From: Catajapyx aquilonaris
Lineage: Eukaryota
DNA length: 62,376 nucleotides
Reading direction: 5' to 3'
NCBI GenBank assembly: GCA_000934665.2
Contig: JYFJ02002147.1
Location: 1 to 62,376, forward strand
A program made the translations under genes and the position numbers. The number at the start of each line of letters is the position of its first letter. Positions within the stretch are counted from its first letter, which is position 1. The notes under the pieces are model-generated. The model had not been told where the DNA came from. It made no database searches and saw only the letters and a program-made list of their open reading frames with translations. Of this stretch, positions 1 to 62,376 are shown in pieces.

Positions 1-849
1 GCCGCAGTGGCGCTTTCCCATGTTAAACTCGCATAGACGGTGGCGACACTGCGGAATTTTTCCATGAGGCTCCGTAATAAGCCGTGGGCTACTACTCTAA
101 GGACAGTAGGGACCATTGGTATTAGGACCGTAGGCCTAACTGACACGAGATAAAGCCACACAAAAGCATATAGGTTGTAGAATCTGGTCGTCACTGTATG
201 GTTTATCCTACATGAGCAGCAGGTATGTTAGTGCGGTGCCATTACTGCTCTTGGAATGACCTCTCTGTGGACAGATTTTCGACCTAGTTCAAGCCAAAGG
301 TCACATGTGTCCCAACATGATCACTTCTTCATGTTATGGCATTTACACGGCTTATTTCTTGGAGAACCAAGACTACGGTTTACCCTATCTCTCTAATCTT
401 CTGTAGAACCAGGATTTTAGCAGTGATTGGGATGATTTTATTGCAACATAGCGAGCAGTGATTTTCTCCTTACGCTTTATATTGCCTTAAAAATATTGTC
501 AAGGAGCCATGTATGCATATATGACGCCGAAGTGGCTTACGAGACAATTAGTGTAACTAATAAGCTTTGTTTTGCCATATGCAGCACAAAAATTCTAGTA
601 GAACACGATTGCTATATTGGAAGGTCCTAGCTAGTCTTTTAAATTTAGGGTAATATGCATAACACAAAATCCAGTTTTATCCAGTTTTTTAAAGAAGCCG
701 GCGAGCACAGGAGTTATTCTTCTGAATATTTCTCCCGTTTGGTAGTGATGAGAGCAATACCAATATACATGGTGTTTATAACTAGTCCAGCCAACGGCCG
801 TCAGGGTATTCGTTGGGCCAAAACAAGTCGAAAATGTAGGGGGAGAAAA

Positions 850-1618
850 CCCCTTCGCTACCAGATACGCCCGAACCACATAGATTTTTTTTGGCTTACG
901 CGTACTCCGAAGATACGGACAAGATATTTTACACATGATAACAGCACCATGAATGTGTCTGGAACAATTTTACTCGCCTATAAGTCCCTAAATTAATTTC
1001 CAAAAAAGGCTATAAAAACTCGAAATTCTAGTACTGTCGACCAACTGTTAGGCTGATTTAATTATGAAATACGTGAAAATATGCGGAATAACAACCTTGA
1101 GAACCATGCCAGACGAATTTTCTGAACTTGTCGTACTTGTTGCGAGAAATAAATTAATACTTATTTGCGGCTTTCTGGCACTTCGGAAAACTCCCAGATT
1201 GATTGGCTTCTCGTGAAGTACGCTGATTTCAGCAAATTCATCTCATACTCATTTGGGAGTTTTCCAAAGTCCAGAAAGCCGCAAATAAGTATTAATTATT
1301 TCTCGCAAAGTACGACGATTTCAGGAATTCGTCTGGCATGGTTCTCAAGGTTGTTATTCCTCATATTGTCATGCATTTCATAATCAAATCAGCCTAACAG
1401 TTGGTCGACAGTTCTCGAATTTCGAGTTTTTGTAGCCTTTTTTTGGAAATTAATTTAGGGACTTATAGACGAGTAAAATTGTTCTAGACACATTCATAGT
1501 GTGTTTTTCCTGAACGGGTAAGTATAGCTGTTATTAGTTGTAAAATATCTTGTCCGTATCTTCGGAGTACACGTAAGCCAAAATTTGTGTGGTTCGGGCC
1601 TGTCTGGTAGCGAAGGGG
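850..1618. mobile_element. Foldback non-autonomous element with piggyBac-like ends
   Basis: About 350-bp imperfect inverted arms (850-1197 and 1252-1618). Ends are CCCCTTCGCTACCAG / CTGGTAGCGAAGGGG, with TTAA at 1619-1622. The left TTAA is missing. No transposase ORF. Confidence 0.85.
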
Positions 1619-1632
1619 TTAACGAGGTAGAC

Positions 1633-1785
1633 GACCAAAAACATTGGCCGGTGGTTGCCGAAGTTGCAGGATATGAGCGGTGATCTAATCACTTCTATGA
1701 AAAAGGTGACCTTGCAAATCCCAATAGTCGCGATTTTCACGCTCATATCCTGCTTCTTCGGCAACCATTGACCATGTTTCTGGTC
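1633..1785. mobile_element. Small MITE-like hairpin
   Basis: GACCAAAAACAT..TGGTTGCCGAAG..GCAGGATATGAGCG pairs with CGCTCATATCCTGC..CTTCGGCAACCA..ATGTTTCTGGTC. Confidence 0.7.
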
Positions 1786-1914
1786 AAGGTCATTTTAACA
1801 GTTGCTCCCTCTACATTTCTCTCCCCTACATTTTCGACATCTTTTAGCTCAAGGAATACGCTGACGGCCGTTGGCTAGACTATAGTAACAAACACTCTGT
1901 ATTTGTTGTCGATA

Positions 1915-1973
<59 letters not shown>

Positions 1974-1984
1974 CCACCACCACC

Positions 1985-2039
<55 letters not shown>

Positions 2040-2040
2040 T
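1915..2040. repeat. Compound microsatellite (TAT)n(CCA)n(CTA)n
   Basis: Three adjacent trinucleotide tracts, directly visible. Confidence 0.97.
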
Positions 2041-2953
2041 TAAGGGTTTGCGCCAATAGTTTTAGCACCAATATTACGAACAATGTAACCTTGTAATAAT
2101 ATTATCAATTTTACAACTATATGTCGCAAAACTTTATTACTGGCAGAACAAAACGCGGAACAAAAGGAAATTGCCTATAATGGAATGGGATCTTACTAAA
2201 AAGGTCAAACTTTTTTTCACGAGGAGCTCGGTATAAGTTTAACAGCTATAGTTACCCCGTTTGTAGTGAACCTTGTAGTGAGAGTCCGTATTCTGTACCT
2301 GTTATGTCAGTTAGTCTGGTTTTTGCAGGCACGCTTTGAAGTACTAATGTATATTCAAGTATCGCATTTTAAACGCCGTCAATGAGGATGCTTTCAACAG
2401 TAATTTGTATGTTGCTATAATGTACGGGACCTGATGTTTTTTATCGGGGCTTCTGAAAGTTATGCATGAATCAACCTAATATGTGGCATAATCAATCGGA
2501 TGTCGGAAATAGCTTTTATCATGTGTGCGTAGATCCAAGCATAGCTCGTGTAATAATTGGCATCCATAATATCTCTACATCAATATTCAACTGCAAGATA
2601 ACTTTTACGCAAAATATTTACAAAGTTGCGTATGCTGCCCTAAATAGGTTGGTGGTATGAACGAGACCAACGTTGGATATTTGTATGAAAAATGAAACAC
2701 GGGTTTTATAATTTTCAGGATAAAGTCAGAGTGTGGCTACAGCTTCACAGGTGGTGCCACTAATTTTTTTTCCACGCAATGATATTTATAGACTTAAAAA
2801 CACAATGGCGACATGTCGTTCTAGTTTAGGTGGTATAAAGAACATTTTATGTTGATGGTTATACTGTATATCCTACGCTTAGCATTCTAAGGGGGTAAGT
2901 CATTAAGGTTCCCATGTCTGATGTAGCCGAATGAAAGCATCAGTGGAATGCAA

Positions 2954-3138
2954 CTACACCATCGAACTTGCCGGGTGGGCAATGTTGGAATTCCAGTGGG
3001 CAATAGGAGGGTGCCCAGCACTAAGGATTGCACAATGGCGATAAGGCTCGAAGAGGTATCGTATCAAAGACAAATCCTGAGACATGGTACGATTACTATT
3101 GGTACTCATGGAAGTCCATGTGACCATGTCATCGCAGA
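2954..3138 (-). CDS. Candidate phase-1 terminal coding exon of the dsx-like gene
   Basis: Acceptor CCATTCTTGCTCACAG with an upstream CTCAC branch-like motif. Phase 1 matches the exon B donor. It reads (V)CDDMVTWTSMSTNSNRTMSQDLSLIRYLFEPYRH...HPASSMV* for about 61 codons, and GC is above the flanks. No homology recognised. Confidence 0.3.
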
Positions 3139-6100
3139 CTGTGAGCAAGAATGGTGCTGCCGAGTGAGCGGAATGTAGACTATTATGGCATTGTTTAGCA
3201 ACCTTCTAGAGAGCCAATAAACAATACCAAGTTGACATGTATAACACTCAATCTGCTACCGATACCCTTGTTCTGCCTTAGCATGCAAACTTATGGCACC
3301 ATTTGTGGACACTATGTGGTGACACACCCATCAACAGTTTTTGATGAATCTTCATAAGTGTCATATCCTGTGCACAAAGTATAGTCGCATCACAATGCAA
3401 ACGTCCTCAATAGTATACATTCAAGCCTTCAGTGTGCGATATACTGTACTGTATATAGATGGTATATAGAGTGACAAGCCATATCTTCAACAGACTATAT
3501 AACTCACTTCTTACGTTCGGATGAGGAACCAAAAGATATATACAGCGCACGGTGTATGAAATAAACAACCAAATACTTGAATGCAACCAATATCTATGGC
3601 AGAAAAAAACTACCCGGATCAGTTGGTTTGACATCACTATGACACTGTGGATTACTTGGAACTTCTCTCCTGTGACGGATCTATCTGTCGATAAACCTAC
3701 AACTGCAAGTTGAGAAATACTGGCAGAGAGGACTAAAAAGGGCAGTGAACAATAAAGGAGATCAGAAATAAGAAAGCAGAGCCAGACGATTGTTAGATAA
3801 GCATCCAGACGTGCCCAGTTAGCTCGTGACTCTTTGGCCCACAATATCTATAAACTGCGAACCATATTTGCCCGTTGTCATCTCGCCTCAAGGTATTTTT
3901 TCATCCTAGCTCATACTCTCATTACGATATAAAAATAAGTGAGGACACTGACGTTCAAAGCATGCCACCGACCCCATCTGTTTCTGTTTCAGTTAATAAT
4001 AATTAAATCACAGGTAATGAACCTTTCTGCCCTTCGCTTTGATGAACCGTTGCCACTATAGCATTTCTTGTTTTATCCCATCAGAGGTCGTTGCGGATTC
4101 CAGATCGCGTGCCATCAAAAGCCTCCTTCATGATGGTATCTCTCTCAAGTCTTTACATAGACTGCTGGCATTTACGATGTACCTGGCACTTCATCAGTAT
4201 TATTTACACTCGAATGAAATTAGAGTAGAATCATTTAAGCCTCTTGAAGCCCGTAATATGTTGACGACCTCGTCCGACCTACACTGAAATTTCCATGTGA
4301 AATGTACTACAGTACGATATATAATCTTTTTGTGTGAAGCTTTTAATACTTAGGGATATGAGGAGTATTGTGCCTATACGCAGCATCAATAGCAATATTG
4401 ATGGAGGCATATCTTGTTAACACATATAGTTGCTACGAGTTTATTCATGGGGCAATTATGCTTATAGAATCATCATATACTTTTCTTTAATGCAAAACCG
4501 GTAACCAGCCTCAGAATCATAGTGGAAATTCTCTCATGCATTAAACCAGCGGTATTAATAGGGATTTTTTTATTGATGATGAGTTGTCTGGAAACTCAGC
4601 ATGCGGAAGCATATTATGCATTCCATTATTCAGTTGTTTACTAATAGAGTTTGGTGCCACGCTGATCAAGCTCCACTTTTTGGCGAACGGAAAAATAGAT
4701 TTGACTGAAACTTGTTACTCTTTAACTCGCATGACAATTATAGTCTGCAATAAATGCTCCGCTCCAACCCAGGGTAAATACAGCAGATTATGGCTTACAA
4801 TCCCTCGACCAATTAAGGAGATAGTTTGCGGCAAATGCAACACTGTCCATTGCATAAAGGGAGAACAACATTGAGCACAATTGAAACAATGGCCTCCCAT
4901 CCAGTGCAGCTAAATTTCGCATATGGTGTTAGGTGTTAGTGACACACAAATTACCAGACAATGCTAGTGGCAATGTGATCATGTACCAGACACCTTTGAA
5001 TCACATTGTCATCCTGACACAACCCACGTAGAGGTCTAGGGGCTGTTTTACTTCCCCGTTTTGAGTGAATGGTGCACGAGTTCACCGCCGGTTAAAACAA
5101 ATATTAGCGTACCAGGGATGTGTTTCGCGACGGCAAAAACACGCGTTCCATCCACCGCCCATCAGAGAATCATGTAGCGCCTATTGGTACCGCATAATAT
5201 GAACGCCGGCAATGAATACAGAATACAGTACGTCCTGTGCTTGACCAGAGTATATATTAATAAGCAAGCTTTTGCACATATACAGCATATTAGCCTCATG
5301 TCCGCAAGTTGACTCGTGGGTTTTTTGGTTGTGTGTTGGTTAGCTGGTTATCGATTGCAAAAAAAAATATTTTTTGTCCCGGACGTTGGTGAATATCATG
5401 TTCTGCTCAATCCAGCAGACGCTTCCATTAGACATTGTCTGGGCTTCAACTTGCAGCGCTTATTGTTCCTATCCTGCACTTATAAGGTGTATGGCAATGT
5501 CCTTTGTGATTACGCACGTGGGCAAGTATCGAACCGGAACTGACAGTACGACGTTTCTATATAAACAAGATGAAACATAGCCTCATTTTCACCACATATA
5601 GACTAAGATTGTGCGGTACACTGCTTCCTTCACCGTTGGTTACGCCGCGCCGCGCAGGTGTGGCTTATTCACCATACAGTAAATGCACAGAGAAGGTTGC
5701 TCATTCATCAGATTTAATCAGTGAGCAAGTGATTTCAGGATGATTAATCCGACATGATGCGCCTGTGCAATCAAATTGTAGGAAAGACAAGCTGGACACA
5801 GCCGGCAGATGAATCAGTTGGAGCATCAAGGTATGGTTCGAGGTTAGTCGCAAGCCACGTGCATTTTGCCATATGAATAATGGACTAGTCAAGTCATAGC
5901 TGATGCTCGATTGACGTAACGCTATTAATTGAAGCTAATGAATAGAGTCTGGTGCAGACCGCTTCAAGCGTACGCCATGTTTACATTATTGTCATTGGCC
6001 TGTCGATACCATTTGACGTATTGAAGACATGCTCTTGCCCATGACTGCTTTTAGACACGAACGTCCCACTGAGAACCCCCGTCGTATGTCTGACAATCAA

Positions 6101-6949
6101 TTTTTCATTGCTAATTATATCTCCAATGACATGTAATGAATAGGAAGACCAGAGAGATGTGATAGCTTGTCATGCTATGGGAGGAAATTCCGACACCACC
6201 GTGACTTTCGCCAGATTTAGTCATAAGTTCATAACAGTCTTTATTTAGCAGAAATAATCGAATAAGTAGAATCAATAGACGCCCAGATGTGTATAATGTA
6301 CAAAAGATGCTAATTTATTTCGCAAATCAGTGGCCTTCGTTGAAAGTTCGTTAGTCCCGTAAAAGGGGAAAAAATTACTCGGCAAAACATTATGAAGTAC
6401 AGTTGAATTTTTCTCATTTTCAGACTTTAATCTGACAAGAATGCGCACACTATAAACAAAATTGCAAGTGTCTATGATATCATCCCTTTAAATCTGTTAC
6501 AGGCCGGATTCAAGAATCTGCTAATCCTGAAGTGGCAAGGCAGGGGGGGAAAAAAATGGTGTCACTGACACCTTGTGTAGGAGGCAGAGCTGGACTCTAG
6601 AGTCCATCGCAGGATGCTCTCAAAATTCGACAAAGTCTGATTGATTGTTGGATTATGCGCATCAAAATATATAACGTCGCATTTATTTTCCGTCACCGAA
6701 TACTGACTTGTGTAATGAATAAAGCCATCATACACTTACTTGTTACGTACAACAATTATTCTTCATAACTAATCCCGAAAAAAAATTACGTCAAAATGAG
6801 ACATTTTTTAGGCACCCTGTAGGCGCGAGTGTCAGCCGGATGATTATTAATGACTCAGCGCACGAGCCACGCTGCCTCATACAATGTGAAGTCTAAACCA
6901 CAAGGCTTCCGGGGGGTTTAAATCTTAAGGCCATAAGCCCATAACCGTT

Positions 6950-7070
6950 CATCTCTGAAGTCCCGAGTTCGATCCCCAAATCAGACAGACGCTAGACGGA
7001 TGAATTTGGTCACGTGGAAAGAGCCATCGGGGTACTCCTACTCTCCGAAAAGGTCGTCAGCATTCCTTCT
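6950..7070 (+). mobile_element. Degenerate SINE-like fragment
   Basis: B-box-like GAGTTCGATCCCC at about 6965. No clear A box or TSD. Confidence 0.3.
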
Positions 7071-10000
7071 ATGCCGTTGCCCTATGAAGTGACTCAACTT
7101 CTTCGTAACACATCCAGATTAAATTTCAGCCAGAATATATCATCCAACAGACATAAAGGGGTAGGGGTAGGGGGGTTAGAAACATTCGATATTCCACATA
7201 TCATTTTAAAAAATTAATGAGTACCCAGCAAAGTGTGTACTTGACAATTTCGCGTTTTTAGATTCGCAGTTTCGAAGGGCAAAACAATAAAAGCAGACTA
7301 TTCAAGGTGGTATAAATATAAATGGGTGGGGTTACGGGTTCAATCACTTGCTCTCCCGCCCTTCCACCTGACCTTCCCAACTTTTACAAACACGTGTAGA
7401 GACATAAGAGATCCCTGAACCTAAAGTGATTCATCCTAACAATTAAAACTGCAGTACTTGATACCACCCGATGTAATCTTCCAGGTGTACATATGATAAC
7501 AGCCTGCAGTACGCTCTAGTAATCACGTTATCTATGGTGTGAACTCCAATTGAACATTATTTAACCCTGCATAATTCACAAGCAGAAATTTTTTCCATGA
7601 AAAAAATATATTGCACCAGTTGGGAGAGGAAAAAAAAAGAGGTAATGGAGTATTGCCGGTCGGGAATAACCTACCGAACATTGAAACTTTGGTCTAACGT
7701 CTGTGTGAAATCATCGTCCCTTGAGGGTACAGGCGTACACCACAAAAAATCTTTATTACGCTCGCTAAAATTACCCAACAACAAACCCTCGTAAATTGCA
7801 CTGTAGACTACAGTACACGTGCAACGAAAGTGGAAAGAGGGGAGAGGCGGGGTGGCAGGGGGGGGGGGGGAGAAACTATGCTCCCCGGGGTGTGTATGTG
7901 TGTGTGAGGTGGGGGAATATTTCCATGCACGCGAGGCTTGCAATAATCTACTCTTATTCAACCTGTTGCATGGTGCCTCCCCCATGTCCCCCACCCTAAC
8001 CCCAACGCTCTCTGTCTGCCTCCCACCACCCACTCCCCCCTACCGTCTGGCTGAGCGTCGAGACGCCCATGACGCCAAATTCACAGAGTTTAGTACGCGG
8101 GCTATTTCCTCTGACAGGGTTCAACCCGCTCCCATATGGTTACCACACATCAGGCAAAATAACATCATCACTTCCCTTCCCCTAGGCAAGCCCAATCGGT
8201 TAATTTGGCCAATCAGGACCAGACATATTTTTTTTGCGACCGCTATTTCGGCTCATTCGCCGCTATCGGCAGCAATTTAGGCGTATGTCCCATCCACGGA
8301 TCTATTGTGCCCCCTTTGTGATTGGGCCGACACGCACGCGCCGATCGATGCAGTTTCATTTTCACATGTCCTGATATGTGTTGACTGTCATGTTGGTTTG
8401 TGAATTGGAATTTTGGAACATAAATAATATTTCGCACGTGCTTGCAGCTTTTGGTCGAATTTTCGTTCATATTTTATGAGCGTTGGGTATTCAGTGTCTA
8501 TGGACTCAATTATCTGATTAGGTGCCGAAATGTATGGTCGTTTTGTGCAGTGTAGTAGCATATGTTTTTGACGTTGGAATAGCAGTAAGTCTGACATTGG
8601 AATATGGCTCAAGTAGATATTTTCGAAAATGGCGAATTTTCTTTACTGGAATTATTTTTTTAAATTACCGAAAACTGCTCATTTGCATCTCTTGTGGTTG
8701 AAAAGTTGAGTGCAGTGTGATACAATGGTATGCGTGCCATAATACAAACATAGTCCAAAACCTGGAATTTGACATTGAATGTTGTATATGTCAAGGCTAT
8801 ATTTCGCACGAGCTTTTCCCGCTCAGTTAGTAAAAAAAAAAGTTCTCCACGTGTATGACTGTACAGTATGTTCAGTCTTGTATAATACCTGGTGAAATAA
8901 TTTTTATTATTGATGCAGTTATGAGAAACATGGGATGAAACCTGCACCTCATAAAGGAAAAACAGTGTAATAAAATATCTGTTGACACTCCGAATGCAAC
9001 CTTCGCCAAACACGTGTTGTTCAACTTCCTCGTTCGGTTCAAGGGTAGTCATACAGATAGTACTTTATATACAGTGCACTGCCATATTTTTAGCGCAGCT
9101 CCACGTGCACTCTACAGGAGCTGAGAGGAATGCGTCATGAATGCAAGTGTCGAAATTATGCACAATAATCTGTAATAGTGAATTATATGATATTACTAGC
9201 ATCAACAGTTGTCGCAATGACTCTAATTCACATCTGGTTGTCAGAGTAATAAGACCAGGATGAACGTGTGCATGTGCATTGGCGCAGTAGGCTGCATCAG
9301 GACATGGAGCGATAAATTAAGTTGCATTAATATTGTGAATAGTAGTTCGATGGATGTGTTTACATGCGGCGGCTCAGAAGGTATCTGATGGCATCATATA
9401 AATTTACGGCCATGTGCATCATTTTTTTATTGCTTGCGTAAGAACATAGTGACGCCTATTTTTATAAGCTGTTAGACCTGCAAGCTTCAGTTACAATGCA
9501 TGACTCATGGATGTACTAGTATATCTTCCTGATTTATATTTTGTGCAGTAATCATAGACAGTAACATATGTATTACACGATAATAAGCCTATTGTCCTAA
9601 TCGACTCTTGAAAGAGGCGGGAGATTGGTTACTTTATTTAATGACTGAAAATTAGTTTTTTTGTGTGTTATTCAACATTATAAAATAAGCTTTATAGGAC
9701 AGTGTATTTCTACAGGAAAATGTATACTTTGGTTTCAATTTCTGACAAGAAAAGATTACCGTATCATCAAAGCTTCCTTTATCATGAAATTCACAGACGC
9801 GCTCCAAGTGGGTATGAGACTGCTTGCAATCAGCCCTTTAATTCTCAAAATTACGTCTGTGATAAATTTACAGTGCAATACTGCAATATCTGTCTTCAGA
9901 TAATTGATAATATTGTATTTCATCAAAACAGTTGGCAAAATTTTGCATACACACTCGTGTTCAAAATGTACATTTTATTTAATTAAACTTGCATGCCACA

Positions 10001-13000
10001 GGCATTTCAAGACAGATGATTCGTTGTAATTAGTAAAAAATTACCTTCGATAATTTTTATATAAGATTGTATAATTATATTTAATCCAATTTACCTGCAT
10101 ATTTAGCCGTAAACAAACTGACAATTTATCCGCAACCTGTCACTTTCTGAAGGCTACGCCTCAAATCTTGACAGGCCTCTACGCAATCATTGTGCAGTCA
10201 CCGTAAGCAAATCTCTCAATTACCGCAAGCGTCTTCAACACGATTCTATCATCTCACCCCAGCAATTTCATCTCACAAGAAATGGACCAAAAGAAAACGA
10301 CCCCCACCTCCCCCGACACATAGTGTCACGTAAATACTCTTATCACATGACAGCTGTCAGACCGTAACTGGAATGCCCATTTCATGCCTCCTATACACTT
10401 ACCACATTCCCCATAATCTTAACATTACATCACTGTCACCAGAAATACACATGTGTTTATTCCCTAGTTTAACAACCTCACATACAATTCGCGAATTCCG
10501 CGAATATGACACCTGAAATTGCATGGGCTTGTACGGCATTGCGAATCAATATCAAAACCCGTGTTCTCGGTCAGGGAGCAAAGGCAAGCACGTGCGGCAT
10601 AAATCCGTCCTAGGTGCAAAAGACCCCAACTTCAAACCAGTCCTAATCGATATCTCTCCCCCGGTCTGTGCATCCACAGGGTTAATTCCCTCCGTTGGCC
10701 ATTGGGAATTGTTACCCAATTTCCGGATTATTACCCTGGTCGGGTATAAGTCCCGAGAGCGTTTCGCGTCAAGACACGCACAATGCTGCGTAGGGACGCC
10801 GGCTCGCTTCCCCTTCGGTCCCCATGCTGGACTCCCGCGCAGCGTCGCATCCTGGGCTACCAAGATGGAAGTCCCCCAACGCGCGTCTTTCCCACCTTGA
10901 AACGGGTTGTTCCCGCCCCTGTGCCAAGATCGTGCAACGAGTCGGAACTATTTGCGGAGACCGGCACGTGGCAAGGTCACATTCAGAGCTTTTGGCGAAT
11001 GCGCTTTCCCGCGCTGCGCGATAGATCGGGGTTTATACTATGTGATACGGAGAATAAAGCGGAGAGTGGGGGAGGGGAGAGGGGGGTTGATTGCACGTGG
11101 CGACCTTTGCTGAGGTCCGGATAGCGTCACAGGATACGCAAACACCAAGCCGACCGCAACCATCGAGACCGTGATATTTCGCGGAGTGACTCCTTATCGT
11201 TCATACCCAAGGTTATCGGAATTGTGCATATTGTAACTACTTGGTTTAAAACCGATGTCGAGACAATGTCATATGAGCGAAACAAATTTGCTGAATATTA
11301 AATCATGTAACAATGTCATATTGGTGCTAATTTTTTTGATTAAGATATTCATTTTATAGTGACATGATTGTTTAGATACAATATTATAGCACCTATAAAT
11401 ATTATGTAAATACATAAGGGCTGGGTGAATGTCCCCCCTACAAGGTCTTTGCACCATATTATGTCCGTATTGGTGACAACTTGAAACTAATAACTCGACA
11501 CAAGAACTGAACCTGTTACTAAATTTTAATATGAACAACCAAACAAGTTATAACCCTGTATAAGTAAATAAATAACTTCGTCAATCAAGGGCAGGCATGG
11601 TTTTTGTCCCACTAGTACCGGTACTAGTAGTAAGAGATGAATGATTCATGATATATACAGCAACAAAAGCGCATGCACCGCTCGAAGGCCCGCTCAATTA
11701 TTTCCGCAACATTGTCTGGCCGTGAGAAAACTCGTTTCATTCGATCCCAAAGCTAGTTTATAAGTCCGATTTGCAAATAAGGGGGGGGGGGGGTCTGGTG
11801 GGTGGGTGGGTGTAGGGAGTGCAAGGGGTTCACGGGTTGTCCTTGCCGACGTCAGCGTTGCACTTTAAGGTCATAGCTGCTTTACTGTAGCAACTGATAA
11901 CGTGGGCGAAAAATGTTTGCGTCCTTGAGGATTCTCCACGTGCGAGCGTCCGTTGGAAATAGGGAGACTATCGCACGCGGGGGCTATGACTATGCCCTTT
12001 GTAGACTGCCCGCCGACAGCCTACAATGTAGCCTTGATTATATACCCTTTCAAACATCGTCTCGCGATAAAGAAAATGTGATTCGGTTGACAAATGAATA
12101 TATGAATGTGACTCGATTCTTTCTGACCCTAAGCCACTACTATTGGAAGGTTAAATCCGACTCGAGACTTTGCGAAATTGTTTACCGACTGGCGGGGTGG
12201 GTGACGCCTGCTGCACTTTTGTCACATTTTACGCCGCAAGGGGTCATTCCATAATGGCTTGGAAAGTTGTTTTAGTACCGGTTCAACACAATGAAACAAT
12301 TTTTTAATATTCAATTATTCTAAACATTTGCACGGTCTCCTTCGACCACCCCCATTTTTTATTATGATTTCTTTCTTAGAATGTAGGGGAGGACACAAGC
12401 TGAATGACCTTTTTTTTAAAAAAAAAAAAAGTTGACTTAAATTGTCGGAGTTTTCTCAGGCCGCTTGTGGCATTGCCCTTGCACTTTGTAGCAATTATTT
12501 CCCGCGCTCTATTTTTAAACTATGAGCGTGCATATAGGGCTACCAATATGCGACCGGCGCGGCGTTCTTTATTGCGAGGACCTGCACTTCTTTTTTTTCC
12601 CAGGTGACCAAAAACATTACGAGTGTTCAATAATTGCAGGTAAAGTCGAAAGCCTCTGTACTGTAACCCCCAGTTGTCAAGCAATAATTAGGCCTACTAG
12701 AGCGGATGTAATCTAGGGGGCTAGATGCACTATATTTTAACGCCATACTTTGTATAGGGTGCTGGTGCCCGTTGGATATGCAAATGAAGTGCGTGGCGGC
12801 TGGCTATCTGCGTATATTATTGCGGGTTGTTTTGGTCATTTTGATTCGGAGGGAAATTACGGCTGGAATATGGGCAAGATTTAGGAGGTGTAGTAGACGG
12901 AATTGTTTCCGGTTTCGAAAAATAGTTACATGCCGTTTTGGTATATACTGGTAGTGTAGTGAATAATGGTATAAAATATGACGGCACGTGTTTCCCGTGG

Positions 13001-16000
13001 GAGATAATATGGTAGAGCGTGTCATTAATGTCAGATGTATCATGCAGTGCTAGAGTTAGGTAAGACTGTTTTTGGGGGAGGGGGGGGGGGAATATTTGCT
13101 GATTTCGGAAGGCTATAAATGGTTGATCGGCATTAGCATAAACTAGATGAAGAAAATGAGCTACACGTAAAATCGTGCATATTATTTACCCCAAATATGT
13201 TCGGAGGAAGAAACTGATTATGCATATCCTATTTGCTGACCTATACCGTATATATATATACTGTACGCTTTTCTCGATATAATGTGTCAAAAGTGCAAGC
13301 AAAAATGGAGATAATTTTTCACTTTTGCATATGAATATGTTGGTGTTATCTGATTAGCTTTTTTAAAAACGTTGCCTTCTACATGAACCTTAGTGACATT
13401 GTCGAACACCATGAAGGTGACGCTCTTTCTCGTCTGAAGATCAGAGCGGAAGAGCCGGTTTCTCACGCAATCTATAAATATAGGATACTGTAATAAATGA
13501 AATGCTCCTCGCCTTTTCCGTGCTTAATGACTAGCCCTACTATATACAGTATAGTAAGTCATGCAGTAACTTACATAATATAACTTACTGTACACCTGAG
13601 CCCTATACCGGTAGTCAAGGAAAGCGAGATTGCACAGTTGGTTTTACTTAATTATATTGCACGTGCACAAAATAAAACCACGAACACTTTGAATTTCTCA
13701 AGGAGAGAGATTGGTTTCGCTCTTTCATTAATTTGTGCTAATTGCCGCATAACATAGCGTTAACTGTATATTTAGTCCATACATAGTTTTCTATACAAAA
13801 CGATGGTGCTCGTAGGGAATGAGAAGTTTCTATTGGGAGATACTGTAGTTTTCAATAGATATTTCATCCCACCCTGGTGCTATCCGGCCACATCTAGTCT
13901 ACCCAGTCGCATCAAGTGTAGTAATTCTGAAGTGTAGTAGTATCAATCATGGGCAAGTTTCCTAACTAATTTGGAGCCATCTGTTTCTAGTTCAGACGTG
14001 GCTTTGCCGCCAGGGTGCACTCACAAAGTAAATAGACTCGGTGGATACTGGATATGTACTATGTGTGAGTCTATAACCACTCTGGGGAAACCTGTAAGCA
14101 TAAGCATCCTATAGGGTTTGCAATAATTTCCGGCCCACTGGATAAATACTACTATAGAAAGTGAACGCCCTAAGACCAGATTCACCGTCGTTGTACTGTA
14201 ACTATAATTTCGCTTCCCCCGATTCTTACTAAACTGTATGACCTAGCAGGAGACTACTCGTCGGTCAATAGTAACTTATTTTACCAAGTACTCTCTAACC
14301 AAATGCGATTGCGCTATACAGCTGTTACTTCAAACACAGAACTAGTAAAGTGGACAGGAATAATGATAACTATAACTATACAGCTTGGCATACTGTACAC
14401 GAGCAAATGCTCTTGTCGATAAAGTAATTGGAGTACTTCCATATGCCACTAATCATAAAATACCTATGCGCACCTATAGGTCTACTGTATGCATCTTATA
14501 TCATTATACAGTATGCCGCATCGTTCCCTGCATTTTGCACCAAAGAAACACTATGGACATTTCCATACAGGAACACACTGTATATTCTATAGCCAACAAA
14601 CATGAACAATACACTTACACACGACGGCAAAAGTGAATATTTTTATTGCAAAATTACTAGAGCATCCTTGCATCATCCCCGACACACTCTGCAATATTCT
14701 GCTATAGTCACGATTGTGACTGGCGGGATCAAGAAAACTGGCCGACAGTCATTCTCTCCGTGGACTTTCCAAATTTCTGGCTACGCCCATAACTAGTTCA
14801 AAGTATGTACTAGCAATCGCGATGAATTGCACCTCTTGAAGGACATCCTATGGCACGCCGAACCGTACTTGCAACAGCTGGTTTTAAGTTTAAACCTCCC
14901 GGACCAAACAATAACAAAAGGCTGTCACACACACCAGCCATGTTTTTCCACCGAGGAGAACAAAATATTCAGCTGGCCGTGAAACCAAATCTCATGCTAC
15001 TCTTCATAATCTGCGGTATATCAGCTAAGCTTTTTCAAACAAAATTTTTACCTCTACTGTAAGTACGTAGTGAACTTATACCGAATCATAGTACCGTATT
15101 TTCTGCATTTTGACCAGTGCGATGCCCGGACCAATGTAAGTGCGGAGAACCATATTTTTATTTCTGAAAATAACGAGCGGTTTTTCCCACCCCTATCGGT
15201 GAAAACAAGAGTTTATTAAATTGTCATTCGTAAACAAAGCGCATGGACAACTTTTGTCCTCAAAATAATGGTAAAAAATCAATTATCAATACAAATATCG
15301 CATTAACGAATATGCGACGATTAGCGTCGAATTAAGGAGAAATCAGAAGCAATAAACAATAGCGAAGATATATCTGTTGCCGCATTTCAAGCACCAAAAA
15401 CTTGACTGCAAATTATAATTAACGTTAGTAGAAGAGGAGAATGTGCTCCGATCCCAATATTAATTTTACAGCCCATAACCTGCAATATACCCTCTCGATT
15501 TCCCCGGCTATAGGTGTGCGATAAACTACACATTAATTATCATCCCTCTAGAAGCGCGGTTCCTACTTAACCCCCGTTCACAAATCCTAGTTAAAATACA
15601 GTAGCACCCTCGAGTCGCAAAAATAAAAATAAAAAACACACTATGTAACTCCTAGCCAGAAAATAGACTCCTGGTCTATCCGGATCCACCTCTCCCTGAA
15701 CACAAATAGCCTTTCTTATTTTAAGACAAAACAATGTTCAATGTACAGTACGTAGTACATCACCACAAGTGCAACATTACAAGGATACTCAAATCTACCT
15801 TACTAGACCAGGATCAATACACCCTGCGCGAAATAGTGCATATTGACACTTCGTCGATTCAAAGTTGGGCCAGACATACAGTACCACCCGGCGCATATCC
15901 TACAGGGTGTTACATCAACCAGAATCCAGCCTACTGCACTGGCTGGATAGCAAGTTGCATAGGGACTGACCTTGAACGGGGAGCAAAAGTAGGGTGAGTG

Positions 16001-16192
16001 GCCTGAGTGGCCTTGACATCAAATAGGGGCGGCTGACGGTTGGGCGCTCCCCCATGGCGCGGTACCTATAAAATGCTCCAAAATACGCGGGGGATGTCAC
16101 CAGGGTGCCATGTCTTCAATCGCCATTCGGCCAGACAGCCTGTCGTCTGTTGGAAGCTAGGATGGACAATCCATTCAGTCTGCCGAGTTCAA

Positions 16193-16359
16193 TCATCGAC
16201 TGTAGGGTGAAGAAACTCGGCTATCGATCGTCAGCCAGTAGGTTACTAGTACACGGATGGCGACAGGTTGTGTCATAATTTTACACAAAATTTCAGGGGA
16301 GTTGGCAAATTTATATGATTCGGGTTGAGTGACGGCCAGATCCGGGGCCTGAGGCTGGC
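16193..16359 (-). CDS. Candidate phase-1 alternative terminal exon of the dsx-like gene
   Basis: Acceptor CCCTCTGCTTTATGCATATAG|GC. In phase 1 it reads GQPQAPDLAVTQPESYKFANSPE...SSPYSR* (55 codons), within a GC-elevated block. No homology recognised. Confidence 0.2.
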
Positions 16360-19300
16360 CTATATGCATAAAGCAGAGGGTAATGGATACATTTATGTCG
16401 GTGTCGGAAAGATGAAAGGTACGGTAGAGATGAAGCTAAGCTCCAATTAAGAGCGTATGTACACCAGGTATATATGGCAGGTCTCCCGTGGTCCGGTGGC
16501 CACAATTTGCCATCGGTAACATTCTAATTCACACCCAGCATTCCACAGGTAGGAGAATGCTGCTAGATCAACCGTCACTCACCTGTCTAGATGCCCTCCT
16601 GTCTGAAGAGCCTCTGAGTTAGTGGTGACGACAAACAGCTTCTTGGGCCGTAATGTTTCAAACACTATGGCAACCCGTGAACAATTATTGCTATTAGGGC
16701 GTAAAGGCGTTAAAGGGATATGTTGTGAAAAACATGCGACTTTTTTTTTGTGCGAAACAAATTAGAGTGTGGTATGCTGACTGACTCAGTATTGTTTACA
16801 TCACACGCGTAGCATTATACGTTCTTTTTTTGTCCTACGAGTCAAGATTTGCTGAGTCATTTGTAATGGCTTTAAAGTAGCGGTATATCGCATGCGCAAT
16901 TTACTTCCTTATGCAGAGTTGCATGTGCAGCAATTGTTGAGTGTGATATGTGTTGGATGCACTACCCTAGTTGAAAATTGTGTTCAAAAATGCGTAAAAG
17001 GGTGTCCTCTTTGGGCATGTCAGTGAGTAAAGTGCATGCGAATGTACAGGGTGTGACGGATGGACGTCCAAATTACACATTGTGACATTCTCTTGATTTT
17101 AATTGTTTTTATATATAGTGAGAAAAAAATTAGGCCGATTGTTGTAGATAAAATTATGTTCCAATTCATTCTAAGTAAATGAAAATTTTCTGCTATTTTA
17201 TGGGATGAAACCGTTACAAATGTGTAAAAAGTGCATCATTGGCGCAGGTTCAAGGCAGTTTTTTTCCCAGGACTTGTAGTACCACACTAGGGCACTTACA
17301 TGGAGTCAGGTGGTTGAGATAGGGTGTTGTAAAAGATTAGAATGGCATGTAAACACGGTCTTGGAGCATGTCATTATTGATGAATATCAGGTCCATGTGT
17401 GCAATAAAATATTTTGCGATGTTCACGAGAAAACAACATTATTGGGTTGGAATTATATGCGAACTCTTTTAAGATTAGGAGATATTTGAGTTTCAGTGTG
17501 TAGGGTGAATAGGATCATGCTTTGAAAGGGCCCCTCTTTGTTTAATTCATATTTATTCAAGGTCAGTATATTTAGAACTGAAAGCATGCCATATATCAGG
17601 CAGTGAAATACTGAAAGTGGCAAAACTTTTTAGAGGGAACAAGTCCAGATAAGCTTCTATTTATATTTTAAGTAGTACAGCAAATTCCCATGAAGATTGC
17701 CGATGAACTTCTAAAACCATCTAAGTGAAGCCTTTGTTTACTGCATGTATGTATCATGTGTGAAATAATAATGCAATATATTAATAGCATAACGTACAGT
17801 TCTAATATTTGAACCTTGTCATTTCATTCATCCCATAATATTATTACTGTACACCACTGGACTGTATAATAGCGAACAGAGATAATTCTTTGTCCTATAC
17901 TTTATTTGCAAGGAAGTTTAAAATTCTTATTAACGATATTAATAACAGGAATGGAGGTAATATTTTCTTTGTTCATAATCCAGAAAAATGTACAGCAATA
18001 TAAAAGAATCAGGATCTTCATAATTATTCCCATTTGACAAAAATACAGTAGATGGAGCAATATATTATTTTATCATATTCACCCTCTCCAGTTTAGCCAT
18101 GTGACTTGAAATTGTCAGATAATTACAAGCATACTTAACTATAATGTTTGTAAATGGGTAATGGAACTGAGATCACCATTCACCTGGTTCAGATACAGTA
18201 TACCATAAGAGTGTCTTGAGGATGACATTACGCACAATAAACAAGTAAGACTCTGTGATTTCATTACACCAATTATCATGAGGTAATAATAATTAGTGAC
18301 GTCCACAAGTACAGAGAAGGACAACATGGAAACATGGTATCATTCCAAATACAACTGGTTGTTGCTTATCACATTAACAATGCGTCGTAATTATTTTTGA
18401 CGAGTTTAAAACCAAAGTAGAAAATTACGTCCACCCTGAAAGGGATATCAGTGTTCACCATATCTGTGATGAGGTCATAGAACTTTCAGGCCTCATTTCC
18501 TTATCCTGTTACCGAGTTCTCGTCAAGACCTACGAGGTGAAAATTATGACAGTATTAAACTTGTCATTTAATTTATCCTACATTTTGCTCTCACAACTAA
18601 AGCAATTATAATTATATCTCAACTTCGACCTTTCCTACTGTGGTTTTACAAACCCTTTGTGTAAAGTTGTGCAATTCCAAGGGAGGCAATAAAAGTGCAC
18701 AGAATAATAATACGAGAGGTGAGGAGTCAGAGAAAATACTGTATCAACAGGGAAGGTCCACTTCCTTCGCGTAGGGTTTACGGGCAGATGGATCTGACAA
18801 ACCTCAGCGTATCCGCCCGTACACCGCATGTACTTGAACTAAATGGACTTCAGTATTTCTGGCTCCGAACGCTCCATATTATAGTCCTGCAGATTTACGG
18901 GACACCAATACCATAAATTATTGAGCAATTAAAACCACATGGTGGCGCTTGACGTCCAACTTTGCAACCTACTACATCATGTTTGACAAATGTATTGCAC
19001 GTGTACTAGAAACGGTACAAAAATGTTCCATTTCAAGGCGTATCTAAGTTATATTTACCATTACTTGCTTAGACGGCTTCTTGCGTAAAAATGATATCAT
19101 GATGGGAAAGGCACAAAAAAATATAATAAAAAAGTACTGTATTTCATTCATTAGGTCTGACGACATAATATCGCACGCGTTTCCTATTTGCACATGTTAT
19201 TGCTCCAGTTACAGTTGCATTAGGCTTACAAATACATGCAGGTTGTATTTATGCACACGTGTAATTTCTTCGTTTAGGGCCAGTCTGAGCATCAAAAAGA

Positions 19301-19590
19301 GCTCATGATAAATCACCTGCTAAAGAATTGCAATGATTATGACGAGTGGTACTTGCGTTGCATTATGCTGCCGAACTTATGCAAATCCGACCTGTCTCTT
19401 GCCGCCTAATGTTCATGACCTTATTTTTTTCATGATCCTAACAGATTCACGATAAGCTGGACTACGTGGCATTTCAATCAGCCATTTGTCACTCTTCGAA
19501 AAAAAATACTGTATAAATAAAGTTCCTTTCTTAGGCTCACATTGGATAGGTTGCATAGGCCAGGACTTGCAGGATAGACCTTATGATCAT

Positions 19591-19963
19591 AACTCCCGCT
19601 GGGAATCGAACCCAAATCTCGGACCTCCAGTGAGATCCGTGTCTTGCCATTAGACCACAAGGAGTCAGTATATCAGTCATGTACAAGGAAAGGATATGCT
19701 TACAGGTTCAAAGATGGTCAGGACATACAGACCAAATAATCGAAACTCCCACTGGGAATCGAACCCAGATCTCGGACCCGTGGTGAGATCCGTGTCTTGC
19801 CATTAGACCACAAGGAGTCAGTATATCAGTCAGGTACAAGGAAAGGATACAGGTTCAAAGATGGTCAGGACATACAGATCAAATAATCAAAACTCCCGCT
19901 GGGAATCGAACCCAGATCTCGGACCGGTGAGATCCGCGTCTTACCGTTAGACCACAAGGAGCC
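19591..19963 (-). repeat. Three tandem tRNA-like (Pol III A/B-box) units, about 150-bp period
   Basis: Units start on the + strand at 19591, 19744 and 19891. The minus strand reads CTCCTTGTGGTCTAA(T/C)GG(C/T)AAGAC-CGGATCTCAC..GGTCCG-AGAT(C/T)TGGGTTCGATTCCCAG-(C/T)GGGAGTT, with recognisable D, anticodon-like and T arms. The two spacers are also nearly identical. Confidence 0.9.
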
Positions 19964-20126
19964 AGTAGACTATACGTATGTCTGTATTTGGGAAGGACTT
20001 ACAGGATGAATAAAGAAACTTTCCAACTTACTAATATGAAGATGGTCAATTCTGTCCAGCTTGACGCGATCTTAGCTGATACACAACCTGCACATACGGG
20101 CACAAGAAAAGGCAAACTTCACTTAC

Positions 20127-20607
20127 CATGAGGGTATCCATGCTGGTACAAGGAACCTGTTGATAGTGATTTCCCGGGGCCATTGATGGCCACATGGTGT
20201 GAGGATGAGGTTGACGACGGAGATGTCGGCGTCGCGTGGGATGGCCCTGCTGGTGGAGCTAAGGGCATGGTGAGGGGCAAAGTGGAAAGCAGAGGCGGTG
20301 GAGGGGCCAAGGTGGTACCAGGGAGGGTTGGAGGTGGTAGGGAAACTTCAGGGGCAATGGTCAGCAACGGGAGAGGTGGTGCTGACCGGCTACCTTCGGT
20401 GGTTGAGGCCGTTGAAGAATGATGTGGGAGACCTCCGAGAGGAGATGAGGATGCTGGAGATGCTGATGCTGACGGTCCTACTGAAGAGTCAGTGTTGAGG
20501 TCGTTGGCAGGTATGGGGTCTGGAGGTGGCAAGTCAGGCCCAGCCACTTCTTCTACTGACAGCTCGCCTTCTTCGCACCCCTGCGAAGCACGGGCTTCGT
20601 CTTGCGC
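20127..20607 (-). CDS. dsx: Doublesex/DMRT second coding exon (end of DM tail plus Pro/Ser-rich linker)
   Basis: Acceptor TTTTCCTATGTCGTTTCAG|GCG, phase 0, giving AQDEAR, which completes the conserved RRAQ-AQDE motif. 481 nt open, GC-rich, Pro/Ser/Thr-rich. Consensus donor CATG|GTAAGT at 20127/20126, phase 1. Confidence 0.9.
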
Positions 20608-23600
20608 CTGAAACGACATAGGAAAATATGCAGTGCTAACCGACAAATTATGAACAAGTCATTACTTTGAGGAGAGTAACAATAGCGTGGTTATAACAGT
20701 TTCAAGAATATGTTCATGGTTTGTATGCAAGGTAGTTTTGTGTTAAATTAATTGATGGCATGTCGATGTTACGTGATGTTACGGGCATGATGGCCTGAAC
20801 TTTCTCATCTCATGCACTCTGTTTCACATTTTCATGGCTCCTGAACGCAACATGGTTCCCATCAGTCACGCATGTCGTCAGGCAATGGTGTATTATACAC
20901 TTTGCTGGCAATATATTGCATTACGCCCATTTAAAAAAAAAAAGCGAGACCAAGTTGCATTATGAGAAAATTGCTGGAGTCGTTCATCACACCCGACCTA
21001 CCCAGGGAAATAAAAAGTCAGAAGAAAACATTGCATGTGAAAATTGTTGCCTGCTCAGCATTGACAGTCGCACACATATTTCCTGAAATACGCTCTTGAG
21101 AGCAGACAACCCAGCCACGAAATCTACACCAGTTCGCAGTATGGTTACACTAAAAATACATATATTTCGTCAACGACTGATGGAAAACATGTCTTCAGAA
21201 GAAACGAATACAAATCATACCTCCCATCCTCATCACGCCATTGCGGGTCTTCCCCGATCCCACTTTGCAGCGCTTAGGTGTCTGCTCCTGGTCTATTCAG
21301 CGCACCTGATGGCACGTGTATATACTAATCGGAATGCGGCAGTTCCCCCCACCCCCCCCCCTCCTGGATGGTATTGTGGTCAGGAACTTTATTTGCCGAG
21401 CCAAGCCCCCTCAGGTGACGAGTCGTGATTGTCGAGACCCGTCAAACCTCAGCCCTCATCTGCCCCGTGTTTCTCTCTGGGTTCCCCGCGAAAAGGCTTA
21501 CAAGGTGGAAGAATCGATAACCGCAAATCGTGGATGCTCCAAATTGGCAGCACGCGTGCCCTTTTCCTATATGTATATACCCGAGACAAATCTGTACTCA
21601 GGTACCCCACCCACTTCACTACTGCTATTCCAATTTGGCCATTGGGCCGTTCGGATTAATCAGCAGGTGAAATGAAATTAGATACTGTATGATCTGTTTG
21701 ATAGTGAGGTGGGAGGGGGATAGGGAAGGGAGGGAAATTACAGGTTGGGTTGTGATGAGCTTCAAGGACAGCAGGTACAGCTATAGTTGTAAGTTGTAGT
21801 GTGCACGTGCCAAATATGCAGTAGTCAGCAAAAATGGTTGGGTAATCCCTTGTGCGCAAACGTGTGCGACTTGAGTCACAAAAATGATATAAAAATGCAC
21901 TCCCCTCCACGTGGATTTATGTAATGATTGTTACACTGAAGTTCATGTTTTATCGCATCGGAGAAGCGGAACTCTCCCGCGGAGAAACGTTATGTCAATG
22001 TGACACGCACTGTGTTTGTATATTTACGAGACAAGTTTTTAGCGCGGGGTGATACCCGTGCATGATCTGAAGGTCGGTTTTTACGCCTATTTCCAGCCTT
22101 TCTACATTGAGCGACACATTTCCTCTAACACATATAATTCAAAAATAATTTGGTACATATTCCGTAAATACGGAATGTGTACCTAATTATTTTTGAATTA
22201 TGTGTATAAATTTTTTGAATTACACGATATTTCGAATATGTACGTATAACTTTTACAATAACTTTTGAATTATACATATTATACAATAATTTGTTGAATT
22301 TAATGTGTGTAATATATTGCATTATCTGCATATAAATTTTGAAAAATTACTGCTCATTCATCATTCGATGTTAGTGTCAATTCCAAACTGTACACTATTT
22401 TCCAGTAATTATTAGCAATTTTCAGCTAATAAACTGTCCTATTGATATTTCAATAGTTACCCATCCATATGAGGCATACCAATTAATCGACACCGATTAT
22501 AAATATTATTGGCCAACATTTGACCCGTATTACTCGCATCGTGGTTTACTACAATTTGTCCCGCCGCGCCGCCGCGCGCCGTTCTGATAGACTGCACTTT
22601 TTAACCAACTTGTGCAACAGCTTACCTATTTTAGTGCATATATCATATAACACTGCAGGCGGGGTACACAAACTGAAGCAAATGCACTGTACCTACACCG
22701 AAGCAGGTACATTTCGCTTTATAAATATCCCCCCCCCCCTCTCTCTCCCTTCAATTCGTACTGTATGATACAGTATTTCGAATGCAAAGTCTTTCTGCAC
22801 TTGACAAAAAAAAAATCGCTAAGAAGTATCACACGTTCGCACTGAGTAACTCCGCAAACGCAATTACGGATGCGGAAAATGCGATCCAATTTAGTCGTCG
22901 CTGAATGGCAAGCTATTTAAATGGAAATTATCTGCACTACCGAGTGTAGTCACCTTTGCACAATCTCATCTAGCTCGCAAGCGACTGTATATTGACCTTC
23001 TCATTGAAAACCGGATGGATGCCTATATCTACAACCCTGCGTGAGTAAGATACAGTCTACAACAAAAATCTTGGCGAGCAGCAAAAAAAAAAAAAAAAAA
23101 AATTGTTTTACACGTGCCGGTAAGTTGGTGCAATTCGAAATGGGTGGGTGCAAGTAGAGGGTGGTGAGGGGGGGTACAGTATAAGGGGGATTGTGCCTTG
23201 AATGGTTGCCAGGGGAGTCCGGGCAAGTTTCGCGACGACCTACGGAAGGGGGTGAATGCAGCGGTTGAAGGACGCGCACGTGGAGTTTTCTATAGGCTCA
23301 CTTCGGTGAGCTCGAGTGTCGACGTCATGCGCGGGGAGGGCATTTACATTGTAAATGCGCGCGAAGAGCACATGCTAGCGTGACCCAAAAACCGGACCTA
23401 TTTTGGATATGCGGCTTAAGCAGATAAGGGTTTATTATGGTGTGTTATTATATATATACAATGCAGATTTGAGATAGATATGATGGAAAACTATTTTGGA
23501 TGGTCAGTTTTGTTGTAATGTTAGGAATGATATTAGGTGGATTCAACAGGTGCATCGTTGGCGGATGGGGTGAAACGCCTTATTAGGATGTAGTTTAGGA

Positions 23601-23785
23601 CCGTCTGAGGCGGTTTAATGGCCAGGTTTTAGCCGTGCAGAACCAAAATTTATTCGATCGGTATATCAGTGAGTCGGGGCACGCAGGTTGGTATATGTAC
23701 TGCATGGATGTTATGGCGGCAAAATCGGAGTGATATTTGGATCAATGAATTCTCGGCAGTCAGTTATACACATTTTCTTATTATA

Positions 23786-24347
23786 CAGGGTGTTTATTGT
23801 AATTCTGCAAAGACTTTCAGGGGTAATAGAGGGGACCAATACAAGTATTTTTGACATAGGAACCTGTGTCCGGAAACGCCATCTAGAGGGGGTTCATAGA
23901 CAAGGAATGGGTGCGCTCAGACTCTTCATGCGGGAGGCGCTAGGCGAGCGGACTGTTTTGTTGATAGATGGCGCTCGAATAATAAACACTGATGCGATGT
24001 GCCATAACCTGGCAACAGCAGAGCCATCTAGCAGCTAAAGTTCTCCTCCTAGGAGATGCGCGGATAGTCAACAGCGCATTTGTTGTTGCCAGGTTATGGC
24101 GTATCGCGTTGTTGTTTACTTACAATGACGTGATACGCCATAACCTGGCAACAACTGCGCGCCACCTATCAACAAAACAGTCCGCTCTCCTAGCGCCTCT
24201 CGCCTGACGCGTCTGAGCGCACCCGTTCCTTGTCTATGAACCCCCTCCAGATGGCGTTTCCGGACACGGGTTCCTATGTCAAAAATACTTGTCTTGGTCC
24301 CCTCTATTGCGCCTGAAAGTCTTTGCAGAGTTACAATAAACACCCTG
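23786..24347. mobile_element. Tc1/mariner-type non-autonomous element with long TIRs
   Basis: TA|CAGGGTGTTTATTGTAA ... TTACAATAAACACCCTG|TA. About 190-bp inverted arms and a TA target duplication. Three internal copies of GCCATAACCTGGCAACA (one inverted). Confidence 0.9.
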
Positions 24348-25471
24348 TATACTAGCATACTAGATATACTAGATGGGTCAAACAAACCCCTAACTGCCAA
24401 CATTGCAGCAGTGCAGTGGTTTAAAAATAGAATGCTTTTTAGCTTACAATGTTTCCTGTGTCTTCAGACACAAAAAGAACTCGAAACTATGTAGCAGACC
24501 ATAGAGATACGCCAAGTACGTTGCATTACAAGTGTGCATTTACTATCTTGCACAAAGCTTTGTGAAGGTTAAAATAATCGCTATATTATCTGCGCTTAAT
24601 CTCAGTCACAAAATCAGGTTTTTCTCCTGCGATAAACCTGTGGTAGGCAGGTTTCAAGGTAGAGCCTGCATTGATACAATTTTTTTTAGATTTTCCATGA
24701 GGGTTTGAAAATAGTGGCTAACAATCCCATCCGATTATTCCTCGCAATATTTTCGAAATGATTATACTTGTATGTTTTCCTCTTATCAGTCTAATACACA
24801 GCAGCCAAATGTTGAACATCCATATAATTGTGGGTGGCCTTTAAACAAGTTGCACAAGGAAAGATCAAGGAATGCTTCGGTGCATTTTATATTTTACAAA
24901 TACTCATTACGATATTCAAGGACCGTTAGCCTTGTTAGCAATCGTTTCTCAACAATTACGGATAAAAAAGAGCTAGGTCTACTTCTTATGCCTGCCAGTA
25001 TTATTTTCCATGATGATGATGCATTAGTCTATAAATGTTTTATTATATGATTTGCTAACGCCTGTTCTTGGTACCGTACGCATTTTTTCACAAATTATTC
25101 AGATCGTGATTTCTTCATGCTATAACGTTACCAAGCGCATATTGCTATACATACGGGTCTGGAATATATTCAAGCGTAACCGCCTTATTGTGGATCTATT
25201 TAGGTTTTTTATAATAGGCAAGCATAGGCCTACTACTTGACTTTTTAAAATGTGTCACTTAGTTACGGATATAATAGGAATTTAAGGTCCGTGACACGTC
25301 CGTCCGGACTACTATACTGTATAGCTTGAAATTGAACGCGGGCTCGGGCAGAAATGAGGCACTCGGAAATTGCCTGACGTAATCGTCTTCATGGTCTGTG
25401 TGAACATTAATGATTTGTGCCATAGATAAGGTTGATTGCATCCTGTAACGATTTTCGCGGAAATTTTATCA

Positions 25472-25473
<2 letters not shown>

Positions 25474-25547
<74 letters not shown>
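25474..25547. repeat. (TTA)n microsatellite
   Basis: Directly visible. Confidence 0.97.
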
Positions 25548-28500
25548 GTTGTGTGTTGTGGGTGTTGTTGTTGTTAGTTGGCAGCCTTGCTATGGCGCAG
25601 CGTATCTGCAGAAGAGCTTTTGTTCTCCACGCAAATCAATTAGCCAGTCAATCAACCTCTGCCATCAACCGTAAGTAGGCCTACGTCAGAATTGTTCATT
25701 ATCAGAATCGAATAATACATTGTTCTGTTAGCTGATTTGTGAGCGTGTAAACTAGCATAAAATGATGTAAACTGCATTGTTCATGTGTTGTGGTGGGCAT
25801 TAACCATTAAATAACTAACAGGTATGAGTGAGAATAAAGCGTTTGCAAATAACGGCTATACTTTCCAGTCATGACTGGAATACATTAAGATTAAATCATA
25901 TCGTTCACAGGCAATTTGAATTATCTTGATAACATTCATATTGAAAGGTTGTTTACATACGATTACACAGTCATTAATTGATATTATGGTGTCTTACATT
26001 CTGATTGTGCTCCAATATAGCTCCTTAAAAATCGCCGCTGTTATATTGACATTCAATCGAACTTCAAAACCTCCCTCTTACAATAGAGACCATAGTGGCT
26101 CATTCTGGTGTTCTAGTTTGCGCGGCTAGTCAGCCCCATTCTGAATCCTAGATGGCCCAGATACACAATGCCAGATGATTACGATTAAGTGTAATAAAAT
26201 TGCGTTAATTTCGCAAATTGACGCCTTGCACTAAATGTTTTTTTTAAGATTCAAAAATTGGCAAGTTGGAACGGCTTTCAGAATATTGTGTGGTCCAAAA
26301 GCAATTGTGGCAAATATGGAATCTGCACAATTTTTGTGCAGGATAAAAATTGTTCCAGTGGAAATAGGCCTCACAAGACAAACAAGATAGGCAAATCACG
26401 AGAGCAGTGAGACTTTTTCTCATTCTTTCAAGTAGCCTAAGAGAATGGCGGTCGAGGATCCCTATCACAAACATGTCCAACGTCAGGAATTAATTCCACG
26501 GTCCCTGTGCCAGCGCCCTGGGTAGATCCCAGACACACATGGTCAGAAATCCACGGAAACTTTCGAAATCCAACGATAACCCGCCCGTAAAGTAGACTTG
26601 TGCGGATAAAGTGAACCCGGAAAACCGTAAGTGGCGGGTCACCGGAAGTTCACTATGAAACCTATTTTGGTCACGCTTAATCCGAATCTGAAAACCGTTT
26701 GTCACTATCTCTTGCTGTTTAGGCCCTGATACCTGTCCACAGACGGTCAGACAGAGCCAGAAGACTTTTTTCGATGAGAAATAGTTTAAAATGGCGGTTT
26801 AAGCATGTCACAAACAAGGTACGAGTATACCCAAAAAGCTATTGCCATTTCCTGAAGGACCTGCAGTACTTAGTGAACACACGTACGAGCGTATAGTAAA
26901 AAATTTTTATATCATGCACATTACACACCTGTATATCTGCTACATATTAACCACTGCCAGTGCATAACACATGTGCACTTACAACTTGCGCAAAATATAA
27001 CGCATAAAAAGTTGCAAGTTTTAACAATCAGCAACATGTATCAATAAAAATGCTGATAAAAACCGAGCTATAACTACTCATATTTTGAGTTCATTGCCGA
27101 GCAACATGAATCCCGTCAAGCTCCCATAATGCGATAAAGCAGGAAGTAACGTTTACTGAACAGGGACATAAAACAGTACAGAATGCAGTTGAGCATTCGA
27201 GTCAGAAATGTGACGACACGATGCACCTGTCCGTTGCACCTGATCTGATATTACGTCACGAGGTTGCAACTATAATAACCTAGAGAGATTATAGGAAAAG
27301 AACTGAATTGCAAACAGAATTATTTTTTTTCCCATAATATTTCTCTATTGCTCTACTTTTGGCGTCAGTCCCTGCAATTTTTTTTAAAATGGCGGCATAT
27401 CCGGACAAACAACCCGAGGGGGAAAAACCTCCACACTTTTCACGTGGCGATGACGCTGTTTTGCTGATTTTTGTACACACCTTTGTATCTAGATGAATCG
27501 GGGATACGCAGTTTGCAGAGCAGTCCTAGTGGAAAGAGATAAAAAGTTGGGTGTCATAAGTGATGTTGTCAGACGTCTGGATTGATTTTTCATTCAATCA
27601 CAGATTACAACGATGCATTTAGAGGGGGGATTGGGAGTCAGGAAGGGGGGGGGGGATGGTATATGCACAGGATCTATATGCGTTACGAAATTAATGAATG
27701 AAATCCATGCATCATTCTTGCTCAGTTTGCATCACCGGTCAAGGGCAAGTCTCTTGAGAGTTGGTACCCTTGACCCTTTAGGAGTCTGGGAGGTCAGTGC
27801 AGCATGTCTGAATTGCAATTGAATTGTATCCATCACGTTTTAATAGCCTCTGTAATGCATACATGCAATATGACAACGGGTTTTGAAATCCACATTTTTT
27901 GACGTAATAATCACAGAGTGTAATTTTTTTTTACATAGTACTACAAAATCAGGCTATTCCATGAACAGGCCACCTGTACACGTAATAATGTGCAGCTCTA
28001 TAATTGACTCGTACGTAACGGCTCGTTGCAATTAAACTTCAACCTTGCACGATCAAGTAAACACCTGTTGCATTTTTTTAGTATTCATGTTGTAGCTTTG
28101 AGATTCAACTATAAAGAGGAGAAATGGATGACGTTGATTCACACGAAAGTTGACTGAGCAAATGAATGAGAGGATCGACCTTGGTCGTTGTACGTAACTA
28201 TCATCAGCAGTTCTACCGGAAAACAACAACTAAAAAAAAAGGCAATGTTCCTCCACGTGTCAATGCATCCCGGTTTTATGTAGCTATTTCCAAATCAACA
28301 CGTGCATAGAGTAGTGAGGGTATATTAATCTACAGTATTACGTGATTCATGACGTTCAAAGTAGTTTATTTTTTTATTTCCTATTTTTTTTTCTTCCAGA
28401 CCTTAACCTTCTGGCAAGTTTCCCTCGCGAAATCAGCACACCGTGTCTCACCAGGCCGAATGTTCAACTTTTCTGCACATTCGCACCGTAATAAACGTGA

Positions 28501-29040
28501 CTTATTACTTAGAAGTAAAATTATGGAGGAATCTGATTACGCAATGACAAAGTGTCAATGACTTAACATTCATTTTGATAATAAACATTGAGGGATCTAG
28601 ATCAAGTTCTTTCTATGCAGATGAATGCACGAGGGAGTAAGCAATGGTTTAAGGTATTTACACTGTGCAGGAATATATATGGAGGCAGTTTACGAAGAGG
28701 GTGGGGCTTTGCCCCCACTGGATTATTTTAGATTTTGGATCAGCTCCAGGATATGTAGTAGTGCAGGGTTAGAAATGTGGAAGATATGCGGATAGTAGTA
28801 GAGTATTATTGTTCGTAGTAAAGGCTATTTTAGAGGAGTGTTCAAAAAAAAAAAGGTGGTACAAAATGCTCATTTTTTTGAGGGGAGGATAGGGAAGTGT
28901 GCATAATATGTTAAGGAAGGACTGGTGAATTAAATATTGTACAAAATATTATAATAAATATCAAATTTGGCCTTAATATAAGTGACAAAAATATTTTTCC
29001 AGTACAGTATGTTAGTGTTTCTTTCTATAAAATTCATATA

Positions 29041-29268
29041 CCGTCAATTGGGGTGAGAATGTGCCAGATGGGGTGAGATTGTGCCAGACCATTTTTTGGA
29101 CAACAGTGGGCCCTACCGAGAATTTTTATCCGCCATTGCCAACCTTGACCATCCCTCAATGTAGTGAAACATGCCTAAATTCGCTTGCTGCCAGTATGGC
29201 GCACCGTTGTCCAAAAATGCGCTGGCACAATCTCACCCCACCTAGCACAATCTCACGCCAATTGACGG
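29041..29268. mobile_element. MITE with TA duplication (pogo/Tc1-mariner-like ends)
   Basis: TA|CCGTCAATTGGGGTGAG ... CTCACGCCAATTGACGG|TA. Each arm has two copies of a GGGGTGAGATTGTGCCAG-like motif. Confidence 0.88.
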
Positions 29269-30280
29269 TATTGACGCTTTCAGCTTTATAGAAGCTTATA
29301 GATGGAGGATAGCGAATCAAGATCTACAGTTAGGATAAAGGGAAATTCCTTGGCGTTTGTATAGCAAATCAGCAATATGCCTACCCAATATGTAATTTAA
29401 TTTATTCATATCAGCCTCCTAAAATGTGTATTCAAATCTCAAATAAAATATTAGCTATTTCATTCTTGACGAAAGGAATAAATTATTCCACTACAGACCA
29501 GAATGTTGTTGTAGTTCCTATTCGATGCAAACCTTCAATTTAACTTCAGCAATAGTTTTGCATCTTCACTAATAAAGAAATGTTATCCGGTAAGCACGTG
29601 TTTGCCTCGGCTGTAAAATTAATGTTTTTTGAGATACTAGGTCCACGGAGATTTTTTTTTCACGAGATTGCCGTTGCATTTTTTATTTTTTTTGCCAGTC
29701 TTTACTTAGACTGCAATGTGGTAATCACAGCTCATACATTTATCTTTTCGTTCCACACATCGACTCTGCTCGCGCAATGTTGTTATCCGCCTGGAAGCGA
29801 AAGCTGGAGGCGACTACCGCTAGTTACGTCAGAGATGAGGTGTCTCTTCCATCACACCGTAATATTATATAGAAGTTATTATTTTTAAGAGATGAAAATC
29901 TAATGCGGAAAACGATATATTCCGGAATCATGTTAAACCAAGCAAACCAACGTTGGAGGTACCATTTTTTTCCAGGTATCTTACTTTTATGGTAATAAAT
30001 ATAATTATTTTGATGACATCCAGGAAAACGTGCCGTTGTGATCTATACAAGACATGCCAAAGATTACCTTAATGGTAACATCCCGCAAATCATAGGGACG
30101 AACCAAACAAAGCGTCTGACGCAAGTGCATTTTGACAAACATTTTGATCATATTATGGCCTTCATCAGAACTGATGTATGATGTGCTCTCCGGATGACCC
30201 ACGCTGTGTAGATGACATTACGATATAATTTGAGAGCCGCACTTGACCTATCAAATCCACTACACTGCACGTGTAGGCTA

Positions 30281-30354
30281 TCTATTGGAGAAATAATTAA
30301 GTGGGTTTTGCAACATATATGTTGCAAAACCCACTTAATTATTTCTCCAATAGA
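30281..30354. repeat. Perfect 74-bp palindrome with no spacer
   Basis: TCTATTGGAGAAATAATTAAGTGGGTTTTGCAACATA followed immediately by its exact reverse complement. Confidence 0.95.
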
Positions 30355-33300
30355 CAACAACGGTGTATAGCATCCGGACAGAAAAAGTCAATTATTACAG
30401 GAAAACTGCTGCAGCAAAAATACAGTATGTGCAACAAAAAAAAAGCCCGGTATTCCTCAACCATAAAATGGCGAGACACAAAAAAACGTGCTGGCATCGG
30501 CTCTGTCCTATTAATTTTTCCTTACCGCACACGAGTGAATACTGAACACAAGTTATTCACCAAAGAACTCATTAGCAGTACAGTGATCACGATGTGCACT
30601 GCAATCCTTTTTTAAACTACTTGCCAAAGGTGTATAGCATCTCTTTGATGTACCGTACGCCTATCGTAGCGGAACCAAGACGCTACCTTATTTCTTTTTT
30701 AAGGAAAAAAAAACCCTGCAATGCCACAAGATCCGGAAGAACATGGCCTCCGAATATCTTCCGGCGTCCCTACACTTACGAGTATATCAAATTCAGTCCA
30801 AAACAGGAAACACATCAGTTTTTTTTTAAACCCCCGCCCACCAAGTACAGGTGATCATATATAACAAGCGGCAGGTGTACCATTCGAGCCGACAGGAAGG
30901 GTTCCCCATTGGTGGGCCAAGGCTATGGAATTTCGGCAGCATTGGGCCTCCACGTGGTTCAGCTCCGCCCCATCTGTCGGCTTGACTTTCCTTTTCCTCT
31001 TTATGCCGATTATAGGGCCAGCTTATTGTGCTGTTGGGAACTGGATATACTGTAGTAGATACAAGAGAGTACAAGATATTGCAATTGCAGTTCTGAAATG
31101 GTGCATTGAATACTTGTGAATATTACTATAACGAAGGTGCCTGATTAACTGGGATTGTTATTTAATTCCAGATTTTTTTTCCAGGATATAGACATGAGGA
31201 TGTCGACATGTCTAGGATGCTTACAGGCATGATTTTCGCTAGTTTGAAGGATGAATAGACAACGTGGTATCCAGCACGCTACTGAATTGAGTAGCTGAGG
31301 AGCAAATGCACTTTCAATAAATAATTTCCTGTTTGTAACCCCCTACAAGATTACAGCCTATGTCCGGAAAACAGAGGCTCTCATCCTCGGTTGTAGAGAG
31401 TTCCTGACAACATGGCAACCACACATGCATTGGCGCTCTTGATTTCGGTACTCTTCAAACCGGCCATGTAGGACCTGAAGTTTGTGTACGTACGTACCGG
31501 CTATTGCGGGAGGGGATGACGACAAATGTTACCTTTCACTGCATCAATATTAACCTTATCTGACGGTAATATATTAGCTTCGGAGACATGGCGCGTTTCT
31601 GCGAATAACGGCATTTTTTAACGTTCATTTTGTAATATTCCCACAGATTACTATTATGTAAGTTTTGAATGCATGTGCAGGATTCTCACGTAATTTATTT
31701 ATTTACTGAATGTTTTAATAGGGTTTTAATAGGGAAGTTTGAGCCGGTTATTAAAAACAAAATTATATACAAGTATTAACCGTTATGTATTCGCGATAGC
31801 TGCAGTTGCATAACTCATATTTTATAGGATGTGAGAAGTCACTTTGGTTAATCTCACTGTTAAATAGAGCACAGCAGTTAGAGGAAGGGTTCGCTAAGGT
31901 TGGGTTCTTCTTTCCTCTGGACGGACCACCAAAAGTTGATCAACGTTACGTACAGTACAGTATACCATATAGGTTGGTAGCATGTTTTAGTATAAAAGTA
32001 TACTTAATTGCGAGGCAGAAAAAAAGCGTCATATATAGCGTGCTTGCATCACAATCACTTTCTTTATCAATGAAACACAACATGTTCACAATCCAGCATG
32101 ATATCAGAATAAGCTTCGAAAATAGCAGTGCCAAAGCTGTATCTCCGCACTGTAACATGCACCACTAACAAATCTGTTTTTATTGGGAAGACCTGAAACA
32201 TATACACCACGACACTTACCCGTACTGCATGCACGTGCTGTGAATGTTTTGCACATGACACACGACAGATGAGATGATGAAATCCCTTTGCGGTTTTATC
32301 ACAAATGGAAATATTCAGTACCGGTACATCATCATAAGTGAGTGAAAACGAGAGCGAAAATGAAATTATAATAATTAATTTCAAGTTCTTACTATACAGT
32401 TATTCTAAAATTTCGGCCACTTCCGGTAGCTGTGATACAACTTGAAGTAACTCGCTTTATTTTTAGTTGCGCCCTGTTACAGGACCAACTCTCTCGAGCT
32501 CCCAAGAGTGCCAAATTCAGGGTCTGGCAAGGGTATTCCCCACTTTTACATCACTCATGACGTAATCGTGTTAAAATTTTGTACTGTACCGGTATATGAC
32601 GTCCACAAAGGGTGGTCATTTTCCCCATGTAATATTTCATGGTTGTAGGCTATTATATTTCAAACGTAAAAAAAAACTCATCGCAGCTTTCAGGCATCAG
32701 ATATTTACTTTTACAGTTAGGCCTATAGCACGTAATTCATTTTTGCAAAGAATACGGTTAGATGTTTGATGAGGCGCTTAAGGTGCATCATTTTAATGGT
32801 AAGAAACGATCATGCTTAAGAAGCAAATCACTGAATAAATCCTACAAACAGCTTCAGACCGGAAGAAACTCTGCGTTCATATTAGGCATAAAAGCAATGA
32901 AGAAAAACAAGAGACATTACAGTTCTTGCGGATATTATCAAAGGATAAGAGGCCTTTCGCCGATGCTATATAAGTAGCCCGAATAATAAGGTACAGTGCA
33001 TTTAGTGTATTTGCTGAGCAAAGTGAATAAAAGTAGGCTTGCATTACAAACCCCCTTTGATGCCACCCAGAAGATGCGCACTGAGATCTAGCATATGGAG
33101 CTTATGGTGGGTTTATTTTTCTCTTTGGATCATATGCACATTAGCGTGTGTCAATTCTGATGGAAAGTACAAGACTTTTCGAAGGAAAAAAAAACACAAT
33201 CTTTGGATCCCCTATACGATTTAAAATTGGTTGCTAGATAATCGTAACACCCAGGCTTAAGAGTGTAGTCGACCTGCAGCCTGTAGTAAAAGTAGTTTGG

Positions 33301-35114
33301 GTCGACTATATAGAAAGCTGTTCGTAAGGTGTATAGATTCCTCCCGCCAGACCTCTCCGCAGTCGGAGATTGGATTTGGAAAAGTGTCAGGTTTTAAGAG
33401 CAAGAGGAACAGGAACTGCTTCTCAAAAGAGCCTCTGCTGCACTGTAAAATCTCTTTATCTGGGGTTAGGCAGGTACTGTACAGTATCCGCTCTAATCTT
33501 TTCTCTATACAAGCCAGTTTCAAGACTTTGCTTACAGGAGGATTGACGCCCTTACCAAACGATATTAATTTGTGTATTTTATCTCATTATACGACTGATA
33601 ATTGGGTACATTAAAAAAAAAATTTAAAAAACGGAAGAAAACGACAAGGGTGTTTGCCCTGTGTGTGATGTCTGTGTTGATGAAAGAGTTGCATGTCGAT
33701 GTCGATTTGTTTACTTTGTTCACGAGCCCTAGATTTCTAACGACACGCCGTGCCAAGCAGCATTGGGGAAACGTGTACCTAACTCGCATGTAGGAAGAAG
33801 CATACTTGTCACTTCAAGGGCCTGAACTGTACTACACGTGAAATACGTGCTATGGTAGCAAAACAAATTCCTGATGGTATATAGGGTGATTACACTCGAG
33901 GGTATTCTGGGCAAAATAGTCGCCGGGACTTGGAAAACAGGAATTTGGAGCCAGGTTGCGGAGAGGACGTTACGAAACACCAGGAGTGATTCATCGGATC
34001 GTTGCTAGAGGCTCTAGGTAATGGAGGGAAAGGATTGTGCGGCCACTAGGTGAAGCCAAACCGGCTTATCCGGTCTGTAACTGTTTAGCTCATAACAATG
34101 TCTCCATGCGGTATATATTCAGGAAGAGTCGGATTCAGTTATTTATTAGTTTTTCAAAAATTCCTAGCAATATTTTGGTAGATTGTTTTATTAGGAGAAA
34201 TAATCGGTGTTATATCGCATTGGGAAGATGTGCAGGGATCAGCTCCCAAATCATATATCTTCATGCCTTCTACCACCCATGCGCGATAACTCGGGGAGAT
34301 AAGAAACTCGCAAAGAGGCGTAGCTGTCATGTCTTGCACATGTTAATTTACTTCCGAGGCACCTTGTGTGGTAATGTATGGCATGACAATAACACCGCTT
34401 ATGTGCGAGCATCGTCCCAAGTTATCGCTGGGACCTGACTAAAAATCTTGAACTATTTTTATATAACATGTATAACTTATAAACTTCATTCATTCATTCA
34501 TTCATTCACACCACTCTTTGTCCTACTCGAAGGGGTATCCAGCTATAATGAAAGAACTTCAAGTATGATAGTGCATCGCTTGTCATATCATATGACCGTA
34601 TAAAGGACCCTCTAGAGTAGGCCTACAGGTCAGATGCTCGCAGAGGTGAGAGGAGACGGGATGAAATGTCAAATGTTGTAGGAACCATCCCACACGGTCG
34701 TTGTCCCTGGTTACGCCGTCTTGTTGGTGGCGATCGGGAACAGCAAAGCCATCTCACATTCGAATTGGATGCCAACTGCTTGCGCATGCTTGCATAATCA
34801 TTGCATATATTATGAACTTGTGGAGAGGAAAAGTAAATATTGTCCACCGTATGCGTGGTCTAAATGAAGCGAAGATTTGGAACTGATCTAATTTAGTACT
34901 TATAGGTCTTCTGCGTACGGTATTTATTATTAGAAATTTAATTTCGGTGAATAAGCGTATATAGGCTTTTTTTTGCCCTCGGTACAAACAAGTTTTTTTT
35001 ATGAAAATTATTGCGACGGTTTACTAATTGTGTCGCAAGATAGTATTCTCTGAAACTTGAATGGTTTCTTCTAGACAGTAATAAGAAAATGAAGGGAAAA
35101 ACACATGTCATTAC

Positions 35115-35117
<3 letters not shown>

Positions 35118-35188
<71 letters not shown>
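35118..35188. repeat. (TTA)n microsatellite
   Basis: Directly visible. Confidence 0.97.
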
Positions 35189-36002
35189 CCATCATTTGCA
35201 ACTCATCATATTTCTTGGGAAACACCTTCCTGTTACGATCATCCTACCTATAAAAAATATCCAACTTTAGTTACGCTATACACATTTTTTGTGGCTATTA
35301 GCCCAGGCATATGGCGTTAAAAAAACTATATCTTCTCTTGTAATAAGCTCAGATATATGAACAAATTTTCCAATAACTTATGAAATGTTGAGTCAAATCC
35401 TGAGGTATGGGTAGGGGGTGGGGAACCATTTGAATTTTGTTTGGCGAGAAAGTGTCGAGAAGTCAGCTGCACAATAATCTGCGAACGTAAGCCTCAAATG
35501 GCAATTTCCCTGGGAATTGATTTTGGGAAAAGTTTGACTACTTTATGTAACTGTACAGTATATATAAACCGAGGAGGGCAAACAGGCTCTATACACGTGC
35601 AAATACGCTCAAAGACATCGATTCAAAAAGCGCACACATTTGCATTTCTGTCCGTATATTGGCAGCCCCCGTTTTGTGCCTGATCGTCATGAGAGGTCGT
35701 TGAGCCTCCATCTTTCCCGCGAGACCCAACATTTGTGCGAGCAAAGTTGTGTCTTCACTTGTACACCATTTCGCACAACTTTATCTATTCGCACTGTAAA
35801 CTACAGCAATTGGAGATGTTTCCACCCGCAAAACCTACACACGCCTGGTGGGTCGGAAATTTTCTAAGGGCTCAATGACATTCTGCCAGTTCGCGCTGCC
35901 TGTCTTTCGACAAATTTCCCCAAAGTTCTGACGTACTGTTTTGTCGCTTCTCTCCTTTTCCCCATTTCCCGCAAAACACGAATTAAAAGCGGCTTGTCTT
36001 AC

Positions 36003-36521
36003 CTGAGCTCGTCGTAGGGCCACCTGCAGCGCCATGACCCTCTGTCTCTCAGCGGTCAAGCGGCATTTCTCGCACATGCAGTCTCGGTACCTGCAGTACC
36101 GCTTGTGCCCCTTCACAGCGATGTTCAGCTTATGGTTGCGACATCGGGCGCATTTTGGAGTACGGCTATTGTTGCGCATTGGTCCACCTCCATCTCGACT
36201 CTCTCTGGGAAGTTGTTGCTGTTGCTGGTGTTGCTGGTCTTGCTGGTGGCGATCAGGGATTGCGTTGGATTGGATTGGATTAGGTATAGGTCGCATGGGG
36301 GAAAGGGGGGTAGGGATTGAAGCGGAGGAGTTGGAAGATACGTTGTTGTTGATGGCCGTAGCTGCGTTGGCGTTAGCGGCGCTAGAGTTGGTGAGTGCGT
36401 GAAATTGCAAATCGGCCGACTTCCGTTCGTTGTCAGTGGCGCCCTCCAGGACGACCACCTCTACGGGGCTCCTGGACAGGCTCCGGGAATCGCTCCCGGA
36501 CACCAGGTCCTTTTCGGCCAT
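36003..36521 (-). CDS. dsx: Doublesex/DMRT transcription factor, first coding exon (DM domain)
   Basis: ATG at 36521 in a good Kozak context (GACAGCATGG), with an in-frame TGA upstream. The 173 codons end in [54 protein letters not shown], a complete Cys/His DM zinc module. Donor CAG|GTAAGA at 36003/36002, phase 0. [26 protein letters not shown] is the arthropod Dsx pattern rather than the MAAQVALRRQQ pattern of other DMRTs. Family membership is certain; dsx orthology is inferred. Confidence 0.93.
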
Positions 36522-39037
36522 GCTGTCCTCTCCCCTCCACCCTCCTCGCAACCACAGGAACTTCAGTTTCGCCACCACTGGTACTCCCCTTCACAACGAT
36601 TCTTCTTCTTACTGCCTCCTCCTCCTTCTACTTTACCTCTGCTTGGGTTTAGCAAATGTCTGCTGGTTTCCTGCACGGAAGAGGAGCGGGGTATATGGCC
36701 TTTGCCAACTTGCATATTCACTAAAACTATGAGTGGAAGTAGGCCACACCAAATAGGAATAGGAAGGACAACACCTGATTTTAAGCGCAGCTCACTGGAT
36801 GATTGATGATCTCCTATTCACAACACCTGCATGGTGCAATATATGGGGTGCAGGAAGTGCAGGATGACCACATTCCCGTTTGGATTTTGAATATACAGTA
36901 TTTATGGCAGTTTTTAAATGTGTCAGTTAAAAGTATCTTTTCAAATTCGTTAATTTCCTCCACCGTAGATTTGAAACTATGTGATATGATTAAATTCAAA
37001 TTGAACTACACTTTACATTGCTTATGTGAATATGCCTGCCTGTAATGGAATTTTTTGAATTGTACGGTATAGCATACATTACAGGTTTTGTGTGATACTG
37101 TACTGTACACATTATGCGACCTTTGAAGCTACTATGCCCATTTGCTATGTGATAGGTAGCCTATATACTCTGAACGTCAATAATTACTTATGTCGAACAT
37201 ATAATAGCTTGCGGACAAACCACGGTGCATCTTGAATTCTTTAAAAAACTATTTGCTGATTTGTTTTAATAGGTAATATATTTCCGGGATATGGGACACT
37301 CTCATTGGATTGCACGAGCGTCGCTATCATTAAATTGGGCTCATTGTCTACGCTCTACGAAATAAAATTTTTGTATTGCTGTCTCCAAGTAGAACTGCAT
37401 CAGAATTTGTCAGTGGTCGAGGTATTTTGCGCGTAAGTCAGTAACAGAAAACTATTTTAGACATCAGGACGGACAACTGGAGTAGCCTATATCCTACAAG
37501 TGGGCAACATTTCAAGACCTGAAATGCAGGACTACCAGAGCCACCGTTTGGCCACAAATTGAATTAAGCATTGTATAACATAATCCTTAACTTTCGGTTG
37601 GTTACGTCAGTGTTTCTTTCTGGAGAAATTAGAGCCAGCTAAAAATGTTTTTCAAAACAAAATCATAGTGGATATTGCATAAGCAAGGTTCAAAACCTCA
37701 CATCTTAAAATCTTTCAAACGTGACTCTGATCATTTTTGCAATTCAGGTCTTCATTTGATAATATGCCACTAACATACACGGCAAACAATTCCTCGAATA
37801 AAATGCCACGGTAGTGTCCATTACAGTTATTACACTGTGAGACTACTATAGTACACTGTTATCACTCCTACAATACATTCTAACAAAAAAAATAATCGGG
37901 GTCCTTTTCTATCATCTGAAGAATGCAAATGAGTATAGTATATCGTATTATCCTGTAAGATAACCCTTGACGGTGTGACGGCCAACTGTAACACGTAGTC
38001 TATACTATATTTTCTAGGTTCGAGTCTGCAGAAGGTTAGCATGTATTAATATAAATTCAATTCACACGCTATACGCAGCCTGACGGTTCCTACAGTATAT
38101 TGCATCCTGAATGATCGTGCAGGCAAAAGATTTCTGCAAGCGTCTTGCCTTGTGTATATTAGCAAATAATTTACTGACGGCAGATATTACCATAGCTATT
38201 TTACAACAGTCATCTATAGATGGCTCTGATTTGACCCTCCAGAATAAGTGATCACGCCAACAATAGCATAAGCAGGTCAGGTGCAAATCACTCTAGACAT
38301 GCCCGCGAGGGGGATTAATCTTACGCCGATCTGCATTTACCTATTCAGTATTTTGTATTCACCTGCTAACATACATAACAAAGTAACCTACACTAATAGG
38401 CATTCCTTTTCGGCCCGTACAGTAATTGTGTCAGCGACCCGCGCGAGTTTTGTTGCACACGCGTTTATGCGGCAGATTAGTTAGGCTTGCGGAAATCGAG
38501 AGTGCCGCCGGTTAATGACATCTGAGCGTATACTCGGCGGACGAACTTCAAGCAGCATATATTATCTAACTTTTTTTTTTGCATCATGATCGATTCCCTC
38601 GACAAAACTCGACAACTATTTAAATTTAAATGTTAAATTTAATCAAAAAACCATTTAATGCCATATATCACACATACCCGCACAGTTAACATTGTTTGAA
38701 TAGCACTCGAATTATTACAGATTCGATATCCCAGATATATACTTTTCCACACATGATAAACTCGTACCTACTGCCCTGCAAGTGGGTTAATGCACCACCG
38801 CATCGCGCATTGTATGACTTACATCCAAACACATGCCAGCTACAACAAGCCTGCGCAATCAAAACAGCGGGAAAATTCCAGCTGACAAAGCCAAAATATT
38901 CCGGCGGGACATCCCATCGCGGAAACACGTGTGTAGCACATACTCGCATCAAATCTGGCATATCGCCATATGCCCTATGCAAGCCATAATTGCATACTAG
39001 TGTGAGATAGGTCATGTCCGACCCCATGTCAACTTAC

Positions 39038-51739: not shown

Positions 51740-53284
51740 AATTTTTATTATTATTCCTAACCCAATATTTTGCAATATTTCAAACTGATGGTGGTGTGCC
51801 ACCCCCCAAAGAGGCCCTTGATGCCTAGCACGGGGGGAAATTATAAAATATATATATTTTGCCATATTTCGTCCATACTAGTCGGCAACAAGTTTGTCAC
51901 TTGTTGCATCAGCCGAACCCCAACTCTGAAATTGGTTATACCACCAGGAGTCTGGCACGTGTTGGAAACAACCAGCCCTGCTGGAAAGAAGTAATTAAGG
52001 CGGACGTTAAGGGTCAAGGCGGTGTCGCGATCCCTTCCGACCTTTTAGGTTGTAGATACAAACAATTCCCCCTCAGCCCCTCGATAAGTCGCACGCAAAT
52101 TGCCACAAGTTGTCTTACAATGAAACCCTTATAGCTCAAGGGACTAATTTGTGGCTTTGGAGGGTGAGATTTAATTAATAGAGACCGGAACACTTCTCCA
52201 GAGAGGCTCGCCTTAACGAGGTCATCTGGACCGGAGTTGTATTTCTTTCCTCGAAAAACTAAGGGGGGAGACTCACAGCCTGGGAGAGCAAATAAACACG
52301 TTTAGAAAGGGGGAAAATATTTGGATGCCAATGGGACGTGAAATATATGTGTTGAGAAATTTGAGGCACGTATTGCTTGACGTGTGCTATGATCTGGTGC
52401 TATTTATGTAGCTGATAGGGCAGGAGTTGACATTCAGTGAGATACAAAGGTTTTCGTTCATTAGGATAAATAGGATATTTGAAGGCGCCAAAACAAGGAT
52501 GTTTTGGAGGTGGAAGGGGTTTACTGTGTGTTTTTTTTTTTTTGGTCTCGATATCAAAAACTGTTTCATTAGGACACCCTAATGATGAAGGCTTTTTAAA
52601 TACAGAGGATGGAAAGTAGTAAGGAACATAGATTAATCTATGGTAAGGAAGTGAAAAGTGTATACTGTAAATAGAGGCTGCAGCACGTGGAGGATCACAA
52701 TTTTTTGTCAAGCACACAGGCCTATTACTAATCACATCAAGGATCACATGCATATGATGAGATCTGATTGCAAAACTCTGTGTCACTATTGGCTGATTTT
52801 GAAATTTGAGTGTGGGACGCTTTAAGATTGAATAATTAACCTTTATGGGATGAACGTTATTTTTTAAATGTTTTTTCTATTAAAATCGGACTTTGCTGGG
52901 TCATTCCATCTCAAAAAGTTGTGGCTCGACCCCTTCCGGTGTAGGCCTAACTGAAAAAAATCAGGTAGGTAGGGATCCACACCTTATTACGAAATCCTAA
53001 ATTTGAGGCCGCTGGAGTCAAATCTCACGGAGATATAACAATGGAAAGTTCAATAACGACGTCCATATAAAGTATTTAACTGTTCAGACTATTCTCCCAA
53101 CACCAACATGTTATTATATATCAAATGAAAGGTAATGCAGAGAGGCATAACATGGTTGCAAAATATTCGATCTAATCCGAAAAACGACATTGAAAAAAAT
53201 TCGCAAATAATACTGTACAGTATGTGTAATAAATTACCCTATATTTCCGGTAGTCGTAACTCATAACATTATGATTTTAACAAC

Positions 53285-54876
53285 GTGATATTTAGGATAT
53301 AGGGGAATCACCGTTGCCTAAATGCACGTGCAATACTTCATAGTGATAGGTCACGCAGGGTTGGAAGTAGAAAATCCCTAACATATGAATCACCGCATTT
53401 CGCCGATTTTCGAGCTCAAATTTCTCGAGGTGGGGCTGGACCAATTATGAGTTTTGGTATGTCAATAGATTACTTGGATCATCCCCTATTCAGAAATGCA
53501 GAAACCATTCTTTACGCATGGGCGATAATTTATCGGCGAATTTTCAAACGTATGGGTGCATAAGGCGGTGCACTGAATCATTGCCATCGTATAAACATAG
53601 GAAATGTCATATGCAGTCTCTGACAAATGTACATGTTACTTTTTCAAAAATTCACACATTTTGTAATCATTACTCACATATGTGACAGTGTTTCAAAAGT
53701 GTGAGAAATTGCAATCGACTTACCATGGAATCACTGGAGTTTGTTTCAGTTCATGATCCATTGTGAAACATAGATTACTTCCCTTCTTTGGCTGAAGGAA
53801 ATGTTTCATAATTGCTGTTGTCAGAGATTTCATAAACCTGCACAGCATTGTCATTTAGAGGGACATAACTGATGCAATTGCCGTGTGGATGGGATGGACA
53901 GTGCTTTCTCAAACCAGTCTAATGGAGGCCTAATTTTCTCCAGCCCAGTAAGCGGGGCACCAGAATAAATTATAAAACTACGTAAGTTATAAAACATTTC
54001 CTTCAGCCAAAGAAGGGAAGTAATCTATATATTTTTTTCTTCAATACCCCTTGCTCAGTACATTACGTCCTGCTTCGGGGGGTGGCATACCACCATCAGT
54101 TTTCTGTATATATTTTCCACTTCATTCACCGGTGCAAGGAAACAAGGACAATGGGAAAGGATAGGGATTTTTGGGGAGGGAACATGGGTGCAAGGTGCAA
54201 TGTCGTAGCTATGGGTCATGTGCTGTTCCCCAGGAGGTTAGGTTGCCAGACACCTCCTTGGTGCAGGTCAGAGACCCTCCTGACGCAGGTGAAAGGAAAG
54301 TTCCCCAGGCGGGGATCGAACCTGGGGCCTTTCACTCAGCAAGCCGTGACGTTACCATCACGGCCACCACACCAGAAGGGAAGTAATCTATGTTACACAT
54401 ATCATGAACTGAAGCAAACTGCAGTGATTCAATGGTAAGTGGATTTCTCACACTTTTGAAACACTGTCACATACGGTATGCGAGTAATGATTACAATATG
54501 TGTGAAAAGTTTTTGAAAAAGTAACATGTGCATTTGTCAGAGGCTGCATATGACATTTCCTATGTTTATACGATGGCAATAATTCAGTGCACCGCCTTAT
54601 GCACCCATATACGTTTGGAAATTCTCCGATCAATTATCGCTCACGGGTAAAGAATGGTTTATGCATTTCTGAATAGGGGTTGAACCAAGAAGTCGATTGA
54701 CATACGAAAAGTCAAAATCGGTCCAGTCCTACCTCGAGAAATAGAGCTCGAAAATCGGCAAAATGCTGCTATTAATATTTTCGGGATTTTTTATTTCCAA
54801 CCCTGCGTGACCTATCACAATGAAGTATTGCGTGTGCATTTAGGCAAATGTGATTGCCCTATATCCTAAATATCAC
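53285..54876. mobile_element. Large foldback element (arms over 500 bp) interrupted by a SINE
   Basis: 53285 to about 53810 is the imperfect reverse complement of about 53987-54028 plus 54392-54876. Ends are GTGATATTTAGGATATAGGG / CCCTATATCCTAAATATCAC. Confidence 0.9.
54029..54373 (-). mobile_element. Full-length tRNA-derived SINE with 18-bp target-site duplication
   Basis: Minus-strand head GGTGTGGTGGCCGTGATGG...GGTTCGATCCCC and an A-rich tail. Flanked by the direct repeat AGAAGGGAAGTAATCTAT (54011-54028 and 54374-54391). Confidence 0.92.
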
Positions 54877-54969
54877 CATATTACATAATACCTAACTCAA
54901 TTCCTACCACTGAAAATGCCGGTGATTCAGAAGTTGAACAGGATTGCCGTATCGCATATCCTGTTCGTC

Positions 54970-55050
54970 GCGAGGTGAGAATTACCAAGTTAGTTGTAAC
55001 TACATAGGATTTTCATTGTTACAGATACAACCTTGTAATTCTCACCCCGC
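54970..55050. repeat. Short hairpin / MITE remnant
   Basis: GCGAGGTGAGAATTAC pairs with GTAATTCTCACCCCGC. Confidence 0.6.
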
Positions 55051-57667
55051 GTCGTGGAAATAACATTGCACAACTAATAAATTTTCATGTTAATTACACC
55101 TTTCATGTGAAGTAATATGATATATGTTACTACAAATAGACAACGTAATTCAATCATGCTGACAATATATTTATACCTTGCAATAAATATTCATCGTGCA
55201 CCTGAGTTTACTCACGCAAAGTAGCCTACACGAATTTTGTTGCAAGTCAAGTAATTGGTGCCCGATAAGTGTGCGAACGGCCTTGCTGCATTTCTTGGCT
55301 TGCTGAATTTGCACGTGTCTGAAGGGCGGGAAATAACTGTCTGCATTATGCATAGAATGTAATCGACCTTTTGTTTTGGTAGAAAAAAATAGCAAATCTG
55401 TGTACGAATATTTGTTAACATGTGCTACTTACATATAAAGTAAGTTGATGTCGGAATTTAAATGTAATTATTATGCACAATTGCTAAAGGGCGGAATTCT
55501 TAGACGCTTGTTTATTTAACATTAATGCCCCACTTGAAATCGTGTGAGGTAATAATTTAAGCGTACCGGTAGGCTATATCTAACTCAGTACAGTAGGCCT
55601 ACTATTATATCAAACAGGCAGTGTTTAGCCTACAATAATTATTACGTAAATCTATAAATCGGAGGGTGGAGTTTCTGCTACATAACGTTTCTGAATTAGG
55701 CAATTTATATAATTATTAAACTGATCACGTGTCGGGAAACCGCCCATTAACTGTTACTAGGTAATCTTAAATAGGAAATAATTTTAAAAGTTAACGTCAT
55801 TTGTTGTATCGCCATAGGCCCTACATATGTGCATTACAATGGAAAAATAAGACATTGAAGGTATGCCATTATTGTTGTTGTTGTTCCACCCTTTTTAGTA
55901 CGAAACATTATTGGGCTAAACATTTGGAGAGAAAGTGTAATTAATATAATTTATATTTAATATCTATTTGAGGGTGAACGCCTGGAAGCACATGAAAGCG
56001 ATTACAGGTAGTCTGAAAAGTGAAAGTGGTCTGTCTGGCGGGGTGAATGCACTGGCTGCAGTATGATCCTCTTCCAGTTCCTACTATGGCTGATAGATGG
56101 AAGTTCGTTATTGCAATGGATTCCCACTGATTGTGACCCCAGCGCCAACGCGGACACTTTCAAGATTGCTTTCTAGTAGTAATCAGGGGCGGGAAATATC
56201 GAATGCATAGACTGCATAGTTCATTCGGTCCGAAAAATGTCTCCTAGAGGCCTTAAGTTCTCTATATTAATTGTAGGTAACAGATACTAACTTGTACCAC
56301 ATAAGGCCAGGCCCAGAACAAAGCCATTTTTCTGTTCAGACTAACATATTACCAGGTATGAACATTATTAGGAAATTATTAGGATTATTAGGATTCTTAT
56401 TATTATATTAGGAGTGCAGGTGAGTTTTGAACGTACTGTACAGTAGACCCTACAATTGAACAAAGGAGAAATAATAACGGGATCATTACATGGTATGTGC
56501 ATGACCAATATCTGGTTCATGTGGATGGCACTCAAAATGCTTTATGTTTTGGCTTATAATTCAGTTAATTATACTCTTCCATTTAGTCGAATCAGAGCAC
56601 CATCCGCTCCCTGCAAGACAATACACGTCCGCATGTCTCTGCCCACAGGATGGTGACGATGCAAAAGTTGAAATGGGTTTTCGCCCCCACCCCCATACAG
56701 TCCTGATCTCGCCCTATAGGATTTGCATCTCTTTGGACCTTTGAACGCTTTTTTGGGGGAGATTCTCAAGTAATGAATATGCCAGCGAAATGGTTCCCGA
56801 GTCTCCAGCCTAACTGCATTTTTTTACGCGAATTACAGAAGCTACCAGAACGATGGAGATGGTCCATTGCAAAGGAGAGGCCGACTGGGATCAATGATGA
56901 TATGACCAACATAGTTGAGTTTATCTCTTTTGCTTTTGTAATTAGCAAATTCCGGTTCGTATTTGAACACTCCTAGTACATAACGCTATTATAGATTAGT
57001 GCACACAATCTCGTTGCTAAAATCCAGAAAAGCAGTTTAATTTTAAGTTAACAATAATATATTTTAAATGAAACTAATGGAAATGCCATGAATGTGGATG
57101 AATGCATAGGCCTACCTTCCATCATACCCGATTTTAGATTATAATGTTGTAGGTGGTGTAGTCTAATTTTTAATGCCACAAACTGTAATGAATTTCCGAG
57201 ATAAGACATTTCGAATGACTTACTTTAACCCATTGACGCACGAGGTTATTTCCTGAACCCATTAAAAAAAATGTTAGACCAACAAAAATGGCAAATTTAT
57301 TCCACGTGATATTATGGCAACTAATGTTTTGATAGCCCCTAAAAGTAAGTGTTTGAATATAACTGATTAATAATAATAAGCAGATTAGTGAGACATACTG
57401 TATGCTTTTAGGATGCCATCAAAATATTACCTGTTGTAATGTTAAATGGAATTGACTTATTTTTTGTTGGTCTATCCTGAAATTATCAGCTAATGGCATC
57501 ATGTGCAAACGGGTCGAAATTGGCTACTTTAAATACGGTATTTTAATCTCGCAGATTCCTTGCAATTTGTAGCCTAAAAAGTGAGAGGTGACCACCTTTA
57601 ATATGAGAATCTAACATTGTCAGTAGGTACTAAGATAACTAACTGATCGAGAGCTGCTAAACAAATT

Positions 57668-57703
57668 AATGTTAGTCTCAAATTATAATTTGAGACTAAC
57701 ATT
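57668..57703. repeat. Perfect 36-bp palindrome
   Basis: AATGTTAGTCTCAAATTA|TAATTTGAGACTAACATT. Confidence 0.93.
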
Positions 57704-58511
57704 TGTTTTATTATAGGCACTCCTGCCGTTTCCCGTCCTCTCTCGCATTTTTAAACCCGTGGAAATGGGCACACATTTTGTGACTTGTAACTTTCAAGCC
57801 ATCATCGGCCTGCCATGTCTTGGAACTGAATGATGATGATTAGCCTGCATGGGCATATCAATCGCAATGAGAAATTAATACCAGTTTATCTTTCTCATGC
57901 CATTGGATTCAAATTTTTATGTGAATATGTCGAGGAATAAGCGCATGTAAAAAAATCCTGCGTATTTTCCTCTGATCGAGAACTCGGTCATTCTTTTTGG
58001 TATTGTACAAATTGCGTGCAGTATAGCAACCTTATCATTGAAATTCTAGGATGACATGTTTTAGTTGCAACCGCCCGATATAATCGTATCACTTTACAAA
58101 TTCTATGATAATAAAATATAGTGAAACCAATACACTGAATGCGTTTTTTAACGTAAGAAATCTGATCCCTGTATATTAGCGGGAGATAATCAGGCCTTCA
58201 AAACGACAATGGTGACATGTAGGTCAAGAAACATTTCCAGCATTCCAGTACCAGCACTCTCTAAGGAGGACAAAAACAACCGAAACAATGGTCCTGATTT
58301 AATATAGCCCTCCTTACGGACAATGAGGTAACGCATTGTTAGGCCTAGCCAATGAGACGTGGCCAAGTGAGGACAACACGAGAGGTGGAGCTAGACACAC
58401 CTTTCTTTCTCACTTGAAACACGACAGTGCCCGACACTTCATAATCATCCAGTACCTGTGACTTAGTGAGTCGATCGGCTCAACACCTGCCGTACCGTCG
58501 AAGAAGAAAAC

Positions 58512-58706
58512 ATGGGATTGGTAAAGCAATCGGCGGTCATCCTGGCCTTATTGGGCGTCATCTTCATTGGAGCTGGGGTGGTGATCGAGTCCGAGTCTTC
58601 CCTTCATCACATGCAAGATGAAAAGAAATGGGGAGTGGGTTTCGTCCTCCTCGGTGGAGTTTTGGTCTTCATTGCAGCGATTGCCTTGAAACTCTCCTAC
58701 CTAATG
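58512..58706 (+). CDS. Small predicted membrane protein, exon 1 (two hydrophobic segments)
   Basis: AAACATGG start. 65 codons with two long hydrophobic stretches (SAVILALLGVIFIGAGVVI and WGVGFVLLGGVLVFIAAIAL). Consensus donor ATG|GTAAGT, phase 0. CCAAT motif at about 58349. Confidence 0.65.
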
Positions 58707-58824
58707 GTAAGTCTTTAGCCAACGGTGATTGTTACATACCGGGGGGTGTCCTGCGAGAGTGAATGTCACGTGTGGGTGTCCAATCTGACCGGGAAGTGAT
58801 TGATTGTTTTTGTCTTTGTGACAG

Positions 58825-58962
58825 GAGGGTGGTGGAGTCATAGCCGTATCTTTACTCAACGTAGTTGGACCGATGGTCATCCGAGATATGGACTGCAACA
58901 ATGTGGGCATTCCCTTGATGGACGCTGAGAATTCCGTTTTGGAACATCGCATATTGGACTGA
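58825..58962 (+). CDS. Small predicted membrane protein, exon 2 (terminal)
   Basis: 118-nt intron ending TGTTTTTGTCTTTGTGACAG. Phase-0 continuation EGGGVIAVSLLNVVGPMVIRDMDCNNVGIPLMDAENSVLEHRILD*, for a total of 110 aa. Confidence 0.55.
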   Translation, partial: EGGGVIAVSLLNVVGPMVIRDMDCNNVGIPLMDAENSVLEHRILD

Positions 58963-59385
58963 ACAACCCATGCAGCCGACCAAAATGAGGGCAAAGCGGG
59001 CCACTGTAGTGATAGAACATTCAATATGATGCTTGATGATTGTGGGTGTAATAGTCTGGGGCACGGTCTTAGAAGGATAGGTCGGGAAACTCCCCGCCAT
59101 CTTGCGATCCGTTACTCAATCCCGCCGTGGCGCTGACTGGAGGTCGCCATGATGTGAACTGGATCGTGTACATCTCCATATTGCGGCCATCTTGGTATAC
59201 GCTATTGGTAGCACGAGTTGTACCGACAGGGTCGCTAGTTTGTTATGGCGAATGAACGACACGCACAGCGAGATTCCATTGTTTTTACTAGCGCCGCTGC
59301 GGGAAGGAATAACGGATCAGCCTTTTCTATTGCGCTGGGATAGAAGTGTCTAGGGGCTGGTCTGGGGATTAAAGGAATGCGCTAC

Positions 59386-59588
59386 TATAGTCAACGCCAA
59401 ATAAGAACGCATACCGACTGCGCAACCCGGAGTGCGCTGGATACAGTCCGGGAAATCGAATGGGTTTTTAATGAAACACCCCCTCTTGTTTGTGATCCTT
59501 ATTTCCAAAGCCATTCGATTTCCCGGACTGTATCCAGAGCACTCCGGGTTGCGCAGTCGGTATGCGTTCTTATTTGGCGTTGACTATA
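59386..59588. mobile_element. Young MITE with 78-bp arms and one mismatch
   Basis: TATAGTCAACGCCAAATAAGAACGC...CGAATGG and its reverse complement, separated by a 47-bp loop. TA at both ends. Confidence 0.92.
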
Positions 59589-60132
59589 CACTAATTTTAT
59601 GGCAATGTAGGGGTACCGGGTGAAGTGGGTACAACACGATGCAAGAGAGTGGTGAAGTGCGATACGGTACCTGGTATCCCTGAGATTTATCATGTATATA
59701 CAAGTACATCATAAAAAGGGGCTATAGTCTACGTGTGCAAACCACTGACTATAAGATTTTGATAGGACCAAGAATTTATTCCAAAAAATGTATTCCTGGA
59801 AAAAGTTCAATAAACTCGTGTATTTGAACTTTGAGTGTAATTATTGACATACCTTTAATGAGTGATTATTTAAAAGAAACGATGCATTTCTCTCCTGCTC
59901 CTGATGTATTGACCTCGACCAAATCGAAGTTTTTGTGTCAAAACTTTGGCAACATTTTAAAATGAGACTCCCATACTTTACTCAAGTACCGTACTATATG
60001 CATTACGACTGAGATCTTTATCTAGTCTACTGGTACTGTCACAATGTGTGGCCATATCAGCTGTTGCGTATGACATTCCATGACCTTAAATGGGTTAGGC
60101 ATCGCGGGAGAAGGCATTATTTTTTCGCGGAG

Positions 60133-60240
60133 CGGGTCATTTCACCGACACCCACCTGGCCGACAGGCCATTTCACCGACAAGGAGGTTCCCCGACAGGG
60201 CGTTTCACCGACAGTAATTTGATCGACAAATTTACCCACA
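60133..60240 (+). repeat. Degenerate tandem of CCGACA-containing units of about 15 bp
   Basis: TTTCACCGACA three times, alternating with GCCGACA, CCCGACA and ATCGACA. Resembles the subterminal repeats of a DNA transposon. Confidence 0.65.
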
Positions 60241-60242
60241 CA

Positions 60243-60541
60243 ATTCCGATATGAAAACCATCCAGTCACTGGAGAGACGGGGTCCAGATCACACCTCATT
60301 TTCACGTTTCCCACGAGAATATCTTTTAGCGAATCAGTTCGTCACCTACAGCTTCCCCGGTAAGCAGTTGTTGTCCGGAGGTATTTCATTCATGCAATGC
60401 AATTGGAAATGTATATTCCGTTTATATTTTATAGAAATGGGAGACATCTGTCAGGTGGTTCCTTCCATAAGGGGCGCTGCGAAAATGAGGTGTGATCTGG
60501 ACCCCGTCTCTCCAGTGACTGGATGGTTTTCATATGGGAAT
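60243..60541. mobile_element. MITE with near-perfect TIRs of about 60 bp
   Basis: ATATGAAAACCATCCAGTCACTGGAGAGACGGGGTCCAGATCACACCTCATTTTC, with its exact reverse complement at 60481-60535. Confidence 0.9.
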
Positions 60542-61119
60542 GGGGAAGTAGCCTTGGTCTGGGATTTGGAATTTTTGTTCATAACTAGCTAGCCCATGCC
60601 TGTAAACATACATTCCATCACTCTGTTGCATCAAAATGACATTACTGGATAAATTACGGCACATTTAAAAGTGCCTTCAAAATTGGCGGGAAAAACGGGG
60701 CGGCCGGGTGGTGCCAATCGAAAGGGTACACTGAAATGCCTGGTTGACTGCGAGATATGAGGAATTTGCGAGGGAATTTGACTTTGAATTAACCGCGGAC
60801 ACGACGGAAAGCATTCGCAAGCCGGCTGTAGGCCATCGAGGTGGAGAAATGTGCCGAATTCGGGTGACAGATAATTCCTACCAGTTGGCACCACTGTCAG
60901 CCCAGAAGCGACTTGAGCGGCCTGGAATAAATACGCGCCCCGGCCGCTATCTTGCTCACGGAATGGGACGGTTGCTAACAGCCCACGGACACTTACCCCT
61001 ATCTTCTGGGCTTATCACCTGCCGAGGGATTACGCACCGGGTGCTCCCTTGACACCGCCACGAGACATTTCCCAGAGCAATCATGTGGCGACCCTACCGG
61101 ACTAAGGCTGAACTTTATA

Positions 61120-61556
61120 CCCTTACGGAAATTTTAAGGTTGTAGTGAGGTTGTATGCAGGTTGCAAGACCAGGTCGTATGGAGGTTGGAAATAGGTTGT
61201 TTTCGCGAGGTTGCAGGAGGTTGTTTTGTTTCACAGACAACTACAACAGGTTGCAGCCAGCAACCTCATTCAGAGGTTGTTCTTTACAACCTTGGGTTGT
61301 AATATGTAACTTGTGGTTGTTTTAGGAGCTTGCAATGAGGTTTCATATTGCAACCTCATATGTTGCATATTACAACTATAGGTTGTAATTTCCGACATTA
61401 TTCAGAGGTTGTTCTGTACAACTTTGGGTTGTAAAATGTAACTTGTGGTTGTTTTAGGAGCTTGCAATGAGGTTGCATATTGCAACCCCATATGTTGCAG
61501 ATTGCGACTATAGGTTGTAATTTCCACCATTATTCAGAGGTTGTTCTGTACAACCA
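61120..61556. repeat. GGTTG/CAACC-rich region with a 132-bp tandem unit (about 2.2 copies)
   Basis: ATTCAGAGGTTGTTCT recurs at 61268, 61400 and 61532. Dense GGTTG(T/C) motifs from about 61138. Probably the subterminal region of a DNA transposon. Confidence 0.85.
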
Positions 61557-61559
61557 GTA

Positions 61560-61696
61560 CAATTATTTGTCTCATGTACTATCGGCACGGAAATGGTACG
61601 GACTCTTGTCAATAGTCCAAACCAGTCAGCTTATCCCTGAGTGTCCGTACCATTTCCGTGCCGATAGTACATCGATGTTCATGGGACAAATAATTG
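61560..61696. mobile_element. Small MITE (TACTAT ends) inside a second inverted repeat
   Basis: Perfect 30-bp arms ATGTACTATCGGCACGGAAATGGTACGGAC (61574-61672), inside CAATTATTTGTCTCATG / CATGGGACAAATAATTG. Confidence 0.85.
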
Positions 61697-62376
61697 CCTT
61701 CAATTGTGCACCTCCACTATACAGTAAATTGCACTCACCATATGTCGTAGACAAAACACTTTCTTCCTCACAATGTACACTGAAAATGATCCAAAGAATG
61801 AACAATAAAATCAAACTACGCCATTTTTTTCCATTCCGTTTAATGCAGCATTGGCTACATATGTATGATTAGTACATTCTAGCTGTCTGGTGGCCCTCTC
61901 TCTTGCATGGCGTAGCCACTGTTTCACTTCATGAGCAATCTCTGCATGGGTTGGCTTGTGTTATATCTGAAAAAAATTAAAGACGTGCAGTATTTTAAAA
62001 TATGTCACCGTTGCCAACTTGCCATGCATATATGCAGTTGAGTCAAAATCATGGCATATATTTCTTACTCAAGTGTACGAGCAGCACAGACACCGACAAA
62101 TATCATTTTGAAGTACATGACTGTTAATGATGTACTCATATTTTGAGGAGTGATGGAGTGACTAGAAAGGACCATTTCTTGCAAATACACTTGGTGCCTC
62201 AGATGCGTCGTTAAGTCAGAAAACGAGTACGCATCTCAAGAATGTTGTCATAGGAATGATGGTTTTTTAGAGCGCTATAGTGAGCTCAGGACTCAACGGT
62301 TGTGTGGAAAAAGCCGCAATTGGACATGATTTTTCACCTAATAAGGTTTACCTGCCCCTGCAAACAAGTGCCCGAG

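Follow-up and report, generated by a model that had tools for sequence, protein, structure and literature searches.

The DM-domain and linker exons of a doublesex gene in Catajapyx aquilonaris, and where its OD2 exon may lie

The window analyzed here, a stretch of 62,376 nucleotides, carries on its minus strand two exons of a gene with a DM domain. They are referred to below as exons A and B and are described here together with the regions that border them.

36521-36003, minus strand: exon A from the ATG to the donor, 519 nt, 173 codons, with the DM domain inside.
36024-36164, minus strand: DM DNA-binding domain, Pfam positions 1-47, residues 143-189 of the open reading frame that begins at 36590.
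20608-36002, minus strand: intron 1, 15,395 bases, between the donor of exon A and the acceptor of exon B.
20127-20607, minus strand: exon B, 481 nt, 160 codons, a linker rich in Pro, Ser, Thr and Ala, ending in phase 1.
20119-20126, minus strand: splice context, with the consensus donor GTAAGT (20126-20121) overlapping a read-through stop TGA (20121-20119).
1-20126, minus strand: region downstream of exon B, in which neither strand shows a recognizable coding exon; taken to be the opening 20.1 kb of intron 2.

The gene is a member of the DMRT superfamily by its zinc module and by its match to PF00751. Exon A matches the full Pfam profile (1-47) with E 6.9e-21 and 74.3 bits (cut-off 27), all eight Cys/His zinc ligands are present at canonical spacing, and the zinc-module pattern (CCHC plus HCCC) falls at residues 124-153 of the spliced product. 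Among PDB entries, exon A matches DMRT1 (4yj0, E 4.8e-20) and the DM domain of Dsx (1lpv, E 9e-20). Exon A is closed by the donor CAG/GTAAGA, and exon B is framed by the acceptor TTTCAG ahead of 20607 and the donor GTAAGT after 20127. The product of the A-B splice reads ...RRAQ/AQDEAR..., in line with the Dsx consensus, and alignments of Dsx proteins cross the junction. The lengths of the two exons, 519 and 481 nt, place the end of exon B in phase 1, as had been claimed from the sequence alone. The two exons have a G+C content of 0.57-0.59; for exon B the value is 0.588, against a background of 0.41.

Outside the DM domain, the protein has few counterparts. A homologue search with exon A in two very large protein collections returned only DM-domain matches and left the other parts unmatched; the highest-scoring matches were rejected as orthologues, being multi-DM proteins. 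The protein atlas placed exon A in generic DM clusters only, and an 11-residue DM motif of the gene was not found in a literature text search. Exon B has no Pfam family and no relative among the longer proteins of the collections searched. As the non-DM parts of exon A and exon B are unmatched in the two very large collections, the Dsx of this lineage is divergent.

DM-domain phylogeny places the gene in the doublesex (dsx) subfamily, and not in the DMA-bearing DMRT93B/99B type or to the DMRT2/11E type. In a tree of 57 rows and 61 columns, its DM domain lies in a clade with 38 OD2-bearing Dsx and one tick protein (support 99/95), and the 13 DMA-type and 3 DMRT2 rows fall apart from this clade. 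The gene branches just outside the insect clade (100/100), beside the OD2-bearing protein P0016 of the springtail Allacma fusca, with the resolution inside the clade limited by the small number of columns. P0016 is also the closest listed relative (85% identity in the DM domain over 61 columns). The two proteins share the RTPK start, a His-Lys after the second Cys pair and the VMALQVA...RRAQAQDEARA tail, and their linkers after the zinc module are of similar length (188 residues in the springtail, 180 here). However, the linker sequences are unrelated, the gene studied here has an intron right after ...RRAQ, and the springtail protein has a recognizable OD2, whereas none is seen in the window. 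Price et al. (2015, PMC4538375) tie a type-A OD1 motif, whose start is Thr-Pro-Pro-Asn-like and which has Lys at position 14, to OD2-linked dsx. This motif is absent from our gene, which has Arg-Thr-Pro-Lys and an Asn at position 14. Since the OD2-bearing springtail protein starts with RTPK too, the type-A motif does not define non-insect Dsx. No termite protein is among the named best matches listed.

In insects, dsx genes consist of a DM/linker exon, a phase-1 intron, the OD2 exon and then the sex-specific exons. The gene in the window resembles this layout in that its linker is closed by a phase-1 donor with an exon-final G, and in that read-through would add Gly-Lys as in the short form of Trypoxylus; it differs in that the window shows neither OD2 nor sex-specific exons. 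The sequence-only reading had noticed no OD2 in the 20 kb downstream of exon B, and this is borne out by Pfam and by a custom profile, neither of which finds an OD2 in any of the six frames of the whole window. In 289 minus-strand open reading frames (stop-to-stop, at least 25 aa, region 1-20200), PF08828 (OD2/DSX_dimer) and the DMA domain gave no match at E ≤ 1, and no other Pfam domain was detected in the 289, 150 and 119 frames scanned. The custom OD2 profile, with a springtail and a two-DM non-insect-like protein among its members, was run against all 3728 six-frame open reading frames of at least 10 aa in the window; its best E, 0.42, came from the plus strand. On the minus strand downstream of exon B, its top scores were 5-6 bits (E 2.4-4), no better than those on the plus strand or upstream.

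A tblastn search with 255 DM proteins against the window likewise gave nothing convincing outside the DM exon among the best 60 HSPs. A 28-residue look-alike of half a DM domain on the plus strand (35435-35518; E 0.026-0.16, or 0.5-1.0 with default settings) has few identities and is attributed to chance, and a match of P0209 to 16274-16023 (E 0.048) crosses two stop codons. A UBA_NBR1_C match at 19212-19319 (E 0.023) was also rejected: it is one of many stray Pfam matches of this strength, and the two AG sites that precede it cannot reach its frame in phase 1. As a separate observation, a G+C-rich unique segment at 10.55-11.2 kb has long open reading frames on both strands, no Pfam family and low protein-likeness in the protein atlas (recognition 1097); with a CpG observed/expected ratio of 0.83 across the window, it is no meaningful CpG island.

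Three stop-terminated frames behind phase-1-compatible acceptors had been put forward as terminal exons.

16193-16359, minus strand: candidate terminal exon 1, 55 residues in phase 1, acceptor rank 9 of 1048, G+C 0.491.
5701-5762, minus strand: candidate terminal exon 2, 20 residues in phase 1, acceptor rank 39 of 1048, G+C 0.387.
2954-3138, minus strand: candidate terminal exon 3, 61 residues in phase 1, acceptor rank 57 of 1048, G+C 0.486.

The acceptor coordinates of the sequence-only reading are exact, and the phase-1 frames do stop at 16193, 5701 and 2954. The site that it took as the best acceptor, 3138, is the lowest of the three by a simple log-odds score over all 1048 minus-strand AG sites, a score built on consensus frequencies and untrained on this organism. 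The numbers of sites at or above the three thresholds are 9, 39 and 57, compared with 8.2, 38.3 and 51.6 in a first-order Markov simulation and 13, 53 and 72 on the plus strand. None of the candidates has a Pfam family, and their G+C content (0.39-0.49) is below that of the real exons. Single-sequence AF2 models, weak evidence either way, show one long helix for the candidate at 16359 (pLDDT 69) and no three-helix bundle for this candidate or the one at 3138 (pLDDT 51). Neither model is a confident fold. The three candidates are no better than chance, and their proposed role as terminal exons is unsupported. Tra/Tra2-type 13-mers number 9 in the window versus 14.3 expected, and do not cluster. 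Exon B is not followed by marks of a gene end: the nearest poly(A) hexamers are 1.5-2.2 kb past the read-through stop, and their total of 34, versus 25.6 expected by composition, is not informative.

The place at which exon B ends can be compared with the start of OD2 in other Dsx proteins. In 64 OD2-bearing Dsx, OD2 begins 79-329 residues past the zinc module (median 127.5; 188 in Allacma), and exon B ends 180 residues past it. The Dsx forms of Trypoxylus dichotomus and of one mosquito pair part 6-7 residues before OD2, and the unspliced form has a Gly at this point (G/GT). Among 46 OD2-less forms whose alignment to the nearest OD2-bearing relative stops just before OD2, 31 have Gly-Glu or Gly-Lys within -3 to +6 of the break, compared with 4 of 184 control windows. 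These dipeptides are the footprint of a phase-1 G/GTRAG donor. The donor context of exon B is CAT G/GTAAGT, so that an unspliced product would terminate in ...HGK, which fits the Gly-Lys footprint. The likeness in intron phase speaks for the ancestry of the donor, not for its present use.

The final exon in view stops at a donor with 20.1 kb left before the window edge, so the remainder of the gene may lie outside. We consider it slightly more likely than not that 2954-20127 is intron, with the OD2 exon past the left edge. The minus strand of the window would then carry the 5' portion of a dsx orthologue, in which exon A would encode the N-terminus and the DM DNA-binding domain, and exon B the disordered linker that separates the DM domain from OD2 in other Dsx. 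The end of exon B would correspond to the conserved phase-1 intron found ahead of the insect OD2 exon. From 20126 to base 1, the 20.1 kb would be intron with repeats and tRNA-like elements, and the OD2-coding exon, followed by any sex-specific exons, would sit past the left edge and be spliced to exon B. The three candidates would be unremarkable AG sites within the intron, each with an open frame behind it by chance. Since intron 1 already measures 15.4 kb, an intron 2 of more than 20 kb is plausible. OD2 has been recovered from nearly all hexapod orders, basal ones included, in the survey of Price et al. (2015, PMC4538375). Several points count against an OD2 exon past the edge: no OD2 exon is seen in the window, the Dsx of this lineage is divergent and departs from the type-A OD1 motif, and OD2 has been lost several times (in termites, Malacostraca and possibly Embioptera). 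The sequence-only reading had left two options, an OD2 beyond the left edge or a gene for DM-only or OD2-less isoforms. The Dsx clade, the distance to the end of exon B and the phase and footprint of the donor favor the former. The OD2-less option is less likely, and the gene is not DM-only: its second exon, of 160 codons and bounded by consensus splice sites, has been kept.

A true loss of OD2, of the kind seen in termites and Malacostraca, comes next in probability, and we regard it as unlikely without being far-fetched. The protein would end by read-through of the donor (...HGK-stop) or in a short lineage-specific exon within the 20 kb, which may or may not be one of the three candidates. 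OD2-less Dsx are described for termites, Reticulitermes speratus and others (Miyazaki et al., 2021; Fujiwara et al., preprint 2024; 10.1101/2024.05.07.592865; PMC8346542), and these share with our gene a dsx-clade DM domain without detectable OD2, here within a window that the gene runs off. However, most termite dsx genes have a single exon, whereas at least two exons, a 15.4 kb intron and an unused-looking donor are found here. Dsx without the oligomerization domain is also reported for Malacostraca (Eriocheir, Penaeus and others), in which one zinc ligand has turned from Cys to His (PMC10252143), a hallmark that is absent here, where all eight ligands are canonical. The louse Pediculus has OD2-less isoforms (PMC6721801), and a 144-residue Dsx record of Trypoxylus ends five residues past the equivalent junction. 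The lack of an OD2 in any frame of the window and of database relatives for the non-DM parts would also agree with a loss. On the other hand, a perfect-consensus donor would be surprising in an exon to which nothing is joined, the candidate acceptors do not exceed chance, the candidates fall short of the real exons in G+C, the first 1.5 kb past the read-through stop contain no poly(A) hexamer, and the neighbors in the tree carry OD2. In its specific form, an independent loss in a non-insect or early-branching pancrustacean lineage, whose dsx orthologue kept the ancestral phase-1 donor and now splices it to a short lineage-specific exon or reads through it, the proposal is likewise improbable. 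It is quite unlikely that a strongly diverged OD2 or UBA-like exon within 1-20126 escaped the profiles used. Standard domain searches do miss the OD2 of Daphnia Dsx, and none was identifiable in a spider, as discussed by Panara et al. (2019, PMC6604209); our custom profile also missed the C-terminus of the spider protein P0005. However, its scores downstream of exon B resemble those on the plus strand and upstream, and the sole UBA-type hint in Pfam is of common strength and out of reach in phase 1.

Xenopus DM-W and Sagmariasus iDMY are partial, sex-linked copies of genes of the DMRT1 or iDmrt1 type. Our gene resembles them in having a DM domain and no recognized C-terminal domain in view, but it falls in the dsx clade and has a long second exon. 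That it could be a truncated, sex-linked dsx paralogue acting as primary sex determiner, like Xenopus DM-W or the lobster iDMY, seems to us highly improbable: the absence of OD2 is the one point in its favor within the window, and the intact 160-codon linker exon and the consensus donor speak against it. An archotermopsid termite Dsx is described as having more than one exon and a DM domain only, and as amplifying from male DNA only (10.1101/2024.05.07.592865), so that cases of this sort do occur among dsx genes. A partial duplicate or decaying remnant, with 3' exons that were never copied or were deleted, would account for the missing downstream exon; it is very unlikely given open frames of 333 codons in total, the full set of zinc ligands, splice sites of canonical form and a G+C content like that of exons.

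If the OD2 exon is simply beyond the edge, the locus is an ordinary dsx gene, and the value of the finding is in the annotation of exons A and B and their junctions for a gene that has no close Dsx relative in the collections searched. If OD2 is truly absent, the gene would add another independent loss to those of termites and Malacostraca, with a bearing on how Dsx acts without a strong dimerization interface and on the gain and loss of sex-specific splicing. An independent loss would also imply a Dsx of DM domain plus linker that is regulated by transcription and not by sex-specific C-termini. In either case, the Gly-Glu or Gly-Lys read-through footprint, present in many database Dsx fragments, may be of use in locating the OD2 junction of newly described dsx genes.

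Within the 62 kb window just one gene can be recognised. It is encoded on the minus strand and has the following parts (a slash marks a splice junction):

36590-35835, minus strand: ORF with the start codon (36521) and, in full, the DM domain (positions 1-47 of the Pfam profile PF00751, E 6.9e-21)
36003, minus strand: donor of exon A, CAG/GTAAGA, from its splice context
20607-20127, minus strand: exon B, the open stretch after a TTTCAG acceptor and up to a consensus donor

Splicing across the 15.4 kb intron 1 gives a product (...VALRRAQ/AQDEARA...) that is unbroken with the Dsx consensus over the join, and alignments to Dsx proteins cross the junction, for example that of the springtail Allacma fusca (P0016; 69% over 88 residues). 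Because exon A has 519 nt and exon B 481 nt, the last base of exon B is the first of a codon, so that the phase 1 proposed in the sequence-only reading is correct. Its end at 20127, CAT G/GTAAGTGA, is a consensus donor; left unused, it leads to a stop codon two codons on (HGK-stop). Solved DM domains that match exon A include human DMRT1 (4yj0) and Drosophila Dsx (1lpv). Exon B encodes a segment rich in Pro, Ser, Thr and Ala that matches no Pfam family and has no relatives among 8000 scored candidates in a longer-protein search, and the N-terminal 110 residues are without match in protein collections of 5.8 billion and 1.8 billion.

A maximum-likelihood tree was built from 57 distinct DM regions and 61 columns; its rows are 38 proteins with the C-terminal dimerisation domain of Dsx (OD2, PF08828), 13 with a DMA domain, three DMRT2, two named chelicerate proteins and the window, leaving out multi-DM proteins and any DM region that was short or a duplicate. 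The window falls into a clade with all 38 OD2-bearing Dsx proteins and one tick protein (support 99/95), and its gene stands clearly apart from the other DMRT types. It branches just outside the insect clade (100/100), by P0016 and the unnamed OD2-bearing P0015, in an inner order that is uncertain because there are only 61 columns, over which its DM domain is 85% identical to that of A. fusca. All eight zinc ligands are canonical, which sets the gene apart from the Dsx of Malacostraca, for which a Cys to His change is reported (PMC10252143). Many database proteins (P0121, P0122, P0005, P0006, P0123-P0128), several of them of spider or mite origin, have two or three tandem DM domains and, in searches, score above true orthologues with a single one; P0128 has two DM domains and a C-terminus that resembles OD2.

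The earlier claim that OD2 is absent downstream of exon B is borne out by three kinds of search. In 1..20200 the minus strand has 289 stop-to-stop ORFs that are 25 residues or longer (150 + 139), and none of them matches PF08828 or the DMA domain at E <= 1. A 43-position OD2 profile, made from 48 OD2-bearing proteins among the homologue matches and run with filters off on the six-frame translation of the whole window (3728 ORFs, minimum length 10 residues), gave a top score of E 0.42 on the plus strand and, downstream on the minus strand, of E 2.4 (5.8 bits). Finally, tblastn of 255 DM-family proteins against the window returned nothing convincing beyond exon A in the 60 best HSPs.

Three terminal exons had been proposed in place of OD2, with acceptors whose positions are exact:

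16359-16193, minus strand: acceptor score 4.27 (rank 9 of 1048), G+C 0.49, phase-1 frame of 55 residues with stop at 16193
5762-5701, minus strand: acceptor score 2.04 (rank 39 of 1048), G+C 0.39, 20 residues, stop at 5701
3138-2954, minus strand: acceptor score 1.45 (rank 57 of 1048), G+C 0.49, 61 residues, stop at 2954

As exons they do not rise above chance. The simple log-odds score, which weighs the pyrimidine tract together with positions -3 and +1, uses general consensus frequencies, not trained on this organism; on it the acceptor of exon B reaches 6.03, a value attained by only two of the 1048 downstream AG sites. At the candidates' thresholds there are 9, 39 and 57 sites, matching the 8.2, 38.3 and 51.6 of first-order Markov simulations and falling below the 13, 53 and 72 of the opposite strand. 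Phase-1 frames of at least 20 residues are opened by 19 of the 57 top-scoring sites. The candidates contain no Pfam families, their G+C compares with 0.57-0.59 in the two real exons and 0.41 in the background, and of the single-sequence structure models one shows a lone long helix (pLDDT 69) and the other nothing (pLDDT 51).

By two comparisons, of distance and of intron phase, exon B stops at the position from which relatives have their OD2. OD2 starts 79-329 residues past the zinc module in 64 OD2-bearing Dsx proteins (median 127.5; 188 in Allacma), and exon B ends 180 residues past it. Dsx records of Trypoxylus dichotomus, and also a mosquito pair, are identical until 6-7 residues before OD2 and then split, the OD2-less forms having Gly (G/GT) at the split, then Lys or Gly. 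Among 46 OD2-less proteins that align with their nearest OD2-bearing relative up to a point no more than 15 residues from OD2, 31 have Gly-Glu or Gly-Lys within -3..+6 of the alignment end, compared with 4 of 184 control windows taken 20-50 residues upstream of it. This is the expected product of reading through a phase-1 G/GTRAG donor, the type that precedes OD2 in insects and that exon B shares. Given this footprint and the matching donor, the donor at 20127 would most simply be that of the conserved intron preceding the OD2 exon.

The surroundings contain the following features:

19590-19963, minus strand: three tandem tRNA-like units, spaced ~150 bp (Rfam tRNA 39, 35 and 34 bits)
51658-51739, plus strand: well-scoring gene for tRNA-Leu(AAG), with 56 bits in Rfam, on the strand opposite to dsx and ~15 kb upstream of where dsx starts
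23779-24354, 40947-41576, 990-1455, 53278-54883 and 39928-47013: inverted-repeat pairs
10550-11200: unique G+C-rich segment with long ORFs on both strands
1915-2039, 25474-25547 and 35117-35188: perfect trinucleotide microsatellites TAT, ACT and TTA, 15-25 copies each
61240-61555: 132-bp tandem repeat, 2.2 copies, 86-91% alike

The tRNA-like array begins 164 bp past the exon B donor; its copies are 90% alike, ARAGORN reads one as tRNA-Val(CAC) and gives the other two anticodon loops of four bases, and the array looks like tRNA-derived SINE heads or decaying tRNA genes within an intron. The inverted-repeat arms measure 130-196 nt with 86-93% complementarity, and most spacers (184-1316 nt) are as in foldback or MITE-like elements; one pair lies inside intron 1. 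The G+C-rich segment, which peaks at 0.72 in steps of 50 bp, is without family match and low in protein-likeness. Other Pfam domains are absent from the 289 downstream minus-strand ORFs, from 150 of the other 218 ORFs with 62 residues or more (those up to 41.6 kb), and from 119 of the 120 ORFs past 41.6 kb that reach 50 residues (the one with the single N was left out), so that nothing delimits the gene on its left side. Poly(A) hexamers show no enrichment (34, 25.6 expected), the nearest lying 1.5 and 2.2 kb beyond the read-through stop, and Tra/Tra2-type 13-mers form no cluster (9 matches, 14.3 expected).

The simplest reading, towards which we lean, takes 2954-20127 as the beginning of a long second intron, with an OD2 exon that would sit beyond base 1, the left edge of the window. 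It is favoured by the length that intron 1 already has, by the perfect donor, by the presence of OD2 in the tree neighbours and by the report of OD2 from almost every hexapod order, Collembola, Protura and Diplura among them (Price et al. 2015, PMC4538375). True loss of OD2, the main rival, is less likely; it has reported precedents in termites (Miyazaki et al. 2021, PMC8346542; 2024 preprint 10.1101/2024.05.07.592865), Malacostraca (PMC10252143) and possibly Embioptera (Price et al. 2015, PMC4538375), and OD2-less isoforms in a louse (PMC6721801).

A diverged OD2 hidden inside the window is a minor possibility, since standard searches are reported to overlook the domain in Daphnia and to identify none in a spider (PMC6604209); however, no ORF stands out with the OD2 profile across the window. 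A truncated sex determiner like DM-W or iDMY has no positive support. An effect of the window edge on an ordinary dsx gene is the most likely explanation.

Numerous Dsx “proteins” from short contigs (P0142, P0263, P0274, P0277 and others) are read-throughs into the pre-OD2 intron, betrayed by unrelated residues after a Gly-Glu or Gly-Lys junction; such database entries may be taken for OD2-less isoforms.

Follow-up and report, generated by a model that had tools for sequence, protein, structure and literature searches.

A candidate juvenile hormone response field in the introns of doublesex in Catajapyx aquilonaris

Hormone response elements and doublesex in described systems

Kr-h1 is the textbook target gene of juvenile hormone (JH). 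It is established that the hormone binds Met and that the Met-Taiman/SRC dimer binds CACGTG, the best-known sites carrying a 5' CTC, as at Kr-h1. The published JH response 9-mer is CTCCACGTG (PMC12818400), and the flank in GCCGCACGTG comes from MFBS1, a selected Met-Tai consensus probe (PMC8683598). In Daphnia, Met acts through vrille on Dsx1 and two 9-mers lie upstream of vrille (PMC12818400; PMC5667737). According to the first of these papers, the vrille gene of Tribolium has plain E-boxes, and these do not respond to JH. In the stag beetle, Dsx sets the sensitivity of tissues to JH, with dsx upstream (PMC3894178). The published links between hormone and sex switch are indirect (Daphnia) or opposite in direction (beetles). 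Met/Taiman sites in dsx were not reported in the titles and abstract openings that we searched, and most subscription papers lie outside this coverage.

We analyzed a stretch of 62,376 nucleotides of Catajapyx aquilonaris (contig JYFJ02002147.1, hereafter the window). A sequence-only reading had noticed a dense cluster of CACGTG E-boxes at doublesex (dsx) and proposed an undescribed system wiring hormonal or circadian input to this gene. The type of element is known from the JH response elements (JHREs) of Kr-h1, and only the target, dsx, would be new. Like the Kr-h1 k-JHREs, which are bound by Met-Taiman/SRC, the window has one exact GCCTCCACGTG and seven further 9-mers. Unlike at Kr-h1, the target would be dsx, G flanks are commoner than C flanks, and the sites are predicted from sequence. 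The precedent that the reading had drawn from Daphnia is an indirect one, from JH to vrille to Dsx1. There, the same 9-mer marks a newly wired JH target in the sex-differentiation pathway, but it lies at vrille, whereas here seven 9-mers lie inside dsx itself. Environmental sex determination is a trait of Daphnia and would be conjecture in C. aquilonaris. The stag beetle also links dsx with JH, but the arrow proposed here is reversed, from hormone receptor to dsx. CLK/CYC enhancers likewise contain several CACGTG in non-coding DNA; unlike in these enhancers, T-flanked sites are depleted here, and searches of the assembly gave no Clock, cycle, or period gene.

The long doublesex copy and its CACGTG sites

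The predicted gene spans the window and a second contig, C3318:

36003..36521, minus strand: dsx DM-domain coding exon (PF00751), ATG at 36521, ending in ...ALRRAQ with donor GTAAG
20608..36002, minus strand: putative dsx intron 1 of 15.4 kb, placed by its splice signals and by comparison with the paralogues
20127..20607, minus strand: dsx Pro/Ser-rich exon, starting AQDEARAS..., phase 1 end, with a homologous exon in both paralogues
1..20126, minus strand: dsx intron 2, running off the contig, with a predicted join to C3318
G000:C3318:19426-19566, minus strand: candidate matching dimerisation (OD2) exon (PF08828), splice phase and exon start as in the paralogues

DM exons of the dsx type occur three times in the genome, and so do dimer exons; in two cases the pair shares a contig of its own. 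The dimerisation exon of the long dsx copy is probably the one on C3318; with this predicted join, the host gene combines a DM domain with a Dsx dimerisation domain, as a doublesex does. Intron 2 would then measure at least 24.4 kb, since the matching OD2 exon sits on C3318. The remainder of the gene on that contig carries 6 CACGTG in 23.9 kb, none with JHRE-type flanks. The two paralogues are short, with small introns and CACGTG at background density.

The field and the local features around its peak are the following:

5515..13665, no strand: CACGTG field at its peak, with 15 sites, all within dsx intron 2 (direct count)
21313..35599, no strand: second part of the field, 14 CACGTG in dsx intron 1 (direct count)
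6939..6994, plus strand: short dispersed-repeat fragment with a tRNA/SINE-like head (labelled by eye; genome matches)
8192..8407, no strand: four CCAAT boxes in about 215 bp, a possible internal promoter (sequence motif)

The 15 site positions given by the sequence-only reading are all exact, and a direct count confirms that positions 1-5514 have no site. Its chance rate of one CACGTG per 7 kb was too low: the genome holds 59,620 copies in 285.6 Mb (0.209 per kb), or one per 4.8 kb, and 67,574 copies of the reversed control word. At the genome rate, the 8,151 bp of the peak would contain 1.7 sites (Poisson, 4.5e-10). Dinucleotide shuffles of the region (2,000) gave a mean of 1.5 and a maximum of 9, and a scan test over the 62-kb window gave 0/100,000 when run with the genome rate; with that of a richer contig, C1, the result was 6e-5. 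The start of C1 has 1-8 sites in each of 18 10-kb tiles and 9 in its best 8.15 kb. Random 10-kb stretches drawn from contigs C5-C1999 (n=40) had a mean of 1.9 sites and a maximum of 9, reached in a minisatellite; once this stretch was dropped, the 39 non-tandem ones had a mean of 1.7 and a maximum of 5, a small sample that only bounds the genome-wide rank of the cluster. CACGTG is the top enriched hexamer of the region relative to a genome sample, and its nine one-letter neighbours (reverse-complement pairs), the kind of control that the reading had asked for, show no enrichment. Another word, ACGCTC, is enriched in the cluster as well (10 vs 1.5); its copies share no flanks, and neither intron 1 nor Kr-h1 shows an excess of it.

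The reading had named a density within the genome-wide distribution and a repeat family as what would speak against the cluster. Compared with the genome rate and the sampled random stretches, its density stands out, which led us to reject a genome-wide CACGTG bias as its cause, and a search of the genome finds the region to be single-copy DNA. A repeat-borne motif (satellite, SINE, or MITE) was rejected too: there is no tandem array in 5.5-13.7 kb and the sites are not in multi-copy DNA. The fragment at 6939..6994, the sole repeat found in the cluster, lacks CACGTG and stops before the site at 7011; multi-copy DNA amounts to one 50-bp fragment without CACGTG that matches 6 other places, in a search that skips very common words. 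A protein gene nested in intron 2 was likewise rejected, as 0/75 ORFs (62 aa or more, in 1-20,100) reach the Pfam cut-off and 3 are sub-threshold. Rfam identified no RNA family in the cluster and 4 tRNA-like matches elsewhere in the window.

While its density stands, the cluster is intronic rather than simply in the 3' part of the locus, and it is not isolated but the peak of a gene-wide field. The whole window contains 42 CACGTG where 13 are expected. Of these, 31 fall in the dsx body (1-36,520; 36.5 kb), where the genome rate predicts about 7.6, and 11 lie upstream of it. Given the 31 gene-body sites, finding as many as 15 of them within 8.15 kb has a p-value of 0.034 only. Dmrt genes and developmental loci do not show such a field in general: five other Dmrt genes, sampled in 16 stretches, have 0-4 sites per stretch, and 30 bHLH gene neighbourhoods also have 0-4 each (25 sites in 92 kb, which is background).

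Flanking letters and the Kr-h1 locus of the same genome

The matches to published JHRE motifs in the window are these:

8845..8853, plus strand: JHRE 9-mer CTCCACGTG
9099..9107, plus strand: JHRE 9-mer CTCCACGTG
11934..11942, plus strand: JHRE 9-mer CTCCACGTG
21905 (plus), 23277 (minus), 28251 (plus), 30948 (plus): intron-1 JHRE 9-mers
30946..30956, plus strand: full 11-bp insect Kr-h1 JHRE core GCCTCCACGTG, 1 of 69 genome copies
52684..52692, minus strand: JHRE 9-mer, 16 kb upstream of the ATG of dsx
10589..10598, minus strand: E-box with the 5' flank of MFBS1, GCCGCACGTG

A T flank occurs on 1/30 sides in the cluster vs 48/132 at random sites (Fisher, 1e-4). Fourteen of the 15 cluster sites have no T flank, and sites of the USF/MITF type (5' T or GT flank) are depleted. 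The window has 8 copies of the 9-mer where 0.34 are expected; they make up 8/42 of its sites, vs a genome share of 2.6% (1,534/59,620; binomial, 1e-5), including 3/15 in the cluster (p 0.006) and 4/14 in intron 1 (p 0.0004). The controls gave 1/66 at random sites, 0/27 at other Dmrt loci, and 0/25 at bHLH loci. Seven of the window 9-mers fall within 22.1 kb, a length over which the first 100 matches in the genome (contigs up to C72) never exceed 3. One of the eight sites belongs to the 11-mer, vs 0.015 expected. Genome-wide, lone copies of these motifs are mostly background because they are no commoner than their reversed controls (1,534 vs 2,192 for the 9-mer, 69 vs 73 for the 11-mer). Among the 31 gene-body sites, 24 lack the CTC flank and the commonest flank is G. 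Four published 3-nt flanks cover 11/31 of these sites, a coverage matched by 3.8% of random four-word sets and calculated post hoc, after the flanks had been seen. Altogether, dsx has several upstream and intronic CACGTG and an extended core above background, as in a field of the Kr-h1 type.

Four contigs of the genome have two 11-mers, and one of them, C972, encodes Kr-h1, with zinc fingers up to 84-87% identical to proteins named Krueppel homolog 1. This locus has 23 CACGTG in 17.9 kb, with 15 in its best 8.15 kb and a T flank on 2/46 sides. It was chosen for its 11-mers, which partly selects its count of 9-mers (6/23) as well. When the flanks at Kr-h1 are used to train a matrix, the 31 dsx sites can be told apart from 66 random ones (AUC 0.77, p 1e-5), a result that depends partly on T avoidance. 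The two loci share their density, flank profile, and upstream and intronic placement. The fetched stretches of the other three contigs contain 2-6 sites per 10 kb and no field. Kr-h1 is the sole other non-tandem field at the density of the dsx cluster seen in this analysis.

Candidate factors and competing explanations

The genome encodes Met and a Taiman-like gene, the assignment of Taiman being the weaker one. A Met PAS-B exon is 66-77% identical to Met-like proteins, two of them named Methoprene-tolerant, and a Met bHLH exon reaches 66%; a Taiman/SRC-like PAS-B matches weakly (E 0.015, NCOA1 hits only). Clock and cycle were absent among the 11 PAS_11 matches in the assembly, whose 20,583 contigs make such counts lower bounds, among the 50 of 56 HLH matches read (3 more were assigned by contig to other PAS genes), and among the 4 matches to a tango PAS-B exon. 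The period family had 0 matches, a zero that does not show absence, and the TIMELESS family has one locus. Sites with CACGTGA, the clock-type flank, are at background.

The field of bHLH sites proposed by the sequence-only reading is non-random and single-copy, but its two suggested inputs fared differently. Among the candidates, Met/Taiman is favoured because the 9-mer occurs at 8/42 sites with the same signature as at Kr-h1, while the negative searches for cycle, Clock, and period weaken the case for circadian input. We consider it very improbable that the sites are CLOCK/CYCLE enhancers giving dsx a circadian or photoperiodic input: CACGTG is the canonical CLK/CYC site (PMC12818400) and searches of a fragmented assembly are lower bounds, but the PAS_11, HLH, tango PAS-B, and period-family searches did not find these genes, the clock-type flank is not raised, and loss of cycle and period is reported in a blind soil hexapod (PMC6938034). 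The same Met/Taiman sites might instead serve a different transcript, such as a non-coding RNA or a DM-less isoform, made from a promoter within intron 2 that is internal or antisense. The CCAAT boxes are found where the sites are most crowded, and 23-31 kb separate the peak from the start codon of dsx. This is still quite improbable, as the same signature runs through intron 1 to the DM exon, no ORF of 1-20,100 reached the Pfam cut-off, and Rfam had no hit in the cluster.

A local excess without function, from chance or mutation and selected from many windows and motifs, has more in its favour and remains unlikely. The genome had been scanned in 1,289 windows, C1 reaches 9 sites in 8.15 kb, and 4,657 CACGTG have a partner 20-250 bp away, vs about 2,800 expected by a hand estimate, an excess partly due to tandem arrays. 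However, the scan probability is low even at the C1 rate, the DNA is single-copy, neighbour hexamers are flat, the sites themselves carry an independent flank motif from the literature more often than expected, and the only other non-tandem field of equal density seen is Kr-h1. Less easily set aside, though we hold it rather unlikely, is a functional field for other CACGTG-binding bHLH proteins, with repressors of the Hairy/E(spl)/Hey/Cwo type silencing dsx outside its expression domains, or Myc/Max/Mnt coupling dsx to growth. The commonest flank, G (GCACGTG at 11/15 cluster sites), is one that factors of the Hairy/E(spl)/Hey type and Myc/Max accept too, CACGCG is mildly raised in the cluster region (3 vs 1.5), and the HLH matches include what we take, by eye, to be Max, Mnt, Hey, E(spl), hairy-like, and cwo candidates. 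T avoidance is not specific to Met, since it also distinguishes Myc-Max, which it fits, from USF (PMC8431614). Nevertheless, such proteins leave the excess of CTC flanks (p 1e-5) and the full 11-mer unexplained, the 30 bHLH neighbourhoods are at background, and the candidate cwo locus has 4 CACGTG in about 1.5 kb, none in the preceding 8.3 kb, and no 9-mer.

We put the chances at about even that the long dsx copy is controlled by a Met/Taiman response field like that of Kr-h1, dispersed over its two large introns and densest at the cluster. Met/Taiman would occupy the sites of the dsx introns, which have the density and flanks of Kr-h1 in a genome that encodes Met and a Taiman-like gene, and would raise dsx transcription when the hormone (JH or methyl farnesoate) is high. 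The amount or timing of Dsx, and with it sexual differentiation or maturation, would then track hormone titre directly, with no step through a factor such as Vrille. In this scheme, the link between the gene and its dimerisation exon is predicted, as are binding at the sites, the sign of the effect, and any part played in sex determination. The stronger form, in which dsx itself is a primary JH response gene wired by Met/Taiman as heavily as Kr-h1, so that hormone titre sets its transcription directly, is possible but doubtful. If this stronger form holds, it would be a direct link from hormone to dsx at the base of the hexapods, between the transcriptional control of crustacean dsx and the splicing control of insects, and a possible starting state for JH-dependent sex determination or maturation; the long copy would retain a hormone control that the two short duplicates lack. 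A metagenome search for relatives returned 80 loci, mostly other Dmrt classes on short contigs; in three of them, 1.3-5.6 kb long, the DM domain was judged by eye to be of the dsx type, and these have 0 sites; none is a close relative with introns. A search with the DM domain also yielded no named species that is closely related. The dsx field supplies exact sites, with Kr-h1 as a positive control and the two paralogues as negative ones, and E-box density combined with flank letters may offer a route to JH targets from raw sequence.

CACGTG density and the structure of dsx

The 15 CACGTG E-boxes that the sequence-only reading had placed at 5515-13665 of the window, within the long doublesex (dsx) copy, are all exactly located, and none occurs at 1-5514. 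The genome contains 59,620 such sites in 285.6 Mb, so that 1.7 are predicted for this cluster and 13 for the window, which has 42. The density thus lies above that of the genome sample, and a repeat family does not account for it either, these being two of the outcomes which that reading had named as fatal to its idea: the only repeat in the cluster is a 50-bp head (6939-6994) without CACGTG, the remainder being single-copy. A genome-wide bias towards CACGTG was rejected as the cause, since the total is below that of the reversed control word (67,574).

Among 40 random stretches of 10 kb (contigs C5-C1999), the mean was 1.9 CACGTG; the one stretch with 9 is a minisatellite and the other 39 had at most 5. 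Sequence shuffles of the region (n=2,000) never exceeded 9. Corrected for choosing the best stretch, such a cluster has a chance of <1e-5 if the genome rate is assumed and of 6e-5 under that of C1, a richer contig. Compared with the genome sample, no other hexamer is as enriched in the region as CACGTG, and words differing from it by one letter show no enrichment. The cluster is the densest stretch of a broader field (p = 0.034 given the 31 sites in the gene body): intron 2, as far as the window covers it, has 17 sites, intron 1 has 14, and another 11 lie upstream. Densities are at background in the dsx paralogues, at other Dmrt loci, and at 30 bHLH loci. The word ACGCTC/GAGCGT is also frequent at 7511-13425 (10 vs 1.5 expected), in the cluster only and with no flanks in common.

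Two exons of this dsx copy lie in the window:
36,003-36,521, minus strand: DM exon
20,127-20,607: Pro/Ser-rich exon

The genome encodes six DM domains. Three are of the dsx type, giving three dsx copies in all, and we take the others to resemble the Dmrt99B, 11E, and 93B classes. There are also three Dsx dimerisation exons, two beside the paralogues on contigs C2408 and C3545 and one alone on C3318. The start phase of the latter matches the end phase of the window's second exon, and its first residue is homologous to that of the paralogues' exons. At their ends, C3318 and the window's contig have 95 bases in common, inverted with respect to each other, as though the assembly had been split by a small inverted-repeat element. 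Taken together, phase, start residue, and shared bases place the cluster most likely in intron 2, which across this putative join would span at least 24.4 kb, vs roughly 1 and 2 kb for its counterparts in the two short paralogues. The two paralogues are close to each other in sequence and have DM, Pro/Ser, and dimerisation exons with small introns. One study describes the placement of non-insect hexapod dsx as unresolved (PMC9290531).

Flanking letters and the Kr-h1 locus

T flanks CACGTG on 1 of 30 sides in the cluster vs 48 of 132 at random sites, where it is the commonest flank. In the random sample, T is more frequent beside CACGTG than at other flank positions, perhaps reflecting a USF/MITF-type promoter motif or a repeat.

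According to a Daphnia paper (PMC12818400), the juvenile hormone (JH) response core of insect Kr-h1 is the 11-mer GCCTCCACGTG, the 9-mer CTCCACGTG served to find targets of the JH receptor Met in Daphnia, and plain E-boxes may give no JH response. The window has eight 9-mers (8845, 9099, 11934, 21905, 23277, 28251, 30948, 52684), with 0.34 expected from the genome total of 1,534 (binomial p = 1e-5 given 42 E-boxes); the share in control E-box sets is 1/66, 0/27, and 0/25. One of the eight extends to the full 11-mer, which occurs 69 times in the genome. Two results count against reading these words as JH response elements (JHREs): genome-wide, neither exceeds its reversed control, and the 9-mer flank is missing at 24 of 31 gene-body sites. 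PMC8683598 describes two CACGTG probes to which purified Met-Tai binds; their flanks recur at 11 of 31 gene-body sites vs 4 of 66 random sites, in a post hoc test where 3.8% of random word sets match equally often.

We fetched stretches from all four contigs with two 11-mers, plus contig C51. One of the four, C972, encodes Kr-h1, a classic JH target, and carries these 11-bp JHREs (within 12,000-30,000):
C972, 13503
C972, 14961

In the 17.9 kb 5' of its coding exon there are 23 CACGTG, 15 of them within the densest 8.15 kb; 2 of the 46 flanks are T and six sites have the 9-mer, the same figures as for dsx. The choice of this locus had used two 9-mers, but neither density nor T avoidance. One C972 site agrees with the Tribolium k-JHRE over 13 letters, and the locus suggests that the JH-Met-Kr-h1 link is conserved in this lineage. 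Comparable density was absent from the stretches of the other three contigs and C51 (2-6 per 10 kb). A flank matrix trained on Kr-h1 places dsx above random sites (AUC 0.77 for the gene body, 0.74 for the cluster), to which T avoidance contributes in part. The 174-kb contig C51 has eight 9-mer matches (7 sites) at 7,575-134,190, with about 0.9 expected, and is a possible further JH target.

Candidate regulators of dsx

The genome has a Met PAS-B exon (C1542; 66-77% to Met-like proteins, best matches from springtails), a Met bHLH exon (C2292; 66% to a named Met), and a weakly assigned Taiman/SRC-like gene (C355). Of the inputs to dsx proposed from sequence, the hormonal one is favoured by the flanks and the likeness to Kr-h1, and we consider it the most likely, at about an even chance: hormone-bound Met/Taiman would occupy the intronic CACGTG sites and raise dsx transcription, as at Kr-h1. 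We infer the occupancy, its direction of effect, the target promoter, and the biological role. Published work on Daphnia describes an indirect route from JH through vrille to Dsx1 (PMC5667737; PMC12818400), whereas here the sites would lie inside dsx; in a stag beetle Dsx adjusts the sensitivity to JH (PMC3894178), whereas here the arrow would run from hormone receptor to dsx. The literature searched, mostly titles and abstract openings, contained no description of Met sites within dsx. The element type is known, and dsx as its target would be the new part.

Candidates for Max, Mnt, Hey, E(spl), hairy-like, and cwo (C929) are present, all gene names except Met, Kr-h1, and dsx being given by eye. 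Since T avoidance also marks Myc-Max sites according to PMC8431614, such bHLH factors are the main rival users of the field, a reading that we consider unlikely. That the cluster has no function seems less probable still. In mid intron 2, at 8192-8407, four CCAAT boxes are packed into some 215 bp and would fit an internal or antisense promoter at 8.2-8.4 kb, which we consider improbable. Circadian enhancers, the other input proposed from sequence, are very improbable: neither Clock nor cycle was among 11 PAS_11 matches, 50 of 56 HLH matches (three others lie on contigs of other PAS genes and three fell outside the 50 assessed), or the 4 matches to a tango PAS-B query, and period had no match, these searches giving lower bounds only. 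One TIMELESS-family locus is on C5377. The canonical clock was possibly lost; PMC6938034 reports losses of cycle and period in a blind soil hexapod.

Other features of the window

The 9-mer at 21905 is 3 bases from TTATGTAA (21905-21924), which we take to be a Vrille/E4BP4-type consensus. Further copies are:
11402, plus strand: TTATGTAA
31654, plus strand: TTATGTAA
35543, plus strand: TTATGTAA

Inverted-repeat (MITE-like) elements, some matching other contigs, are absent from the cluster and lie at:
780-1880
23,780-24,350
39,930-41,580
46,870-47,010
53,280-54,880

Three tandem tRNA-like units of ~150 bp each (19,592-19,961; Rfam tRNA, 34-39 bits), just within intron 2, are probably a SINE array, and a tRNA match of higher score lies at 51,658-51,739.
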